Positions 1 to 64,000 of a stretch of DNA of 64,000 nt are shown one piece after another (position 1 is the stretch's first letter; each line of letters opens with the position of its first letter). This DNA is from a virus (lineage: Duplodnaviria > Caudoviricetes). The notes under the pieces are model-generated. The model was not told where the DNA came from. It saw only the letters and a list, made by a program, of their open reading frames with translations, and searched no databases. The DNA is taken from IMG/VR virus record IMGVR_UViG_3300029267_004155; one strand, 5' to 3'. A program made the translations under genes and the position numbers.

Positions 1-28
1 CGTGGCTGACGGCTACGTGGTGCACAAC
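1..28 (+). mobile_element. Intein C-terminal end (..ADGYVVHN) in the methyltransferase; +1 residue is Cys at 29-31
   Basis: Block G-type ADGxxVHN|C junction replaces the expected PP before the catalytic Cys. Confidence 0.85.
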
Positions 29-811
29 TGCTCCACTTTTTCGATGGCCGGGAGCCGCGAGGAGGTCTGGGGCGAGGAGAAGAGGTTCAGGGAGGGGCAG
101 GCCAAGCAGGTCCTGTCCGACCTCTTCTTCGACTTCCTCGACGTGGTCGACAGGCTCAAGCCGAAGGTGGTCGTGGCCGAGAACGTCAAGGGCATGATCC
201 TGGGGAGGGCGAAGGGCTACTGCAAGCTGATCCGGGACCGGTTCGAGGAGCTCGGCTACGACATGCAGCTGTTCCTGCTGAACGCGGCGACCATGGGCGT
301 CCCGCAGCTCCGGGAGAGGGTCTTCTTCGTGGCGAGGAGGAGGGACCTCGGGCTTCCAGCCCTCCGGCTCAAGTTCGACGAGGAGCCCATCACGTTCGGG
401 GAGGTCTGCCAGGCGCTCCCCTTCCAGGACGTCTCGGAGACGGAGATGAGCGGGACGCACCGGGCCTTCTGGTCGAGGACGCGTCCGGGGGACTCGTACA
501 GCGTGGCGGCCGGGGGCTCCTACTTCAACTTCGCCAGGGTGAGCGGGGAGCGGCCGTGCCCGACCGTCCTGGGGTCGTCGGTGGACAAGCTGTCGCACCA
601 CGAGGAGTTCAGGCGGCTGAGCTGGGTGGAGGTGAGCCTGGTGGGGTCCTACCCGCACGACTACGACTACCTCGGGCGCTCCAGCCGGCTGAAGGTGTAC
701 TGCGTAGGCATGAGCGTGCCTCCGGTGATGACGGCCCAGATCGCGGCGAGGGTCGCCGAGCAGTGGTTCGACGTGCCGGCGGGGACGATAGACGCGGCGT
801 GGGGGGCGTGA
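1..811 (+). CDS. C5 cytosine DNA methyltransferase, 5'-truncated, preceded by the end of an intein
   Basis: Motif IV remainder C-STFSMAG, motif VI ENVKG, motif VIII PQxRERVFF, motif X VGMSVPP. Confidence 0.92.
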   Translation, partial: VADGYVVHNCSTFSMAGSREEVWGEEKRFREGQAKQVLSDLFFDFLDVVDRLKPKVVVAENVKGMILGRAKGYCKLIRDRFEELGYDMQLFLLNAATMGVPQLRERVFFVARRRDLGLPALRLKFDEEPITFGEVCQALPFQDVSETEMSGTHRAFWSRTRPGDSYSVAAGGSYFNFARVSGERPCPTVLGSSVDKLSHHEEFRRLSWVEVSLVGSYPHDYDYLGRSSRLKVYCVGMSVPPVMTAQIAARVAEQWFDVPAGTIDAAWGA

Positions 812-877
812 TGGCCCATCGCTTCCCGTACAAGTGGGTGCCGGACGCCAGGGACGAGTTCGAGATTGGAGAGTGAC

Positions 878-1255
878 ATGGCTACTTTCGGAGAGGTGCT
901 GGCGCAGTTCAAGGAGTCGGAGGAGGCGGAGAACGTCGCTCCGCTGGTGGAGGACGACACGCTCCGGAACGGCGTGATCGCGTGGAAGTCGGTCGTCACC
1001 AGCATCAGGTGCGGGGCCGGCGAGCAGTGCGGGGAGTCCGACCCGGCGCGGCAGTGGGACTGGCTCTGGTCCAGGGTGGAGTTCGACGTCGCCCATTTCG
1101 GCGTCGTGGCGGGATGCCGCGCCCAGGACGCCTCCGGCCTCTTCTCCAGGCTCAAGGGCCTTCGGCTGATCTATCCGGACGGAACCATCCAGGGTTTCGC
1201 CTCCCAGTACCTCCAGGCCATGATAATGGCCAAGCTCAAGAGAGCCTCCAAGTAG
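878..1255 (+). CDS. Hypothetical protein
   Basis: GGAGAG RBS, GC3-rich codons, tiles with neighbours. Confidence 0.7.
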   Translation: MATFGEVLAQFKESEEAENVAPLVEDDTLRNGVIAWKSVVTSIRCGAGEQCGESDPARQWDWLWSRVEFDVAHFGVVAGCRAQDASGLFSRLKGLRLIYPDGTIQGFASQYLQAMIMAKLKRASK

Positions 1256-1275
1256 TCGATTTCCCACTTTCCCGG

Positions 1276-1283
1276 CGTATAAT
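1276..1283 (+). promoter_or_regulatory. -10-like element CGTATAAT
   Basis: Perfect TATAAT in intergenic gap ahead of the AGGAGG RBS of 1320. Confidence 0.55.
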
Positions 1284-1319
1284 GGGGTAGCAGCCGCCTT
1301 TCGCGGCAGGAGGTGACTC

Positions 1320-1979
1320 GTGGCCAAGAAGCATGTTCCGGCCGACCACAAGCGCATTCCGGACGGTGGCAACACGCCGGGGTCGAAGTGGATCGGGAAG
1401 TACGTCGTCTACGACCAGGCTGACGGGGGGTCGTGCTTCGGCAGGATCGTCGACGAGGCCATGGTCAACACCATGCAGGGCGAGAAGGAGGTCTTCATCC
1501 TGGACGACAGGGTGGTCAGGTACCTCCGGAGCACGGACCTGAAGCGCTTCCGGGTGTTCTACCCGAACGTCATCGACGCGCCGCACCTTCGGTCGGCCGG
1601 GACCGTTGACGCCGACGGGAAGTTCCGGGAGGGCAAGGAGGGGATGTTCATGGAGGCCAGGAAGGTCCGCGGGGTGACGACGCTCCGCAAGGACATGATC
1701 GACCTGGACCGGGACGTCGTGGACGTCGAGGAGATGACGAGGCGCGTCGAGGAGAGGCTCGGGAAGGTCGACAGCGACACCCTCTTCATGGCGCTCCTGG
1801 AGGGCCGGAAGGAGATCGGGGACGACGAGGTCGTGGAGGGGGAGGACGCCCTGGACCTCGGGATGCGGACGCTCCTGGGGCAGGGGAAGATGATCGGCGT
1901 CGTCAAGGCCGAGCTGGCGAGGAAGCTAAAAAAGTTGGATAACCAGACAGATGATGGAGGGGACGACGATGGTGACTGA
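1320..1979 (+). CDS. Hypothetical protein
   Basis: AGGAGG RBS, GTG start, coding-like composition. Confidence 0.75.
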   Translation: MAKKHVPADHKRIPDGGNTPGSKWIGKYVVYDQADGGSCFGRIVDEAMVNTMQGEKEVFILDDRVVRYLRSTDLKRFRVFYPNVIDAPHLRSAGTVDADGKFREGKEGMFMEARKVRGVTTLRKDMIDLDRDVVDVEEMTRRVEERLGKVDSDTLFMALLEGRKEIGDDEVVEGEDALDLGMRTLLGQGKMIGVVKAELARKLKKLDNQTDDGGDDDGD

Positions 1980-2211
1980 GATTCCGTCGAAGGAGTTCGA
2001 GAAGGCGGTGGGGGGCTACATCTTCGTCCGCCGGAGCGGCGCGAGGAACGTCGCGAAGGTGAACTGGGTGGACCACGAGAAGAAGCGGTTCGGGTACACG
2101 ATCATGAGCGGCAAGGACAAGGGGTCCGACGCGAGCGCGACGTTCTTCACGGGCACCTTCGTGAAGGTGTTCGACGAGGAGTCGCTCGTGGTGGCCCTGC
2201 TGGAGGCCTGA
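1969..2211 (+). CDS. Hypothetical protein
   Basis: GGAGG RBS, overlaps upstream stop. Confidence 0.65.
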   Translation: MVTEIPSKEFEKAVGGYIFVRRSGARNVAKVNWVDHEKKRFGYTIMSGKDKGSDASATFFTGTFVKVFDEESLVVALLEA

Positions 2212-2465
2212 TGGTTCTGTTCTCTCTATGTCGGAGATGCGGGCACGGCCGGTTGTCGCGGTCCCGCAGGAACGAGCGGGGCGAGCTGGAGGTGAGCCCG
2301 TCGGTCGCGTGCGACCTGGCCGACTCGGGGCTGCTCCTCATGCGCGACGATCCGCCCGGCGACTGCCCTTTCAGGTTGGAGCACGTGTTGGCCATGCAGG
2401 ACGCGGACCCCGAGTTCGCAGACTGGATGAGCGGAAGGAGAGTGGAGGATGAGGCCGTCTTTTGA
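2211..2465 (+). CDS. Hypothetical Cys-containing protein
   Basis: TGATG coupling; CxxC..C..CP pattern. Confidence 0.6.
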   Translation: MVLFSLCRRCGHGRLSRSRRNERGELEVSPSVACDLADSGLLLMRDDPPGDCPFRLEHVLAMQDADPEFADWMSGRRVEDEAVF

Positions 2466-3612
2466 GCTGAGGAGCCGCGAGACGTACCTGGACAACGCCG
2501 CGACGACGATGGTCGATCCGGGCGTGGTCGAGGCCATGATGTCGTATCTGGAGGAGCGCTTCGGGAACCCGGAGACGTCCTACCACCTGGGGGTAGAGGC
2601 CATGCGCGCCGTCGACGAGTCCAGGGAGAAGGTGATGGGCCTGCTGGGCGACCCTCCAGGGGAGGTCTGCTTCACGTCCGGAGGCACCGAGTCCAACAAC
2701 TGGGCCCTGAAGGGCTTCAGGGCCTCGGAGGGCGCGAGGATCGCTGTCTCGGCCGTCGAGCACGGTTCGGTGCTGGATCCGGCCAGGTGGCTGGCGGCGA
2801 CCAGGGGCGTCGAGCTCGTGGAGCTGCCGGTCGACCAGGACGGCGTCGTCTCCCTGGACGCCCTGGACGAGGAGCTGGAGAGGGGGCTCGTCCTCGTCTC
2901 CGTCCAGCACGCCAACAACGAGACGGGGGTGCTCCAGCCGGTGGCCGAGATTGGCGAGAGGCTGAGGGACCGCCTGTGCTTCCTGCACGTGGACGCCTCC
3001 CAGACGTTCGGGAAGATGGAGTTCGACCCGCGCGAGATGGGGGTCGACCTGATGACTCTCTCGGCCCACAAGATGCACGGCCCGATGGGCGTCGGCGCCC
3101 TCTACGTGGGGCCGGAGGTCGGCATCGACCCGCTCCTGCACGGGGGCGGCCAGCAGGGCGGCATGCGTGCCGGGACGATCCCGGTGCAGCAGGTGGTCGG
3201 CTTCGGGGTGGCCTGCGACATGGCCTGGAGCTCCCTCCGGGCGAGCCGGGCCAAGTGGGAAGGCATGAGGCGGGAGGTCGAGGGGCTGGCGGCGCTGGGC
3301 GGCGTGACGGTCAACGGGGGCGGCGCCGAGAGGCTGCCTAACATCGTGAGCCTGACCTTCGACGGGGCCGAGGCGGCTCTGGTGGCGGCGATCCTGGACG
3401 ACAGGTACGGGATTTGCGTGGGTACCGGGGCGGCCTGCTCCAGGGGGGCCAGCTCCCATGTCCTGGAGGCGATGGGGCGAACGAGGGCACAGCGCGCGTC
3501 GACGATCAGGGTGAGCTTCGGGCGCCACAACGACGCGGATGACGCGGGGGTCTTCTCGGCGGCCGCTCAGGCGGCGGTGGAGGAGGCGAGAAGAAGGGAC
3601 CTGATGACATGA
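2449..3612 (+). CDS. iscS: Cysteine desulfurase, IscS/NifS class V PLP enzyme
   Basis: YLDNAATT, FTSGGTESNN, HVDASQ, SAHKMHGP (PLP Lys), GTGAACS (catalytic Cys), IRVSFGR. Confidence 0.95.
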   Translation: MRPSFELRSRETYLDNAATTMVDPGVVEAMMSYLEERFGNPETSYHLGVEAMRAVDESREKVMGLLGDPPGEVCFTSGGTESNNWALKGFRASEGARIAVSAVEHGSVLDPARWLAATRGVELVELPVDQDGVVSLDALDEELERGLVLVSVQHANNETGVLQPVAEIGERLRDRLCFLHVDASQTFGKMEFDPREMGVDLMTLSAHKMHGPMGVGALYVGPEVGIDPLLHGGGQQGGMRAGTIPVQQVVGFGVACDMAWSSLRASRAKWEGMRREVEGLAALGGVTVNGGGAERLPNIVSLTFDGAEAALVAAILDDRYGICVGTGAACSRGASSHVLEAMGRTRAQRASTIRVSFGRHNDADDAGVFSAAAQAAVEEARRRDLMT

Positions 3613-4175
3613 GGTTTGCATTTTTATTTTTATTTCTGGCCCTTGGTGTAGGGTCGTCGGTCCGGGCGGACATCGGTCCAAACGGATTCATGGAGCAGGT
3701 GAGGGCCTACTGGGCCAAAAATGCCAGGTGTACCAGGTGGTTGGACGCCAAGTGGGCCGAGGTCGAGGATGTCGGGTGGGCCGACTGGGGAGAATGGGCC
3801 GGGTTGGTTGAGTCGGCTAACGTCAAGCAGGCCGAAGTGTCCGAGATGGATTGGCCGTACTTCCATGTCCGTTTCTGGCTTGACGAGGGCACGATACTTG
3901 TTGTGGTTTCGAATGAGGAATTAGAGTTCTGGTTAGGGCTTGTGAAGAAACGCCAGGAGGCTGAGCGCCAGAAGATGATCGAGGCTGAGAAGGCCGAGTG
4001 TCTGAGGGAAATCGAGGCCGAGGAGGCCGAGGAGACCGACGAGGAATGGCGGAGAGGACATCCGAGAACCGTGCGGATGAAGCGTTGGTTTGACATCCAT
4101 GCAAGGGAGCGAGGACATGGCGGATCAAGGACAGAGCTCTGGGCCGACCTACAGGCCGAACCCGTCGAACGATGA
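3609..4175 (+). CDS. Trp-rich protein with N-terminal signal peptide (module copy 1)
   Basis: MRFAFLFLFLALGVGSSVRA|D; same leader at 6230. Confidence 0.7.
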   Translation: MRFAFLFLFLALGVGSSVRADIGPNGFMEQVRAYWAKNARCTRWLDAKWAEVEDVGWADWGEWAGLVESANVKQAEVSEMDWPYFHVRFWLDEGTILVVVSNEELEFWLGLVKKRQEAERQKMIEAEKAECLREIEAEEAEETDEEWRRGHPRTVRMKRWFDIHARERGHGGSRTELWADLQAEPVER

Positions 4176-6102
4176 GCAGGAGAAGCTGGAGGATGAGGCG
4201 TATGCTGGCGGTTCCCGCGTCTTCTCCGGCGGCTCCGTCTCCGGGGGCGGGGTGATCCCCAGGGCGTACGGGAGGTCCCAGGAGGGTGGCAATCCCGGCG
4301 TGGTCTCCTGGTACAGCGACCGTGCGTGGGACGACTCCAGGCCCGGCGTGGCCTCGGAGCCGAAGGCTTCAGGATGGGGCCAGTGGGTTTGTCGGTACAA
4401 GAGCGTCGATGACCTAGATCCACCTGGCCCGCTCGACTGGCGGAGTTTTGGGGGCATGGGTCCGCTGGAGGCTTACTTTCGGGGTGGTACGAATCTGCCC
4501 TACACTCCTGGTTGGCATTTTGGGACTCAACTTAGCCCTCCGAGCAAGGACGTGTTTTTCCTTGCCTATCCGTGGCAGGACCGCTCGTGGGGCACGCCGT
4601 GGGTACATCAAGACAGATACGCCCAGTCGGGTAAGTTCGTTCCCAAGACCTGGCGGGTTGAAGGTGTAAGTCCAAGGTACGCGAAGTACGACCCGGTCAT
4701 CTCGCGCGAGACCAACCTGACCGCTCTGGATGGCGGTCCGCTCTTGGACCTCCAGTGCGCCATTGATAACCTGCCAAAGACGGTGACCATCAGATGGTCG
4801 ATAATCGATGGGAAGGATACTTACACCTACTACAAGACGCCGTTCGCGCAGACGACGCCGCATCCGATTGCCAACGCGGCGGACGCGGGGACCGGTCCCT
4901 GGTTCAAGGGTCACAACGAGAACATACCTGGCATCGACGAATGGAAGAGCGATATCATATTTGCGTTCGCCAAGTGGAAGGAGATGCTGGAGACGAGGTA
5001 CACGGGCCTGACCATCAACTTCGTGCAACTACCCGACGAGACCTGGGGTGGTGCTGCTGGTCCGCTTAACGGTGGCATCCCTTTCAGCGTCGCGGACCAT
5101 CCCGAGGCGGCTGATATACGTTTCTCCATGGCTCCGCAGTTTGACTATGATGCTGCCAGCACCCGCCGTCGCCCCCTGTGTCTCGGGTACCCGTCTCTAG
5201 GGAAGTTCGTCTCCATCGGCTCCAACATCACGATCAGCCCCGACTATCGGTGGCGTCCGGACGACAGGTCCGACCCGTTCAGCCTCAGCATTGCGTACTG
5301 CGTGTTCCACGAGATAGGGCACTACCTCGGGATGGCCCACAACAAGGACTGGACGTCCCTGATGCAGGTTTCGCAGCAGTCGCTCTGCCTTGAGAACAAG
5401 CCGAATGCCGGCGGCAACAGCGACAAGGCCTTCTACACGAGCTGGTCTGAGGACCTGAACCCGAGGGTCGGCGGCACGGCGGAGGCTCGCGACATGAACT
5501 GCCTTGACGAGATCAACGGGATTTCCCACAAGTGCGCGGGGAACTGCGAGAGACTTGGCGTGCGAGTTCCGTGTCCCCGGATGGAGGTAACGATCACAGC
5601 TGCCGACGTCTCGCTTCCGAAGACATGGTGCGGGATCACCTGGCAGCCTAGTTCCGTTGAGGATTTGGGTTGGAATGAGAGGTATTCGGGCGAGTCCGCG
5701 ACCGTCTGTCCCAACCGATATGATCTGGCCAAGCGGACAACGTTGCTGCCAGACCCCCCGCCGTATGACAGACGGATCAACCGCTGGCAATACTGGCATG
5801 TGACTGGCCTGGAGTTGGATCGCTACATATACGTACAACCCGATCCATCGGAGTGGTGGCTGTGGCAGCGGGCGGCCACAAACCATCTGCAAGTTGACGG
5901 CCGACAGGACGAGGTGTTCTATTGGTACCACTTCGGTCAGCCTTTCACCTACATCTTGCACTCGCAGCTGGGAGAGATTCTGGGTGTGCCGATACCGACT
6001 TTGAACAGCTACAGGCTGACGAACCCCTTTTTCGGCTTGGTGACGGATGGGAGCGGCGTGACTTTCACGTGGAAGAAGCAGTTGCCCGACCAGTGGCTCT
6101 GA
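4117..6102 (+). CDS. Large protein with metzincin (M10/matrixin-like) Zn-protease domain, copy 1
   Basis: HEIGHYLGMAH, Met-turn TSLM, AFAKW and ADIRFS upstream motifs. Confidence 0.85.
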   Translation: MADQGQSSGPTYRPNPSNDEQEKLEDEAYAGGSRVFSGGSVSGGGVIPRAYGRSQEGGNPGVVSWYSDRAWDDSRPGVASEPKASGWGQWVCRYKSVDDLDPPGPLDWRSFGGMGPLEAYFRGGTNLPYTPGWHFGTQLSPPSKDVFFLAYPWQDRSWGTPWVHQDRYAQSGKFVPKTWRVEGVSPRYAKYDPVISRETNLTALDGGPLLDLQCAIDNLPKTVTIRWSIIDGKDTYTYYKTPFAQTTPHPIANAADAGTGPWFKGHNENIPGIDEWKSDIIFAFAKWKEMLETRYTGLTINFVQLPDETWGGAAGPLNGGIPFSVADHPEAADIRFSMAPQFDYDAASTRRRPLCLGYPSLGKFVSIGSNITISPDYRWRPDDRSDPFSLSIAYCVFHEIGHYLGMAHNKDWTSLMQVSQQSLCLENKPNAGGNSDKAFYTSWSEDLNPRVGGTAEARDMNCLDEINGISHKCAGNCERLGVRVPCPRMEVTITAADVSLPKTWCGITWQPSSVEDLGWNERYSGESATVCPNRYDLAKRTTLLPDPPPYDRRINRWQYWHVTGLELDRYIYVQPDPSEWWLWQRAATNHLQVDGRQDEVFYWYHFGQPFTYILHSQLGEILGVPIPTLNSYRLTNPFFGLVTDGSGVTFTWKKQLPDQWL

Positions 6103-6229
6103 CAAAGGAGGGCGCGAGGGCTGTCGGCCCGGGCGCATCTCGCATGAGGAATCGCGGACATGGCGGGTCGGGGATGGAGCTGCGGGCCGAACCCGCCGAA
6201 CGACGAACGGAAGGAAGGGGTGTGATGTC

Positions 6230-6940
6230 ATGAGATGTGCGTTTTTCTTTTTATTTCTGGCCCTTGGCGTGGGGTCGTCGGTCCGGGCGGACACCCACCC
6301 CGACGAGAGAAGGCCCGAGGGACTCGTTCAAGAGACGGATTTCGGGTGGGTCAGGCTCGCCGAGAGGCGGGCGGCTCGCGATCCTGAGTGGGTCGAGTTG
6401 GCCGAGATGCTGAGGGTCGTGTGGACCGAGTTGATTGAGCGCCAGAAGAGGATCGGGGCTGGCGCTCCCGCGTGGGCCACGTGGGTCGGGTGGGTCGAGT
6501 GGGTGAGGACCGACGATGCCGCGTGGGCCGAGTTGATGAAGGCCGAGTCGACGAGGGCCGAGGATGACGAGTGGGTCGAGCGGATGAGGGCCGAGTGGCC
6601 GAGGAACGACTTTGTGTGGCTCGCGTTGGAAAGTGCCGCGTATGGCGAGGACCGGTTGATGAAGGCCGAGGTCGAGTGGGTCGAGTGGCTGGAGGCAAAG
6701 AGGGTCGAGCGTCCTTCGCCATGCGATTTCACGCGGAAAGTGTGGGTCGAGTGGCTGGAGGCAAAGAGGGTCGAGCGCCGGTGGGCCGACGATCCCGAGT
6801 GGGTCGGGTTGGTTGAGCTGGTCGAGGCCAAGTCGGCCGAGGGGAGGGAGGCCATGTGGGCTCGGCTTCGGAATGTCGAGATCAAGGAAGAAGACGCTGT
6901 GGGGAATGGAGCAGGAAGCATTCGAAGATCATCGAGATGA
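6230..6940 (+). CDS. Trp-rich signal-peptide protein, copy 2 (C-terminus frameshifted relative to copy 1)
   Basis: Near-identical leader; W[AV]E repeats; homologous tail MKRWF..GHGGSRTE lies in another frame after about 6900. Confidence 0.65.
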   Translation: MRCAFFFLFLALGVGSSVRADTHPDERRPEGLVQETDFGWVRLAERRAARDPEWVELAEMLRVVWTELIERQKRIGAGAPAWATWVGWVEWVRTDDAAWAELMKAESTRAEDDEWVERMRAEWPRNDFVWLALESAAYGEDRLMKAEVEWVEWLEAKRVERPSPCDFTRKVWVEWLEAKRVERRWADDPEWVGLVELVEAKSAEGREAMWARLRNVEIKEEDAVGNGAGSIRRSSR

Positions 6941-6973
6941 AGCGTTGGTTTGGTAGTGTAAGGGAGTATGGAC

Positions 6974-8971
6974 ATGGCGGATCAAGGACAGAGCCCTGGA
7001 CCGAGGTACAGGCCGAACCCGTCGAACGACGAGCAGGAGAGGCTGGAGGAGGCCGAGTGGGCTGGTGGCTCCCGTGTCTTCTCCGGCGGCTCCGTCTCCG
7101 GGGGTGGTGTGATCCCCAAGGCGTACGGGAGGGCTCAGGCTCCCAGTCAGAATCCCGGTGTCGTTTCCTGGTACAGCGACCGTGCGTGGGACGACTCCAG
7201 GCCGGGCGTGGCCTCGGAGCCGGAGGCGTTGGAGGTGATGGCGTATGCGCTGTCGTACGAGAGCATTCCGCCTTTCGAGGAGGAATTGCCGGATATCGGG
7301 GGTATGCTGCACTATGGGAAGAACGTGATTCGGCCGCATGAATATCCTGGTTGGTATACGGCGGCGCAAGCTGGCTTTCCGGCGGAGGGCGACCATTTTT
7401 TCTACCTTCTCTATCCGAAGCAGAAAGCCAGCTGGGGCGAGCCTTGGCAGCATGACGACAGGTATGAATATTCGGGCAAGTTCGTTCCGAAGGACTGGGA
7501 GGTTGAAAGCGAGCAGAGGTTCGCGAAGGCCAATCCTATTGTTTCGTGCAAGTCCAATCAGGCCGTTTCGAACGGGGGTCCTCTCTTGGACCTTCAGTGT
7601 GCTATCGACAATTTGCCGACACCTACGACGTTGACCTTCAGATGGTCGATAATTCCGGGAGACCCGGATTACGGCTACTACAAGGTGCCGTTCCCGCAGA
7701 CGGCTCCGCATCCGATCAGGGACGCCGCGGAGGCCGCGTCGGTGGGGGGCGGTTTCTGGTTCAAGGGTCACAACGAGAACATACCAGGCATCGACGAATG
7801 GAGGGCCGACATCGCGTTGGCGTTCGCCAAGTGGAAGGAGATACTGGAGGAGAAGTATCCGGGTCTGATCGTCAACTTCGTGAACATAGCTGATGAGGTT
7901 TGGGGTCTTACCGGGCCGCTTCCCGGCCTTCCCCTGTTCAGGGTCTCGGACCATCCGGAGGCGGCCGACATACGCTTCTCCATGGCAACGATGGGTCTTG
8001 ACGAAGCTGGCCGCACGAACAGGCGCCCCCTGTGTCTTGAGCATCCGTCTCTCGGGGAGGTTGTCTCCATAGGCTCCAACATCAGGATCAACTCCAAGTA
8101 CCGCTGGCGCCCGGACGCCAGGTCCGATCCGTTCAGCCTCAGCATGGCGTACTGCGTGTTCCACGAGATAGGGCACTACCTCGGGATGGCCCACAACGAG
8201 GATTGGACGTCCCTGATGCAGGTCTCGCAGCAGACGACATGCCTCTCCAACAAGCCGAATGGCGGGCCGGGGGGCGCGAGGGCCTTCTACACGAGCTGGT
8301 CTGACGACCTTGATCCCCGGGTTGGTGGCACGGCGAAGGGTCGCGACCAGACCTGCCTCGGCAATCTCAACTCGGCCCCCCACAACTGCGTGATGAATTG
8401 CACGAGACTCGGCGAGCAGGTTCAGTGTCCGCAGATGGAGATAACGATCACGGCCGAGAATCCCGAGGGGGACCTTCCTAAGACGTGGTGCGGGATCACC
8501 TGGCAGCCTCCCTCCGTGGACCCGCTGAGCCCGAACGACAAGCGCTCGGGCGAGTCCGTGACCATCTGTCCCGATCTGTATCGGCTGTCCAAGACAACAG
8601 AGACGACCCCCCTGGTGCCTCTGAAGCGGTTTATCCACTGCCATAAATGGGAAGCGACTGACTTGAACATGACACGTTTGCGCCTGGAGGAGTACAGGCT
8701 GCTTCCGCCGTACGATTTCTACAATGCCAGAGCTTGGAACTGGTTGACAGTTGATGGCCGAAGGGATCGAAGGGAGTATTGGCGACCGTGGTTTTACGCT
8801 CCCATCATCCAGACCCCTTTCGCGCAGCTGGAGAAGATTACGACCGTGCCTTTCGCGACCTTGAACGACTACAGGTTGACGGATGAGTTTTTCGGTTCGT
8901 GGGAGGACGATAGTGGCGTGGGCAAGGTCGTTTTCAAGTGGGTGAAGAGGTGGCCGCCGCAGTGGGACTGA
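6974..8971 (+). CDS. Matrixin-like Zn-protease protein, copy 2
   Basis: HEIGHYLGMAH; long blocks identical to 4117-6102. Confidence 0.85.
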   Translation: MADQGQSPGPRYRPNPSNDEQERLEEAEWAGGSRVFSGGSVSGGGVIPKAYGRAQAPSQNPGVVSWYSDRAWDDSRPGVASEPEALEVMAYALSYESIPPFEEELPDIGGMLHYGKNVIRPHEYPGWYTAAQAGFPAEGDHFFYLLYPKQKASWGEPWQHDDRYEYSGKFVPKDWEVESEQRFAKANPIVSCKSNQAVSNGGPLLDLQCAIDNLPTPTTLTFRWSIIPGDPDYGYYKVPFPQTAPHPIRDAAEAASVGGGFWFKGHNENIPGIDEWRADIALAFAKWKEILEEKYPGLIVNFVNIADEVWGLTGPLPGLPLFRVSDHPEAADIRFSMATMGLDEAGRTNRRPLCLEHPSLGEVVSIGSNIRINSKYRWRPDARSDPFSLSMAYCVFHEIGHYLGMAHNEDWTSLMQVSQQTTCLSNKPNGGPGGARAFYTSWSDDLDPRVGGTAKGRDQTCLGNLNSAPHNCVMNCTRLGEQVQCPQMEITITAENPEGDLPKTWCGITWQPPSVDPLSPNDKRSGESVTICPDLYRLSKTTETTPLVPLKRFIHCHKWEATDLNMTRLRLEEYRLLPPYDFYNARAWNWLTVDGRRDRREYWRPWFYAPIIQTPFAQLEKITTVPFATLNDYRLTDEFFGSWEDDSGVGKVVFKWVKRWPPQWD

Positions 8972-8982
8972 CAAAGGAGAGC

Positions 8983-9297
8983 ATGATGGAGTTGACACAG
9001 GAACAGGTTGACGAGGTGATGGAGGCGGTCAGGGCGTCGGACGAGATGCCGCAGATCGCCGTTCGCGAGTGGATTTCCAGCAACATCCCGGAGGGTCGGG
9101 GCGCCGTCCCGATGGTGATGCGGCGGCTCAGGGAGGATCATCTCGGTGAGATCATGGCGAAGACGTCGCCGATCTTCCTGGGTCGTTTCGCCACCGCCGT
9201 CGAGGGCTCCGACATCGGCGCGGAGCAATGCGACGCCGTCGTCGCGGCCCTCCAGGACGCCCTGGCCAGGGTCCAGGCGAAGAAGGCGAGCCTCTAG
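8983..9297 (+). CDS. Hypothetical protein
   Basis: AAGGAG RBS. Confidence 0.7.
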   Translation: MMELTQEQVDEVMEAVRASDEMPQIAVREWISSNIPEGRGAVPMVMRRLREDHLGEIMAKTSPIFLGRFATAVEGSDIGAEQCDAVVAALQDALARVQAKKASL

Positions 9298-9556
9298 GGG
9301 CGCGGGTCGTGACGGCAGTCGTGGCCGATTTCAAGCATGGGCTGGCCTTGTGGCCCGGGACGAGGGAGGAGGCGCAGGAGCGCCACGCCTCCGTGAGGGC
9401 CCGCTGCAGGGCCCTGAAGGCCCTGGGGGACGCCGACAGGTACCTGAGGGTCCTGGAGGTGGGGGAGGGCGTCGACGAGCTGGAGATGGCCCAGATGAGG
9501 GGGACGGGAAGGATTCCGAGGAGGGTGGTGGCGAGATTTCGAAGGGGCGACTTCGG

Positions 9557-9997
9557 ATGAGGTGGAAGGCGCAGCACGCGATCCTGTGCTCGGCGGTCCT
9601 CGGGGCCTTCGGGGGCGGCATGGCGAGTTTCGTGCCGTGGCCGCTCGTGGCGTCGCTCTCGGCCGTCCTCTCCTGCTTCTGCTGCTTCTTCGGGATGCTG
9701 GTCGGGTACGTGGTGGGGAGGAGGCAGGACGCGATTCGCCTCCTGGAGATGGAGAGGGGGAGGGAGGCCATGGAGGCCGTCATGCGCGAGGGGATGGGCG
9801 GCGTGGGTCCGCTGGTCTCGATGTCGGCGCAGGCGGTGGCCGACCGGGTGGCGGTGAGGATGGCGAGCGAGCTGTTCAGGAACGTGGGCAACGACGAGCA
9901 CCGGGAGGCGGCGATCCTGAGCGGCGCCAGGATAGTCGAGGAGGAGATCGCGGCGCTGGAGGCGTCCCTGGAGTCCTCGCGGGAGGGTCTCCAGTGA
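9557..9997 (+). CDS. Membrane protein, two predicted TM helices
   Basis: Hydrophobic N-terminal segments. Confidence 0.6.
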   Translation: MRWKAQHAILCSAVLGAFGGGMASFVPWPLVASLSAVLSCFCCFFGMLVGYVVGRRQDAIRLLEMERGREAMEAVMREGMGGVGPLVSMSAQAVADRVAVRMASELFRNVGNDEHREAAILSGARIVEEEIAALEASLESSREGLQ

Positions 9998-11154
9998 TGA
10001 GGGCGACTCCAGGCTCACGGTTCAGCGTCCCCCTCGGCAGGGGGTGGGACCGGTGGCTGTCGGGAGACGAGGCCGGAGCCGTCTCCGCGTGGGCCGACGG
10101 CGCCCGGGGCGGCGACGCGTTCTGCATGGACAAGATGGCGTGGGCGCACGAGTCGGGGGTTCTGGACGGAGGGAGGGGCGTGGCGGCCTTCTGGCGCCGC
10201 AGGACGTTCGGCAGGGGCGTCTACGGCTGGCGCGAGGCGGTGGGCGGGGTGAGGCGCCCTCTGCGGGCCAGGTGGATGCACTCCCAGGACGGCGTCGGCA
10301 TGTGGCGCTGGTTCGCCGATGAGTGGTACGACGTCGACGAGGAGTCCGACCCGGAGGTTGTGGTCTTCGACGTGGGCGAGGAGAACAAGGTCAAGGCGCT
10401 CCGGGACGGCCGTTACGAGTTCGAGATGCCGAAGGTGGGGGCCGGCCCCCACGACAGGGTTTTCGGGACGATGGAGGCCTGCGACGCCGACATGGGCGGC
10501 TGCGAGTGGGCCTTCTCCCACGGCTTCGACGACGAGGTCCGGGACCCCAGGCACATGCGGATGCCCTGTGCGTCGTCGGCGGTCCACCAGAGGCCGCGGG
10601 ACTTCTTCGGGCGCCCGGACTTCAGCCCGCTCGCCGAGCTTCGTCGGAAGACGAGCTTCTGCTCCTTCGTGTACGGGCACGACACCGACCGGAGACGGGA
10701 GGTGTTCGAGCTGCTGTCGGCCTACCGGGGGGTGGACGCCTTCGGGCCGACCGGCCTGAACAACATGGGCGGCAGGCTCGTGCCGAAAGGCACCTCGGAC
10801 ATGCTGGCCATGAAGCCGAGGGCGTTCCTTCGCCGATACAAGTTCACGGTGGCGTTCGAGAACGACTCCAAGCCGGGCTACGTCACCGAGAAGCTGGCCG
10901 AGCCGCTGGCTGCCAGGAGCGTGCCGATCTACTGGGGCGATCCTCGCGCGGCCGAGGAGTTCAACCCGCTGGCCTTCGTCAACTGCCACGACTTCGACGA
11001 CGTGGGGGCCGCGGTCGACAGGGTGGTCGAGCTGGACCGGGACGACGACGCCTACATGGCGATGCTGGCGCAGCCGCCGTTCCGTCCCGGGGAGATGCCG
11101 GCGTGGGCCGACCCGTATGCCCTCAGGAGAAGGCTCGTGGAGGTGTTCGGATGA
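9997..11154 (+). CDS. Glycosyltransferase family 10 (alpha-1,3-fucosyltransferase-like)
   Basis: FCSFVY; YKFTVAFEN..GYVTEKL..SVPIYWG; FNPxAFVN. Confidence 0.9.
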   Translation: MRATPGSRFSVPLGRGWDRWLSGDEAGAVSAWADGARGGDAFCMDKMAWAHESGVLDGGRGVAAFWRRRTFGRGVYGWREAVGGVRRPLRARWMHSQDGVGMWRWFADEWYDVDEESDPEVVVFDVGEENKVKALRDGRYEFEMPKVGAGPHDRVFGTMEACDADMGGCEWAFSHGFDDEVRDPRHMRMPCASSAVHQRPRDFFGRPDFSPLAELRRKTSFCSFVYGHDTDRRREVFELLSAYRGVDAFGPTGLNNMGGRLVPKGTSDMLAMKPRAFLRRYKFTVAFENDSKPGYVTEKLAEPLAARSVPIYWGDPRAAEEFNPLAFVNCHDFDDVGAAVDRVVELDRDDDAYMAMLAQPPFRPGEMPAWADPYALRRRLVEVFG

Positions 11155-11561
11155 TCAGGAGGAGCTACAGGGGGCTGGGCCGCGGGTCGGCCGAGTGGAA
11201 GCGCCGGAAGGCGGCGCGGATGGCCAGGAACCAGACCGGGCCGGAGAGGGCCATGTGGAAGCGCCTGTGCTCGAGGAAGCTGGGCGTCTGGTTCTACAAG
11301 CAGAGGGTGATGAAAGGCTACATTCTGGACTTCTGGTGCCCGGCGGCCGGGCTCGCCGTCGAGGTGGACGGGCCGCACCACGCCGGGAGGAGGGCGGGAG
11401 ACAGGAAGCGGGACGAGAGGCTGGGGAGGGTCGGGGTGGAGACGCTCAGGATTCCGGCGGCGGTGGTGGTCAAGGCGCCGGCTGCCGCGGCGGCCATGGT
11501 CAGGAGGAGGCTGCGGGAGAGGATGGGGAGAGGAGTGGGTGGTCATGGCAGCCGAGGTTGA
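11151..11561 (+). CDS. DUF559 / Vsr-like endonuclease
   Basis: TxxE..W, FYKQ, YILDFWCP, VEVDGPHH, D..RDE.L..G..LR. Confidence 0.85.
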   Translation: MIRRSYRGLGRGSAEWKRRKAARMARNQTGPERAMWKRLCSRKLGVWFYKQRVMKGYILDFWCPAAGLAVEVDGPHHAGRRAGDRKRDERLGRVGVETLRIPAAVVVKAPAAAAAMVRRRLRERMGRGVGGHGSRG

Positions 11562-11769
11562 ATGGGTGGAGCCGAGACGGGCGAGGCGCCACGACGACGA
11601 CGCGAGGGGATGCGAGTGCGGCGGCCGGCCGGAGCTGGTGGAGTCGGCGAACTCCGACTACAAGATATGCAGGGTGCAGTGCGAGAGGTGCCGCAGGCAC
11701 TTCAAGGCGGCGTTCTCGAAGGAATGGGCCTGGGTGTTCTGGGAGAGGCGAGATGGAGAAGGCGATTGA
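11545..11769 (+). CDS. Small Zn-ribbon protein (Lar-like)
   Basis: CECGG..VQCERC..W. Confidence 0.5.
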   Translation: MAAEVEWVEPRRARRHDDDARGCECGGRPELVESANSDYKICRVQCERCRRHFKAAFSKEWAWVFWERRDGEGD

Positions 11770-13831
11770 CGGCAAGAAGGTCCTGGTCACGGGCGGCTGG
11801 GGCTTCATCGGGAGCGAGTTCGTACGGATGCTGTCGGGGGATGGCACGGCGGAGATCGTGAACGTGGACTGGGACACCTACGCCGGCGACCGCCGGCGCC
11901 TGGACGGCCACGACTACCGTCACGTCACGGCCGACATCGCGGACGAGCGCCTGATGAGGTCGGTCTTCGAGGTCCACCGGCCGGACTACGTGGTCCACTT
12001 CGCGGCCGAGAGCCATGTCGACAGGTCCATCGAGGACTCGTCGGCCTTTGTCCGGACCAACGTGCTCGGGACGCAGGTGCTCCTGGAGTGCGCCAGGTCG
12101 TTCGGGGTCGAGCGGTTCCTTCAGGTCTCGTGCTATGACGACAAGACCAGGGCTTTGACGACCTCTGGATTGAAAGAGTATGACGAAATAGAAGAGGGTG
12201 ACGAGGTTATTTCGATCAATCCTTCGACTGGGGAGATTGAGACGAAGCCAGTAGACAAGGTGATCGTACAGGACTATGAGGGGGAGATGCTTTGTTTTTC
12301 AGGTCAGAGGGTTGATCTCTGTGTGACTCCCAATCATCGGATGTTCATCTTGAACCGTTCTAGGAATCTTGTTGTCGAGGAGGCCAGGAAGACGGCGATG
12401 AGAAGCCGTTTCTACTTTCCTACAGGGGAGTGGGTGGGGCGTGATCTGCCACATACGAGAGTGGAGGGTCTGGGTTTGGTGGACAGTCGTGACCTGATGT
12501 ATTTGATGGGCATTTTTCTTGGAGACGGATTTACCGCCTATCAGGAGAGGAATGTTCCGAACAAGAGTGGTTTGGCGAAGGAGGATTGGTTGAAGGAGGC
12601 AAGAGGTCGTGGTGGGAAGTTTGAGGATGTTGGGATGGTTGGGGAACATACCGAGTCTACGTGCAGAAGCTATCGAATCTTTATAGACATACCAGAGAGT
12701 GATGCGTGCCGCAAAAGGGTGGAGGAGACGCTGACCCGTCTGGGGATTGCTTGGCATGGGTATCGTGGTGCGTCGGGAGAGCATTTGTATTTCACCTCGA
12801 AGGAGTGGTGCCGGTTTTTTGATCGGAATTGCATGAGGGGGGCAAAGAACAAGAGAGTGCCCATGTGGGCGAAGGAATATGGGCCGGCCTATCTAAGATG
12901 TCTTCTGGAGGGCCTGGTCGATTCGGATGGCAGTAGGAAAGGAGACGGCTCTCTTCGGATTTTCTATTCAAGTTCGGTGTTTTTGGTTGATGCCGTGTGC
13001 GAGATTGCCCTCAAGATCGGATTGAAGCCGCAAAGGCGGTTCCGTCATATGAAGTCGGTGATTGATGGCAGGGTGGTTGAGGGTGATGGCTACTATGTGT
13101 TTTTGGCCAAGACCACGAAGTCGTTGACTGGGAGCCATGTGTCGACGATTGACTATTGTGGGAAGATATGGTGTTTGAAGGTACGCGACAATGCCAACTT
13201 TGTTGTCGAGAGGAACGGCAGATTCGACTATTGCGGGAACACTGACGAGGTCTACGGGGACATCGGGAAGGGGGCGAGGCCGTCCAGGGAGGACGACCGG
13301 CTCCTGCCGAGCTCGCCCTACTCCGCCTCCAAGGCGGCGGCGGACCTGCTGGCCCTGAGCTTCGTCCGGACGCACGGGCTGGACGTGGTCGTGACCAGGT
13401 GCTCCAACAACTACGGGCCCTGGCAGGACCCGGAGAAGCTGATCCCGCTGATGACGACGAGGGCCATCCGGGGCGAGAGGCTGCCGGTCTACGGCGACGG
13501 GACCAACGTCCGGGACTGGATACACGTCAACGACCATTGCCGGGGCATCATGGCGGCGCTCCTGAATGGTCGCGCGGGAAGGGTCTACAACTTCGGCGGG
13601 GACAGCGAGCTGGACAACCTGACGGTGGTGAGGACGATCCTGGCGAATTTGAACCTGGACGCCGGGCTGATGGAGTTCGTGGAGGATCGCAAGGGTCACG
13701 ACTTCAGGTACGCCATCGACTTCGGGAGGGCCACGGACGAGCTCGGATGGACGCCGGCGGTCCTGTTCGGGGTCGGGCTGTACGAGACCGTGAGGTGGTA
13801 CCAGAACAACGAGTGGTGGTGGAAGAGGTGA
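11753..13831 (+). CDS. rfbB: dTDP-glucose 4,6-dehydratase with intein
   Basis: VTGGxGFIGS, HFAAESHVDRSI, QVS|TDEVYG, SPYSASK, RCSNNYGP, RDWIHV, DRKGHDFRY. Confidence 0.95.
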   Translation: MEKAIDGKKVLVTGGWGFIGSEFVRMLSGDGTAEIVNVDWDTYAGDRRRLDGHDYRHVTADIADERLMRSVFEVHRPDYVVHFAAESHVDRSIEDSSAFVRTNVLGTQVLLECARSFGVERFLQVSCYDDKTRALTTSGLKEYDEIEEGDEVISINPSTGEIETKPVDKVIVQDYEGEMLCFSGQRVDLCVTPNHRMFILNRSRNLVVEEARKTAMRSRFYFPTGEWVGRDLPHTRVEGLGLVDSRDLMYLMGIFLGDGFTAYQERNVPNKSGLAKEDWLKEARGRGGKFEDVGMVGEHTESTCRSYRIFIDIPESDACRKRVEETLTRLGIAWHGYRGASGEHLYFTSKEWCRFFDRNCMRGAKNKRVPMWAKEYGPAYLRCLLEGLVDSDGSRKGDGSLRIFYSSSVFLVDAVCEIALKIGLKPQRRFRHMKSVIDGRVVEGDGYYVFLAKTTKSLTGSHVSTIDYCGKIWCLKVRDNANFVVERNGRFDYCGNTDEVYGDIGKGARPSREDDRLLPSSPYSASKAAADLLALSFVRTHGLDVVVTRCSNNYGPWQDPEKLIPLMTTRAIRGERLPVYGDGTNVRDWIHVNDHCRGIMAALLNGRAGRVYNFGGDSELDNLTVVRTILANLNLDAGLMEFVEDRKGHDFRYAIDFGRATDELGWTPAVLFGVGLYETVRWYQNNEWWWKR
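12131..13240 (+). mobile_element. 370-aa intein with LAGLIDADG homing endonuclease
   Basis: Starts C-YDDKT; block B VTPNH; LMGIFLGDG and LEGLVDSDG; ends IWCLKV..FVVERNG..CGN|T; lower GC than flanks. Confidence 0.93.
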
Positions 13832-13848
13832 CGAGGGGCGTGAAAATT

Positions 13849-13960
13849 CGACGAGGGGTTCGGAGAACGGCCTCTTCTCGCGTATGATTGATGGAGCGAG
13901 GAGGTCGCCGAGGGGTTTCGGGAATGGCCTTTCCTCGCGTGTGACTGCAAAGCGAGGAGG
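13849..13960 (+). repeat. Two imperfect ~55-bp direct repeats carrying a -10-like element and RBS
   Basis: CG.CGAGGGGTT..GGCCT..CTCGCGT.TGA.TG..AGCGAGGAGG occurs twice. Confidence 0.65.
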
Positions 13961-13968
13961 GCGACGAG

Positions 13969-14352
13969 ATGGCGTTCGAGAAGTTCGCGGGGGGCAGGCG
14001 ACGCGTAGACGAGCCAATGGCGGTGATCTATGCCAATGGCAAGATCGGCTTCAACACGGCGGCGTGCGTCCGCTTCCGCATCAGGGAGTTCTCGCACGCC
14101 GTCTTCTACTTCGACAGGGAGCGCTCCAGGGTCGGCGTCGACTTCGTGAACCACCCGGACGAGGGCGCCGTCAGGATCGCCAGCCCGAAGGACAACCGGG
14201 CGGCCTGCGTGAGCGCCAGGAACTTCCTGGCCTTCTGCGGCGTTCCGCTGAAACTCGCCCATTGCCCGCTCCGGAAGCGTGCCCGTGACCGTTTCCCGAC
14301 TTTCAAGGTCAAGAGGAGCCGGGGGCGCCCGTCGAGCCGTCAGGCGGAGTGA
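13969..14352 (+). CDS. Hypothetical protein
   Basis: GAGGAGG RBS. Confidence 0.7.
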   Translation: MAFEKFAGGRRRVDEPMAVIYANGKIGFNTAACVRFRIREFSHAVFYFDRERSRVGVDFVNHPDEGAVRIASPKDNRAACVSARNFLAFCGVPLKLAHCPLRKRARDRFPTFKVKRSRGRPSSRQAE

Positions 14353-14396
14353 CGGGTCCCTTCCTGGTGTTTTTTCAGCTTTTTTCTCCGGTCCGC

Positions 14397-14426
14397 GTGG
14401 AAAACCGCCCTCTTTTGGCAATATGG
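14397..14426 (+). promoter_or_regulatory. Conserved motif GTGGAAAAC-N11-GGCAATAT, copy 1
   Basis: Six copies with identical spacing, each upstream of an RBS/start. Confidence 0.8.
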
Positions 14427-14459
14427 AGGTGGAGACGCGGTCGACAAAGGAGAATCGAG

Positions 14460-15254
14460 ATGAACTACGAGATCAGGAACGTCAAGAGCCTCAGGGGCCT
14501 TGAGGGTAGAGGCTTCAACGCCACCCTCTATCGCGACGGCAAGCGCGTGGCCACGGTCGACGACTCGGCCAACGGCGGCTGCTACGACTACCACTGGCTC
14601 GACTACGCCGAGACTCGCGTCGAGGTGGACATAGTCAACCACGAGGATAAGCCGTGGACGCTCCGGTGCACGCCGGAGGAGGCCCTCTTCGTGAATCACG
14701 TCCGGTCGGTGACCGACGAAAAGTTCGAGCCTGAGGACAAGTTCGTCTGCGCCTTGGTGGACGCCTGCGAGACGGCGAAGTGGCTCAAGCGGAGCTGCCG
14801 GACGAAGACCGTGTTCAACCTGAAGGACGACGAGAAGGGCCAGTACCACACGATCAACGAGGCGTTCTCGCCCGACATGAAGGACTGGCTCGTCAAGAAG
14901 CACGGCGACAAGCTGGCGGGGATCGTCAACGAGACCCTCGCCGCTCCGAAGGCCGCTCCGAAGGCCGCTCCGAAGAGGACCAGGAAGGCTGCCCCGAAGG
15001 CTGCTCCGAAGGCTGCCTCGAAGGCTGCTGGCGCGGGCATGTCCATCCTCGACGCGGCGTGCGTGGTGCTGGCGGAAGCTTCCTCGGGCGGGCTGCACTA
15101 CAGTGAGATCGCCGACCGGGCCATCGCCAGTGGCGTCTACAAGACCACCGCGAGCAATCCCGCCAACTCCCTCAGGGACGCCATCGCCAAGGCCATGCGC
15201 AAGGGCGACGGGCGTTTCGAGCGGGCTGGCGGCGGCTGCTTCCGGATGGCGTGA
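14460..15254 (+). CDS. Protein with PKAA-repeat linker and C-terminal HARE-type winged HTH
   Basis: SILDAA..VL..LHYSEIA..AI..G..T..P..SL..RFER.G.G.F; PKAA repeats at 14941-15030. Confidence 0.75.
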   Translation: MNYEIRNVKSLRGLEGRGFNATLYRDGKRVATVDDSANGGCYDYHWLDYAETRVEVDIVNHEDKPWTLRCTPEEALFVNHVRSVTDEKFEPEDKFVCALVDACETAKWLKRSCRTKTVFNLKDDEKGQYHTINEAFSPDMKDWLVKKHGDKLAGIVNETLAAPKAAPKAAPKRTRKAAPKAAPKAASKAAGAGMSILDAACVVLAEASSGGLHYSEIADRAIASGVYKTTASNPANSLRDAIAKAMRKGDGRFERAGGGCFRMA

Positions 15255-15264
15255 GGAGGAACGA

Positions 15265-15486
15265 ATGAGGACGAGAGCGAACATGGTGCAGGTGTCGGAC
15301 GCGATCAGGTGGGACCTGACGCTGCTCTACCACAGCCCTGGGCGGAAGGACGTGATGGGGACGCTGGCCACCAACATGAAGGTGTTCGCCGGCGCCCTGG
15401 ACGAGGAGCGCGCGGGGCGCCGGGACTTCGTCGGGGGTCGCCCCACCGAGCACATCGACACCATCCTGAAGGGGGACGACATATGA
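15265..15486 (+). CDS. Hypothetical protein
   Basis: GAGGAGG RBS. Confidence 0.6.
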   Translation: MRTRANMVQVSDAIRWDLTLLYHSPGRKDVMGTLATNMKVFAGALDEERAGRRDFVGGRPTEHIDTILKGDDI

Positions 15487-15758
15487 GGATGCTTCACGTG
15501 ATCGTTCCGGAAACCGACGTGTGGGCCGACGTGGGAAACATCCGTCCCGAGCCTGGCAGTCGGAGGATCGTGACGCCAATCGTGACTGAAGAGCCAGATG
15601 TCGGCGTGAGTCTCTATGAGGCGGGCGAGCATGCGGTTGTTGACGACAAGAGGAAGGCGGAGCTTGACGAGAGTGGCGTGCGGTACAGCGTGAGAAGCTC
15701 GGTCTCGGTGGATAGTCTCGTGGCTTTCATCAGGGAGATGAAGCATGGAAAGGCATGA
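15483..15758 (+). CDS. Hypothetical protein (weakly similar to C-terminus of 16187-16588)
   Basis: ATGA overlap; AELDESGVRY vs ADLDEMGAEY. Confidence 0.6.
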   Translation: MRMLHVIVPETDVWADVGNIRPEPGSRRIVTPIVTEEPDVGVSLYEAGEHAVVDDKRKAELDESGVRYSVRSSVSVDSLVAFIREMKHGKA

Positions 15759-16176
15759 GTTCGAGAGAGCCGTAAAGGGTGTCGCGGAGGAGATGCTGAG
15801 CCGGGACGGCGAGTTGATGCCGGCCATCTACGCGGTTCCCCACGGGGCTCCTCCGGGAGAGGTGGCGGTGATTCAGGTCCCCACGGCCGACGAGGCTCAG
15901 AAGGAGATGCTGGCGGAGGCGATCTGCGAGCTCCGGGCGGCGATGGTGCTGTTCGCCTTCGTCTCGGAGGCGTGGGCGTCGGAGCAGGACGAGATGGCCC
16001 CGGAGGACGATCCCGAGCGCGAGGAGGTCGTGCTGGCCAACTTCTACCATGGGCTCGAGGCCAGCTCCGAGATGGCGTCGATACTGCGCCACGGCTCGGG
16101 CGCGACCCTGGGGCCGTGGACGGAGATCGAGGGGCTGGCCGGGCGCTTCCACAGGGGCGTCCCTAGTTTCAACTAG
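15745..16176 (+). CDS. Hypothetical phage protein
   Basis: FVSEAW..PEREE motif; RBS. Confidence 0.7.
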   Translation: MERHEFERAVKGVAEEMLSRDGELMPAIYAVPHGAPPGEVAVIQVPTADEAQKEMLAEAICELRAAMVLFAFVSEAWASEQDEMAPEDDPEREEVVLANFYHGLEASSEMASILRHGSGATLGPWTEIEGLAGRFHRGVPSFN

Positions 16177-16186
16177 GAGACCTGAC

Positions 16187-16588
16187 ATGACTGAGTTCTA
16201 CAAGTTCAAGCAGGGTGACAAGATCAGGTTGCTGGGCAAGCCGTCGCCGTTCGTCCGGCACGTGAGTCCCGGGGAGGCGCAGGCGTTGGCCTGCACGCGG
16301 CCGTGTCCGATCTGCGAGGCGATGCCCGAGATCAAGATGTACTACCTGGTCCGGTTCAGGAAGGACGTGTGGCGGCGCCCGGTGGTGGCCTCGGGCGAAG
16401 CCGTGGCCGACGGCGTGACGAACGACGTGCTCGTCCACCTGAAGGGCGACAGGAGGATCGTGACGGACCTCTACAGGGCCGACCTGGACGAGATGGGGGC
16501 CGAGTACGAGGTCCTCGGCAGCGCGACGAAAGAGGAGCACAGGGCCATCGTGATTGCGGAGGCCAAGAGGCGAGGACTGGAGGTCTGA
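16187..16588 (+). CDS. Hypothetical protein
   Basis: AGGAG RBS; C..PCPIC. Confidence 0.65.
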   Translation: MTEFYKFKQGDKIRLLGKPSPFVRHVSPGEAQALACTRPCPICEAMPEIKMYYLVRFRKDVWRRPVVASGEAVADGVTNDVLVHLKGDRRIVTDLYRADLDEMGAEYEVLGSATKEEHRAIVIAEAKRRGLEV

Positions 16589-16589
16589 C

Positions 16590-16793
16590 ATGGACAAGCG
16601 CGAGTGCAAGTGCGGCGAGGTCATGAGTCGGGTGGCCCATGAGAAGGATTACGGCGACACGGTTGCCAGGGTCTTCTGGTGCCCGGACTGCGGGCGGCTT
16701 CTGAGGGTCGATTTCGGGCCGGTGAGCCGCCAGGGTTCCGACTCCGAGGCCAAGGAGACCTGGCAGAGGCCGCTGGTGACGGAGGACGTCTGA
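16590..16793 (+). CDS. Zn-ribbon protein
   Basis: CKCG..WCPDCG. Confidence 0.65.
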   Translation: MDKRECKCGEVMSRVAHEKDYGDTVARVFWCPDCGRLLRVDFGPVSRQGSDSEAKETWQRPLVTEDV

Positions 16794-17257
16794 TGGACAA
16801 GATCCACAAGGGCCAGAAGGAGCGCAGGGGCGATCCGTGCGAGAGGTGCGGGAGCATTCAGAACCCGACCAAGAAGGAGAGCTTCGTCCCGTGCCACGTC
16901 TGCAAGCGCGCCGTGCCTCTTGACGACGCGGCGCTCGTCGAGGGCCGCGTGGTCTGCCCGCGGCATTCCGGTGGCGATGCCGGCGTCCGGCCCGGGACGA
17001 CCCTGGAGCCCGGCGTCTACAAGTACGTGCGGATGAGGAGCGGGCGCGTCGTCTTCGGGGACATCGAGAGAACGAGCCACAGGCAGATGGTCCGCGACGC
17101 CGGCGGGAGTCCCTTGTCCGCCGGTGCCATCGTGGTCCTCGACGACCATGTGAAGATCATCGGCCTCGGGTCTACGGGTCTGGGGCTGCGGTCGGCACCT
17201 GACGACCTGGACGTTCTGGCGGTCACGCTGGGGATGCCCAAGATGGAGGCGACATGA
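16793..17257 (+). CDS. Hypothetical Cys-rich protein
   Basis: TGATG coupling. Confidence 0.6.
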   Translation: MDKIHKGQKERRGDPCERCGSIQNPTKKESFVPCHVCKRAVPLDDAALVEGRVVCPRHSGGDAGVRPGTTLEPGVYKYVRMRSGRVVFGDIERTSHRQMVRDAGGSPLSAGAIVVLDDHVKIIGLGSTGLGLRSAPDDLDVLAVTLGMPKMEAT

Positions 17258-17568
17258 AGCTGAGCATAGTGGTAATCTGCCTGGACGGGGAGCCGAAGGA
17301 GCGGAAGTACGTCCAGGTGACGCGTCGTCGGTTCGAGACCGAGGCCGACGCCTTGGGGTACGCCGACGGGATCGCCTTGGATCGGCATCCGATGGTGGTG
17401 ACGGTTCCGGCCGTGGAGTGCGACGATGATCGCTATCCGATCTGGGACGGGGATGGTCGAGTTCTTGATGTGGGGTCGTGCTTTGGGCATTTCTATGCCT
17501 TGTCCACTGCGTGCTCTAATTGTCGGATGAGCGAGGAGTGCATTCGGAGGACGAGGAAGGGTGCCTAG
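17254..17568 (+). CDS. Hypothetical protein with CFG-x-C-xx-C-xxxx-C motif
   Basis: Same motif occurs twice in 38325-38966. Confidence 0.6.
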   Translation: MKLSIVVICLDGEPKERKYVQVTRRRFETEADALGYADGIALDRHPMVVTVPAVECDDDRYPIWDGDGRVLDVGSCFGHFYALSTACSNCRMSEECIRRTRKGA

Positions 17569-17753
17569 GTGGTTCCGGCCGGCGAGACGTGGATGGTGGA
17601 GAACGTGGTCACGCGCGAGCGTCGTGATATGACGGGTCCGAGCAGCATCGGGACCGGCTGGGTGAGGCGTCGGGTCGTCCGAGGCGACGCGGGCTCGCAT
17701 GGGATCAAGCCTCTCGGGGCCGTTATTGAGAGAACGGCGTCGAAAGGAGGTCC

Positions 17754-18290
17754 GTGATGAAGAGGGTTGTGTTGGTCGAGGTCGAGGATGTGAATTCAGG
17801 TATGGCGTTTCGTGTCGAGGTTGACGGCGAACACGTCGCTGACGTGGGGAGGTCTCTTTCCTCCGTCGGGGAGTACGGCTTCTGGCCGCTCGACGCCTAC
17901 AAGGACCGTTTCCCGTATTGGGAGAGGCCGAGGGGCGGTTCCGTCTGGAGCTTCATCCTCCTGGTCACCGAGGAGTTCGGCGGCTACTACGTCGAGAAGG
18001 GCGGCAAGGTCTCCCTGGACTGCACGGGTGAGGGCGTCGGCTTCATAGTGGTGAACGACGATGGCACGTGGGCCAAGCAGCAGCTCGGCGCGAGCTATCC
18101 GCAGGAGAGTCCCTACCACGCGACGGTGTGGGAGACCGAGGAGGTCGCTCGGGAGCACGTCGACCGGTTCGGCGGTACGGTCAGGGCCTTGATGGACGAG
18201 CCCAAGCTGGCTGCCCACCAGGAGACCCTGAGGAAGCATTGGAAGGATCGCCGGGAGGCGCGCGCGTCCAGGCGGAAAGAGAAGGAGTGA
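17754..18290 (+). CDS. Hypothetical protein
   Basis: AGGAGG RBS. Confidence 0.65.
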   Translation: MMKRVVLVEVEDVNSGMAFRVEVDGEHVADVGRSLSSVGEYGFWPLDAYKDRFPYWERPRGGSVWSFILLVTEEFGGYYVEKGGKVSLDCTGEGVGFIVVNDDGTWAKQQLGASYPQESPYHATVWETEEVAREHVDRFGGTVRALMDEPKLAAHQETLRKHWKDRREARASRRKEKE

Positions 18291-18294
18291 CGTC

Positions 18295-18816
18295 ATGGCA
18301 ACGCTGGTCATCATGCGGGGAATTCCGGGCTCGGGCAAGACGAGCTGGGCGAAGGCGGTCTATCCGGACGCCGTCCACTGCTGCAACGACGACTTCCACA
18401 TGGCCCTCTTGGACAGCGGCATTCGCGAGTACCGATTCGACATCAAGAGGCAGTCCGAGGCTGTGTCGGCGTGCATGGCCAAGGTCTTGTCGGCGATGCT
18501 GCTGGACGCCACCGGCCCCGGGGCCTCCGTGGAGGTCTTCGGGGACGTGCGCAGGACCATCGTGGTCGCGAACACGCACGTCAAGCGGTGGATGTACGAG
18601 AACTACGTCAAGATCGGGATGCTGATGGGATACGTGGTCAGGATCGTCGAGATGTGGTGCAAGGACCTGGACGACGTCCGGCTCTGCCTGGAGCGAGGGA
18701 CGCACGGAGTCCCGCTCGACGTCGTGGCGAGGATGGCCGTGGAGATGGAGGACGACCCGAGGGCCGAGAGGGTCTTCGTGGACGAGCCTTTGCCGAACAG
18801 GGGGGGGATGACATGA
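18295..18816 (+). CDS. P-loop kinase (AAA_33 / PNK-like)
   Basis: IMRGIPGSGKT, IVVANT, RGTHGVP. Confidence 0.85.
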   Translation: MATLVIMRGIPGSGKTSWAKAVYPDAVHCCNDDFHMALLDSGIREYRFDIKRQSEAVSACMAKVLSAMLLDATGPGASVEVFGDVRRTIVVANTHVKRWMYENYVKIGMLMGYVVRIVEMWCKDLDDVRLCLERGTHGVPLDVVARMAVEMEDDPRAERVFVDEPLPNRGGMT

Positions 18817-19715
18817 AGATCGCCTACGTGGACAGGAGGTTTATGGGGCCGGCGCTGGACGTCGTCGATCAGGCCAACGACATCATCGACGAGTATGTCG
18901 GGCAGGGATACGACCTGACGTTGCGCCAGTTGTTCTATCAGTTCGTGGCCCGGGCGCTGCTGCCGAACACCGAGAGGTCGTACAAGCGCCTCCAGTCGAT
19001 CGTGAGCGACGCCAGGATGGCGGGGCTGATCGACTGGGGGGTCATCAAGGACAGGACCAGGACGCTCCGGAGCCTGCCGCACTGGGACGGGCCGAGGGAG
19101 ATCATGTCGTCGGTGGTCTCGCAGTTCCGGATCGACAAGTGGGCCCGCCAGGAGGTGGCCCTGGAGGTGTGGATCGAGAAGCAGGCCCTTGTCGGCGTGA
19201 TTGACGGGGTGTGCGACCAGCACCAGGTCCCCTACTTCGCCTGCCGCGGCTACGTCTCCCAGAGCTTCATGCACGAGGCGGCGGAGCGCATGGCGCGTCG
19301 CGTCCAGGCAGGAAGGGCGCCGATCGTCCTGCACCTGGGGGACCACGACCCCTCGGGGATCGACATGACGAGGGACATCGAGGAGAGGCTGAGCCTGTTC
19401 GTGGACGGCCCCGTCGAGGTCCGGCGCCTGGCGCTGAACATGGACCAGGTGAGGCTCCACGGGCCGCCCCCGAACCCGGCCAAGCTGTCGGACGTGCGGG
19501 CCGGGGTCGACAGGCAGGGGAACGTGACGCCGGGGTCCTACGTGGACCTTCACGGCTACGAGTCGTGGGAGCTGGACTCGCTCCCGCCGCAGGTGATCTC
19601 GGACCTGGTGGGGCAGGAGATCGAGGGCCTCCGGGACGACGGCCTGTGGGACGACGCCCTGGAGGAGGAGGAGAGTGGCCGCGCCAAGCTGGCGACGGCC
19701 ATGGCGAACATGTGA
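18813..19715 (+). CDS. Topo VI-A/Spo11-like winged-helix + TOPRIM protein
   Basis: TLRQLFYQ, EVWIEK, RGY.S, LGDHDPSG, WELDSL. Confidence 0.8.
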   Translation: MKIAYVDRRFMGPALDVVDQANDIIDEYVGQGYDLTLRQLFYQFVARALLPNTERSYKRLQSIVSDARMAGLIDWGVIKDRTRTLRSLPHWDGPREIMSSVVSQFRIDKWARQEVALEVWIEKQALVGVIDGVCDQHQVPYFACRGYVSQSFMHEAAERMARRVQAGRAPIVLHLGDHDPSGIDMTRDIEERLSLFVDGPVEVRRLALNMDQVRLHGPPPNPAKLSDVRAGVDRQGNVTPGSYVDLHGYESWELDSLPPQVISDLVGQEIEGLRDDGLWDDALEEEESGRAKLATAMANM

Positions 19716-19726
19716 GGAGAAGGATC

Positions 19727-20476
19727 ATGAGCAGGGACGGTTTCGCGAACGTGATAGCCGACATGCGGCAGCAGGAATACCCCGACTGGAGGACGTACGA
19801 GGCGCTCTACCAGCGCTACCAGGAGAGGCCGGTCGGGGACCTGGTCGACGTGGCCGGGGACGTCCGGGGGAAGCGCGTCCTGGACCTCTGCGGGGGCTCC
19901 GGGCGGCTGGCCGAGGAGTGCGTCGGGCGCGGGGCGGCCGACGTCCTCCTGGTGGACGAGAGCCGCCGGATGACCGGGCGCCTCAGGCGCAAGCGGGGCA
20001 TCCGGCTCTTCCCCGGGAGGGTCCAGGAGATGCTCGCCGTCGCGGCGCCCCTCTACCGGGACGCGCCGAGGCTGGGGCCCGACTTCGTCTTCTGCCGGCA
20101 GGCGGTGAACTACTGGATTGACACCGCCGCGGCCAAGGCGCTCGCGGGCCTGATGCCGGCGGCGTCCGTCTTCGTCTTCAACACCTTCAACACGAAGCCC
20201 AAGGAGGAGCCGCACGCGACGTCATACTTCGTTGGCCAGGACCTCTGCACCGAGATCGGCTACCGGGTCGGCGACGTGGTCCACCACGTCCAGTGCCGGG
20301 AGGGCTACCGCCCGCACGTGACGAGCTTCCTCTGGATCAGCCCGAAGGAGTTCCGGGAGATGCTGAGCCCGTGCTTCGAGGCGGAGGAGGTCAGGCATGG
20401 CCGCACGAGCATCTGGCGGTGCGTGAGAAGGGCGACCGACGAGGTGGTCCGGAGCAAGGGGGTCGTGGGGCCATGA
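19727..20476 (+). CDS. Class I SAM-dependent methyltransferase
   Basis: VLDLCGGSG, LVDES. Confidence 0.8.
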   Translation: MSRDGFANVIADMRQQEYPDWRTYEALYQRYQERPVGDLVDVAGDVRGKRVLDLCGGSGRLAEECVGRGAADVLLVDESRRMTGRLRRKRGIRLFPGRVQEMLAVAAPLYRDAPRLGPDFVFCRQAVNYWIDTAAAKALAGLMPAASVFVFNTFNTKPKEEPHATSYFVGQDLCTEIGYRVGDVVHHVQCREGYRPHVTSFLWISPKEFREMLSPCFEAEEVRHGRTSIWRCVRRATDEVVRSKGVVGP

Positions 20477-20701
20477 GGAGCGTCCTTCTGCTGGTGGGCG
20501 TGTATGCGATGGTCCCCGGGTTGGTGACCTTGATCTGCCATGTGGTGGACGTCCGCAGGCTCTTGTGCCCGAGGTGCCCAGGCTGCGGGGAGCGGATGAG
20601 AACGGTTCGGCGTGGGGGCAGGACCCGCTTCTGGTGCGGCAACGACAAGTGCCCGGAATACGAGTTCAGGCAGAAAACTTCAGCTTTTTTCTCCGGTCCG
20701 C

Positions 20702-20731
20702 GTGGAAAACCGCCCGTTTTTGGCAATATGG
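20702..20731 (+). promoter_or_regulatory. Conserved motif, copy 2
   Basis: GTGGAAAACcgcccgtttttGGCAATATGG; also shares about 23 bp upstream with copy 1. Confidence 0.8.
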
Positions 20732-20752
20732 AGGTAAGCAAAGGAGATCACG

Positions 20753-20893
20753 ATGAGGACCAAGAAACAGAGTCAGGCGATTGACAAGCGGCGCGCCCGG
20801 CGCGCCGAGAAGGGCTCCGAGGCCAAGCGCGAGAGGATGCTCGGCCGGGTCACCCGTCGGAAGCAGGGCCGTGGCATCACGGTCAAGAAGTAG
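20753..20893 (+). CDS. 46-aa highly basic protein (below ORF-track cutoff)
   Basis: AAGGAG RBS right after motif copy 2; MRTKKQSQAIDKRRARR..VKK. Confidence 0.65.
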   Translation: MRTKKQSQAIDKRRARRAEKGSEAKRERMLGRVTRRKQGRGITVKK

Positions 20894-21001
20894 GAAGCGA
20901 CATGAAGAACGATTCGGGATTGACTGAGCAGGAGATCGAGGAGATCATGGCTCGGGGCGCGCGGATTGTGCGGCGAGCGAGGCTAGGGAGTAGGAGGCGA
21001 C

Positions 21002-21208
21002 ATGAGGAACTACCCCGGACTGACCGAGCGGGAGACGGACGAGATCGTGGCCAGGGGCCCGCGGTGCGGCAAGTGCGAGGCGTGCAGGCTGATCGAGGAC
21101 TCGAAGGCCCTCTACGCGCCGAGCCCGCCGTTCAGCCACGCCAACGACGCGACCGTGAGCGGCTGGAACCGGCTGCTGTTCGACAACCCGTGCGAGGTGG
21201 GCCAGTGA
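21002..21208 (+). CDS. Small CxxCxxC protein
   Basis: AGGAGG RBS. Confidence 0.65.
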   Translation: MRNYPGLTERETDEIVARGPRCGKCEACRLIEDSKALYAPSPPFSHANDATVSGWNRLLFDNPCEVGQ

Positions 21209-21485
21209 ACATCGTGGAGCGTCAGATCGGGGCCGTCGGGCTGGACAGGGACGGTTCGTACTGGAAGGCCCTGTTCGGAGAGGGCTACGCCGTTCACGCG
21301 GCGGAACGGAGCAAGGGCGGCGAGGAGGTGGTCCTATGGAGCGACGAGCACGGCTACTCGGTGACGCACCGGGGCCGTGGCGGCCATGGGACGAGCGGGA
21401 CCTTCCCGTCGATCGTGCAGGCGGCGGAGTACATGGCCGAGATGCTGGAAATGCTGTGAGGCGACGACATGACGGAGCTGGTGAC

Positions 21486-21812
21486 ATGAGGTACAGGTTG
21501 TCATACGAGGTCGAGGCCGACAGCGAGGCTCTCGCCTACGATGTCGCGGCGGACAACGTGGGCTGCTTCGACATCGAGGTCGTCAAGGAGGACTCTGGCG
21601 GCGAGCGGCTGATCTCGGAGATCGCGGCGAAGGCGCTGTTCGGCCCCTCCTGGGGGCTGTTGGAGCGCGACGCCATGTGCAACCGGGACCTGGCGACCTT
21701 CTGCCTTCTCGGCGTGGCGCCGGGGGCCGAGGGGCCGAAGCTGCTGGATAAGGCCAAGGAGAACGAGGCGGTTCTGATGATGGTGATCGACGAAAAGAAC
21801 GGAGAGAAGTGA
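21486..21812 (+). CDS. Hypothetical protein
   Basis: Coding-like composition, tiles. Confidence 0.6.
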   Translation: MRYRLSYEVEADSEALAYDVAADNVGCFDIEVVKEDSGGERLISEIAAKALFGPSWGLLERDAMCNRDLATFCLLGVAPGAEGPKLLDKAKENEAVLMMVIDEKNGEK

Positions 21813-21814
21813 CC

Positions 21815-22501
21815 ATGGCTGACATGAAGGCGAGGAGAGTCAAGGTCGGTGAGCCCCTGGAGGTTTCTCCGATGGAGTTCGAGGACATACCGGGAAGCGA
21901 GATCGTGAAGCGCGGCCTGGAGGTCGCCTTGGCCGGTGGCCATCCGATCTTGCTCCTTGCGAGCGCGGGGTCGTACGGGGACGCCCTGGCGGAGGCCGGG
22001 GGCGTGATGGCGAAGGAGGCCGGGCTCTTCTTCGACTGTCTCGTCTATCCCGTGTGTCCCTGTGGGGCCCACGGCACGCCGGACGTGGAGTGCAAGTGCG
22101 GCGTCGAGGAGTTGGAGGAGCACTACGACGTCCTGGCGGCCGAGCTGGACGGCTTCGATCTGGTGGTCGAGTGTGTCCGGCCGAGACATAAGGAGGTCGT
22201 GTCGGGAAGGAAGGGCGAGAGCGCGGAGGTCGTGATGCGGCGCGTTCGGAAGTCCGGGGACAGGGAGCGTCCCAAGGAGCTTGACGATGGCGCGAAGGCC
22301 ATGATGAGGCTCGCGATGGGCGATCTGGGGAACCTCGACTATGACAGGACGGTTCGGGTGGCGGCCACGATAGCCGCCCTGGACGGGTGCGACGAGATTG
22401 GCGCATCCCATGCGTGCGAGGCCATTCAGTACAGGTTCTTGAACGACATGTGGGTTCGCCGGAAGGAGAAGAGGGTGACGGTTGACGGGAGGAAGGCATG
22501 A
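21815..22501 (+). CDS. Shortened, degenerate ComM/YifB (Mg-chelatase-related) homologue
   Basis: FEDI.G.E.VKRGLEVA.AGGH..LL, CPCG..C.C, FDL.VE, GES..V..RV, R..RVA.TIA.L.G..I..H..EAIQYR; Walker A absent. Confidence 0.75.
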   Translation: MADMKARRVKVGEPLEVSPMEFEDIPGSEIVKRGLEVALAGGHPILLLASAGSYGDALAEAGGVMAKEAGLFFDCLVYPVCPCGAHGTPDVECKCGVEELEEHYDVLAAELDGFDLVVECVRPRHKEVVSGRKGESAEVVMRRVRKSGDRERPKELDDGAKAMMRLAMGDLGNLDYDRTVRVAATIAALDGCDEIGASHACEAIQYRFLNDMWVRRKEKRVTVDGRKA

Positions 22502-23241
22502 CGGGGACGCACATGGCGATGTTGATGGAGGACCTGGTCGAGACGGTCCAGAGGACCTTCGAGGACGGCGTCCGGGAGGTGATCCGGGCCGAGGCGGACC
22601 GGGTCCCCTCCTGGGAGCGTCATAAGGTCGACGTGCCGGAGGGGGCCTCCGGCGACTGGGCCGTGGAGCGCTTCTCCGTCACGCCGGAGGAGGAGTCGTT
22701 CGAGAAGATGAGGTGCGCCTTCAATCCGCAGCGGGTGGCGAGGTTCGCGCCGGTGGGGGACTACACCCGCCTGGTCCGCGGGAACGGCGTCGTGATGTCG
22801 GACACCCCGGACGAGATCATGGACCACATGGAGCCGATGAGGAGGGCGAGGGGGCGCTGCCTGGTGAACGGGCTCGGGCTCGGCATGGTGGCCGAGGGGA
22901 TGCTCCGGAGGCCGGACGTGGAGCGGGTGACGGTGGTGGAGCTCTCCGAGGACGTGATCGCCCTGGTGGGGCCTCACTACCGGGCCCGCCATGGCGACCG
23001 CCTGGAGATCGTCCACGGCGACGCCTTCGAGTGGGTCCCGCCGAGGGGCGTCCGGTACGACGTCGTCTGGCACGACATTTTTGATGATATTAGTGCCGAC
23101 AATTTGCCCCTCATGACTCGTCTAAAGCGTCGTTATTGTCGGCGTTGTGATTGGCAAGGATGCTGGGCTGAGGATCAATGTAGGAATCAAAAGAAGCGGA
23201 TGAAGAGTGGCAGGGTTTCCAGCCGGAAGGGGCTGTACTAA
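22498..23241 (+). CDS. Spermidine-synthase-like SAM methyltransferase
   Basis: MSDTPDE, LVNGLGLG, VTVVE, GDAF, YD..WHDI. Confidence 0.8.
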   Translation: MTGTHMAMLMEDLVETVQRTFEDGVREVIRAEADRVPSWERHKVDVPEGASGDWAVERFSVTPEEESFEKMRCAFNPQRVARFAPVGDYTRLVRGNGVVMSDTPDEIMDHMEPMRRARGRCLVNGLGLGMVAEGMLRRPDVERVTVVELSEDVIALVGPHYRARHGDRLEIVHGDAFEWVPPRGVRYDVVWHDIFDDISADNLPLMTRLKRRYCRRCDWQGCWAEDQCRNQKKRMKSGRVSSRKGLY

Positions 23242-23251
23242 GGAGTGCGAC

Positions 23252-23482
23252 ATGATTGACTACGTGGCGATCAAGGAGACGATCTCGGCCATGAGGGGCG
23301 CGGCCCGGGCGAAGATGGAGGAGCAGGCGCTGGCGGGCGTCTGTGACAGGTGCGGCGGTGACATGGAGCCGGAAATCCTCACCCATCCCGTCACGGGCGA
23401 GACGAAGGTGATGATTCTCTGCCCGAAGTGCCGGAAGGAGTACCATCAGGAGCTCGTGGAAAGGGGACTGCTAAGACGATGA
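23252..23482 (+). CDS. Zn-ribbon protein
   Basis: CDRC..CPKC. Confidence 0.6.
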   Translation: MIDYVAIKETISAMRGAARAKMEEQALAGVCDRCGGDMEPEILTHPVTGETKVMILCPKCRKEYHQELVERGLLRR

Positions 23483-24135
23483 ACAAGATCAGAGAAAAGC
23501 TGAACGAGGACGGGACCGTCGCCATCGACGAGTTCGGGCAGTTAATAATTACGACGATGGACAGCCAGGGCTACGAGATGACGTGTTGGCCGATCGACGT
23601 TCGGGGCCGGACCTGCGGCATCTGCGGGGAGGGCTGGGAGCTGACGCCGGAGTCGGTGAAGGACCAGTACCACCATGGGCAGGCAGGCTGCCTCGTGCAC
23701 GTCACGTGCCTCGAGCGCTATCTTCAGTTCCGGCAGAGGATCATGTTGATGGACGCCATTGCCGAGTCTGGGTTCATGATCGAGGAGGTCAGGCAGATCG
23801 AGAACCAGTACTGGGGCGCCTGGAACACCTGCTGGTACAAGGTGAAGCTGGTGTCGTCTCTCGATCTGGTCCTGACGTTCGGGAGCCGGAAGCGCGTCTT
23901 CCACGTCGGGCTGGAGGTGGGAAAGCCGGAGTCGGACACGGACCTCCGTGGCCTGGAGGCCGAGTTCGAGGGCGAGAGGGTGACCAAGGGCTTCGACCGT
24001 CACGGATGCTACCTCCACGCCCACAGCGACGAGAAGGTTGCGGAGTACATCGCCAAGATGTCCGGGGCTTTCGAGCTGCCGGAGAAGAAGGGCGGCTTCG
24101 TCTCCGCCGGCACGACCAAGTTCAGGATGGGATGA
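23479..24135 (+). CDS. Hypothetical protein
   Basis: ATGA overlap. Confidence 0.65.
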   Translation: MNKIREKLNEDGTVAIDEFGQLIITTMDSQGYEMTCWPIDVRGRTCGICGEGWELTPESVKDQYHHGQAGCLVHVTCLERYLQFRQRIMLMDAIAESGFMIEEVRQIENQYWGAWNTCWYKVKLVSSLDLVLTFGSRKRVFHVGLEVGKPESDTDLRGLEAEFEGERVTKGFDRHGCYLHAHSDEKVAEYIAKMSGAFELPEKKGGFVSAGTTKFRMG

Positions 24136-24623
24136 GGATATGAGCAGGACGTACAACAGAGGCCCGTGCTACGTCTGCGGCAAGGACGTCTCCTGTGCCG
24201 GCTTCGCCCGGACGGCCCACAACCGGATGCACGTCCGGGAGGGCCTGATGACCGGAGACCGTGAAGCACTACTGGTTCAAAGGACACCACGAGGAGTTTA
24301 GCACGTTCGACTTGACCGCTAAGGGGTTCGAGGTCCGCAAGGAGAACATGAAGAGGCGTCGGGAGGAGTTCGAGGCCCGGAAGGCGATGGAGGAGTGAAT
24401 CCATGAGCATCATGAGCGACGCGTTCACGCACGGCACTCTCAAAGAGGTTGGCGACCTGATCGGGCGGCTTCAGGCGGAAGGGCGTGCGGCGGACTATGT
24501 CGTCGCCTATGTCCGTGGCTATTGCGAGCATTGGCAGAAGCATGACACGATGGACCCGAATGCCCCGCGGTTTGCGGGGCCGACAGATGAGGAGGAGACC
24601 TTGATAGAGAAGAGGAGGCGGAC

Positions 24624-25673
24624 ATGAGGATCGTAGACAGGATCGTGAGGCCGAGGCAGGAGGGAGGCGTCGACTATGGCGCCGAGAGGGTCGTGGTCGC
24701 CCAGGCCGGGGGTCGCGAGGTCATCTGGCAGAAGGGGTCCATGTGCTGGTCGGGCCTCGGGGAGCAGTCCTACCACGAGGCCTCCCTGGAGATGGTGGTC
24801 CGGGAGGGGCCGTTGCCGTCCGGCTGGCAGTCCTGGAAGAAGAACGAGACCCTTCGGAGCGGGGGCAGGTTGTCCCGGGCGCTCCTGGGAGGGATGGACA
24901 CCCGCATCAGGGGCTTCCTCCGGCTGAGGAACGGGACCAAGAGCGTCTTTCTTCTCCACAAGCGGGGAAAGACGGTGGTCTACGAGAAGGGCGACTTCAG
25001 GGTCGAGGTGGCGCCGAGCGAGCAGCCCGCGCCGAGTGAGCAGCCCGCGCCGACGGAGCCCGATCCTCCCAGGCCCGTGAGGCCGGACCCGGCGACGGAC
25101 GCGAGGAGCCGGCTGCGCCGGTGGGTGGCCGAGTGCGGGAGCCGCGGCATGACCCGCGACCAGATGGTTGACATTCTCCAGGAGGAGGCGAGGGGCATGA
25201 GGCCCGAGAGGCCGAAGCCCCGGAAGGAGGACCTCGCCCCGGTGCCGGAGGAGTGCGTGGGCGACGCGGTGGTGGACCATCCGGAGGAGAGGATTTACCG
25301 GGAGGTCTCGGCTCCCCTCCTCGGGGAGGGCCGGACCAAGATCGTCCGGGCGCATCCCCTCACGGCGATCGAGGCGACGGACATGGTGAGGCCGTCCGCG
25401 GGCTTCTGCGCGAAGTGTTCGGACGCGCTGACGAAGGAGACGGCGTCGGGGGTCAGGGAGCTTGTCGGCTGCCGGCTGACCGAGGACCCGGCGAACGGCG
25501 AGAGCTGCCCGCTCGGCAACGCGTGGAGGGTCGTGGGAGACCATCCGACGCTCGCGGGGCCCGACAAGGTCTTTCGGGGCGCGAGAGCCCACCTGGAGGC
25601 CATCCGCTACGCCGGGAGGCTCGTGGTCGTGGGATTCAAGGGCGTGAAGGTCGAGGGAGTGGAGGAAAGTTGA
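24624..25673 (+). CDS. Hypothetical protein with Pro-rich linker
   Basis: GAGGAGG RBS; APSEQP duplicated. Confidence 0.65.
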   Translation: MRIVDRIVRPRQEGGVDYGAERVVVAQAGGREVIWQKGSMCWSGLGEQSYHEASLEMVVREGPLPSGWQSWKKNETLRSGGRLSRALLGGMDTRIRGFLRLRNGTKSVFLLHKRGKTVVYEKGDFRVEVAPSEQPAPSEQPAPTEPDPPRPVRPDPATDARSRLRRWVAECGSRGMTRDQMVDILQEEARGMRPERPKPRKEDLAPVPEECVGDAVVDHPEERIYREVSAPLLGEGRTKIVRAHPLTAIEATDMVRPSAGFCAKCSDALTKETASGVRELVGCRLTEDPANGESCPLGNAWRVVGDHPTLAGPDKVFRGARAHLEAIRYAGRLVVVGFKGVKVEGVEES

Positions 25674-25681
25674 CGTGACGC

Positions 25682-25711
25682 GTGGAAAACTGTCCTCTTT
25701 TGGCAATATGG
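25682..25711 (+). promoter_or_regulatory. Conserved motif, copy 3
   Basis: GTGGAAAACtgtcctcttttGGCAATATGG. Confidence 0.8.
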
Positions 25712-25748
25712 GGGTGTGAGACGAGTCTGAACCAAAGGAGGACGAGAG

Positions 25749-26195
25749 ATGGAGTACCGCGAGATCATGGAGGCCTTCAGCCAGTACGTGAAGGAAGAGA
25801 AGCCCCGGGTTGAGTCCCCGACCGACATGGCGAGGATGATGCGCCCGATATTCCACGGCCTCCGGCAGGAGGAGTTTCATGTCATCCTCCTGAACGCGAA
25901 TAACAGGATAGTCAAGGATGTCATGGTGACGCGGGGGCTGGCCGACAGGAGCATGGTGCACGCCCGGGAGGTCTTCCGGGAGGCGATCGTGGCGAACGCG
26001 AGCAGGATCGTCCTCGCGCACAACCACCCGTCCGGGGACCTGACCCCGTCGCCGAACGACATTCACACCACGGGAGGGCTCGTGGAGGCTGGCAAGATCA
26101 TCGGCATCGAGGTGATAGATCACGTGATCATGGGAAGCAGGACCGGGCAGAGGGAGAAGGACTACCTGAGCTTCAGAGAGGAGAATCTGATATGA
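25749..26195 (+). CDS. radC: RadC-like JAB domain protein
   Basis: QEEF, VHAREVF, HNHPSGDLTPSPND, DHVI. Confidence 0.92.
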   Translation: MEYREIMEAFSQYVKEEKPRVESPTDMARMMRPIFHGLRQEEFHVILLNANNRIVKDVMVTRGLADRSMVHAREVFREAIVANASRIVLAHNHPSGDLTPSPNDIHTTGGLVEAGKIIGIEVIDHVIMGSRTGQREKDYLSFREENLI

Positions 26196-26557
26196 AGAAG
26201 CAGGACAAGGAGACGTTCCTGAGGGAGGCCGTGGCGATCCTGGAGCACGAGGGCGCGAGGAGGGTCGAGGGCCACTTGGACGCCGAGAGGTGGGAGGCCT
26301 TCGAGCTGGAGACGGCGGTCGGCAGGCTGACGGCCGACGTCGAGAGGGAGCCGAAGGGGGGCTGCACCGTCTTCTGCCGCTTCGAGGATGTCGGGCGGGC
26401 GGCGACCCTGGGGCTCAACCGGTTCAACCCGCACTCGGGCAAGTATAATTTCCACGCCGGTGCGAAGTGCGACGTGGTCGAGGCGTTCAGGAACCATGTC
26501 GGCCGGGCGTGCGAGGGGATGACCTTGCCCGTCAGGCAATCCGGGAGTGTGATGTGA
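26192..26557 (+). CDS. Hypothetical phage protein
   Basis: LET..G.L, VFCRF, NPHSGKYNFH. Confidence 0.7.
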   Translation: MKKQDKETFLREAVAILEHEGARRVEGHLDAERWEAFELETAVGRLTADVEREPKGGCTVFCRFEDVGRAATLGLNRFNPHSGKYNFHAGAKCDVVEAFRNHVGRACEGMTLPVRQSGSVM

Positions 26558-26580
26558 CAGAAGAAATGGAGGATGGGCAG

Positions 26581-27084
26581 ATGGGACAGAAGCAGGTTAT
26601 GTATTTCGCGGGCATTCCGGTTCCTCCGGATGTCGAGCTGCTGCTCGACAAGGTGGATGTGTCGGAGGGGAACCGAATCCCCTACTGGGAGATAGAGAGG
26701 TTGCTGGGCATCAGGCGAGACGGTAGCCGGTGGCGTACCGTCGTCTCCGGGTGGCGGAAGCGCCTGGAGGCGGAGCGGGTGGTGCAGTTGATATGCGATA
26801 GGGGGAAGGCTTTCGTGGTGGCGAACCCGCCAGAGCGCGTCGTCGTCAGCACCTGCCATGTGAAGAGGATGGTCAACTCGGCCGCTCGCGCCGCCAAGAT
26901 CGCGATGAGGACGCCGGAGGCGGACCTGGGAGCCGAGGACAAGCTGAGGCGCGCCTACGTCATCGGGCTGACGGACAAGCTGGCCTCGCTGGTGGCGCAG
27001 GAGAGGAGCGGACTTCACATGGCGCTTTCGGCCTTGAGGAAGGCCAAGGCGCTTCCTTCCGGGACGAATAACGGGAAAAAGTGA
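26581..27084 (+). CDS. Hypothetical protein, copy A1
   Basis: Paralogue of 28401-28901. Confidence 0.75.
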   Translation: MGQKQVMYFAGIPVPPDVELLLDKVDVSEGNRIPYWEIERLLGIRRDGSRWRTVVSGWRKRLEAERVVQLICDRGKAFVVANPPERVVVSTCHVKRMVNSAARAAKIAMRTPEADLGAEDKLRRAYVIGLTDKLASLVAQERSGLHMALSALRKAKALPSGTNNGKK

Positions 27085-27092
27085 CGCGACGA

Positions 27093-27122
27093 GTGGAAAA
27101 CGTTGCTCGTTTGGCAATATAG
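27093..27122 (+). promoter_or_regulatory. Conserved motif, copy 4
   Basis: GTGGAAAACgttgctcgtttGGCAATATAG. Confidence 0.8.
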
Positions 27123-27186
27123 GGTTGATGAGACAAGGCACTTCAAGGCACTTCAAGGCAGACGAGGCAGACAGAGGAGATGGAAG

Positions 27187-28209
27187 ATGGCTCAGGAAAA
27201 GAATGAAGTAGTTGTGTGCTCAGGGGGGCATGAAGTCCAAGCCTCGTGCGGCGGGAGGTGGCTGGGGCTCGATGTGACGTCGGTGGGTCGTTGCCGTGTC
27301 GGGTTCAGGATCGTCGAGCAGGTGTTGCGCGGAAGCGAGTTCGCCCCGATGTGTCCCGAGACTCCCTGGTCCTTCGAGGCGGGGGACCTGGCGTTGATCT
27401 CGGGCGAGGGGCCGGGGTGGGAGCCTGGGAAGCCCAACTGCAACCTGTTCGTGCGAGGCACGGACCGGAAGAAGGATGGCGTCACCTCTCGGTGCGGTCC
27501 GGTCCAGTGGGAGAGCATCTGCAAGGCCGTCGACCTCTACAACGAGGAGATGGAAAGGCACGTGGCCGTGAATGTCTCCGGCGACGTGGTTGCCGAGATG
27601 GTCCGGAAGGCCGTGGACGACGAGGGGGTGGTTCTGCCTTCGGAATACCATGGAGGGAAATGGCTGAGGGTGGGGTTGATGGGTCGCGGGAGTGGTTTTG
27701 TCCGGTTCAGGATCGTCGAGCAGGCGCTGCGCGGAAGCGAGTTCGCCCCGATGTGTCCCGAGACTCCGGGGTCCTTCAGCGTTCCCGAGGCGGGGATGAC
27801 CTTGGTTTCGAACGTCAGGCCGGAGTGGACGGGGTCTCCTGTCCAGAGTACCTTGTCCGTGCGGGGCTCGAACGAGAGGTCTGACGATGTCACTGTCAGA
27901 TGCGGGTCGGCCCAGTGGGAGCGCATCTGCAAGGCCGTCGACCTCTACAACGAGGAGATGGAGCGGTGCGCCGGGGCTCAGCTGGCGTCCGCGGGCGCCG
28001 AGGCTGGCGACCCGTTCGGCGATCCGGAGGGGCTTGCTCCTCCGGCGGCCAGTGAGGGCGTGAAGGCGCCAGAGGTGGTTCCCGAGACGTCCGCCGAGGA
28101 TGTCCGGCTGGCGCCGGGGTCCGAGGAGGGGGTGGCCGCGATCCTGCGGCTGGGCGGCAAGGTTGTCTACGTGGCGGCCGGGGCGCATGTCACGATCAAC
28201 ATCGGGTGA
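27187..28209 (+). CDS. Protein with two internal ~105-aa repeats, copy B1
   Basis: FRIVEQ.LRG..L.VRG..QW..ICKAVDLYNEEM occurs twice. Confidence 0.8.
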   Translation: MAQEKNEVVVCSGGHEVQASCGGRWLGLDVTSVGRCRVGFRIVEQVLRGSEFAPMCPETPWSFEAGDLALISGEGPGWEPGKPNCNLFVRGTDRKKDGVTSRCGPVQWESICKAVDLYNEEMERHVAVNVSGDVVAEMVRKAVDDEGVVLPSEYHGGKWLRVGLMGRGSGFVRFRIVEQALRGSEFAPMCPETPGSFSVPEAGMTLVSNVRPEWTGSPVQSTLSVRGSNERSDDVTVRCGSAQWERICKAVDLYNEEMERCAGAQLASAGAEAGDPFGDPEGLAPPAASEGVKAPEVVPETSAEDVRLAPGSEEGVAAILRLGGKVVYVAAGAHVTINIG

Positions 28210-28400
28210 GCGACTCTGTGGAGGTGACTTGTGAAGGCGAAGACCTGGAGCAAGAAGTTGAGCGGCGAGAGGATCAGGGGCGCGCTGTGCGATGTGGTCG
28301 AGGCGTTCAGGAGCCATGTCGGCCGGGCGTGCGAAGGGATGACCTTGCCCGTCAGGCAATCCGGGAGTGTGACGTGACAGAGGAAATGGAGGATGGGCAG

Positions 28401-28901
28401 ATGGGACAGAAGCAGGCCATGTATTTCGCGGGCATTCCGGTTCCTCCGGACGTCGAGCTGTTGCTCGACAAGGTGGATGTGTCGGAGGGGAACCGAATCC
28501 CGTATCTGGAGATAGAGAGGATGCTGGGGGTTCGACGTGATAGCCATCGGTGGGGAACCGTCGTCTCCGGGTGGCGGAAGCGCCTGGAGGCGGAGCGGGT
28601 GGTGCAGTTGATATGCGATAGGGGGAAGGCTTTCGTGGTGGCGAACGACAGCGAGCGTGTCGTCGTCAGCAACAGCCACATGAGCAGGAGTGTCAACTCG
28701 GCACGTCGCGCCCTTGAGATAGCGCTGAGGACGCCGGTGTCCAAGCTGGACGCGAGTGACAGGATCAAGCGCAAGCACCTTGTCAGGTTGGCGACGAAGA
28801 TAGCGCTCCTGGAGGCGAGGGAGGGTGCCAGGCTCCGCAGGAAGCTGGCTTCGGCGAATGGTCGGAAGGGGCTTCCGCCGGCTGGTGGCGGGAAGAAATG
28901 A
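28401..28901 (+). CDS. Hypothetical protein, copy A2
   Basis: Paralogue of 26581-27084. Confidence 0.75.
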   Translation: MGQKQAMYFAGIPVPPDVELLLDKVDVSEGNRIPYLEIERMLGVRRDSHRWGTVVSGWRKRLEAERVVQLICDRGKAFVVANDSERVVVSNSHMSRSVNSARRALEIALRTPVSKLDASDRIKRKHLVRLATKIALLEAREGARLRRKLASANGRKGLPPAGGGKK

Positions 28902-28922
28902 GAAAAATAATTCGCGGGACGT

Positions 28923-28952
28923 GTGGAAAACTTCGCTCTTTTGGCAATATGG
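28923..28952 (+). promoter_or_regulatory. Conserved motif, copy 5
   Basis: GTGGAAAACttcgctcttttGGCAATATGG. Confidence 0.8.
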
Positions 28953-28959
28953 GGTAGAA

Positions 28960-29013
28960 CAAGGCAGACAAGGCAGACAAGGCAGACAAGGCAGACAGGG
29001 CAGACAAAGGAGA
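28960..29013 (+). repeat. 9-bp tandem repeat CAAGGCAGA (4 perfect + 2 variant) in 5' leader
   Basis: Read directly; last unit forms the RBS. Confidence 0.9.
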
Positions 29014-29019
29014 AGGACG

Positions 29020-30069
29020 ATGCACGTAAGGGACTTGGCACCCGGTGAGACGTTGGTGGACGCGTTTGGAGAGCCGATCCAGATGTCGTGCGGCGGGGAG
29101 TGGCTCCGCGTTGACGCGCTGTCGGTGTATAAAAGCGCCGTTCGGTTCAGGATCGTGGAGCAGAAGCTGCGCGGGGAGAATTTCGCGTGGACTCGGCCTG
29201 AGACTCCGAGGTGCTTCAGCGTTCCCGAGGCGCGGATGGTGCTCATCTCGGATGACAGGATCGGTTTCTCCACGTCCGATTTGGAGTGCAACTTGTTCGT
29301 GCGGGGCTCGGAGCGGGGTGCGGATGGCACGAGCTGCAAGTGCGGGGTGCTCCAGTGGGGGCGCATCTGCACGGCCGTTGAGAGCTACAATGAGGAGATG
29401 GGGCGGAACGTCGGGGGCGTGGGGGCTTCCCTGGAGGAGTCGGCGCCTTTGGTTCCCGTTCCCGCCTCCAGTGAGCCTGGGGCTGAAAGGTGGTCGTGCG
29501 GCGGGGAGTGGCTCGGGCTGAAGGCGATGGCGATAGAGAAGGGCCGAGTTCGGTTCAGGATCGTGGAGCAGAAGCTGCGCGGGGAGAATTTCGCGTGGAC
29601 TCGGCCCGAGACTCCGAGGTGCTTCAGCGTTCCCGAGGCGGGGGTGGCCTTGGTTTCGAGTACCAAGCCGAAGTGGAAGGGGTCTCCTGTCCAGAGTACC
29701 CTGTTCGTGCGGGGCTCGGACGAGAAGGGTGACGACATCATTGCCAACTGCGGGGTGCTCCAGTGGGGGCGCATCTGCAAGGCCGTCGACCTCTACAACG
29801 AGGAGATGGGGGAGAATGTCGGGGCTTCGCTGGCGTCCGTGGGCGTCGAGGCCGACGCGTCGTGGTCCGAGAAGAACGCGGAGGTGGCCGTTCCGAAGGC
29901 TCCGGCGGCAAGTGAGGGCGTGAAGGCGCCAGAGGTGGTTCCCGAGGCGTCCGCTGAGGATGTCCGGTTGGCGCCGGGGTCCGAGGAGGGGGTGGCTGCG
30001 ATCCTGCGGCTGGGCGGCAAGGTTGTCTATGTGGCGGCCGGGGCGCATGTCACGATCAACATCGGGTGA
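29020..30069 (+). CDS. Protein with two internal repeats, copy B2
   Basis: Paralogue of 27187-28209 with near-identical C-terminus. Confidence 0.8.
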   Translation: MHVRDLAPGETLVDAFGEPIQMSCGGEWLRVDALSVYKSAVRFRIVEQKLRGENFAWTRPETPRCFSVPEARMVLISDDRIGFSTSDLECNLFVRGSERGADGTSCKCGVLQWGRICTAVESYNEEMGRNVGGVGASLEESAPLVPVPASSEPGAERWSCGGEWLGLKAMAIEKGRVRFRIVEQKLRGENFAWTRPETPRCFSVPEAGVALVSSTKPKWKGSPVQSTLFVRGSDEKGDDIIANCGVLQWGRICKAVDLYNEEMGENVGASLASVGVEADASWSEKNAEVAVPKAPAASEGVKAPEVVPEASAEDVRLAPGSEEGVAAILRLGGKVVYVAAGAHVTINIG

Positions 30070-30254
30070 GCGACTCTGTGGAGGTGACGACGTGAAGACC
30101 TGGAGCACGAAGTTGAGCGGTGAGAAAATCCGTGGAGTACTTTGTACGATGTGCATGTTCGGAACGACCAGGTTCTGCAAGAACTGCCGGTGCTGCCGGC
30201 ACATCTGCAACTGCGGGAAGTTCGAGCCCGCGAACAAGCTGAAGGGGAGATGAG

Positions 30255-30557
30255 ATGGGATACTACATCCAGGGACCGATGAGAGGCAAGGCTCAGTACA
30301 TCCGGACGCACGAGGAGGGTGTCACGGTGCTTCCGACGGCCGAGGCGGCGAGACGGGCCTACGCCGAGGGCATGGGCGTCGTGGCGGTGGTTGAGAACGG
30401 CCCGTTCGACGCGGCCGCCTTCGCGTTCGACGAGCGGGAGCTGGAGGTGTTCCTGGCGCCTGGAGATCGGCGTCCGCTGACGCTGCTTGCGATGGACCGG
30501 AAGAGGGCCGAGGAGCTGTCGGGCTACGCCGAGGCGATGGCGAAGAGGGAGAGGTGA
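30255..30557 (+). CDS. Hypothetical phage protein
   Basis: MGYYI..VVENGPFDAA. Confidence 0.7.
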   Translation: MGYYIQGPMRGKAQYIRTHEEGVTVLPTAEAARRAYAEGMGVVAVVENGPFDAAAFAFDERELEVFLAPGDRRPLTLLAMDRKRAEELSGYAEAMAKRER

Positions 30558-30690
30558 GCCGTGGGAGGACAAGCGCGTCTATGACGTGGAGGCCAGGCGA
30601 TGAAGGTTGTTGACGAGGGGCCGAAGGAGAAGGCCTTGGAGGCTTTCTCCGACCGTATTCGGGAGTTCGAGAACGTGTTCGCAAGGAGAG

Positions 30691-30930
30691 ATGATGACTG
30701 ACGCAAAGCAATTCCTACTTGAGCTTGCCGATCTGATGGACAAGTTCGGCGTCGAGGAGGTCGAGGCGACCGACGAGGTTCGGGGCTACGACCGCGTGAA
30801 GACAGGCATCGAGTTTACCATCCCGACGAGGTGGGACGATGGCGAGATGACGAGGGACGATCAGAGCGTGAACGTTGGCAACTGGACTGACGCGAACAGT
30901 CTGAGAGTGCAGGCGGAGGCGATGAGGTGA
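30691..30930 (+). CDS. Hypothetical protein
   Basis: AAGGAG RBS. Confidence 0.6.
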   Translation: MMTDAKQFLLELADLMDKFGVEEVEATDEVRGYDRVKTGIEFTIPTRWDDGEMTRDDQSVNVGNWTDANSLRVQAEAMR

Positions 30931-31406
30931 AAGAGGTCGTCAAGGAAGCTCCGCACCTGAAGTGGCACGAGGGCGGTTCGGCCTACGTGTTCGACGAGGA
31001 GTGCGACACCTGTGGCGAGACCATGGAGGAGATGTCCTGCCGTTGCACGGGGACGGCCGACGAGTACGTCTACTGGTGTCCGGAGTGTGGGACGGTCCTG
31101 GATCGCTGGTACGAGAGGCACCCGATCAGGCCCGACATGTGGAAGCGCCCCCTGAGGACCGAGTGGAAGGGCCTCGTGGCTGCCGCGTGCCAGCGGGATG
31201 GCAAGGTTTACCGGGGAACTCGGCATGGCTGGATCATCGCCAGGATGATCGAGGCCGGGTGCGAGCCGCCGGTCAGGCGGCACGAGCAGGGCTTCGTGAC
31301 CGAGAAGGGAGTCTTCCTGTCGAGGGAGGCGGCGGCCATCTACGCCCATGAGCACGGGCAGACTTCCGAGATTGTCCGCAACTTGACGAGCGAGGACCTT
31401 TGGTGA
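30927..31406 (+). CDS. Zn ribbon fused to a G.RH..QGF..F..R.EA..SEDLW phage domain
   Basis: Motifs in translation. Confidence 0.7.
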   Translation: MKEVVKEAPHLKWHEGGSAYVFDEECDTCGETMEEMSCRCTGTADEYVYWCPECGTVLDRWYERHPIRPDMWKRPLRTEWKGLVAAACQRDGKVYRGTRHGWIIARMIEAGCEPPVRRHEQGFVTEKGVFLSREAAAIYAHEHGQTSEIVRNLTSEDLW

Positions 31407-31828
31407 TGAAGATCGAGTCCAGGAGGAAGCTGCTGCTGGTCAAGGAGGGCATGGAGGCCGTCATCGACTCGGAGGTCGAGATGGACCGCGGCGGCCACGG
31501 CACCGGGAAGGCCAGGCTGGCCTCGGACATCCGGCAGGAGGCCATGGCCGAGCTCCGGGAGAGGTTCCCGCTGTCGAGGGTGGGCGGGAAGAGAGGCAGG
31601 CCCAGGAAGGCGCTCCCGGATGAGACCAAGGAGACCATCCTGTTCCGGTACTACCTGACCGAGATGAGCATGGCGGCCATCGCCGAGAGGCTCAAGCTCT
31701 CGAACGCCGTCGTCACCCGGACGATCGACGAGGGCGGGAAGGCCTGGTATGACGACAACAAGGACGCTGTCGACGACTACCGGGGAAGGCGATTCGGGGG
31801 CCTCAGGCACGTTCCTCGGGGAAAATAG
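31406..31828 (+). CDS. HTH DNA-binding protein with GRPR motif
   Basis: MAAIAERLKLS..V; similar to 31897. Confidence 0.7.
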   Translation: MKIESRRKLLLVKEGMEAVIDSEVEMDRGGHGTGKARLASDIRQEAMAELRERFPLSRVGGKRGRPRKALPDETKETILFRYYLTEMSMAAIAERLKLSNAVVTRTIDEGGKAWYDDNKDAVDDYRGRRFGGLRHVPRGK

Positions 31829-31840
31829 TTGGCGCTCCGA

Positions 31841-31870
31841 GTGGAAAACTGACTCTTTTTGGCAATATGG
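31841..31870 (+). promoter_or_regulatory. Conserved motif, copy 6
   Basis: GTGGAAAACtgactctttttGGCAATATGG. Confidence 0.8.
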
Positions 31871-31896
31871 GGGTAGAGACTGTCAGGAGGAGCTAG

Positions 31897-32439
31897 ATGA
31901 ACATCGAGTCGAGAAAAGAGCTGGAGATGGTGGGCGCTGCGATGAGGCGCCTCGCCATGCGGCTGCCTGAAGGGGCGGACGAGCGCGGAATTGCCCTGGG
32001 GTTGAGCGAAAAGGCACAGGCGGCGCTGGCCGAGTTGCCGCCCGAGCCGGAGGGGCGCGGGCGCCCCAGAATCGAGTTCGCGGAAGAGGCCATGGAGGAG
32101 GCTTTCCGGAGACGATTTGTCGACGGGGAGCCGATTTCGAGGATAGCCGAGGGCATGGGGCTTCCGAGACAGACGCTGGCCAGGCGGTTGAAGGATGGCG
32201 GCGTCGTGTGGTGTCGGAAGAGGGGTGTCGGGTGGAAGAAGGGCATCACGAAGAGGAGGACGCGGGGACGCCCCCGCCTTGAGATTCCCAAGCCGTTGGC
32301 CATGGAGGTGGTTCGGCGTCATTGTTTGCAGGGAGAGACCTTTGCCGAGCTGGGTCGTGAGCTGGGGATTTCCAGCTACGTTGTTCGGCGCGTGGTTGGG
32401 GAGAGCGTGAGATTGAAAGCCGGGAGGGACGTGGGATGA
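31897..32439 (+). CDS. Double-HTH protein with GRPR motifs
   Basis: ISRIAEGMGLPRQTL; FAELGRELGIS; MNIESRK start resembles MKIESRR of upstream gene. Confidence 0.72.
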   Translation: MNIESRKELEMVGAAMRRLAMRLPEGADERGIALGLSEKAQAALAELPPEPEGRGRPRIEFAEEAMEEAFRRRFVDGEPISRIAEGMGLPRQTLARRLKDGGVVWCRKRGVGWKKGITKRRTRGRPRLEIPKPLAMEVVRRHCLQGETFAELGRELGISSYVVRRVVGESVRLKAGRDVG

Positions 32440-32566
32440 CGAGGCTGTTGAGAACTCACAGGAACGACCGCCAGGCCCTGAGCCGGGCGTGGGTCAAGTC
32501 CAACAAGAGGCTCGCCAACAGGCGGGCGCGGCGGAACGGCAACGCTTTGATTCGGGAGGCGACCTG

Positions 32567-34732
32567 ATGGACGCGGACGAGAGGGACGGGTTGACGGCGA
32601 GATGGGCCGACAGGGGCCGTGACGGCTCCTGCAACTTCTGCCTGCGTCCCCATCGGAAGGTGTACGTGGTGAAGGGCAGGTCGAGCCTTCGCACGCTGGA
32701 GGTCCGGCTCTGCCAGCGCTGCCGGGACGAGCTGATGAAGCAGAGCTGGTCCCGCACAGGAGGTGAGTGATGGATGGGAGCAAGTGCATCATGGCCGGGG
32801 TTCCGTTCTGCGTGGGGTGCCTGGACACCATGCGCGTCGTCAGGAACGACGCGATGGTGGTGTGTCCGGGCGGCGCGATGAGGCGGGCCTACAAGGGTGA
32901 CCTCTACGAGTGCCGCCGCTGCGGGGCGAGGGTCTTCCAGCCGGCCATGATGGGGATTGACATCAGCCCGGGAGAGGTCGGCGAGATCGCTGCGTCCGGC
33001 GAAGAGGTAATCCTGATGGAGGGTGTGTGATGAGGCTGGTCTTTGCCAGGTTCGACGACGGGCACGAGTCTTACCTGTTTCGGGTGGGGCCCGAGTTCGA
33101 CCTTCAGGCCTGGATCAAGAGTCGCGAGAAGGTTTTCCGGCTGCTTTGCGTGGCCGGGCTGATAGTGGAGGAGGTCGACTGATGAGCGAGTATTGCCTTA
33201 ATTGCGGGACCGAGCTGAACTGCCTCGACGAGGACCCGAACGGCGACAGGAACGTCGTCTGCGCGAAGTGCCGGGCCGAGGATGACCACGACTTCGACGC
33301 GGAGCCCGACGTCCGGTTCGGTCGGGACGGGAGGCTGGTCGAGGCCGAGCCGAGCCGTTCCGGCGACGAGGGCCCTGTCTGCGTCGGGTGCAGGAAGTCT
33401 CGCGAGGAGGAGGCCGGCGTGTGCTCGGCGTGCGGGGCGGAGACGGAGGTCCAGTTCCTCCCTCTCCACATTATTGGGAGCGAGGGCACCTGGCTCTGCC
33501 ACTCCTGCAAGATGACCGTGATCGGGGTGATAAGGGGCATGAGGAGCGCGGCTGGAAGGGCTGTCGTGGCCCACCGGAAGCGGCAGAGGCGGCATGGGAA
33601 GGGGATCATGACCGGGACGTCGGAGAGGATGACGGTGGACGAGATGGTGAGGGAGCGGGTGAGGGCCCACCTCCGTGGCGACTGGCCTCGCATGGCCGAG
33701 CTCGACCTTGCGGGCCAGGATTACACGAACCACGGATACTGGACGAAGGTGCAGACCTTGAGCCCCCTCAGCGACGACGAGCTGCGGGAGTGGCTCGACG
33801 AAGGAGGCGAGTGATGTCTGAGTGGCTTGACAATCTGAAGGTCGGCGACAAGGTGACGGTGGTCCCGGGCGGCCTCATGGCGCAGGGGCGCATCGTCGGT
33901 GGCGAGATCACGGGCGAGACCAAGACGCTCTGGAGGGTGGCCTTTGGTCGTGACGGCCAGTATGTCGGGAGCTACCTCAAGCGGAGCGGGAAGGTGAGCG
34001 GTTCCTCCTCCTCCGACTTCTATTCGGGGCGCATCGATCCCTATGACGACGAGGCGATCCGGGTCGCGGTCGAGGAGCGCCGGCGCTCCCGCCTGGCCCG
34101 GAAGCTGGAGGACTACCCCTGGAGGAAGCTCACCGGCGACGAGCTGCGGCAGGTGCAGGAGTTCGTAAAAGGGCTGGTGGACACGCGTGAGGAGAGGAAG
34201 GCGGACGCTGCCGGGAAGGAGGGCGGATCATGATTAACGTGATTCTCAGTAGTAACCATATCCCGTCGATCCCGACGCCGTGCCCCTACCACGACTGCGT
34301 CTACAACGGCGAGTCCGAGGAGGGCGTTTGCGACGATCCGCAGATTGGCTATCTGAACGGGGACTCCAGATGCCATCGCCGAGGGGTGAAGTGGCTCCTG
34401 GGCAAGCTGGGTGTTGATCTGGGAGAGACGAAGGAGCGCCTGCCGAGGGAGACGGGCCCGTGACCGAGGATGACGGTTCTTGCGTCCAATGCGGCTTTTG
34501 CTGTCGGCAGCGCCCGTGCCTCTACGGGCTGCATGCCGGCGCCAGCGGCAGCGGCCCCTGCCGGTTCCTGACGGATGACGACCTCTGCTCTCTTCACGAC
34601 GAGATCGTGGAGCGCGAGCGGGGGGCCAGCTATCCGATGATGGGCTCCGGCTGCTCCAGCACGCTCTTCAACGAGAGGCGCGACGGGAAGCTGGCCCGGA
34701 GGCGTATAGTGGGACAGGAGGTGACGACATGA
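32567..34732 (+). other. Run of small coupled hypothetical/Cys-rich genes (32567-32770, 32767-33030, 33030-33182, 33182-33814, 33814-34233, 34230-34463, 34460-34732)
   Basis: Consecutive stop/start overlaps with RBSs. Confidence 0.6.
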
Positions 34733-36168
34733 TGATGAAGCTGACATGCGTGCGGGGCCACGAGGAGGTCGATGTCCTTCTGGCCGCGCCCTGGCGGGAC
34801 ACCGAGCCGTGGAGGATGGGGGTGGAGACCGAGACCGGCATCGAGGAGGTCAAGTTCGCCCGGGTGAGGAAGGGGAGGCCGGCCATCCCGTCGCTGGGGA
34901 TCGCGAGGAAGGCGCTGGTCGGCGCCGGGCTCGACTGGGCGGCCGATTCCGTGAGGACCGCCGACGACGGCCATCTCGAGGTCGACATGGAGGACAGGTC
35001 CAGGTATGGCTGGTGGTCGCCCTGCTCGGGGCGGACGCGTTCGGACCGGAAATGGATGGTGGCCGGCCGGGAGATCGGCGAGGAGGTCCATGGGAAGATC
35101 GTCGACGCCTTCCATACGGTGTCCCGGTGGCAGGACCTGCCCGGCGCCAGCGTCAGGGTCGCCGACAAGCAGATGCCCCTTCAGAGGCTTTTGGAGATGA
35201 TGGAAGGGAAGGTCGTGAGCGCGGCCTCCCTCAAGGAGTGCCGGGCTGACGGCGAGGACCGTCCGCCCTTCCTTCCGGGAGACCGGGTGAGGGGCTCCTT
35301 CGGCGAGGGGGTTCTGGAGGCCCTGAACGCCAAGGCCAAGGTCAGGCGTCCGGACGGGACCTACAGCAACGTGTCCTGGCGGGGCATGGAGCGGATGCCG
35401 GACGAGAGGCCGGAGCGGCCGGAGGACGTCCATGGGTCGCTGGACGCCGCCTTCTCCTTCGTGGTCGAGAAGGGGGCCCGCCTCTACAGGGCGGCGACCA
35501 GGAAGGGCCCGTGGGCGATCCCGGTCTTTCCGCAGAAGGGGGAGAAGCAGCGCCGCAGGGAGGACGCCGAGCAGTGCGAGTGCCCGATATGCGGATGGGC
35601 CATGGCTCAGTCGATGGGCTACGGGGAGGAGCACATCTTCGTATGCTGCATGTGCAGCCAGAGGGCCCTGGTGGTCGACGACTCGGCCGACGGCGAGATC
35701 AGCCTTCTCATGATGCGGAGGCCGGCCAAGAACCGGTTCTGCCTGGAGGAGGCGAGGTGCTGCGCCAACTGCGGGCTCTTCGAGTTCGAGGTGGGGCGCC
35801 AGGGCAGGAGGGTGACCGGCTACTGCCGGGCGAGCAACCAGTGCGTGCAGGGCTTCAACGCGTGCTCCTGGTGGTTCCCGCGGGACCCGAGGCGGTACTT
35901 GGCGAACATGAAGCAGCATGTCAGGAATTTGGCCTTCGGGGTCGACGACGAGCGGAACACGGGCCGGCACGACATCAGGGACACGGTCTACCGGGCCGAG
36001 GACCACGAGGCCCAGAAGACGCGGGCCGACGAGGCGGTCGACGCTTACCGGAGGGCCCACAGGTGGTGCATGCTGGAGTTGAAGGGAATGGCGGAGAAGG
36101 GGACGCTGCGGGAGAGGGCGACCCCGGAGGTCAGGGAGTTCTACGGCAGGGTCCTGGACGAGGAATGA
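34729..36168 (+). CDS. Large hypothetical protein with several Cys clusters
   Basis: AGGAGG RBS, 479 aa. Confidence 0.7.
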   Translation: MMMKLTCVRGHEEVDVLLAAPWRDTEPWRMGVETETGIEEVKFARVRKGRPAIPSLGIARKALVGAGLDWAADSVRTADDGHLEVDMEDRSRYGWWSPCSGRTRSDRKWMVAGREIGEEVHGKIVDAFHTVSRWQDLPGASVRVADKQMPLQRLLEMMEGKVVSAASLKECRADGEDRPPFLPGDRVRGSFGEGVLEALNAKAKVRRPDGTYSNVSWRGMERMPDERPERPEDVHGSLDAAFSFVVEKGARLYRAATRKGPWAIPVFPQKGEKQRRREDAEQCECPICGWAMAQSMGYGEEHIFVCCMCSQRALVVDDSADGEISLLMMRRPAKNRFCLEEARCCANCGLFEFEVGRQGRRVTGYCRASNQCVQGFNACSWWFPRDPRRYLANMKQHVRNLAFGVDDERNTGRHDIRDTVYRAEDHEAQKTRADEAVDAYRRAHRWCMLELKGMAEKGTLRERATPEVREFYGRVLDEE

Positions 36169-36172
36169 CGAC

Positions 36173-37048
36173 ATGAAGGTTCTTGTGACGGGTGCGAACG
36201 GCCAGCTCGGGAAGGTCGTGATGCGGAGGTTCGAGAAGGACGGAAAGTGCGACGTCTTCGGGGTGGACCTGCCTTTGCTGAACGTGGAGGCGCCTTTCGA
36301 CGTGCAGGTGGCCGTGGAGAGCTACGAGCCCGACGTGGTGGTCCACTGCGCGGCCAGGACGGACGTGGACGGCTGCCAGGCCGACCCTGTCGGGGCCATG
36401 GCGGCGAACTGGGTCGGGACGGCCAACGTGGCCGTGGCCTGCGCGATGGCCAAGTCCAAGATGGTCTACGTCTCGACGAGCTTCGTGTTCGACGGGAAGA
36501 AGCCGGGGTCCTACGTCGAGTGGGACGAGACGGGTCCTCTCGGGGTCTACGGCCTGAGCAAGCTGAAGGGAGAGGAGGCGGTCAGGGCCCACTGCCCGAA
36601 CCATGTCATCCTCCGGACGACGTGGTTGTACGGGGACGAGGGGAAGGGTTTCCCGGAGCGCGTGGTGGAGATGGCGAGGGCCGGCAAGCCGCTGACGGTC
36701 GTGGGCGACCAGAGGGGCGACCCGACGTCGGCGACGGCGTTGGCGGACGCGATCTGGTGGACGTGCGAGGCTCGCCTGGCGGGGACCTTCCATGCCTCGT
36801 GCTCCGGGGGCGGATGCGCCAAGCACGAGCTGGCGGTGGCGGCCCTGCAGGCTGCCAGGGCCTCGGCCGAGGTGGTTCCCATCTCGACGGCCGAGTACGT
36901 CCGGGACAATTCGGCGTCGGCGCCCGGGGTCGTGTCTCCGAGGCCGCGGAACTCGTGCATGGACGGGGCGCTGCTGGCCAGGACGGGATGGGCGCTGCCG
37001 CACTGGAGAGACGAGATTATTAGGAGATTTTCAGGAAAGTCTTCCTGA
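36173..37048 (+). CDS. rfbD: dTDP-4-dehydrorhamnose reductase
   Basis: VTGANGQLG, HCAA.T.VD, YVST..VFDG, YGLSKLKGE, DQ.G.PT, PRP.NS. Confidence 0.93.
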   Translation: MKVLVTGANGQLGKVVMRRFEKDGKCDVFGVDLPLLNVEAPFDVQVAVESYEPDVVVHCAARTDVDGCQADPVGAMAANWVGTANVAVACAMAKSKMVYVSTSFVFDGKKPGSYVEWDETGPLGVYGLSKLKGEEAVRAHCPNHVILRTTWLYGDEGKGFPERVVEMARAGKPLTVVGDQRGDPTSATALADAIWWTCEARLAGTFHASCSGGGCAKHELAVAALQAARASAEVVPISTAEYVRDNSASAPGVVSPRPRNSCMDGALLARTGWALPHWRDEIIRRFSGKSS

Positions 37049-37094
37049 GATGCCGGTTTCGCGCGTATAGTTTGACAAATATGGGAGACGAGCA

Positions 37095-37457
37095 ATGGCC
37101 AACGACTGGGCGAAGATCGAGCGCTACAGGGACAAGGAGCGGCGCGAGCTTGTCGTTTTCACTCCTTGCAGGGGTGGGGAGGGGAAGGTCGTCCGGGGTG
37201 TGTGCATGCTGAAGGTGAAGGGTGTCCATCCCCAGACGAAGGAGGTGGTCGAGAGGGAGCAGGGCTTCGAGTTCGCCTTTCCGGGCGGCACGACCGTGAG
37301 GCGGGCGATGGACACCTTCGACGCCGTGGCGGGGAAGGCCATCAAGAAGTACGAGGAGGAGCAGCTGGAGAAGCAGAAGGAGCGGTCCATCGTGGCCGCC
37401 CGCCATGTGCCCCCGCTCCTGGGGCCTGGCGGGAAGCCGATGCGGCTTGGCGGCTAG
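37095..37457 (+). CDS. Hypothetical protein
   Basis: Follows CGTATAGT (37064-37071) and GGAG RBS. Confidence 0.7.
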   Translation: MANDWAKIERYRDKERRELVVFTPCRGGEGKVVRGVCMLKVKGVHPQTKEVVEREQGFEFAFPGGTTVRRAMDTFDAVAGKAIKKYEEEQLEKQKERSIVAARHVPPLLGPGGKPMRLGG

Positions 37458-37507
37458 GTGGCCGCGAGCTCGGGCAATAAAGGCAAAAGAGGCAAGGAGA
37501 TCGGGAA

Positions 37508-38332
37508 ATGACGAAGAGCTACGACTACGACGCGGCCATCGGAAGGGCGATCAGGCTCCACTGCACGGGGAGCGAGACCGGGCAGCCCACGCACACGCAG
37601 TTCAAGGAGATTTCCGACAGGATCGGCGTCAGCGTGGGGATGCTCCGGAACTGGACCCGGGATGTCAACGGGGAGAGGAACAGGGCCGGCAGGGAGGTGG
37701 CTCCGCCTGACAGCTGCTGCGGCGACAAGCTCCTGGCGCTGGCGTGCCTGATTCCGAACGAGCTGGAAGCGTGCGGGTGGGTCGATCCTGACCCGGCCCG
37801 GACGCAGAGCTGGATGAGGGAGAGGGCCATAGGGTCGACTGTCCCGGAGCTGAAGGCGAGGCTGGGGGCGAGGGCGAGGCAGCTGACGGCCCTCAACAAG
37901 ACGGTCGACGCGCTGAACGTCGAGAACGGGGACCTGGCTCGCAGGCTCAAGGAGGCGGCCGACGAGCTTGAGACGCTCCGTCGGTCCGCCGGCGTGCCGG
38001 CGCCAGTGGCGCGCAAGGCGGCGTTGCCGGTCGACGGCGAGATCGTTGTCTGCTGCAGCTGCAAGAAGCACGACCTCGAGAGCGTGGGATGGCGGATCGT
38101 CGGGGGCCGCGTGAAGCTGGTGGTCAAGCCGTGCCCGGGGTGCGTCGACCCCCAGGTGAGGGAGAAGGCGCGCACGAGGGGCGAGTACTTGAAGAGGATC
38201 GGCCGTGGCGTCGTGAGGATGAGGAAGTCCGTCGACGAGGTCGCCAGTGACATCGAGAGGCTAGTCGGGCCGGACTTCAGCAAGTCGCCCGGGGCCAACG
38301 GGAACACCAAGGGAGAGCTGGGTGATGAGTGA
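37508..38332 (+). CDS. HTH + coiled-coil + Zn-ribbon protein
   Basis: FKEISDRIGVS..LRNW; heptads; CSC..CPGC. Confidence 0.6.
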   Translation: MTKSYDYDAAIGRAIRLHCTGSETGQPTHTQFKEISDRIGVSVGMLRNWTRDVNGERNRAGREVAPPDSCCGDKLLALACLIPNELEACGWVDPDPARTQSWMRERAIGSTVPELKARLGARARQLTALNKTVDALNVENGDLARRLKEAADELETLRRSAGVPAPVARKAALPVDGEIVVCCSCKKHDLESVGWRIVGGRVKLVVKPCPGCVDPQVREKARTRGEYLKRIGRGVVRMRKSVDEVASDIERLVGPDFSKSPGANGNTKGELGDE

Positions 38333-38966
38333 CGTCAAGGCGAGGATGCTGGTGTCAGGCGAGGCCAAGTCCGGGGTCGTCTCGGAATGGTCCTGGGGGT
38401 GTCCGAGGTGCGGGGCCAGCGAGGGCGGCTTCGAGGGGCGGGCGCAGGCCCGCTCGTCCTATCGGGCCCATCGCGAGAAGGGGTGCCCCGGGAAGCCTCC
38501 GTGGACCGTGGTCGTCAGTCCTCCGGGGGCGACCCCGTTCGTCATCTCCGACGTCGAGAAGGCGCAGTCGCAGGCCGAGGCGGCGGACGAGGAGGATGTC
38601 GCGGTGATGGACAGGGCCATAGCCGAGCTCGACGGAGAGGTCGCGGTCTCGGAGGTCGCTCCGGACGAGGACGTCCCTCTGGATTCGGAGGATGGCTCGA
38701 TCCTCGACGACATGCAGGAGCCGCCTCCCTGCTTCGGCCATCACGGCCCGGAGGACGAGGCTTGCCGGAAGTGCGACCTCTCCGCGGCCTGCGAGCAGGC
38801 GACGACTGCCGTTGGGGAGCCTGACCCGGTGGAGGAGGCCGAGGCCGCGGCCAGGGAGCTGGTGGCCGCTGCGCCGGGGGTGGGGTGCTTCGGCTACCAC
38901 GACCCGGAGGCCGAGGAGTGCATGGGGTGCCGCGTCGCCAGGGAGTGCGCGGAGAACCCGGCCTAG
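38325..38966 (+). CDS. Acidic protein with two CFG-type Cys clusters
   Basis: CFG.H..C..C....C occurs twice. Confidence 0.65.
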   Translation: MSDVKARMLVSGEAKSGVVSEWSWGCPRCGASEGGFEGRAQARSSYRAHREKGCPGKPPWTVVVSPPGATPFVISDVEKAQSQAEAADEEDVAVMDRAIAELDGEVAVSEVAPDEDVPLDSEDGSILDDMQEPPPCFGHHGPEDEACRKCDLSAACEQATTAVGEPDPVEEAEAAARELVAAAPGVGCFGYHDPEAEECMGCRVARECAENPA

Positions 38967-39174
38967 AAGGACGTTCTCATGGACCTGCGGATAAGAGAGG
39001 GGCGGCTGCGCGACGTGGCGGCCGCCGTGGCGGAGACGGTTGTCTCCCATTTCGGGGCGGACGAGTGGGAGGGCGCCGACCAGGAGGAGAGGGAGGCCGT
39101 CGTCGACGAGGTGGCGGACAACATTCAGGAGCTGCTCGGCCTGGTGGTCGAGCCGGAATGCGAGGAGACATGAC

Positions 39175-40290
39175 ATGGCGACGGTGACGTGCTACCGGGT
39201 CGAGAGGGACGTGCACGCCTCCCCGTTGGGGGGCATGCTGAGGAAGGGGACCGGCCTGGAGGTCGGTGCCGACTTCGTGAGGGTCGGCGGCCGGGAGATC
39301 GGAGGCGAGCAGGCGGCCTTGTTCGTGGGGAGGCTCCTCGCGAAGACCGACTTCCTGAAGGAGGTGGAGAGGCTGGACGACACGACCCTGGAGGCCGTCT
39401 CCGGGACAAGCGCCGTGTGGCCCGTCCTGGGGTGCCTGAGGGCGGCCGAGAGGTTCGTCGGGGCCGGGACCGGGGCCTGGCTGCCCTCCGACGACAAGCA
39501 GAGGGAGTTCATGGACATCTTCTCCGGGCATATCCCGACCGTGGACGTCCTTGAGGAGCGGGTCGGGTGCCTGGAGAGCCGGGCCGACTCTGACATCGCC
39601 CCGCTCAACCGGTGGCTCAGGGAGCGCGGCTTCACCATCGAGTTGACGGTCGACCCGGGGTCCGAGGGCTTCGCGGTCGCGTCGATCCTGGACGTGCTGT
39701 GCGAGTGGCTGGAGAGGGGGACCCGGAGGACCATCGAGAAGGCCGGGGCCTCCTACGACGCCGTGAGGCTGGATGAGGGTGTGAGCCTGGTCCAGCATCC
39801 GGACCTGCACGACCATCCCGTCGTCCGGATCGCGGCCAAGGGTGGCTACCGCGTCTGCATGACGGTGGCGTCGGGCATGCCGCCGGGGGACTTCGGACTC
39901 CACTCGAAGGTGAGGAGCCTCCGGTTCGCGGACGCCCCGGACTACCGCTACGAGGGCGTCGTCTTCCCGATGGTCTCCTATGACCGGCACGAGGACATCA
40001 GTTTCCTGTGCGGCCTGGTGGTCAGGTCCGGCGGGAAGGGCTGGCACGTGGCCGAGGCGGTTCAGCAGACGAGGTTCCGGATGAACGAGACGGGCGCCAG
40101 GGCCGAGAGCGCGGCGGCCATGAGCTTCAGGTGCTCCGCCGCTGGTGCCGCCCGTCCCCCGTACGTCCTGGACAGGCCCTTCATCCTGTGGATCGAGAGG
40201 GAGGACTTCCCGATCCCGCTGTTCACGGCGGTCTTCGCCGAGGACTCCTGGAAGGACCCGGGCAATCTGGACGACGTGAAGGTGGGGTGA
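39175..40290 (+). CDS. Serpin-like protein (C-terminal two-thirds)
   Basis: QQTRFRMNETGARAESAAAM (s5A/hinge), LDRPFILWI, PLF (serpin signature region). Confidence 0.72.
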   Translation: MATVTCYRVERDVHASPLGGMLRKGTGLEVGADFVRVGGREIGGEQAALFVGRLLAKTDFLKEVERLDDTTLEAVSGTSAVWPVLGCLRAAERFVGAGTGAWLPSDDKQREFMDIFSGHIPTVDVLEERVGCLESRADSDIAPLNRWLRERGFTIELTVDPGSEGFAVASILDVLCEWLERGTRRTIEKAGASYDAVRLDEGVSLVQHPDLHDHPVVRIAAKGGYRVCMTVASGMPPGDFGLHSKVRSLRFADAPDYRYEGVVFPMVSYDRHEDISFLCGLVVRSGGKGWHVAEAVQQTRFRMNETGARAESAAAMSFRCSAAGAARPPYVLDRPFILWIEREDFPIPLFTAVFAEDSWKDPGNLDDVKVG

Positions 40291-40293
40291 GTT

Positions 40294-42050
40294 ATGAACT
40301 GCATGGTGCATACCAAATGCAATCCGGGGACCGAGGTCTGGCGTGCGGCCATGGCCAAGGCTCTGGTCGTCGACCGCGAGGAGATGGACGAGGACGACGA
40401 GGATGCTTTCGAGGAGATGAACGAGAGGCTCGACGAGGCCCAGTTCTGTCCTCTTTGCGTCATCGAGCTGGATGATCGGGCCAGGGCTAATCCGTCTTCG
40501 GTCCTCAAGGTCCAGCTGGAGGCTGCCGAGAACGAGCTCAGGCGCCTCAGGGCGACGAGTGAGAAGAACGCCTCCGTCGTGGCCGCGGTGGTTGGCTTCA
40601 TCAAGGAGGCGACGGGCAAGGACGCCTGCGAGATGGCTTCTCAGAGGCACAAGGGTGGCCAGGGAGACCTTGCCAACATCATTCCCAACCTGCTTCACGA
40701 GGCCGTCCTGAAGAGGGTTCAGGACGGCATGGAGAGGTGTCGGGATCGTGAGAGGGCCGACATCTTGAGGGGGCATGGCTGATGGTCTCGGAGTGCGGCA
40801 AGTGCGAGAGGGCGGCGACGCACGAGTACGGCCATCCGGCGATCTGCCCCGGCTGCGGGGCGGAGCACATGCCGGACGAGTACCTGTCGGCGGTCTCGGT
40901 CTGGGAGCCGAGCACGATTTCCTGCGTGGAGCTGCCGTACAGCTTGACGAACTGGGGCCGGAGGCGGTTCATGGCGGATGCGTCCGCCATTGGCTATCAG
41001 GGCTTTCTCCTGCACCTTCTGGGCGACGGGGTCGTCACGGTCCCGTGGCTTGTCGAGGAAACCAGGTCCGAGTGGTTAGGCGCGCCTTCCGAGATGGCTA
41101 CGAGCAAGGCCGTCTTCTACCTGCCCTCGGGCCATGTGGCCATGATGATCGACGAGTGCGCGAAGCCGTCGCCGATTGGCCCCGGAATCCCGTTCCCGAT
41201 CACGATGCGGGCCAGGCGGAACGGCATCGACATCGCGGTCTACACCAACATGCAGATGGTCTGGAAGGAGGGGAAGGATGCCGGCGGCTGACTTCCCATC
41301 TGGCTGGCCGGTCAGATGCCCGGCCTGCGAGGGCACCTTCGCGTTCAGGTACGTCTCGGACCGGACGGGCAACGTCCGCCGGTACAGGTGCCACAAGTGC
41401 GGGGTCGGGTTCCTGGCGACCTGGAAGGGCAAGCCCATCCGGAGTTGTTTAGCGGAGCCGAGGAACACCAGCATGGAGAAGTGGGACTGGGCACGTATAG
41501 TTGAGGGAAGGGAGCTTCCGCCGGCGGGTGCGCTTCCGGTTCGGGATGAGGCGATCGAGGTGGAGGCTGTGGTGGTCGACGTGCCGGAGATGACTGACGG
41601 GACGCCGGCGGCGAAGGAGTTGGTCGAGCTTTACGGTCCGCGGTTGGCGGGCCTCTTGGAGGAGAGGACATGAGCAAGCTGAGCGAGAGTCTGGCGGCGG
41701 TGCTGGCCGCCGCCAGGGGCGTCGACGAGGAGGCCGAGGCCATCCTGGAGGCCATGGCCTTTCGGGGGTCGGACGTGCTGGAGGCCGTCATGAGGGGGGC
41801 GACGCTTCGCCTGATGGGAGATGGCCAGTCCTTCCCCGCCGCGGAGGCGAACGATTCCGTCCGGTCCTACCAGGTGCTGGTCTTCGACCCGAATGGCGAT
41901 ACTGTCAGGACGGTGGCCGAGGCGGACTCCTGGAAGAGGGGGAGGGAGGGAGATATGTCCTTCTTCCTGAGGGGCCGCAAGGTGGCCTGGTTCGCCCGGG
42001 TGGACCTCTGGCGCGTGATGCCGGAAGAGGACGAAGGGGTGGGGTCATGA
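40294..42050 (+). other. Four coupled hypothetical genes (40294-40782, 40782-41291, 41278-41673, 41670-42050)
   Basis: Overlapping starts/stops. Confidence 0.6.
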
Positions 42051-42349
42051 CCGTCGAAGACCATTTGCTCGTGTGTCTGGCGGAGGAGTGCGCCGAGGTG
42101 GGGCACCAGGTCTGCAAGGCCCTTCGCTTCGGCCTTGGGGATTGCAACCCGGTTGACGGGGGGACGAGCGCGAAGAGGATCGCCACTGAGCTGGCCCATG
42201 TCGTGGCGGTGGCCAGGATGCTGGAGGAGGACGACCTCATCCCGCCGGGATGGGACGACCACCTGTCCGATGCCGCTCAGGACAAGAAGGAGGCGGTCTT
42301 GAGATGGATGAAGTACGCGAAGGACAAGGGGAGGTTGGGCGATGGCTGA
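42047..42349 (+). CDS. MazG-like NTP pyrophosphohydrolase fold protein
   Basis: LAEECAEV..KALRFG..EL.H (last acidic residue replaced). Confidence 0.7.
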   Translation: MTVEDHLLVCLAEECAEVGHQVCKALRFGLGDCNPVDGGTSAKRIATELAHVVAVARMLEEDDLIPPGWDDHLSDAAQDKKEAVLRWMKYAKDKGRLGDG

Positions 42350-42878
42350 CGAGACGACCTGGAGAGAGGATCATCTGAGGCACGTCGAGAGGGTGCGCGA
42401 GCTGATCGGGGGTTTCATCGCCGAGCTGGCCGAGAGGGCCAGGGGCCACGACGCCAGCAAGCTGACGGACCAGTGCGAGCGGGAGGGCTTCAGCGGGGCC
42501 TTCCATCGGCTCCGGGGGCTGACCTACGGGAGCCCGGAGTACAAGGCGCAGCTGGAGGACCCGAAGGTGGGAGGGCCTCTGACGAGCGCCGTCCACCATC
42601 ACCGGGCGGCCAACCGGCACCATCCCGAGTTCCACGAGAACGGCGTCCTGGACATGGACCTGGTCGACCTCGACGAGATGTTCGCGGACTGGGTCTCGGC
42701 ATGCGACAGACACGACGACGGCGACATCTTCAAGAGCATCGAGCACAACGAGAAGCGGTTCGGCATGGGGCCTGTCCTGACGGCCGTCTTCGTGAACACG
42801 GCCCGGAGGATCAAGGCTCGGGAGGCCAGGATCTTGACGGACAACAAGAAGCCCTGCAAGGGCTGCGGGAAGGATTGA
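42342..42878 (+). CDS. HD-like hydrolase (DUF5662-type)
   Basis: H..V, HDASK, HH..NRHHPEFH, EMFADW. Confidence 0.8.
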   Translation: MADETTWREDHLRHVERVRELIGGFIAELAERARGHDASKLTDQCEREGFSGAFHRLRGLTYGSPEYKAQLEDPKVGGPLTSAVHHHRAANRHHPEFHENGVLDMDLVDLDEMFADWVSACDRHDDGDIFKSIEHNEKRFGMGPVLTAVFVNTARRIKAREARILTDNKKPCKGCGKD

Positions 42879-43080
42879 GCGATGTTCGAGGAAAAGATAC
42901 TCAAGCTGGAGGTCTGCCGGAGGGTCATGGCTCGCCGGGAGTTTGCCGACAGGTTTCATGATGGGAGTTGCGGGGGGAAGGTGATGAGACCTGGAAGCAA
43001 ATCAAGCCCGACAGGACTGACGATCAGTCACGAGCTTCGGATGCTGCAGGCTGCCGAGAAGCGCTTTGGTGATTTCCTGA

Positions 43081-43287
43081 TGGGCCTTCGACCACTACAA
43101 GAAGGGATGGCCCTTCTCCTACGACTCCGCGAGGGACGTGCGGACCGCGTGTGACGTATTGGGGTTCGACCGCAGCACCTTTGTTGTCGAGGGCCTGGGG
43201 GCTCACAACGCCCTCGACGACGCGAAGTACGCGGCGCTGTGCGTCCAGGCCGCGTTCAGGCAGGCGAAGGAGAGGGAGGTGAAGTGA
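43081..43287 (+). pseudogene. C-terminal fragment of a DEDDh 3'-5' exonuclease
   Basis: WPFSY..RDVRT..HNALDDA; in-frame TGA immediately upstream, no start. Confidence 0.7.
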
Positions 43288-44267
43288 TGCCGAAGAGAAT
43301 ACCGGTCAAGGTGGCCAGGGAGCTGGGCAAGAGTTTGGGGCTCGACCAGCTCATGCTGTTCGGGTGGGATCGTGAGACCGGGAAGGAGCATGTCGTCACC
43401 TGGGGCAGGACCCGGGAGGACTGCGACCAGATGGCCCAGTGCGGGAACTGGTTCAAGGAGAAGGCGCGGGGATGGCCTCACAACGAGTGCTGTGCCGAGC
43501 CGAGCCGGGTGAGGCGGCTCAAGGCCGAGGCGGTCGAGCTGAAGCGGAAGGTCGAGCGGTTGAAGGCGGAGCTTGGGAGACGTGACCCCTGCACCTGCGA
43601 CGAGATGGGCGACAGTCCTTGTCCGAGGCATGCCAGGGAGAACCGGCTCCAGGAAGCGCTTCTGAAGTTGCGGGAGGTGTGTTCCGAGGCCGAGAGAAAC
43701 GGCCATGGCGCCGACCGGATGGAGGAGCCGAGGCTCCCGTTCTCGGCTCCGACGAGCTCGATGGACACCATTCAGGCGAGGATCGAGGCCGAGGAGGACA
43801 AGGCCATGATGGGGTGTGCCGGGAAGTGCGGGGCGTGCGGGAACGCGGCGGCCGCGGCCTGGGACCGGAAGGACAAGGCCGCTCCTCCCGCGACGGACGG
43901 CGTGACCCTGTTCGTCTGCTCGTCAGTCGACGAGGATGTCGCGAGGATGAGGGAATGCCTGAGCCGGGGCAGGGAGTGGGTGTCCGAAACGGCGTCCAGG
44001 GTCACGTCCAAGAGGGGAGAGACCTTCGTCTTCAAGTGTTGGCACGAGGTTCTGCGCGGCTGCAAGGGGGTGGACGTCACGACGCTGGTCTGGTCGGACA
44101 GTGTCATGCTGGGCGACGAGTACGAGGAGGCCATCAGGCGTTCGGTCCTGCCGCTTCGGGAGGTGGGCGAGGCCGAGTTCTGGGCCGGCCTGCGGGTGGG
44201 GCCTGGCGTTTACAACCCGAACGCCGTCTCGAAGGTGGATATGTGGGGGGCCGACCGCGACGGATGA
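43287..44267 (+). CDS. Mosaic hypothetical protein
   Basis: GGAGG RBS; several unrelated-looking segments. Confidence 0.65.
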   Translation: MPKRIPVKVARELGKSLGLDQLMLFGWDRETGKEHVVTWGRTREDCDQMAQCGNWFKEKARGWPHNECCAEPSRVRRLKAEAVELKRKVERLKAELGRRDPCTCDEMGDSPCPRHARENRLQEALLKLREVCSEAERNGHGADRMEEPRLPFSAPTSSMDTIQARIEAEEDKAMMGCAGKCGACGNAAAAAWDRKDKAAPPATDGVTLFVCSSVDEDVARMRECLSRGREWVSETASRVTSKRGETFVFKCWHEVLRGCKGVDVTTLVWSDSVMLGDEYEEAIRRSVLPLREVGEAEFWAGLRVGPGVYNPNAVSKVDMWGADRDG

Positions 44268-44360
44268 CTATGCGCATGATAGATTGAAGGCAGCCGCGCG
44301 TCATGGCCTGGACGGGCTCATGAGGCGGAACGGAGGCGGGGTCCGGACACCAGAGGAGGC

Positions 44361-46030
44361 GTGACGATGGCTTTCGAGAGCAGAGAGGACTACATGGCGA
44401 GGATCGATCCTAAGACGTTGTCCAACCCTGGAAGCCATGTCGTCTCCGACGCGGACGGTCTGCTTGGGGTCTCCAGGGAGTCGATGCGGGCGGTCAGGAT
44501 CGAGGTGAACGGGGAGGTTCGGGGAAGCGTGATGCTGTGCTCCGAGCTGTCCGACGCGACCCTGGCCAGGAACCTGAGTTGGAACGACAGGCTCAACCTG
44601 GGCTACGGGGTCCTCGTCGACATGACGGCCGCGTCCGAGATCGTGGTGGACATGGCTGGCGGCATCGTTCAGGCGACGATATAGGGAGGGGATGGCGATG
44701 AGGTACGTGGAGGCAGAAGTGATGACGAGCCGGGAGTCGGTCGAGGCCCTCCGGGAGTTCCTGGGGCCCTTGGAGGGCGTCACCGTGCTCGCCTGCGATG
44801 ACCTGCAGAGGGCGACGAAGGGGCATGTCGCCTTCTACGAGGGCGACGACGGGGAGGAGCGGACGATCTGCTTCCAGTGGCGGTTCGCCAAGGTTCCCAT
44901 GGTGAAGGTCTACGACCGCAGGGAGTACGAGGAGGAGGAGCGTCTCAAGATCATCGGGATGCTGGAGAGCCTGGAACCTGATGATCCTGCCAGATCGCTT
45001 GAGCCTCCGACCTTCGAGGAGCTGATCGAGGAGTGCATGGGCGAAGGCTGGGTGAAGTGCGACGACCCGCAGAACAGGCGTATCGGGTTCGCCAAGTACG
45101 CCGAGCTGACAGGTGTCGCGGAGAGCAGCGTTCTTCTTTTCGACCTGTTAGACATCAAGGGTCTGGACAAGGGTCTTCGGGACCGGCTGATGGAATGGCG
45201 AGGAAAGAGGAAGGCGGGAGATTGACGATGGGGAGGTTTGGCCGCAAGGAGTTCATGGCCCAGCTCTTCGTGGTGGACTCCGTGGAGAACCGCGTTGTCG
45301 CCATGTGCGCGAAGAGTGACGATGCCGACATGGTCGTCAAGGCCCTGAACGCACGCGGGGGAGAGGCGGGGGCCGGCTCCCCGGCCGGGGAGTGCCCCCT
45401 GCAGGCGACTCATCGGCTCAGGAAGCCATTCCGGGATGCCGCGAGCCATGTCTCCATTCGGCGAGGGGCTCGGGCCTCGGTCTCTGGCAGCCGGGTGGCC
45501 TTTCTGGACAAGCGCGGCAACGTCAGGAGCGTTTCCTGTGGGAAGGGCGACAGTCGGAGCTGGTGCATGGTCTACGACGGGGCCTTCTTCGAGCCCTTGT
45601 CGGACTGGTTCGAGGAGCTGGGCTGATGCCTCCGAAGACGGTGACATGCGTGGTCTGCGGCCAGGAGGTCAGCAAGCGGAAGACGCTGCTGATCGAGGGA
45701 GGCCGGGCTTGCCGCGACCACGACGAGGTGAGGGCGTGGGAGGAGCTCCGGAAGCTGGAGTCCGACATGGCCGAGGTTGGCGAGAGTCTCAGGGTGATGG
45801 TGCTGGCGGCGGGGGTTCGGACGACCCACTCGCTTGCCAGGACGCCCGTGGAGACGCTGTATGGGCGCATATCGAGCCGCTGGGGCCTGTCCACGGCCGA
45901 GAGCGTGCGCAGGAAGGTGGACGAGCACGGAGGGCCTCTGATGACGGCCGTGGAGCTGTCTTCGGTCATCGCTGACGGCCTGATGATGAGGGCGAGGATG
46001 GCCAAGCTGGAAAAGGAGATGGAAGGATGA
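44361..46030 (+). other. Hypothetical genes 44361-44684, 44692-45225, 45228-45626, 45626-46030
   Basis: RBSs and tiling. Confidence 0.6.
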
Positions 46031-46566
46031 AGAGGGGTTTCAAGACGACGATCACGCAGGCCGCGGACGGCAACGTCGTGGCGAGGGTTGGGTGCAAGCT
46101 GTTCGTCGGAGCGCCGGCGGACCTGAAGGGGCTCGCCGCCTACTACGGGGGCGAACTGCCGAGGGGCTTCAAGCGCCTGATGGGCGGGATGGAGCCGTGG
46201 ATGGGAGGGGGGCCGGAGCCGTGTGGTTGCCAGTCGGCCGTTCCCTTGCGATGCCACGAGCTGTCGTGGGGCAAGTCGGTCGCGGCGGTGACGATGGCCG
46301 ACAACGGCTACGTGGTCCGGATGGGCGACGTCGACGTGGTCTTCAAGGCCGGGACGGACGTGGCGAGGGCGCTGGACGAGGTCTTCGAGGGGTTGGTCCT
46401 TTTCGGGGCCAGCGGGCGGCCGGAGTGCTGCGACGGCACCACGGGGCCGACGGGCACCACGGGGCCGACGGGCACCACGGGGCCGACGGGCACCACGGGG
46501 GCGGTCGAGGCTGAGGGCTCGGGTGGCGATCCTGGCGCCGTCTCCGGCGAGATGGGGGAGATATGA
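46027..46566 (+). CDS. Hypothetical protein with collagen-like (GTTGPT)n tail; paralogue of 55045-55452
   Basis: R.GCK..DLKGL..Y shared; 18-bp tandem repeat at 46435-46500. Confidence 0.7.
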   Translation: MKRGFKTTITQAADGNVVARVGCKLFVGAPADLKGLAAYYGGELPRGFKRLMGGMEPWMGGGPEPCGCQSAVPLRCHELSWGKSVAAVTMADNGYVVRMGDVDVVFKAGTDVARALDEVFEGLVLFGASGRPECCDGTTGPTGTTGPTGTTGPTGTTGAVEAEGSGGDPGAVSGEMGEI

Positions 46567-48452
46567 CTCGAACGAGATTTACCGAGGTGGAGGTGGCCGA
46601 CTCCGTGGCGGGGGTCGGCACGGCGTCGATCAAGGCCGAGGTGCCGATCGACCCGGACCTGCCGCCGGCGGAGGTGACGATAGACGTGGCGGTTCCGACG
46701 AGGGGCAAGAGGAGCGTGAGCGTCTGCGCCTGCGCCTCGGCTCCGCTGCCGCCGGGGGCCAACGCCTTGAAGGCGTGCGCCCTGATGCTGGAGGAGCTCG
46801 CCGCCAGGCTGTGGGCGGACCTGGAGCTGGCGCCGGACTTGGCGCCGTTGCTGAAGGAGTGACGTTATGCTTTGCGAGACGGTGAGGGAGTGGATGGACG
46901 CGATGAGGGGGCACGCGTGTCCCGAGTCGGTCGCGATGGCCGACCCGAGGAGGTTCGACCCGGACGACGATCCCGAGAGCGAGGAGGACGGGAAGGCGGC
47001 GCCGCGGATCGGGTACGTCTGCCGGGGGTGCGGGGAGTCGTTCGCCGTCCGTGGCTCCGTGCTCCAGGCCGACCCCAGCTTCGAGGGCGGCTTCAAGGAT
47101 TTGTTCGCCGGCGTCGACGGGAGGATGAGGCTGGCGGTCATGATGAGCGGGGCGCCTCCGGAGGCGCCCGGGGAGATGGCCGGAAAGCCCAGGGTGATGG
47201 CCTTCCCCAAGACGCCCGAGCCGGAGGGCAACCGGCAGGCCCGGAGGCTGCTCCAGTGGGAGAAGATGGACGACGACGGCTTCGAGTGGCGTGCGCCGGT
47301 GCCAGGTGGCTGGCTCGTCAAGACCATGGACAAGGTGGTTCATTTCGATGGTGGTTCGAGGCGGGATGGGGAGGACTGGAGGCCGAGCCTCGCCTTCGTC
47401 CCCGACCCCGGGCACGTCTGGGGGAAGTGACATGAGGTGGTTCGTCATTCATTCGGCTCCGGGGGATGTCCGTGGGTTTAAGAGCTTCCCCGAGGAGGCC
47501 AAGGCGGAGATGGAGGAGTGGATCGCCGGGAAGGTGACGGAGGGCCACCCCGCGACCGACTTCACGGTCGTCAGGGGCTGGCGGCACGCCGTCCGGCCGA
47601 GGACGGCGGTGGTGGGCGTCAAGGTGGGAAAGGCGGTGGGAGAGGTGATTGGCGACGACCCTCCCGGCCCGGAGCACAAGGACGGAAGATGACCATGAGT
47701 CCGGAGGAGATGGTGGCCGACGCGGCCAGGAGATGCGGGGTTCCGGAGGAGGAGCTTCGGAGCTACAGCTTTCCGAAGATGTTCGGGAGTGCGGCGGGGA
47801 CGGCCGGCGATCCTCGGGACGACGAGCCGCCGGAGCCTCCTCCGCCTCCGACGCTCTCGGCCGGCCAGTTCCGGGCTTCTCTTCCGACCTTCCGCCGGCG
47901 ACCTGGCCGGCACCCGCTGACCCGGTGGCTCCAGCGCAAGCATGGAGGGGGCCGGCGGTGAGCGTGACGGTCATGATGCGGACGGACGCCGGGGTCGTGG
48001 TCGAGGCCGAGGTGAAGGAGGGGGTCTTCATCCAGATGGGGACGGCTCTCGTTGCGGGGGAGGACGGGAAGGTCCGACCCATGAACAGGGACGACTTCCT
48101 CGGCGCCGTCGGTTTCTCCCTGGGCGTTTCCCCGGACGACGGCTCGGTGCAGGCCGGCGACGAGATTATTCTGCCGGAAACCTCCAGGGACTGACATGGC
48201 GCGGCGTATGCTAGGTGAAAGGCAGGAAGGAGTCAGGCGATGAACGAAGGTGAGATAAGGCAGTTGGCACAGCTGTTCGCACTCCAGGCCGAGATGCACG
48301 CCGTGGTGGCTGAGATTGAAGCTGTCAAGATAGTGGTTGCGAATCAGAAGATGCTGAGGAAGGGGGGAAGGCCTGTTTGTGACGAGAAGGCTTTCGAGAA
48401 GGCGAGGGACGAGCTGTTTTCCATAGCCCACGCCATGCGGACCAAGATATGA
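46563..48452 (+). other. Small hypothetical genes 46563-46862, 46867-47430, 47432-47692, 47689-47961, 47958-48194, 48240-48452
   Basis: RBSs and tiling. Confidence 0.55.
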
Positions 48453-49375
48453 CGGGAAGGAGTCCGGAGATGAGGTTCAAGACGAGGCGGATCGAGGTCG
48501 AGGCGACCCGGTGGTTCAGGAATGGCGACCATCCGGAGGACGAGTCGGTGCCGGTCGAGGATGACGGATCGGTTGTTCAGGGTAAGTGGGATGAGCTGAC
48601 CGAGGGCAAGGTGGTCAGACGGTTCAGACATCCGGGCCATCCGGGTCACGATCACTGTCCGATCTGCCACGAGGTCAATCATCTTCACGGTTGGATCGAC
48701 AGCGGTGGTGATGGTCAGACCGTCTGCCCGGGCGACTGGGTGGTGACGCTGCCGGGCGGCCAGAGGGTGGCGTGCCCGCACGCCTTCTTTTCGAAGGCCT
48801 ACCTGGTGCCCGAGGCGGAGGCCGGCCCGGAGTTCGCCGGCGGCGTGACGACCGCGGAGGCCAGCGTTAAAAGGGATGCGATGAAGGCCGCGCGCCAGCG
48901 CCAGGACGAGGAGCAGCGCTGGAAGGACGAGGGCCATGCCGTATGGCATCAGCACGGTGGGATGAAGCACGCGCCCCGGGTCGACCCGGAGGTGTTCGGA
49001 CCCCACTCATATCCGCACCAGGACGGAACGAGCGATTGCTCCCATGGGTGCGGTTGCTGGATGGGGCCTACCAGGAGCGGCGGCCCGGTTGATCCGATGG
49101 GGGCGTGCCCCGAGAACGTCAAGGCCGGCCAGGTGGTTGCCGAGAAAGAGCAGCTTGGTCCCGGCTCGGAGCCTGCCGGCCAGATTCCGTCGAGCGACAC
49201 GATCTGTGTCCCGGGCATCGAGTCCTGGTTCAAGCCTCCCGAGGAGCCGGCGAGCGATCCGGCGTACGTCAAGCACGTCCTCTGTAAGGGTGTCAGGTGC
49301 CACGTGCTGAGCTGGGACGAGAACGGGACGCGCTGCTCCGAGCCCAAGTGCATCGTGAATAGGAGGGACGAGTGA
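48449..49375 (+). CDS. Phage protein with EA.RW..NGDHP / PGDWV domain and Cys/His-rich tail
   Basis: Motifs in translation. Confidence 0.7.
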   Translation: MTGRSPEMRFKTRRIEVEATRWFRNGDHPEDESVPVEDDGSVVQGKWDELTEGKVVRRFRHPGHPGHDHCPICHEVNHLHGWIDSGGDGQTVCPGDWVVTLPGGQRVACPHAFFSKAYLVPEAEAGPEFAGGVTTAEASVKRDAMKAARQRQDEEQRWKDEGHAVWHQHGGMKHAPRVDPEVFGPHSYPHQDGTSDCSHGCGCWMGPTRSGGPVDPMGACPENVKAGQVVAEKEQLGPGSEPAGQIPSSDTICVPGIESWFKPPEEPASDPAYVKHVLCKGVRCHVLSWDENGTRCSEPKCIVNRRDE

Positions 49376-50001
49376 TGCCGGCTGTCAACCATCCCATGCA
49401 CGTGGGGATGCTCCGAAGGTGGAAGGACGACCCCAGGGGCGACCTGTACGGCTGCCAGTGGGGCGACCCGGAGGAGGGCCACGAGATCGTGACCCTCGCC
49501 AGGGACCACTACCTGCTGCCCTTGCTGGGGCCGTCCTCCACGGTGGTCGAGATAGGGCCGGGAGGGGGCAGGTGGACCAGGTACATGACGGGATGCAGGA
49601 AGGTCTACGCCGTCGATGTCTCCCGTGAGATGCTCGACGAGCTGGCGCGCTCGTTCCGGCATCCGTTCCTGGTGCCCGTCCTGGGTGGCGGCACGGACCT
49701 GGCCGGCGTGCCTGACGGCTGCGCCGACCTGGTCTGGTCGTATGACGTCTTCGTCCATCTGGAGCTGGACGCGATACGGGCCTACCTGAAGGAGATGTGG
49801 AGGGTGCTGAGGCGGGGCGGCCAGGGCGTCATCCACTACTCCGACAAGACCAAGCCGAATGGTTTGGCCAACACCGGCTTCTCCGACAACGACCCGGCGA
49901 GGATGAGGGCCGCGGTCGGGGATGCCGGCTTCCGGATCGTGGGCGAGAACGTGACCTGGAACCCGATGGGCGCGATAATCTGGTTCGAGAGGCCGGGATG
50001 A
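49372..50001 (+). CDS. Class I SAM-dependent methyltransferase
   Basis: VEIGPGGGRW, VDVS, SYDVFVHL, RVLRRGG. Confidence 0.88.
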   Translation: MMPAVNHPMHVGMLRRWKDDPRGDLYGCQWGDPEEGHEIVTLARDHYLLPLLGPSSTVVEIGPGGGRWTRYMTGCRKVYAVDVSREMLDELARSFRHPFLVPVLGGGTDLAGVPDGCADLVWSYDVFVHLELDAIRAYLKEMWRVLRRGGQGVIHYSDKTKPNGLANTGFSDNDPARMRAAVGDAGFRIVGENVTWNPMGAIIWFERPG

Positions 50002-51035
50002 CGGTCGACACGCCAACCGGGCCGGTCGAGGTGCCGGCCAGGGCCATGAGGGCCGTCTGGCAGGGCGACGGCGTCGTGTTCGAGTGCGACGTGTGCAAGA
50101 CGGAGGGGTGGAGCTACTCGAAGAGCAAGACGGACTCGGTCAGGCGGATGGTGGCCCTGGAGGGTTGGCGGTGGGGCTTGAGGGACGTGTACGAGACTCA
50201 TGGGTGGACCTGCGGGGTCTGCTCGGCGCAGCTGACGCAGACGGACGTGAGGGCCGAAGAAGAGGAGATGGCCGATGGGTAGGAAGATGGAGATGGGGTG
50301 GCAGTTCGCGGCCGTGATGATCGTCTTCGTCATGCTGTACGGGGTCGTTAGGGCCCGGATGGACAGGGCTCGGGGCATTACGCCGCTGGGCGAGGAGCCG
50401 AAGGCTGCGGAGGTGGCTGGCGAGATCGAGAAGGAGCCGAATACGCCGTTTCTGATGCCGGTTAGGTTCGAGGTCGTGTCGAACCAGGACATACGGGCCT
50501 GGAGGAGCTTGCCGGTCGGCATCCGGGCCGTCGTGCTGCGGGACGTGGGGACCGGAGTGGAGTACCTCGTCCTGGAGGGCGGTTCGGGCGTCGCCGCAAT
50601 CGAGATCGCCGAAGGAGGAAGATGATGAGCAAGATTAAAGCATTGGAAAGGCGCGTCACGCATCTTGAGAGGCGGATCGCCCACCTGGCCGATGCCAACG
50701 GTCTGAGGACGTTGGAGGAGACCGTCGGATACGAGCCTCCTGAGGAGCCCCAGGGGAGCGAGCCGGTCGAGAAGGTGGAGTCGTACCCGCTCGGCATGTG
50801 CCGGCTCGTCGACGTCACGCTGCCGTCGGGCGAGCGGTTCGGGAATGGCCCTGTGAGCGTCGAGGACAGCCTCTCGGAGGCTCTCGGCCTGCTGGAGCGG
50901 TGTCGGGTCCTCATGGGCCACTCGCCGCCTCTCAGCGACGACGTGAGGGCGTTCCTGGAGGGGCAGGGGGTCCCGGACCATGAGAGCGCCGAGTGGCAGG
51001 AGATGACGACGGGGCACAAGGAGGTCGAGGTATGA
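49998..51035 (+). other. Hypothetical genes 49998-50282, 50275-50625 (N-terminal TM helix), 50622-51035
   Basis: Tiling, RBSs. Confidence 0.55.
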
Positions 51036-51057
51036 AGGCCGAGCTGGAGGAGAGTTG

Positions 51058-51354
51058 ATGGCGGGCAAGGGTGACACGCCGAGGCCGGTGAACAGGGCCA
51101 GGTACGACGAGGGCTATGAGCGGATATTCGGAACCGACGACGAGGTGGCCCGGAGGCGGCGGGCCTCCATGGGGAAGGTTCGAGGTGAGAGGGGGTCTGC
51201 TGTCGTGATGGACGATTTCGCCTTCGTCGACGGGTCGATGGCCGCGGACATGGAGGAGATCGAGCTGGCAGTCGCCAAGGGGTTGCGGCTGCCGATTCAG
51301 TTCCTGGTTGGCGACGACGGGGATGTGAGGACGAGCAAGGAGGAGAAGTTATGA
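51058..51354 (+). CDS. Small mosaic protein (possible terminase- and portal-like segments)
   Basis: GGAGG RBS; KVRGERG..MDDFAFVD; GLRLPIQFL. Confidence 0.6.
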   Translation: MAGKGDTPRPVNRARYDEGYERIFGTDDEVARRRRASMGKVRGERGSAVVMDDFAFVDGSMAADMEEIELAVAKGLRLPIQFLVGDDGDVRTSKEEKL

Positions 51355-53301
51355 AGGTCGGGAACTGGGTCGCGTTGAAGCAGGGCCTTGTCGCGGGAAG
51401 TTCTCCGGGAGCCGAGATCGTGGTGGCCAGGGGCTGCGTCGGGACGGTGATTGATACGGACGCCGGGGTTTTCGGTGGTCCTCCCAAGGTGAGGGTAGCC
51501 TTCGAGGTGGCCAGACAGGCCTTGATCGTGAGGGCCTGGGTCGTGGTTGAGGATGACTTTCTGAAGGACGGAGGGCCGAATGACGCCTTCGACTCGAAGG
51601 CTCGCTACGACAACGGGATGACGTACAGAGAGATGCTGGAGGGCTAGGGGATGGGCGTGTTGTCTGATCTGCTGGTGAGGCACGGGATCGTCCAGGAGGT
51701 GGCGGTCGAGGACCCCGAGGGCTACGACGGAGGTAGGAAAGAGGAGGCCATCGCCAAGGTCGAGGCAGAGCTTGGCGACATGAACGGCAACGCCGTGACC
51801 CTCCATCGCCAGGCGAAGGAGCAGAAGGAGGTTCTGGAGCGGGAGGTCCACCACCTGTCCGGGGCCGTCCTGACGGATTGAGGATGGTCGATGGCGGTGA
51901 TGGCGACGGACGAGGAGATGGCCATGAGATTGGCGAGGACAACATGGCGAAGGAGAAGGTCATGAGGGAGAGCAATGCTGGCAACGCGGCGAGGGCGGCC
52001 TCGCTGGGTGACAGGGTCGTGGAGATGCTTGTGGAGGCCGACGCGACCCGGGAGGAGTCGGGCGCCAGGGTGGCCGAGGCCATGAAGGGGGTCCTGGAGG
52101 GAATCAGGGCGTTCCTGGGGAGCACCTCGCTGGAAGTCGCGCTCGTGAGCGCGACCTGCTGTGACAGGCAGCGCTACGAGATCGTCCTGAGCGGGGAGTC
52201 CCTGGCGTCCAGGCTCTCGCTGGTCCGCGTCAGCATCGACCAGGACGGCGTCGTGATGCTCGGCTACGGCACTCTGATGTCCGGCATGGGCTGGAACAGG
52301 GTCTGGGGCGAGCTGGACGATTCCCTGGCGGACGCGATCCCGGTGGCCGACATCGTCAAGATCAAGAGGGAGTGGGTTCGCTGGAGCGCCCCGGCCACGC
52401 CGAGGGAGCCGGTGACGTGGCCGGTCAGGAGCGTCGAGTTCATGGGGGAGGTGGCTCCGGGGACGTGGAAGATGAGGATAGACGTGGCGGTCGACGGGGA
52501 GGTGAGGGAGGGGGACGTCCTCTCCGTCGTGGCCGGCAACCGCTGGAGGGTCGAGTCCAGCCTGGGCGACGACGTCTTCACCTGCGTGGGGCCCGACCCG
52601 GACCTGCCGCCCCGGGGCGCGCTGGCCGACGGCGACGTCGACGTCGAGGTCGTCAGGTGGTGGGCCAGGCAGATGTCGATGCTCGCCGACTCCTTCGACG
52701 ACAGGCGCAGGAGGAGGAAGTGCCTCAAGGCGGCCAGGCTCATGTTCGAGGTGACGGGGGGACGGGAATGACGAAGGTCGAGATCAGGGACGCGACCCAG
52801 TTCTGCGAGCTCGTCCGGCTGCTGAGGGCCATGGCGGAGCGGGCGGGCCTCGTCGTGCGGCCGTTCGAGACGCCGGCCGAGGGCGTCGTCGGCTACTCGG
52901 TCGTGGCCGACTCGAAGGACGAGCCGCTGCCGGAGGTGGGCGTCTCCTTCAGGGTGGACCGTGAGCTGGATGTCGAGGTGGTCTCCATGGAGCACGCCGG
53001 CCACCTGCCGCCTGGCGAGGTGCTGGTCATGGGCGAGAACGGCCGGCGGAGCGGCCTGGAGAAGCTGATGGAATGCCTGAGGGGGGCCGAGTGGGTGAGG
53101 GCCGACGACGCGAGGAGGCTGCTGGTCGGCTTCGCGAGGCCGGACGGGGACAGGATCGCCGTCAGGCAGTTCAGGTTGATGGAGCTGAAGATGGGTCTGG
53201 CCAGCGAGGGAGTGGGCGCGGAGGTGAACAGGCTGCGGGGCGAGAAGGATGGCGACGGCTTCAGGAAGATGCTCTCGGCCATGGCCGGGGAGGAGCTGTG
53301 A
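51351..53301 (+). other. Hypothetical genes 51351-51647, 51651-51881, 51944-52771, 52768-53301
   Basis: Tiling, RBSs. Confidence 0.55.
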
Positions 53302-53302
53302 C

Positions 53303-53539
53303 ATGGCCGACGGCAGGTCGTTTCTCGCCAGGAGGATGGCCGACGAGGTCGAGTCGAGAGGCGACGCCGTCGTCTGCCGATGCGGGAGGTGCGGCTGGCA
53401 GGGCTACCTGGAGGAGGCCCATGTCGAGCTGGACGAGCAGGTCTTCACGGGATGGCGCTGCCCGAGGTGCTCGGGGCGGGTCGTCCTGGAGAGGGTGCTC
53501 GGAGGCGACGTCCTGGCGGCCGGGGAGGGGACGAGATGA
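53303..53539 (+). CDS. CxxCGWxG Zn-ribbon protein with acidic tag
   Basis: CGRCGWQG..CPRC..GDVLAAGE. Confidence 0.7.
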   Translation: MADGRSFLARRMADEVESRGDAVVCRCGRCGWQGYLEEAHVELDEQVFTGWRCPRCSGRVVLERVLGGDVLAAGEGTR

Positions 53540-53901
53540 CGGTCTTCAAGTGCGGGGCCTGCGGGTGGCGGGGAGACACGAACGACGTCGGGTGGGACCT
53601 GGCCAGGGCGATGCGGGCGTGCGGCGCCTGCGGCTCGACGAGCCTGCGGGTCGTGGCCAGGCTGCCGAGCGGGGACGTGATGGCCGAGGATGAGAACATG
53701 AGGGCGCACGAGGCCGCGGCCAGGGCGGCCTGCGGAACTCCCGACGGGGACGTGATGGGCGTGGACGAGGAAATGAGGATGGGCCTTGCCATTGAGGAGT
53801 CGAGTCGTGGTAGAGATGACAGTAACCCAACACTTGAGGCAACATCTGCTGACCCGTCCCCGAGGAGGGGTGAGGAACGCCCTCCGTCTGCCTCCACTTG
53901 A
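53536..53901 (+). CDS. CxxCGWxG protein interrupted at about 53784 by an insertion
   Basis: CGACGWRG; GDVMAEDE; continuation resumes after second repeat copy. Confidence 0.6.
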   Translation: MTVFKCGACGWRGDTNDVGWDLARAMRACGACGSTSLRVVARLPSGDVMAEDENMRAHEAAARAACGTPDGDVMGVDEEMRMGLAIEESSRGRDDSNPTLEATSADPSPRRGEERPPSAST

Positions 53902-54235
53902 AGATATGCGGGAAAGTCAATGGAGCTCTGAGTTTGAGCAGTTTCAGAGGAACCGGCTCATTTTCGGAGCTCATCGGTATGGAATGGAGTTTGGAAATGC
54001 TTCATATGACTACGTCGGTGCTCTGAGGACTCGCCTTCGTGAGTATGAGGAGACTGGAAATCTCGAGTTCCTTGTTGACGTGGCCAACTACGCGATGCTC
54101 GAGTTCGTGGTTGGAAGGAGACGAGGGAAAGAGATGAGGCCCGTGGATGGAGGAACTCATTGTGGGAAGAAGAACGTCAGGTGAGTTGGAACTCCCGACG
54201 AGGAGATGGGCGTGGACGAGGAGATGAGGATGGGC
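53734..54235 (+). repeat. ~50-bp direct repeats (53734-53784, 54188-54235) flanking the insert
   Basis: GGAACTCCCGACG..GATGGGCGTGGACGAGGA.ATGAGGATGGGC occurs twice. Confidence 0.85.
53816..54184 (+). CDS. Lower-GC inserted phage gene
   Basis: NRL..G..RYG..Y.ETGN.E.LVD.ANY.MLEF; flanked by direct repeats. Confidence 0.7.
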   Translation: MTVTQHLRQHLLTRPRGGVRNALRLPPLEDMRESQWSSEFEQFQRNRLIFGAHRYGMEFGNASYDYVGALRTRLREYEETGNLEFLVDVANYAMLEFVVGRRRGKEMRPVDGGTHCGKKNVR

Positions 54236-54798
54236 AGGGAGTGGGTGCCCGCATGCCACGACTGCGGATGGTGGGGGGTCGACGACGACCTGGCCGGCGA
54301 CAACAACGGGAGCCGGACCCTCTGCCCGAGATGCCTGGGCGGGAACGTCGGGAGGCTGTGGGTCGAGAAGGGCGTCGTCGAGGCGGTGAGCGAGGCCCCG
54401 GACGGCTTCCGCAAGGGCTCCGTCCACGTCCTGGAGAGGACGACGGAGAGGGACGAGCCGCTGAGAAGGGCCTCCGACAACGTTCTCCATGGGGCCGTTC
54501 ACGCAATGGACGAGGAGGCGGACGAGAGCGAAAGGCTGAACAAGGCGTTCGCGGCCGTGGAGGCCCACGACGTCGACGTCAGGTCGGTGATGATCTTCGG
54601 AACCGACGACGAGCGCGACAAGGTCCTTGGCGACCTGAGGGACTTCGGGGGCCGGATGGGGACGTGGCCGTCGAGATAGCCAAGTGGAGAAGGGTCGTGA
54701 CGGGCGACGTCGAGGACGAGAGGATGTACGTCCTGGAGGAGAAGGTCGCCAAGGAGTGGTTCGAGAACGGAGAGGTCGTGGCGTATGATGAGGTGTGA
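54206..54798 (+). pseudogene. Zn ribbon + capsid-like segment; frameshift near 54667 separates tail ending GEVVAYDEV
   Basis: ORF stops at 54679; coding-like tail continues in another frame to 54798. Confidence 0.55.
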
Positions 54799-54827
54799 CG
54801 ACGAAGGCTGAGAATGGAGGACGAGGC

Positions 54828-55061
54828 ATGAGGAGGTACATGGTGACGATGGCCGAGTCGATCGCGATCTCTTACGAGACCGTGGAGGCGGACTACGTCG
54901 AGGTCGAGAATGGCTGCCTGGTCTTCTGCAGGCATGTCGATGACGAGAAGGGAAAGGACGACGTGATCCAGGCCTTCGCCAAGGGGGCGTGGGCCAGGGT
55001 CGAGGAGATCGAGAGTCGAAACGAGGAGAAGAAGGAGACGAGAGATGAAGCACGCGCATGA
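54828..55061 (+). CDS. Hypothetical protein
   Basis: VEAD..G.LVF..AF..G.W. Confidence 0.65.
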   Translation: MRRYMVTMAESIAISYETVEADYVEVENGCLVFCRHVDDEKGKDDVIQAFAKGAWARVEEIESRNEEKKETRDEARA

Positions 55062-55452
55062 GGTGACGGTGGCCCCGATCATGAACGGGGTCCTGGTGAG
55101 GGCCGGATGCAAGACGCTGTTCGCCAAGCCGGAGGACCTGAAGGGCCTCGAGGGCTACTTCGCCAAGGGCGACGCGGCCAAGGTGCCGGCCAGGTTCAAG
55201 CGGTGGGTCAGGGACGGCGAGGCCTTCAGGGGCCCCGAGGGGCCTTGCGCCGAAGAGACGGAGAGCTGCCTCGACATCAAGGAGGGCATGTCGAGGCCGT
55301 CCTTCCTGGACAAGAGCGGAGCCGTGGTCGTCCACAGGATCACCAACGGCTTCGTGGTGGAGTGCGACAGGCAGTGCTGGGGCGTCGAGCCGGGCAAGGA
55401 CGAGAAGCCCGAGGATACCGTTTACGGGCTCCTGGCAGGCGTGCTGTCATGA
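55045..55452 (+). CDS. Paralogue of 46027-46566
   Basis: Shared motifs. Confidence 0.7.
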   Translation: MKHAHEVTVAPIMNGVLVRAGCKTLFAKPEDLKGLEGYFAKGDAAKVPARFKRWVRDGEAFRGPEGPCAEETESCLDIKEGMSRPSFLDKSGAVVVHRITNGFVVECDRQCWGVEPGKDEKPEDTVYGLLAGVLS

Positions 55453-55908
55453 GGTGGAGGGTCATGGCCCCGCTCAGGTTCGTCGGCCTGGCGGTCCGCC
55501 TCAAGGCCGAGGTCCTCGGCCGGGCCGGATGGCGGCGGGTGACGTGCCTTTGGCGCGGCCGGAGGCCGATCGGGCAGGCGGGGCCGGAGGCCGATCGGGC
55601 TCGGCAAGCCCAGGCGCGTTGAGGTTCCGCTGTTCGAGACCGTGGCCTGCCCGGCCATCCGGCTCGATGACGTCAAGGCCAGGCGCCTCGTCCTGTTCGG
55701 CGACGATTCGGACATAGTCTCGCTGGTCAGATGCTCCGAGTGCGGCTGGCTGGGCGAGTCGTGGAGGCTGAGGAGGCTCCCGTTGCGGGCGTGTCCCCGG
55801 AAGCGATGCCCGAGATGCGCGACGGACGAGGTCGGGGCGCTGGTGGCCATGGACCTGGGCGGCACCGACGTGGGCGTCTGGGAGGAGCGGAAGGAGGAGA
55901 CGACATGA
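55449..55908 (+). pseudogene. Capsid-like segment + Zn-ribbon gene frameshifted by a 25-nt duplication
   Basis: GGCCGGAGGCCGATCGGGC at 55557 and 55582; removing one unit restores the frame. Confidence 0.65.
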
Positions 55909-56336
55909 GCAGGCCGCCGCCATGCGACCGGGAGGTCTTCAGGAAGGGCCGGAGCATCATGGCCTGCGACACGGGCACCGCCGAATGCCGGGCGGAGGAC
56001 TTCGAGGCCTGGATCGTCAGCGTCAGGAGAAGGCTGCCGAAGGGCAGCGGGATCGACTGGCACTACTTCGGGGGCGTGGCCAACGTCCTGGCCCTCGGGG
56101 ACCGTGAGGCCGTTCTGGACGCCGTCGGGGGCATGATGTCCTCCTGCCCGGCCAGCGTCATGCGATGGGTGGGGGAGGGCGAGATCGGGCCGCACCGGTC
56201 CGGGGTCACCCCGGCCCCGCAGGGGGCCATGGGCGCGAGCTACGGGCCGGACGGCGGGGAGTTCCTCCTGGAGGGAAGCCGGGCCCCGGAGCCGGGCGAC
56301 GTCGTGGCGGCCGACGACGAGAGGGCCGGGCCGTGA
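55905..56336 (+). CDS. Hypothetical protein with acidic tag
   Basis: DWHYFGG; ends PGDVVAADDE. Confidence 0.7.
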   Translation: MSRPPPCDREVFRKGRSIMACDTGTAECRAEDFEAWIVSVRRRLPKGSGIDWHYFGGVANVLALGDREAVLDAVGGMMSSCPASVMRWVGEGEIGPHRSGVTPAPQGAMGASYGPDGGEFLLEGSRAPEPGDVVAADDERAGP

Positions 56337-57067
56337 TCCTGGCCAGATGCGCCAAGTGCGGGTGGAGGGGGGTCGACGAGCATTGCTCGAAGGAGCTGGT
56401 CGAGTGCCCGAGATGCGGGAGGCCCGTCGTCGGGCTCTCGATCATGTTCGAGCCGGACGTCGTGGCGACGGACGAGACGAAGGACGAGGAGAGGGAGCGG
56501 GACATGAGAGACGGAGGGGACGAGGAGATCGAGGCGGTCTCCATGACGAGGTGCTCCAGATGCAACCACGAGGCCAGCTCGAAGGAGTGGGAAGGGAGCA
56601 AATGCCCGGAGTGCGGCTCCGGGTGCGCGTTGCAGTGGATAGTGGACCACCCCGGGGAGGTCGAGGTGTTCGAGGACGGGGAGGTGGAGGTCTACGAGGA
56701 CGGGGGAGATGAGGTGTGGGGTGAGCGGATCGAGGCCAGAGGCTGGGTCACCATCTGCAACGGGTGCGGGTGGCAGGGGGACTTCGAGAGGGACATGAGG
56801 GAGAGGGGGCCGAGGGGCTGGGAGTGCCCGGAGTGCGGATGGGGAGTCGGGGAGGCCGTCAGGGTGGACGACGGCGAGGTCTGGGCCAGGAAGGAGAGGG
56901 CGGAGGACGCCATGCCGGACGTCGAGGCGTTCCCTGCCGGAGGGACGACCCGGGACCCCTCCTGGGCCGACGTGATGGGGGCCTACGACAGGCTCCTCGA
57001 AGGGAGGGCGAAGGACAGGATGCTCGACGGGGCCGTCCTCGCCGAGCGGGAGAGGAGGGAGCCGTGA
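56333..57067 (+). CDS. Triple Zn-ribbon protein with repeated acidic tags
   Basis: Three CxxC..CPxC pairs each followed by a [DE]V-x-[AV]-x-[DE] segment. Confidence 0.7.
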   Translation: MILARCAKCGWRGVDEHCSKELVECPRCGRPVVGLSIMFEPDVVATDETKDEERERDMRDGGDEEIEAVSMTRCSRCNHEASSKEWEGSKCPECGSGCALQWIVDHPGEVEVFEDGEVEVYEDGGDEVWGERIEARGWVTICNGCGWQGDFERDMRERGPRGWECPECGWGVGEAVRVDDGEVWARKERAEDAMPDVEAFPAGGTTRDPSWADVMGAYDRLLEGRAKDRMLDGAVLAERERREP

Positions 57068-57327
57068 GGCACTACAGGTGCAGATGCGGGAACAGGAAGA
57101 TGTGGGGCTCGATGCCGCCAAGCCCGTGCCAGGGCTGCCCGAAGTGCGGCACCACCATGGCCCATGATCCGGCGAGATGCAAAACGCCGGAGCCGCACGA
57201 CTGGACCACCGAGGAGACCGTCGGGGATGGCGACACCGTCAGGAGAACGACGCGCTGCCGAAGGTGTCATGAGAGGATGGACGACTCGACGGACGTGGTG
57301 GCCGAGGACGAGAAGGTCGAGCCATGA
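57064..57327 (+). CDS. Cys-rich protein with acidic tag
   Basis: Ends DVVAEDEKV. Confidence 0.65.
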   Translation: MRHYRCRCGNRKMWGSMPPSPCQGCPKCGTTMAHDPARCKTPEPHDWTTEETVGDGDTVRRTTRCRRCHERMDDSTDVVAEDEKVEP

Positions 57328-57408
57328 GACAAGTCGGAGTCCAGGGGCCGCAGGGCTGGCCCGAGGAGGCGACGGGGTCGTGGTCGCCTGCTTCGAGGAG
57401 GTGACGAC

Positions 57409-57591
57409 ATGACTGAGGAGTACGTGGTGCTGACGGTCAGTCGCTGCCCGAGATGCGGGTGGGAGCTGTCCAGGCACGTGGTGGAGATGCGGCTTGGGGA
57501 CGTCGTGCTGTTTGACGAGAGGGACGTGGGGGCGCTGGACGAGCAGGGCGACGTCCAGGTGGCGGACGACGAGAGGAGGGAGCCGTGCTGA
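57409..57591 (+). CDS. Small protein with three tag copies
   Basis: GDVVLFDE, DVGALDE, GDVQVADDE. Confidence 0.6.
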   Translation: MTEEYVVLTVSRCPRCGWELSRHVVEMRLGDVVLFDERDVGALDEQGDVQVADDERREPC

Positions 57592-57947
57592 AGACGAACA
57601 AGTGGAGCCTGAACGTGGCCTTCTCCCACGTGGAGAGCATGGACTACTTTGTGGTGGGCGTCCTGGCGAGGGAGCCTCTGGAGTGCGAGGACGGACTCTG
57701 GGAGTCATTCCCGCCGGTGGGGGTGAGCAAGGACGTCGCCAGGTCCGACGACAGGGTGGCCATGATCCTGGTGGGCGTGAGGGACCGCAGCTCCATCGCC
57801 GTGGGCTTCGCTCTCCAGGAGGACGGAGACTGGGAGTGCCTGATGACCGACGAGGAGAAGGACGAGCACCTGCGAGCCTTGAACGCCAAGGCGGAGGCGA
57901 GGATGAAGGCCCCGCCCGACGAGCCGAGGGAGGGGCCGGGGTCATGA
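57585..57947 (+). CDS. Protein with capsid-like segment
   Basis: SLNVAFSHVESMD. Confidence 0.6.
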   Translation: MLKTNKWSLNVAFSHVESMDYFVVGVLAREPLECEDGLWESFPPVGVSKDVARSDDRVAMILVGVRDRSSIAVGFALQEDGDWECLMTDEEKDEHLRALNAKAEARMKAPPDEPREGPGS

Positions 57948-58315
57948 TCCTCGCGAGATGCACCGAATGCGGCTGGCACGGAGTCGACGAGCAGGTCGAC
58001 CAGGTCCTGGTCGCGGCCCCGGACGGAAGCAGGGGGCGACCGTGCCCCGAGTGCGGGCTGCCGAATGTCGCGCTCTCGATCCAGTTCGATGACGAGGGGG
58101 TCGTCGTCGCCACGACCGAGGAGCTGCTGGTGATCGACGGCCTGCCCGGGGTCTCCATCTGCGAGGCCTGCGGATGGGAGGGGGCTCCGTGGGAGCACGA
58201 CCAGTCGACCTGGCCGGCCCGGTGCCCGGCGTGCCACAGGAAGGCGATTGAGAGGACCATCCCGGGGCTCAGGCCCGGGGAGGTCCAGGTTCTCAGGGAG
58301 GAGGCGATGCCATGA
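57944..58315 (+). CDS. Double CxxCGWxG Zn-ribbon protein
   Basis: MILARCTECGW resembles 56333; ends PGEVQVLREE. Confidence 0.7.
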   Translation: MILARCTECGWHGVDEQVDQVLVAAPDGSRGRPCPECGLPNVALSIQFDDEGVVVATTEELLVIDGLPGVSICEACGWEGAPWEHDQSTWPARCPACHRKAIERTIPGLRPGEVQVLREEAMP

Positions 58316-58672
58316 GCAAGATCATGAGGCCGACCTTCCCGCCGATCATGACCTTGCTGACATGCCACAGCCGCGGATGGTCGGGGAATACGGACGAGCA
58401 GGGGACCTTCAAGGATGAAGCGGGAGATAGATGGATGTGCTGTCCGGAATGTAAAAGCGTGACGCTCGGGAGCGAGGCCGTCGAGACGGGCTTCGTCGGA
58501 GTCAGGGACGAGACCATGATGAAGAGACTAACGGCATGGAGATGCAAGAACTGCGGCCGGGAAGGAACCCCCGATCATCTGCCCGAGATGCCAAGGGGAG
58601 AGCTTTGAGAGGGTCGTGGCGAAGGAGGGGGACGTCTGGGCCACTGACGAGAAGATCGGGAGGGCGACGTGA
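58312..58672 (+). pseudogene. Decayed double Zn-ribbon gene
   Basis: CHSRGW (lost Cys); frameshift near 58570; tail CPRC..EGDVWATDEK in another frame. Confidence 0.55.
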
Positions 58673-58942
58673 CAGGAAGGTTCCATAGGAGGTGCCACGA
58701 GCGCGGATGGGACTGCGACGACGCGGACCATGACGAGATCAACGTCCCGGGGCCGTGCCCGAGATGCGGCAAGCTGCTCAGGAGGGGGAGTCCGGAAGGG
58801 CACCGAGAGGACCTTGCGGAACCGGACGAGCCACGGAAGAAGAAGCGAAGCCTACGGCTTCGAGGCGACGACCGGACGACGCCACGAATCGGAAAGGGCC
58901 ATCCTCAGGGACGGCCTCCCGAAGGCCGGAAGCCAGCGAAAT

Positions 58943-59150
58943 GTCGGAGAAAAAAGCGATGCGGCTCTTTCTGGAAATCCACGGATGGCATGGAACGTGC
59001 CCGGGCGTCGTCACGGCAGGACCACCGTCCCGGTGAGGCGTCAAGGAAAAACCGATGGGACTTTTCCTGGAAATTCACGGGCTTGAAAAAACGTCGGGAA
59101 AAAACCGATGCGATTCTTTCTGGAAATTCACGGATGGCATGGAACCTGCC
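58943..59150. repeat. Three imperfect direct repeats (58943-59001, 59040-59080, 59093-59150)
   Basis: AAAAA.CGATG.G..(C)TT..CTGGAAAT.CACGG core. Confidence 0.8.
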
Positions 59151-59311
59151 GTGACGGGGGCCGCGATCGAAGACGATCGAAGACGATCGTTTCGGGAGTG
59201 GGGGGTCCCGTGACCTGGGCTGTGTGCAATGGGCGCACACGTACAGGGGCGCGCATTTATCGTATGGTAGGGGCGTGGACAATTTCCGCATGGCGGGTCT
59301 GGAGGTGAGCG

Positions 59312-59608
59312 ATGAGGTGGTGTCCGGAATGTGGTGGCTCCCGGTTCGAGGGGCGTCGTTGGGAGATAAGGACGGTGGTGGTGGACGGTGACGGCGTTTC
59401 CCTGCCCGGGGATGGCGGCGTCGCGGGCTGGGAGCCGGAGACCCTGACGGTCGGCGTGCACTGGGGCCCGTACGTCTGCCTGGGGTGTGGGCGGAAGACG
59501 GCCGAGCTGGAAGACCTGCCGGAGACGGGCGACGTGCTGGCCGAGGGGGAGGCCGGAGGCCGAAGGGGGCCGGTCCGGAGGCCCCGGAGGCCTCCCGACG
59601 TCGCATAA
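59312..59608 (+). CDS. Zn-ribbon protein with acidic tag
   Basis: CPEC..CLGC..GDVLAEGE; GGAGG RBS. Confidence 0.65.
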   Translation: MRWCPECGGSRFEGRRWEIRTVVVDGDGVSLPGDGGVAGWEPETLTVGVHWGPYVCLGCGRKTAELEDLPETGDVLAEGEAGGRRGPVRRPRRPPDVA

Positions 59609-59626
59609 TATCATATTATGTTTAAT
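59598..59626 (+). other. dif-like XerC/XerD recombination site
   Basis: ACGTCGCATAA-TATCATA-TTATGTTTAAT vs E. coli dif GGTGCGCATAA-TGTATA-TTATGTTAAAT. Confidence 0.75.
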
Positions 59627-60170
59627 TCACGACGGAACTAATTGGACGTTTCGCGTCGCAAACGCGCCTGCCGCAGGTACTTGCGGCTACGAGAAAAAGA
59701 GGGAAATTCGGCATGCAACCTGCTATGGGTTATCAGGGGGGAATCGAGCCTTTTTTTCGCGCTGCTACAAAGAAGGTCGTCGATTGTAACGGTGGACGCC
59801 TGGTGGTGGTGGGCGGGGAGCTGGGCGAGTCCGCGGAGGTGGTGGTCGACGCGTCGGTGGAGGAGCTGAGGGCCGTCAGGGCCGGGGAGGTGGTGGCGGG
59901 TTCGGAGGCCATGGCGCCTGCCGGGGTCCGGGGAGGTGGTCGGCCCGGAGGTCCTGGGGCCTGCGGGGGCCTGCCCGGAGCCCGTCTCAACCGCGTCTCA
60001 ACCCGGCGGGGGCCTCCCGGGAAATAGGACGGCTATCGATCCGGCCTTCCGGGATCGGACCCCGGGGCGCTGTCGCGCGTCGGCGATTTTTTCGGAAATC
60101 CGAAAATCGGGAATTGGCCTTTTCGGGGCTTTCACATGCGCTCGCGTGCGCGTGTGGGGGAGGTGGTCTG

Positions 60171-62250
60171 ATGGGTGAGGTGGTCGAGGGCTACGTGGTC
60201 CACTGGTGCCCGTCCTGTGGACGCCTGTGGGTATGGGAGAGCCGGCGGCTGCCTGACGAGATGGTGGTGTTCGACGTGGTCGAGAGGTGTGACGACGGGG
60301 GTTTCTGCTGGCATGATCGTGACGAGGTGGTTTTGCGGTTCTCTCCTGGGGAGGTCGGGGTTTGGCGCGAGGATGCTGGGTGGCCGGCATCCACAGGGAG
60401 CCGGGGCTGGAGGCGCATGGCGGTCTCCGGTGTCCCGTCTGCGACTTCCGGTTGGCGGGTGGCCACGTCGGGGGTGCCCGGGGTGCGGGGCGAGGCCCTT
60501 TCCCCTGTCGGGACGGGAGGAGTCGGGGGAGGTCGCCTGCTCGGGGAGGTTGAGTTTCTGGGAGGTGGTGGCTGTCTCGGAGGGGGTTGGGGGCGTATAG
60601 TGTCTTGACGGCCGGCGTCTTCATGTGGATGACGGGTTCGTGTCCGACTCGCCGGGCTTGCCGGCCGCGAAGCTGTTGGTCCGTGCGGGTGCTCCTGAGG
60701 GGGCGACGGCGGGCGTCCCCGGTAACGGGCCCTTCCCGCCATTCCTGGAGGTTCGGGTGAGGCTGGTGGGTCACGACGAGAGTTGGTGGGCGTGTCTGTC
60801 GTGCGGTCACGTGGTCCACCGGGTCAGGAGGGGCGCTGTCCGGGACGGCTGCTCCTGCGGGGCTTGCGGGAAGGCGGCCTGGTGGGAGCGGTTCGTGATC
60901 GGCGAGGTGGTCGCCGTCCGCGAGGAGGTGTTCGACGTTCGCGAGGAGGTGTTCGATGGAGAATCTGGTTGACATCTTGACGCGCGGCCTTGCCGAGGTT
61001 CGGGCGGTCCGGGCCTCGGGGGCGGTTCGCGAGTGGGTCTCCGGGGACGTGTCGGTCTCCCTTCTGGAGGTTCCGGACGGGCGGTCCCGCGCCGTGGCGC
61101 GCTCCCCCGATGGCCGGGACGTGCTCGTCCTTCTCTTCGAGGACGCCGGGGCTCTTCGCGAGCTGGTCGAGGGCGTGGTCCGGGAGGCCGGGGCCCTTCG
61201 CGAGCTGGTCGGGGCCGGGGGCGGCACGAGGCTGATGGTCGCCGTCCGGGGGTCTCTGACGGGGCTGGCCCTGGTTGGCGACGGCTGGCGGTGGGCGGCG
61301 GTCGACGGCCCTTGACGGGGCCGTTCCTGCCGCGGGTCGGCGCTTTTCCCGGAGCCGTCCGGCGGGATCGGGCTTTTCACCGTGGGCGAGGAGGCTGGTG
61401 ATGGTTTCGGAGTGCGTGGTCTGGCGTTGCGGGCGTTGCGGGTGGGAGGGCGTGGGTGACGGGAGCTGTCCTGGTTGCGACAGGTCCGGGGCCTTCTGGA
61501 CCGACGACGGCCTCATGCGTCCTCGCGAGGCGGGGTCCTTCGAGGACGGCGAGGTCCTGGCGAGGCACGAGGAGCTGGGGCGGCTCGCCGGATGGATTGT
61601 CTTCAGCTGCCCGGGTTGCGGCTGGGTTGGCCGCGGGGCGCCCACGGAGGTGCTTCCTGACGGCTCCTGGGGGTCCGGGAGGGTTTGCCCCGGGTGTTCG
61701 AGGCTCGGCGTGTCCGAAGAGGGTTACGTGTCCGCGGACGGCCTTGACGTGACGGCGGCGGCGGAGGTGGTTCGGACGAGGTTTCGGGGGCGTGGTGGTC
61801 TGAGAAGAGGAGGTTGTTGATGAGGCGGACGGGTAGGAGCCTGATGGCGTGCGCGTTCTGCGGCGAGCTTCTTCGCGGGAAGGAGCTTGCTCCTCCTGGC
61901 CGGGTGGCCTGGAGGTGCGCGGTGGGGCGTCCGGAGATGGGCGACGGGAGGGAGCTGTGGAGGCCCGCGGCCGACTACCACGGCCTGCGGCTTCCGGCCA
62001 GGTGCTGGCTCCGGAGGGGGGAGGTGGTCTGTGCCGAGGTGTCTTGAGGCGTGCTCCGGGTGCGGGTTCCTGAGCGGGGCGGCGACGGCCTTGGGCGAGA
62101 CGGTGCCTGCTCGCCGTGGTGGTGGACGAGCGCGGCCCGCGGGGGGAGCCGCGGGCTCGTGGTGGGCCGTTCGAGGGCACGGAGCTGCCGGCAGCTCCGT
62201 GCCCGTACTCGACGGGCGAGGTCGGGGCCTTGGACGAGGAGGTTGGATGA
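60171..62250 (+). other. Small, partly decayed Cys-rich genes (60171-60608, 60625-60972, 60956-61315, 61401-61820, 61820-62047, frameshifted about 62030-62250)
   Basis: RBSs, CxxC motifs, acidic tags. Confidence 0.5.
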
Positions 62251-62516
62251 GCGTCACGAAGGAGGGGATCATAGCGAAGGCCCTGTCGACTCCGGAGGGT
62301 CGCCAGGAGCTGGCCCGGGCGATGTGGCCGTACGCCTGCGACGTCTGCGGGCGCTTCCCGATGAACTGGAAGGGTCTCGGGGTGAGGCCGGTGGAGACGT
62401 GCCCGGCGTGTGGCGCCGTCTGGTTCGACGCCGAGAGGAAGTGGGTGCCCGACGGCGACGTTGGGGCTTCGGACGAGGTTTCGGGGGCGTGGTGGTCGGA
62501 GAAGAGGAGGTGCGAC
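62247..62516 (+). CDS. Capsid-N-terminus-like helix + Zn ribbon + tag; no stop, runs in frame into the sulfotransferase
   Basis: GAGGAGG RBS; KEGIIAKALSTPEGRQELARAM. Confidence 0.6.
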
Positions 62517-63194
62517 GTGATAATAGGTGAGAACTTCGCGTGGGGCCACATTCCGAGGACCGGCGGCACCTTGACGGCCTGCCGGTTCGTCGAGGCTGCC
62601 AGGCTGTGCGGCGCGGCCTTGTCGGTGGACGGCGACCTGTCTCATTCCAAGCACGACCCCTTCCCCGCCCGGGCCGTGGAGGGCAAGGTCCTGGTCCTGA
62701 GCGTGCGCAGGCTGCCGTCCCTCTACCTGTCCTGGCTCGTGATGATGTCTGGCAGGCTGCGCCCCGGCGATCCCGTCTGCGGGGACTACGGGGGCGGGGT
62801 GTGGCCCTGCTACGTGCCTCTGCCGACGCCCACCAGGGGCCAGGTGCTCGGGGTCGAGGACTACCGCGTGCGCGACTTCGTGGACGTCTACGGTCCCCTG
62901 CGGTGCTTCCCGGACGCCTATCTCAGGTCCTTCACGGACGACGGGAGGCTGAAGGTGGACCACCACATCCGGCTGGAGTTCCTCGACCGGGATTTCCGGC
63001 GGGTGGCCGTGGCGCTGGGGATGGACTACGACGAGGACGCGTTCCGGCCCGTGGCGCCCGGGGCCAAGGTCGTCTTCTCGTACGACCACGACGTCGCGGG
63101 GTATTTCTCGGAGGGCGACCTGGAGGTCCTGTACGCCAACAACCCCCTGTGGGCCGCGATGGAGGCCGAGGTCTATGGCGGGGTGCCCGGATGA
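62517..63194 (+). CDS. Sulfotransferase family 2-like protein
   Basis: HIPRTGGT PAPS-binding loop, VR..S.Y.SW, IRLE.L..DF; own GAGGAGG RBS. Confidence 0.75.
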   Translation: MIIGENFAWGHIPRTGGTLTACRFVEAARLCGAALSVDGDLSHSKHDPFPARAVEGKVLVLSVRRLPSLYLSWLVMMSGRLRPGDPVCGDYGGGVWPCYVPLPTPTRGQVLGVEDYRVRDFVDVYGPLRCFPDAYLRSFTDDGRLKVDHHIRLEFLDRDFRRVAVALGMDYDEDAFRPVAPGAKVVFSYDHDVAGYFSEGDLEVLYANNPLWAAMEAEVYGGVPG

Positions 63195-63412
63195 GAAGGT
63201 GTCTCGACGCGTGTAGGGGCTGTCGGTTCTGGCGGGCGCGGGTGCGGCTCGGCGCCGACGACCTCTACAGGTGCGTGTGTTTCGTCGTTTCCTTCGGTGG
63301 CGGGGTGATGGCGGAGGACTGGGCCTCTCGGGGCGTCTACGAGGGTCGCCATCTCCCGGCCGGGTGCCTGGCCCTCGGCGATGTTGCGACCGTGGACGAG
63401 GAGCTGTCATGA
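63191..63412 (+). CDS. Cys-rich protein with acidic tag
   Basis: Ends GDVATVDEEL. Confidence 0.6.
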   Translation: MRRCLDACRGCRFWRARVRLGADDLYRCVCFVVSFGGGVMAEDWASRGVYEGRHLPAGCLALGDVATVDEELS

Positions 63413-63681
63413 GCGACGCGGGCCGCTTGACCGCCGACGACCTGAGCGTGGCCTTCGAGAAGATCGAGAGGACGGACGCTCAGGCCGGGGCCGTGACGGT
63501 GGGCGTCGAGGCCTGGGAGGAGCTGGGGAGGATGGGGTCCGACGCCCTGGTGCCCGCGACGGAGGAGGAGCTGTTCAGGAACGGCTTCGTCGGGTCGATC
63601 TGGGGCGCCAACCTGCATGTCTCGTGCCCTCCTGGCGAGGTGATGGCGAGTGACGAGGTGATCGAGAGGCGTATGGTGTGA
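63409..63681 (+). CDS. 90-aa protein resembling an isolated major capsid protein A-domain segment
   Basis: LT.DDL..AFEKIE..D..AT.EEL..G.VGSIWGANLHVS. Confidence 0.65.
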   Translation: MSDAGRLTADDLSVAFEKIERTDAQAGAVTVGVEAWEELGRMGSDALVPATEEELFRNGFVGSIWGANLHVSCPPGEVMASDEVIERRMV

Positions 63682-63748
63682 CGACGGACGCGGATGAGAG
63701 GAACGGGATCGTGGCGGTCGACGGGACGAAGGACGGGACCGGGGTGGC

Positions 63749-63988
63749 ATGATGGTTTTCTCGAAGGTGTTCGGGACGATGGCGTCGGGAAGGAGGCTGT
63801 CCGCCGACTGGGCACCGGCGGTCGCGGCCTGCGGTCTTTGTCATGCCTCTGTCCTGAGGGGCGACGGCGAGGGCAACTTCGCGGCTCTGGGCGTCTGTCC
63901 GAGGTGCGGGGCCGTCCGCGTCGGCGTGACGGGGAAGTGGGTCCTGGGCGAGGTGGTGGTGAGAGAGGAGGAGAAAGCGGATGGATGA
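63749..63988 (+). CDS. Zn-ribbon protein with acidic tag
   Basis: CGLC..CPRC..GEVVVREEE. Confidence 0.6.
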   Translation: MMVFSKVFGTMASGRRLSADWAPAVAACGLCHASVLRGDGEGNFAALGVCPRCGAVRVGVTGKWVLGEVVVREEEKADG

Positions 63989-64000
63989 GAAGGCGTCCGG

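Follow-up and report, generated by a model that had tools for sequence, protein, structure and literature searches.

The acidic motif G-[DE]-V-x-[AV]-x-[DE]-E that recurs in the right arm of the window, the whole 64-kb stretch of phage DNA analysed here, is probably the conserved C-terminal peptide (hereafter the tail) of an expanded family of predicted zinc-ribbon modules, for which we propose a docking role. About 20 modules lie within 14 kb of a 298,395-bp contig, giving one large phage genome many paralogous small zinc-ribbon genes; they are spread over about 15-20 neighbouring coupled genes, each holding one to three of them. The array that holds them starts at approximately 50.0 kb, rather than at 51.06 kb, and continues for approximately 3.5 kb beyond the window end. 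The array represents a lineage-specific expansion, of a known sort though undescribed until now, in which fusions, frameshifts and tandem duplications have occurred, and its tails may serve in docking.

RESULTS

Distribution of the motif

The sequence covered was the 64-kb window plus 7 kb more, about a quarter of the 298-kb genome. All 26 copies listed in the first-pass annotation were found in the coding frame of plus-strand ORFs, and one extra copy at 50241 brought the number considered to 27; further degenerate copies were seen at 54371, 58097, 58489 and 61740. The loose pattern occurred 19 times in the right-hand 4,399 aa (after 49.9 kb), compared with a mean of 0.45 and a maximum of 5 in shuffled proteins, and 0 times in the left 16,033 aa, where 0.89 copies were expected; the 95 proteins called before 49.9 kb include no match. 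The strict pattern gave six copies versus 0.04 expected. A position matrix at a threshold of 10 gave 23 hits on the right and one, internal, on the left, versus 0.4 and 0.7 expected, counts that are partly circular because the matrix was trained on these same copies. On the plus strand, 19 of 20 hits were in the called frame, the sole exception being a frameshifted module, and the minus strand gave two hits. The motif is thus restricted to the window's right arm, far above the expectations from composition and from ribosome-binding sites, in agreement with the rarity in the first 50 kb and the enrichment that had been predicted. The earlier description of the motif as usually C-terminal holds for the 14 of 27 copies that lie no more than seven residues ahead of a stop (one to seven residues follow the tail at the protein end) and is weaker for the rest, many of which are internal.

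A predicted zinc-ribbon module with a tail at fixed spacing

The module is approximately 50 residues long, with the consensus CxxCGWxG ... CPxCG ... G-[DE]-V-x-[AV]-x-[DE]-E, and consists of the knuckle CxxCGWxG, a variable loop, the knuckle CPxCG, one further strand, a short and often Pro-containing linker, and the tail. The first-pass annotation placed the motif on non-homologous bodies; instead, about 20 of the 27 copies belong to this one module and start 11-15 residues past its second CxxC knuckle. Across 14 aligned modules, the four Cys and the tail Val were invariant and the final Glu nearly so. A module profile recovered the 14 training modules and four clear extra ones at 50-64 kb, about 20 modules in all (Table 1), and the first 50 kb gave no match with E below 0.01. 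The four Cys ligands and the predicted strands fit a two-knuckle, rubredoxin-like fold, and the module is by this prediction a zinc ribbon, with bodies near-neutral in charge.

Searches of Pfam and NCBIfam zinc-ribbon families gave sub-threshold matches only, all under the curated cut-offs. The best was to HypA (PF01155; E 3.5e-5, 24 bits versus a cut-off of 28.9), whose matches span only profile positions 54-100 of 112, and the best curated-family score of a relative was 30.6 bits versus a cut-off of 146; the LysW Pfam family was absent from the matches at E up to 1. A structure search found generic ribbons and rubredoxins nearest, none significant, a tblastn search of 50,697 phage records with the three-module protein gave no match at E up to 0.01, and a PHROG search gave weak matches only.

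Table 1. The small-gene array, its zinc-ribbon modules and its tails (window positions)
Feature	Position	Strand	Basis and details
Small-gene array	49998..64000	+	~40 co-directional genes, mostly translationally coupled; gene calls, including database calls on near-identical contigs
Module 1, long inter-knuckle loop	50073..50267	+	Profile E 1.2e-10; tail 50241-50267, 4 aa ahead of stop
Module 2, in 78-aa protein	53369..53527	+	Profile E 2.5e-15; C-terminal tail 53504-53527; AlphaFold pLDDT 85.8, tail coil
Module 3	53536..53694	+	Profile E 6e-18; internal tail 53671-53694
Tail-like copy 53746-53772 in 51-nt duplicate	53734..53784	+	90% identical direct repeat with 54188-54235
Module 4	54239..54394	+	Profile E 6e-15; degenerate tail 54371-54394
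Tail, far C-terminus of module 4 protein	54769..54792	+	Comparison with sister assemblies
Module 5	55720..55887	+	Profile E 5e-14; C-terminal tail 55864-55887
Tail on 143-aa non-ribbon protein (55905-56336)	56295..56321	+	
Module 6, first of three in 244-aa protein	56336..56476	+	E 2.9e-15; tail 56453-56476, coil, pLDDT <50
Module 7, two tails 56654-56677, 56678-56701	56537..56701	+	E 2.3e-13; 24-nt tandem repeat, 56653-56717
Module 8	56741..56896	+	E 1.1e-15; tail 56873-56896; orthologous module with same tail in 50%-GC relative
Cys-rich body unmatched by module profile	57112..57312	+	C-terminal tail 57289-57312
Partial module, one knuckle, then three tails	57406..57573	+	E 1.9e-7, outside training set
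Three tails of the preceding partial module	57496-57519, 57520-57543, 57547-57573	+	Position matrix
Module 10	57944..58123	+	Profile E 6.5e-17; degenerate tail 58097-58123
Module 11	58148..58303	+	Profile E 7.7e-15; C-terminal tail 58277-58303
Module 12, first knuckle decayed	58348..58512	+	E 3.3e-5, outside training set; tail 58489-58512
Module 13, split over two frames	58534..58651	+	Profile hits in both frames; three-frame reading; tail 58628-58651
Weak module	59471..59551	+	Profile E 0.04; tail 59528-59551
Weak/decayed module	60147..60374	+	Profile E 0.03; tail 60348-60374; low coding score
Module 16	60781..60956	+	E 2.2e-9; tail 60901-60927, lengthened by 21-nt tandem repeat, 60904-60956
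Module 17	61413..61574	+	Profile E 3.6e-11; internal tail 61548-61574
Module 18	61596..61766	+	Profile E 3.8e-5; degenerate tail 61740-61766
Tail on Cys-rich 75-aa protein (61820-62047)	62018..62038	+	Paralogue of protein ending at 63412
Tail in doubtful 44-aa ORF	62215..62241	+	Sister-contig gene callers picked another frame
Module 19, N-terminus of 315-aa protein	62322..62477	+	E 1.2e-12; internal tail 62454-62477
C-terminal tail on Cys-rich 56-73-aa protein	63377..63403	+	
Tail on 90-aa non-ribbon protein (63409-63681)	63634..63657	+	Weak match to major-head-protein PHROG family
Module 20	63818..63973	+	Profile E 6.5e-12; C-terminal tail 63947-63973

Turnover of the array and origin of the copies

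The array is turning over through slippage, junction duplications, frameshifted or decayed copies and some fusions. The tandem copies reported earlier within genes do exist, though two of these multiplications arose recently by DNA slippage, as repeats of 24 and 21 nt. Module 13 changes frame at a stretch of five C close to 58567, and its tail lies in the second frame; the counterpart of module 12 in the relative P0081 has an intact first knuckle; and the DNA past module 18 is a frameshifted copy of 62450-62511. The 51-nt duplicate copies the ribosome-binding-site/start region of the gene at 54206, and a 1-nt deletion at 54658 breaks the window version of the module 4 protein, which is 197 aa long in sister assemblies, into two. 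The recurrence of the motif stems mainly from the shared descent of the module copies rather than from separate gains of a tag.

Other or degenerate bodies carry four to seven of the 27 copies, at least four of them without a recognisable ribbon and all within the array, and a few fusions have left non-ribbon bodies with a tail. A tail also occurs on a 119-aa protein located past the window end, and a homologue search with the 143-aa protein returned its self match only. Pure module descent does not directly explain the tails, at least four, on bodies that lack a recognisable ribbon.

Structure and conservation of the tail

The AlphaFold model of a single module has five short strands around the knuckles, the ribbon strands occupying residues 2-43 and being followed by the tail as coil with pLDDT down to 58. 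In the model of the three-module protein, the ribbons are near pLDDT 80 and all tails are coil below 50, low values that rest on a 14-row paralogue alignment and are weak evidence for disorder. The models predict a flexible, acidic tail that lies outside the fold of the ribbon, which, as modelled, is the appearance expected of a docking peptide.

The codons at the Gly, Val and Ala positions of the tail match genome usage, and since codon variation follows that usage, selection would act on the protein, as the first-pass annotation had proposed from synonymous variation. Comparison with relatives, which are two tiny contigs, points the same way: a 950-bp contig of 49.6% GC, from a distant relative, has three ribbon genes in succession that bear five tails, in different codons, at internal sites too and in some cases far from any downstream start, and a 55%-GC relative likewise carries the tail. 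These data indicate, indirectly, that the tail is maintained by protein-level selection. Conservation in paralogues and two short relatives could also mean that the tail acts in cis, for example on solubility or through an intramolecular contact.

DISCUSSION

The acidic pair (GAnGAG) ends 5-11 nt ahead of the next start codon in 7 of 11 terminal copies, and this spacing shows that its codons also form the Shine-Dalgarno site of the gene that follows, an overlap about which the earlier caveat was correct. Together with the acidic-pair ending of 22 of 78 (28%) left-arm coupled genes and the copies that come from the 51-nt junction duplicate and the slippage repeats, it favours a nucleotide-level by-product, either a ribosome-binding or coupling signal or a recombination junction in a G-rich genome. 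For the motif core, however, this reading is largely refuted, and as a whole we consider it scarcely probable: the core ([DE]-V-x-[AV], preceded by Gly in the full motif) occurs in 0 of 78 left-arm coupled genes versus 9 of 29 on the right, where 15 of 29 have the acidic-pair ending; Asp and Glu alternate at position 2, only the Glu codon resembling a ribosome-binding site; ten internal copies without a downstream start keep the acidic end; third codon positions track genome usage; and the 50%-GC relative retains the peptide in different codons. A portable sorting or loading signal on unrelated proteins, like T4 capsid targeting or encapsulin cargo, or a processing site, would accord with the C-terminal half of the copies, with the predicted flexibility of the tail and with its presence on the non-ribbon proteins 55905-56336 and 63409-63681, at the C-terminus of the 197-aa protein and on the 119-aa protein beyond the window. 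We regard this too as quite improbable, and a portable capsid-sorting tag in particular as unlikely, because most copies sit on one homologous module, the left arm has next to none, the motif is unlike either type of signal, and the window proteins scanned include no capsid, protease or shell gene linked to the array. Nothing observed here ties the motif to the capsid, encapsulin-like loading or processing roles first suggested for it. Every non-ribbon case, moreover, is found within the array immediately ahead of a coupled gene, and in-frame deletions or fusions forced to retain the downstream ribosome-binding site would explain these cases.

We tentatively favour the following scenario. The approximately 298-kb uncultured phage has multiplied the ribbon module to about 20 copies in neighbouring coupled genes, and the tail may be a constant docking peptide for one common partner, probably bound by beta-strand addition. 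In that case the variable ribbons would offer diverse binding surfaces beside the constant docking tail, and the family would act as a set of early or accessory proteins that manipulate the host. A less probable though credible reading makes the tail an integral, cis-acting part of the module without a common partner, such as a metal-induced last strand, an acidic solubility cap, a mask of the ribbon in cis or a strand for self-association. The fixed spacing from the second knuckle, a tail Val as invariant as the zinc ligands, the alternating hydrophobic pattern typical of a beta strand and the sub-threshold matches to the zinc part of HypA, which include the strand after the second knuckle, are consistent with it, whereas in both AlphaFold models the tail is a coil of low confidence set apart from the ribbon, and tails also occur in tandem and on four or more bodies in which no ribbon is recognisable. 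Docking could also take a more elaborate form, which we hold to be fairly improbable, in which the fast-evolving ribbons each grip a different target, from the host or from the phage, and are all docked by the tail to one partner, for example a protease, a polymerase or the capsid interior; proteins that have a tail but no ribbon would be genuine recruits. If this were true, the phage would route many targets to one machine via a single peptide code.

Comparison with known systems

The T4 capsid-targeting sequence is N-terminal and is removed by the prohead protease, and encapsulin cargo-loading peptides are C-terminal, hydrophobic and Gly/Ser-rich. Such peptides resemble the tail in being short and common to proteins bound for one destination, but the tail is acidic, has a different consensus and belongs to one domain family with no linked shell or protease gene. 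A T4-type sequence was rejected from the placement of the copies, which are C-terminal or internal and not N-terminal, and an encapsulin peptide from the acidic consensus and from the scanned subset of window proteins, among which there was no shell gene. HypA (PF01155), FmdB/Zn_ribbon_8 (PF09723, TIGR02605) and the double zinc ribbon PF12773 share two CxxC knuckles, the second CPxCG, with the module, and in HypA an alternating hydrophobic and acidic strand comes after the second knuckle; however, the scores are under curated cut-offs. Identity as a HypA nickel metallochaperone was also rejected, as the phage proteins, 60-120 aa long, begin at the ribbon and have no N-terminal nickel-binding domain. 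LysW is a small zinc ribbon whose acidic C-terminal tail is a handle presented to a series of enzymes, ending exactly at the C-terminal Glu that bears the substrate. It shows one way in which a ribbon and an acidic tail can work together, but the phage tail is followed by further residues, many copies are internal, and the LysW family was not matched; a scan of 20 larger window proteins revealed no ATP-grasp ligase. LysW/ArgW is an amino-group carrier protein (PMC12998189).

Very small C(P)XCG zinc-finger micro-proteins, mostly of unassigned function and with many paralogues per genome, are described in haloarchaea (Haloferax volcanii; PMC11241148, PMC10716476). Likened by description, they have two C(P)XCG knuckles, as the phage module has with CPxCG as its second, but they are cellular and their genes scattered, and the abstracts of these papers do not report a shared acidic tail. 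The Bacillus jumbo phage G has a lineage-specific expansion of approximately 35 zinc-ribbon proteins, for which roles as specific transcription factors or in DNA binding have been proposed (Iyer et al., 2021; PMC7824862). No sequence relationship between the two families was found, and the present one differs in adding an acidic tail to each ribbon, in its multi-module genes and in its near-neutral ribbons; both are nevertheless cases of a jumbo phage with dozens of small zinc-ribbon copies of unassigned function.

Distribution of the acidic tail

The window corresponds to positions 129,509-193,508 of a 298,395-bp metagenomic contig, of which five other assemblies hold near-identical copies (>99.4%); no cultured phage was similar at the DNA level. 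It has a GC content of 65% and a strongly positive GC skew, and all genes lie on the + strand, long - strand ORFs (460 and 677 aa) having been discarded on codon scores. Besides many unknowns, the left 50 kb has genes for sugar-nucleotide enzymes and for glycosyl- and methyltransferases. Promoter and terminator scans gave signals within background, and coding scores were low at 58.6-60.6 kb. Between 60001 and 64000, the AT skew turned negative (-0.35 and -0.14) and GC rose to 70%, coinciding with the low coding scores and with decay of family members.

All 26 copies of the acidic peptide G-[DE]-V-x-[AV]-x-[DE]-E (hereafter the tail) listed in the first-pass annotation were recovered in coding frame. 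A further copy lay at 50241, and several degenerate copies were also present. A loose form of the pattern occurred 19 times in the 4,399 residues encoded beyond 49.9 kb (the right arm), where within-protein shuffles averaged 0.45 occurrences and never exceeded 5, and 0 times in the 16,033 residues encoded before that point (the left arm), bearing out both the claimed enrichment over composition and the claimed rarity in the first 50 kb. The called frame held 19 of the 20 + strand matches, and the - strand gave two. A position matrix returned 23 matches in the right arm against 0.4 expected and 1 in the left arm against 0.7 expected, a count that is partly circular because the matrix was built from these same copies. 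Examined over 71 kb of the contig (the window and flanking sequence), the array of small coupled genes began at about 50.0 kb and continued for about 3.5 kb past the window end, where three further tail-like ends were present.

The tail mostly belongs to one zinc-ribbon module

The tail had been thought to sit on non-homologous bodies, which fails for the majority, as about 20 of the 27 copies lie in one homologous module. Pairs of CxxC motifs numbered 17 in the 39 genes of the right arm and 12 in the 95 genes of the left arm. Alignment of 14 units defined a module of about 50 residues with GW after the first knuckle (CxxC) and CPxCG as the second, in which all four Cys and the Val of the tail were invariant and the final Glu almost invariant; the tail began 11-15 residues past the second knuckle in most units. 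The module profile recognized four clear additional units outside the training set (57406, 58348, 58562 and 61596) and gave no match below E 0.01 in the first 50 kb. One gene held three modules and several held two, every module with its own tail. In the array, a zinc-ribbon module with an acidic, predictedly flexible tail has undergone lineage-specific expansion.

The tails without a recognizable ribbon (Table) all lie within the array, with a coupled gene immediately 3'; exactly such a pattern would result from in-frame deletions or fusions retaining the downstream ribosome-binding site. The 90-aa protein among them weakly matched the middle of the major-head-protein family phrog_2522 (E 3.4e-4), with no match in Pfam.

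Table. Coordinates of features in the array and the left arm
Feature	Position	Observation
Paralogous 661/667-aa proteins	4117-6102; 6968-8971	Common N-terminus; metalloprotease-like motif in the 4117-6102 product (the only one of the pair scanned)
Sugar-nucleotide dehydratase/epimerase	11753-13831	Apparently interrupted by an intein-like insert: epimerase halves (residues 10-127 and 496-676) on either side of a sub-threshold intein splicing domain
Three-gene block, 26192-30069	26192-28209; 28231-30069	Tandem duplication; protein starts and ends near-identical
371-aa protein	39175-40290	Sub-threshold match to the serpin C-terminal (reactive-loop) part (E 1.3e-5, 25.1 bits; cut-off 27)
Direct repeats	53734-53784; 54188-54235	90% identical, with ribosome-binding site and gene start
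1-nt indel	54658	Window shorter
11-nt indel	55575	Window shorter; within a 25-nt tandem repeat, 55552-55600
Ribbon-less tail	ends 54798	197-aa protein, far C-terminus
Ribbon-less tail	55905-56336	143-aa protein
Ribbon-less tail	63409-63681	90-aa protein
Ribbon-less tail		Doubtful 44-aa ORF
Ribbon-less tail	ends 62047 and 63412	Cys-rich paralogue pair
Ribbon-less tail	past window end	119-aa protein
Split module	58534-58672	Two frames, parting at a five-C run (~58567)
Common 46-nt stretch	61753-61814; 62450-62511	Different reading frames in two paralogues

Protein-level constraint and the ribosome-binding site

The caveat that the next gene's ribosome-binding site might produce the terminal acidic pair was justified: 22 of 78 coupled genes in the left arm terminate in such a pair, and 7 of the 11 terminal copies stop 5-11 nt short of the next start codon, so that their acidic pair doubles as a Shine-Dalgarno site. 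However, as had been argued, this effect does not explain the acidic-Val-x-Ala/Val core, which was found in 0 of the 78 left-arm coupled genes; among the 29 in the right arm, 15 had the terminal pair and 9 the core. The acidic end was also retained in ten internal copies without a downstream start. The reported synonymous variation was likewise confirmed, the Gly, Val and Ala codons of the tail following genome-wide usage, which indicates no extra third-position constraint. Tandem multiplication inside genes stood in that adjacent copies exist, but those at 56654/56678 and after 60901 stem from 24-nt and 21-nt DNA tandem repeats. The strongest evidence on protein- versus nucleotide-level constraint is a 950-bp, 49.6%-GC contig from a sister sample, in which three ribbon genes in a row carry five tails; these use different codons, and two of them are far from any gene end. 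The tail is also present in a 55%-GC relative; the 50-55%-GC relatives come from sample ERZ27256772. A purely nucleotide-level origin of the motif is thus highly improbable, and the tail was shown, indirectly, to be under protein-level constraint and, from its spacing, to overlap the next gene's ribosome-binding site.

Possible functions of the tail

Considering these results, we tentatively propose that the tail may be a constant peptide that would dock on one partner, with the ribbons supplying diversity. From the module alignment, AlphaFold predicted the ribbon with confidence (mean pLDDT 85.8; all strands between residues 2 and 43) and the tail as coil (pLDDT down to 58); in the three-module protein, the ribbons scored about 80 and every tail lay in a coil segment below 50. 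Action of the tail in cis or in self-association is a less likely alternative. The portable capsid or sorting tag suggested earlier could draw on the ribbon-less proteins, though with most copies in one homologous module it is quite unlikely. Prohead proteases cleave sites of the type Ser/Ala/Gly-x-Glu; such a cleavage site was considered for the tail and dropped because position 7 is mostly Asp and the residue three positions ahead of the final Glu varies. LysW is a ribbon with an acidic tail able to serve as a handle (PMC12998189). A LysW-like carrier role was also dropped, since the tail does not end exactly at the C-terminus, the LysW family was unmatched and no ATP-grasp enzyme occurred among the window proteins scanned; the phage family thus lacks the defining features of LysW.

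If the tail is a docking peptide, it offers an experimental handle, by peptide pull-down, on the role of about 20 accessory proteins; if not, the array is an ordinary family expansion.

Relation to known families

Foldseek against PDB and BFVD returned generic ribbons and rubredoxins only, none significant, and ESM Atlas matches were unnamed small proteins. Pfam, NCBIfam and PHROGs gave sub-threshold matches only (HypA zinc domain, FmdB, double zinc ribbon and a Lar-like family); the family belongs to no curated family. Word-based protein searches returned the phage's own proteins only, scans of IMG/VR and metagenomes found no relatives, and the long contigs recovered were all of the same phage (>99.4% identity). 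A profile search of 1.8 billion proteins yielded mostly long multi-repeat zinc-ribbon proteins matching the ribbon core without the tail. The closest precedent is the zinc-ribbon expansion of about 35 copies in Bacillus phage G (PMC7824862), to which tblastn of the three-module protein against 50,697 phage records detected no homology. Haloarchaeal C(P)XCG micro-proteins (PMC11241148, PMC10716476) have the knuckle pattern in common with the family described here.

The original observation is thus real, and the family is previously undescribed, though an expansion of a known sort. It is now cleanly defined by a module profile, a conserved tail, boundaries and decay products, and three overlapping, potentially misleading signals, namely common descent of the copies, constraint on the protein and the ribosome-binding site that serves the next gene, were told apart. 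In giant phages, much of the coding capacity that lacks an explanation consists of large families of tiny paralogues.

Turnover of the array

Relative to the sister assemblies, which are near-identical contigs of the same phage, two indels split two family genes in the window; the sister assemblies, which have the nucleotides that the window lacks, encode fused products of 197 aa and 151-168 aa in their place. These differences reflect either population variation or assembly error. The split module was found in all six assemblies, and its second-frame stop overlaps a GTG start at 58669, as in intact array genes; a fixed pseudogene and a programmed +1 frameshift are the two explanations. The first knuckle of one module has decayed and is intact in a relative. 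Furthermore, the direct repeats bracket a segment of about 450 bp with an unrelated 92-aa gene, which looks like a cassette inserted via recombination at a gene junction; the 51-nt copy of a gene start region flanking this gene yields one motif copy. The 46-nt stretch is protein-coding in one paralogue; in the other, it forms a C-terminus in a shifted frame as well as the next gene's ribosome-binding site.

Follow-up and report, generated by a model that had tools for sequence, protein, structure and literature searches.

Segments related to a phage-G-type major capsid protein in small accessory genes of a high-GC giant phage

Introduction

Few phage proteins are as strongly conserved as capsid proteins, and bacterial immune sensors are now known to recognise them. 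The vertex protein gp24 of phage T4 and the capsid-size protein Ccm of SaPIbov5 are specialised full-length paralogues of the major capsid protein (MCP); they retain the complete HK97 fold and become part of shells. A short MCP segment can likewise serve as a specific recognition surface, as in the case of the T4 Gol peptide (Lit) and of CapRelSJ46. The CTS of T4 internal proteins and the cargo-loading peptides (CLP) of encapsulins are capsid-targeting peptides. T4-type mobile regulatory cassettes are an example of modular shuffling in hyperplastic regions, in which the units are whole genes with promoters. Within the HK97 fold, the N-arm, the E-loop and the A-domain are inter-subunit contact elements.

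The DNA considered here, hereafter the window, is a stretch of 64,000 nucleotides from the virus record IMGVR_UViG_3300029267_004155 (Caudoviricetes). Like gp24 and Ccm, its small proteins discussed below are capsid-protein-derived accessory proteins, and the known ones act via capsid contacts, which is putative here; unlike gp24 and Ccm, they contain sub-domains only, on unrelated carriers. In Gol/Lit, CapRelSJ46 and Avs, the segment lies within a real MCP and is read by the host, whereas this phage encodes separate pieces. Small proteins with no other relationship share a short terminal peptide (about 17 copies at 50–64 kb), as with the T4 CTS and the encapsulin CLP, but the peptide here differs in sequence, being acidic and C-terminal. 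With the T4-type cassettes, the locus shares small-ORF arrays rebuilt by recombination at short repeats carrying ribosome sites; it differs in that sub-domain pieces of a structural gene enter coding frames. To our knowledge, and according to our searches, no arrangement of separate capsid sub-domain pieces on small carriers has been described.

The reference capsid protein family and the window-wide scan

The original prediction started from a large-phage MCP consensus. This consensus is genuine and is that of the phage G gp27 family (PDB 6WKK, chain 6wkk_A; Pfam PF25209, Phage_capsid_4; HK97 fold). Identity to phage G gp27 is at least 74% across the best 120 family matches, which include many huge-phage contigs. 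Twenty MCPs of this family were the reference for profile–profile comparison with hhalign, and an MCP HMM scan covered all 1269 ORFs in the six frames of the window.

No intact MCP is present in the 64-kb window. MCP residues 115–149 and 229–282 were found neither there nor in the next 58 kb, and no further MCP piece was found in these 58 kb downstream. The window had no DNA match among GenBank phages, and no relative was found in IMG/VR. A search with a high-GC codon pattern for an invariant MCP motif retrieved 78 metagenome MCP loci, none of which was from the samples of this phage.

The three top-ranking ORFs of the HMM scan were P0001 (E 4.5e-9), the frame at 55543–55905, hereafter the 55543 frame (E 2.5e-5), and the 62247 ORF (E 0.059). 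With hhalign, these three match three different MCP segments, namely residues 150–228, 73–114 and 8–46, respectively, and 6wkk_A is the best PDB match for the first two. The motif AF..[VI]E..D, which consists of MCP-invariant residues, occurs at exactly three sites in the six frames of the 64 kb, compared to a mean of 0.07 in shuffled sequences. The sites fall in the 63409 (P0001), 54206 and 57585 ORFs, in which the original prediction had noticed a common motif, and their number is beyond chance. All five peptides it had named are present on the + strand at their positions, in frames with coding-type GC3. The coordinates are collected in Table 1.

Table 1. Capsid protein-like pieces of the window and associated features
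Feature	Coordinates (nt)	Strand	Evidence
Zn-ribbon ORF, weak candidate	41290–41673	+	hhalign, HMM
Zn-ribbon ORF with LNKAF piece	54206–54679	+	hhalign (marginal), motif
Zn-ribbon gene with E-loop/P-domain-like piece	55464–55908	+	hhalign, HMM, PDB, strain alignment
36-nt tandem repeat encoding RGRRPIGxGKxR, aligned to the MCP E-loop tip	55557–55610	+	strain alignment
120-aa ORF with LNVAFSHVESMD at nt 57609–57644, without Zn ribbon or tag	57585–57947	+	motif only
315-aa ORF with MCP-like N-terminal helix	62247–63194	+	hhalign, HMM, identity to MCPs
73-aa Cys-rich ORF ending in the tag GDVATVDEE	63191–63412	+	BLASTP to P0002
P0001, 90-aa "mini A-domain"	63409–63681	+	hhalign, HMM, PDB, PHROG

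Judged by these comparisons, three ORFs evidently derive from a phage-G-type MCP (PF25209, HK97 fold) and have diverged from it while staying in frame. The claim that MCP pieces lie inside small accessory ORFs thus holds at profile level for these three; it is marginal for the 54206 ORF and holds at motif level only for the 57585 ORF. The further claim, fusion of most pieces to a Zn ribbon or to the acidic tag, is correct for four of the five, the exception being the 57585 ORF. The pieces all lie on the sense strand and in frame, with good ribosome sites (Shine–Dalgarno sequences 5–6 nt before the starts) and a GC3 of 0.77–0.91, and are clustered at 41–64 kb.

Each ORF spans one MCP segment only, and none contains the whole ~280-aa chain of N-arm, E-loop, P-domain and A-domain. 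Because the other segments are missing, these ORFs are not capsid proteins. What they share with the phage G gp27-type MCP is the segment-wise homology and, in low-confidence models of P0001, the secondary-structure order of the A-domain and capsid proteins as nearest structures. In contrast to the MCP, a shell subunit of ~280 residues, the pieces are 20–77 residues long and located in separate small ORFs, where they are joined to Zn ribbons, an acidic tail or an enzyme-like domain. Their overall identity to MCPs is 26–44% (calculated against the MCPs of other phages), well below the at least 74% within the family. Pfam gave no capsid family match at E ≤1 for any of the five ORFs, and the curated score was not reached. 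Rfam gave nothing in the 50–64 kb region or in split MCP loci.

The A-domain gene P0001 and its Cys-rich partner

Residues 3–79 of P0001 (nt 63415–63645) are homologous to MCP 150–228 and are followed by the tail CPPGEVMASDEV; in the hhalign alignment, the tail is colinear with MCP 223–228. The match to the MCP profile has a probability of 96.5% and an E-value of 9.3e-10 over 77 columns. P0001 also matches 6wkk_A (E 1.5e-4) and PHROG 2522, a major head protein (E 3.4e-4), and it keeps 12 of the 27 MCP-invariant residues. Its ATG overlaps the preceding stop codon (ATGA coupling), and GAGGAG is located 6 nt upstream.

Two independent low-confidence models of P0001, both built without capsid sequences, point to the fold of a capsid A-domain. 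The AF2 model (pLDDT 51) has the order helix–strand–helix–strand–helix–hairpin, which is the secondary-structure order of the A-domain. With this low-confidence model, 19 of the 20 top Foldseek rows were HK97-fold capsids, none of them significant (best E 0.43). The nearest structures of the ESM Atlas model, likewise of low confidence (pLDDT 0.47), were capsid clusters, with TM-scores of 0.65–0.69 by query. The assignment of the 63409 ORF to the A-domain is therefore backed by two low-confidence models whose nearest structures are capsid proteins, while no Foldseek row reached significance.

The Cys-rich ORF directly upstream aligns with residues 2–83 of P0002, a protein of another phage (BLASTP; 30% identity, E 4e-6). 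Residues 93–168 of P0002 match the MCP HMM (E 9e-13), which means that in that phage the Cys-rich partner and the A-domain piece are fused as a single protein. By these alignments, P0001 and the upstream Cys-rich ORF are to be regarded as a conserved unit.

Besides P0002, the A-domain piece occurs in P0003 and P0007, each on a different contig (GC 52–63% where measured). The contig of P0007 is 464 kb long, and the other two are short. P0001, P0002 and P0007 retain 12–13 of the 27 MCP-invariant residues. The alignment of the family has one short gap at about 70% divergence, and the family has its own conserved tail, SCPPGEV. The original prediction had conceded that pieces absent from relatives, untranscribed and evolving neutrally would be debris; this does not apply to P0001, which has relatives in three contigs with almost no indels. 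We infer that selection has maintained the P0001 family in several contigs, of which at least one belongs to another giant phage. One capsid piece is a conserved gene family of its own. An exhaustive phmmer search with P0001 among 1.8 billion proteins returned no full MCP at E ≤1e-3; P0001 therefore did not arise by recent copying of any MCP. With tblastn, P0001 had no useful match among GenBank phages.

The E-loop and N-helix pieces

The MCP-like stretch of the 55543 frame (nt 55573–55698) corresponds to MCP 73–114. The hhalign comparison with the MCP profile gave a probability of 85% and an E-value of 6.6e-6, and the match to 6wkk_A has an E-value of 0.065. Other strains have intact versions of this gene, P0128 (151 aa) and P0129 (168 aa), whereas in the window copy a frameshift separates the ATG at 55464 (frame 0) from the 55543 frame. 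The copy number of the 36-nt tandem repeat varies among the strains, and the window copy is short by 11 nt. The piece originally placed at 55603–55686 does match the MCP, but the peptide encoded by 55603–55641 precedes any ATG, GTG or TTG start in the window. No conserved relatives of the 55543 piece were found beyond strain variants of this phage species.

The N-terminal helix of the 62247 ORF (nt 62256–62387, core 62256–62324) resembles MCP 8–46, with an hhalign probability of 83% and an E-value of 8.7e-6 against the MCP profile. Its core shares 59–68% identity with MCPs across 22 aa. The helix is followed by a CxxC...CxxC ribbon, the tag DGDVGASDEV and an enzyme-like domain of ~230 aa, which has its own AGGAGG and a GTG start at 62517. 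Just one distant homologue was found, P0131 (238 aa), which consists of the C-terminal domain alone, without the N-helix, and the N-helix piece has no conserved relatives outside this phage species.

Weak candidates

Residues 109–129 of the 54206 ORF (nt 54530–54592, ERLNKAFAAVEAHDVDVRSVM) resemble MCP 157–177, with an hhalign E-value of 0.008–0.013 and a probability of 5% over 21 columns. The corresponding frame, 54185, ranked fifth in the HMM scan (E 1.1). In strains L004 and L005, this ORF encodes 197 aa with the C-terminal tag; in the window it is shortened by a 1-nt indel in the G run at 54658. A single-sequence AF2 model has helix–strand–helix at residues 107–151 and, with a pLDDT of 47, is too poor for a fold search. 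For the 57585 ORF, hhalign gave nothing at the motif, the 57516 frame was within the noise of the HMM scan, and BLASTP against MCPs yielded an E-value of 0.34 in the correct register. An HMM of the fragment family placed neither the 54206 nor the 57585 ORF above noise.

A sixth weak candidate, the 41290 ORF, was newly found and lies outside the range given in the original prediction. Its nt 41440–41580 resemble MCP 27–73, with LP.GALPV.D in common (hhalign E 9e-4, probability 23%; HMM E 0.33, rank 4 of 1269). The GC3 of its frame is 0.83.

Possible origins and roles of the pieces

It is tentatively favoured here, ahead of recombination debris, that the pieces act as putative docking handles mimicking capsid contacts. 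Recombination would have built MCP pieces into small CxxCGW zinc-ribbon accessory genes, which form a local array in a high-GC giant phage. Each piece would represent an MCP element in contact with an adjacent subunit or with the scaffold in HK97-type shells, namely the N-arm helix, the E-loop strand and the A-domain. Because the pieces correspond to contact-making parts, the small proteins may bind the phage's own capsid protein or its assembly intermediates, and, once bound, they could bring along a Zn ribbon or an enzyme-like domain, or modulate assembly. A combination of handle and payload is favoured because different MCP pieces sit on different payloads, and because the enzyme-like domain of the 62247 ORF occurs handle-free in P0131 and has an internal start. 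The C-terminal tag on about 17 neighbouring proteins, described below, fits the same logic. If the pieces dock on the capsid protein, this would be a natural route for targeting cargo or enzymes to giant-phage heads. However, mimicry of an interface is uncertain because of the low overall identity to MCPs, the N-helix core being the closest. Docking is further weakened by the lack of conserved relatives of the 55543 and 62247 pieces outside the species and by the statistical weakness of the 54206, 57585 and 41290 pieces. The 55543 and 54206 genes, frameshifted in the window strain but not in others, are dispensable or in flux.

Recombination debris is an only slightly less probable explanation. 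A duplicated or foreign copy of an MCP would have broken up in a hyperplastic accessory region, and its remnants, joined to neighbouring ORFs by illegitimate or repeat-mediated recombination, would mostly be drifting, with any function not tied to their capsid origin. The region is indeed rich in short DNA repeats, among them a 62-nt repeat (61753–61814 and 62450–62511, 89% identical) that is read in two different frames. The strain variation of the 36-nt VNTR and the two frameshifts of the window strain (E-loop gene; tail of the 54206 ORF) fit this origin, as do the shortness of the pieces, their lack of colinearity and the confinement of the E-loop and N-helix pieces to strain variants; moreover, long open frames are cheap at high GC. 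Against it stands the P0001 family, which in three further contigs has kept core MCP residues and its own tail almost without indels, together with its conserved fusion or synteny with the Cys-rich partner. The sense-strand, in-frame position of the pieces behind good ribosome sites also speaks against debris, and under random capture one would not expect a single ~850-nt gene to contribute three to six pieces to 23 kb of a genome of at least 298 kb. On a cautious reading, a stand-alone, selectable A-domain module shows how parts of the HK97 fold can be exapted.

It seems improbable that the pieces are a tiled set of mimics of the phage's own conserved MCP (N-arm, P-domain strand, E-loop and A-domain) on zinc-ribbon carriers, serving as putative immunity decoys or inhibitors or as poisons against rivals. 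If they do act on host sensors or rival phages, a new principle of counter-defence or exclusion from structural-protein fragments would be at hand.

Still less probable is the putative use of the pieces as defence decoys or inhibitors, by which MCP epitopes would be shown to capsid-recognising host sensors (CapRel, Lit/Gol, Avs-type), blunting or mistiming them. Bacterial sensors of MCP folds are established, CapRelSJ46 and Lit/Gol being examples that recognise the MCP. A preprint reports that Avs proteins recognise conserved core folds of MCPs. The pieces are found among clustered small accessory genes, where counter-defence genes usually reside, and the strong conservation of the MCP family makes it a plausible immune target. 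Known sensors, however, are activated by MCP binding, and triggering, not blocking, would be the expected effect of a mimic unless its binding is non-productive. The pieces are also far more diverged from MCPs than MCPs are among themselves, which fits faithful epitope mimicry badly. The literature searched gave no description of phage-encoded MCP fragments or decoys, and the Avs preprint describes no such decoy.

Lower again in probability is putative interference, in which the pieces would act as dominant-negative caps when co-infecting phages with the same MCP family assemble capsomers or shells, a form of superinfection exclusion. One poison could hit many rivals, since the family is common to many huge-phage contigs, and the pieces come from contact elements between subunits. 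On the other hand, self-poisoning would follow if the phage's own MCP belongs to that family, and pieces as diverged as these speak against tight interface mimicry.

A chance resemblance of short peptides to the capsid consensus, to which the missing profile support of the 57585 piece and the marginal 54206 and 41290 pieces would point, is very improbable overall and can be kept for the 57585 piece alone, as it is refuted for P0001, the 55543 frame and the 62247 ORF by E-values of 9e-10 to 9e-6 at the top ranks of the window, by the excess of motif sites, and by the capsid neighbours of the low-confidence P0001 models.

Zinc ribbons and the shared tag

The translated 54206, 55543, 62247 and 41290 ORFs, like neighbouring ORFs, show two CxxC pairs about 12–25 residues apart; Pfam Zn-ribbon models match these ORFs only below their thresholds. 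A "terminase/portal mosaic" considered at 51058–51354 was rejected, as it had no PHROG match at E ≤1.

The tag pattern G-[DE]-V-x-A-x-[DE]-E has 20 matches on the + strand, 17 of them at 50–64 kb, and two on the minus strand. The 17 are mostly located within 10 codons of a stop, and the C-terminal tag peptide is common to about 17 neighbouring proteins. A derivation of the tag from the MCP is unsupported, since a PSSM of the tag scores the MCP no better than shuffled MCP (p 0.53), although the P0001 tail aligns colinearly with the MCP. Within the repeat families compared, the tag copies differ at synonymous sites, and a shared C-terminal tag with such differences points to a common destination of the tagged proteins.

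Capsid-like segments in small ORFs

The capsid consensus given in the original prediction proved to be that of the phage G gp27 type, a major capsid protein (MCP) with the HK97 fold. P0001, the 90-aa product of the ORF at 63409-63681, matches 6wkk_A in the PDB ("Gp27 major capsid protein"; E 1.5e-4, residues 152-219) and PHROG 2522 ("major head protein"; E 3.4e-4), and 6wkk_A is likewise the best PDB match of the 55543 frame. A search with gp27 from the phage G record returned 2591 proteins; the best 120 share at least 74% identity with gp27, and every one of them carries PF25209 or PF05065. Twenty of gp27's relatives form alignment A1, the reference for the hhalign and HMM tests. The PF25209 MCP gene itself lies in two pieces, 0.9-1 kb apart, in contigs of other huge phages (L071, L046), and no Rfam intron was detected at these loci. 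Insertions into this capsid gene appear to be recurrent.

Features of the window and of related loci (L004, L005: same phage, other assemblies; L046, L071: other huge-phage contigs; L090: downstream of the window)
Feature	Coordinates	MCP or HMM positions	Observation
P0001 ORF	63409-63681 (+)	MCP 150-228	hhalign against A1: probability 96.5%, E 9.3e-10, 77 columns
55543 frame	55543-55905	MCP 73-114	hhalign against A1: probability 85%, E 6.6e-6
62247 ORF		MCP 8-46	hhalign against A1: probability 83%, E 8.7e-6
54206 ORF		MCP 157-177	hhalign against A1: E 0.008, 21 columns
57585 ORF			hhalign against A1: motif without a match
41290 ORF, weak candidate	41290-41673 (segment 41440-41580)	MCP 27-73	hhalign E 9e-4
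Split MCP gene	L071 444-743 and 1676-2407	HMM 2-59 and 49-280	
Split MCP gene	L046 2531-2758 and 1032-1550	HMM 52-124 and 125-276	
36-nt in-frame tandem repeat (RGRRPIGxGKxR)	window 55557-55610; L004 2130-2200; L005 2130-2240		copy number differs between same-phage assemblies
62-nt direct repeat	61753-61814 and 62450-62511		89% identical
Symfoil-like stretch	57771-57878		57585 ORF residues 63-98
Zinc-ribbon modules	53200-61800		at least 12 in 9 kb; several per ORF (e.g. 56165-57067)
~53-nt repeat	58949-59150		three copies
Matrixin-like genes	4090-6102 and 6968-8971		~670-aa paralogues with matrixin (M10) zinc-protease core
Serpin-like gene	39040-40290		416 aa; weak serpin match at C-terminus
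GDP-mannose-dehydratase/epimerase-like gene	11117-13831		Pfam match in two stretches flanking a ~350-aa insert
Second intein gene	L090 11847-14423		858 aa; intein with LAGLIDADG

When the A1 HMM was run on the 1269 six-frame ORFs of the window, P0001 (E 4.5e-9), the 55543 frame (2.5e-5) and the 62247 ORF (0.059) took ranks 1 to 3, followed by a new candidate at 41149-41670 (E 0.33) and the 54185 frame, which holds the 54206 ORF (E 1.1). The 57516 frame, which holds the 57585 ORF, was within noise, and no intact MCP was found among these ORFs. Blastp against 104 MCPs agrees with the register originally proposed for all five pieces (E 6e-11, 3e-7, 1e-4, 0.007 and 0.34). The pattern AF..[VI]E..D, composed of MCP-invariant residues, occurs at exactly three sites in the six frames of the window (0.07 in shuffles), each in an ORF of the original prediction and each with a leucine three residues upstream, a count that supports the two weak LN.AF pieces in the 54206 and 57585 ORFs. 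The true gene frame of the rank-4 ORF (41290-41673; GC3 0.83) encodes a Zn-ribbon protein and may, as a weak candidate, hold a sixth piece; a scan of 58 kb downstream of the window yielded no further piece. The proposal that small ORFs carry capsid pieces stands as real for three pieces, with another two or three plausible, and the pieces cluster in a single block of Zn-ribbon genes. Since each ORF carries just one MCP segment, none of them is itself a capsid protein.

The P0001 family

An exhaustive phmmer search of 1.8 billion representative proteins with P0001 yielded three real relatives and no more: P0002 (176 aa), P0003 (68 aa) and the 218-aa P0007, which comes from a 464-kb contig. No full MCP reached E 1e-3 in this search. 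P0001 belongs to a gene family and is not an isolated case. Both P0002 and P0007 align with positions 147-229 of the MCP HMM (E 9e-13 and 3e-9). Of the 27 residues within 150-219 that are invariant among MCPs, P0001, P0002 and P0007 each retain 12-13, with a common core of L154, F163, E167, D170, T198, G206, G209, W212 and A214. The ending SCPPGEV(M/L) is conserved and the family's own. P0001 has diverged from MCPs by about 70%, and its alignment with them over 77 columns contains one gap, two residues long; this single gap at such divergence, together with the retained core residues, argues that the reading frame has been under selection. The start of P0001 overlaps (ATGA) a 73-aa Cys-rich ORF whose product can be aligned with the first 83 residues of P0002 (E 4e-6); in a contig of 52% GC, the counterpart of these two window genes is thus a single fused protein.

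An AF2 model of P0001 based solely on the four family members is of low quality (pLDDT 51), with its elements in A-domain order. In a Foldseek search with this model, 19 of the 20 top rows are HK97-fold capsids, none of them significant. The nearest structures to the ESM Atlas's own, low-confidence model of P0001 are capsid clusters (TM 0.65-0.69 by query).

Carrier genes, repeats and the acidic tag

The 55543 gene is broken in the window, where the MCP-like peptide starts upstream of any start codon and the 36-nt repeat carries an out-of-frame 11-nt deletion. Three other assemblies have 11 nt more in the tandem repeat, or 11 plus 36 nt more, which brings the peptide into frame with the ATG at 55464; the encoded proteins are 151 and 168 aa long and carry the RGRRPIGxGKxR repeat two or three times. 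The homologues found elsewhere are strain variants only. The differences in this repeat could reflect contingency-like variation or assembly error. The 54206 ORF encodes 157 aa in the window and 197 aa, with the acidic C-terminal tag, in L004 and L005; the G run at 54658 differs by 1 nt, and this sets the length. The 62247 ORF combines the MCP-like helix with a Zn ribbon, the tag, a linker and a domain of ~230 aa, which has its own AGGAGG and GTG at 62517 and whose only distant homologue begins exactly at the domain. Ribosome sites are good at all start codons. The Symfoil-like stretch of the 57585 ORF, 36 residues long, resembles one repeat of designed beta-trefoil proteins at only ~10 bits per stretch; the three-fold symmetry of the target inflates the summed E of 6.5e-7.

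Short repeats abound in the region. The 62-nt repeat contains tag-linker codons and an AGGAGG site; its first copy spans a gene junction in another frame and its second lies inside the 315-aa ORF at 62247, and it looks like a recombination scar grafting modules. Recombination clearly both makes and breaks carrier genes. The paralogous CxxCGW...CPxC zinc-ribbon modules represent a single family of small proteins that has expanded locally. Each copy of the ~53-nt repeat, in an apparently non-coding, lower-GC gap, holds TGGCATGGAAC(G/C)TGC, a candidate match to the GG-N10-GC spacing of sigma-54 (-24/-12) promoters.

The tag pattern G-[DE]-V-x-[AV]-x-[DE]-[DE] matches 20 sites on the plus strand and two on the minus strand; of the 20, 17 lie at 50-64 kb, mostly directly before a stop codon. 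Its copies vary at synonymous positions in the repeat families examined, which suggests a peptide signal and not a ribosome site alone. Derivation of the tag from the MCP is not supported, as the tag PSSM scores the MCP no better than shuffled MCP (p 0.53).

Possible functions of the pieces

The reading ranked first, if tentatively, is that the pieces dock on the phage's own capsid protein or on assembly partners, since the pattern of a handle with varied payloads, and the common tag, fit it. Next comes the somewhat doubtful view that they are recombination debris, to which the frameshifts in carrier genes, the 36-nt VNTR and two pieces without relatives all point, but against which the P0001 family speaks. 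The two remaining readings, that the pieces act as decoys against capsid-sensing immunity and, in last place, that they interfere with rival phages, are improbable; both lose weight because the pieces share little sequence identity with MCPs that are very conserved among themselves.

Genomic setting

The window has a GC content of ~65% and a strongly positive GC skew throughout, and its coding-type GC3 frames are almost all on the plus strand. No DNA match to it was found among GenBank phages. Five or more metagenome assemblies contain its DNA at 99.4-100% identity, among them an ENA contig of 298 kb and a JGI contig of 113 kb; the source is an uncultured giant phage recurring across several samples. 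ORF 51007-51351 had no PHROG match at E 1 or better. The larger genes encode a class-V aminotransferase, two matrixin-like proteins, a GT10-like protein, a serpin-like protein, an intein-split GDP-mannose-dehydratase-like protein, an RmlD-like reductase and methyltransferases. The matrixin paralogues and the serpin-like protein are unusual phage cargo. The insert in the dehydratase-like gene shows a weak Intein_splicing match, and the second intein lies ~28 kb beyond the window end.
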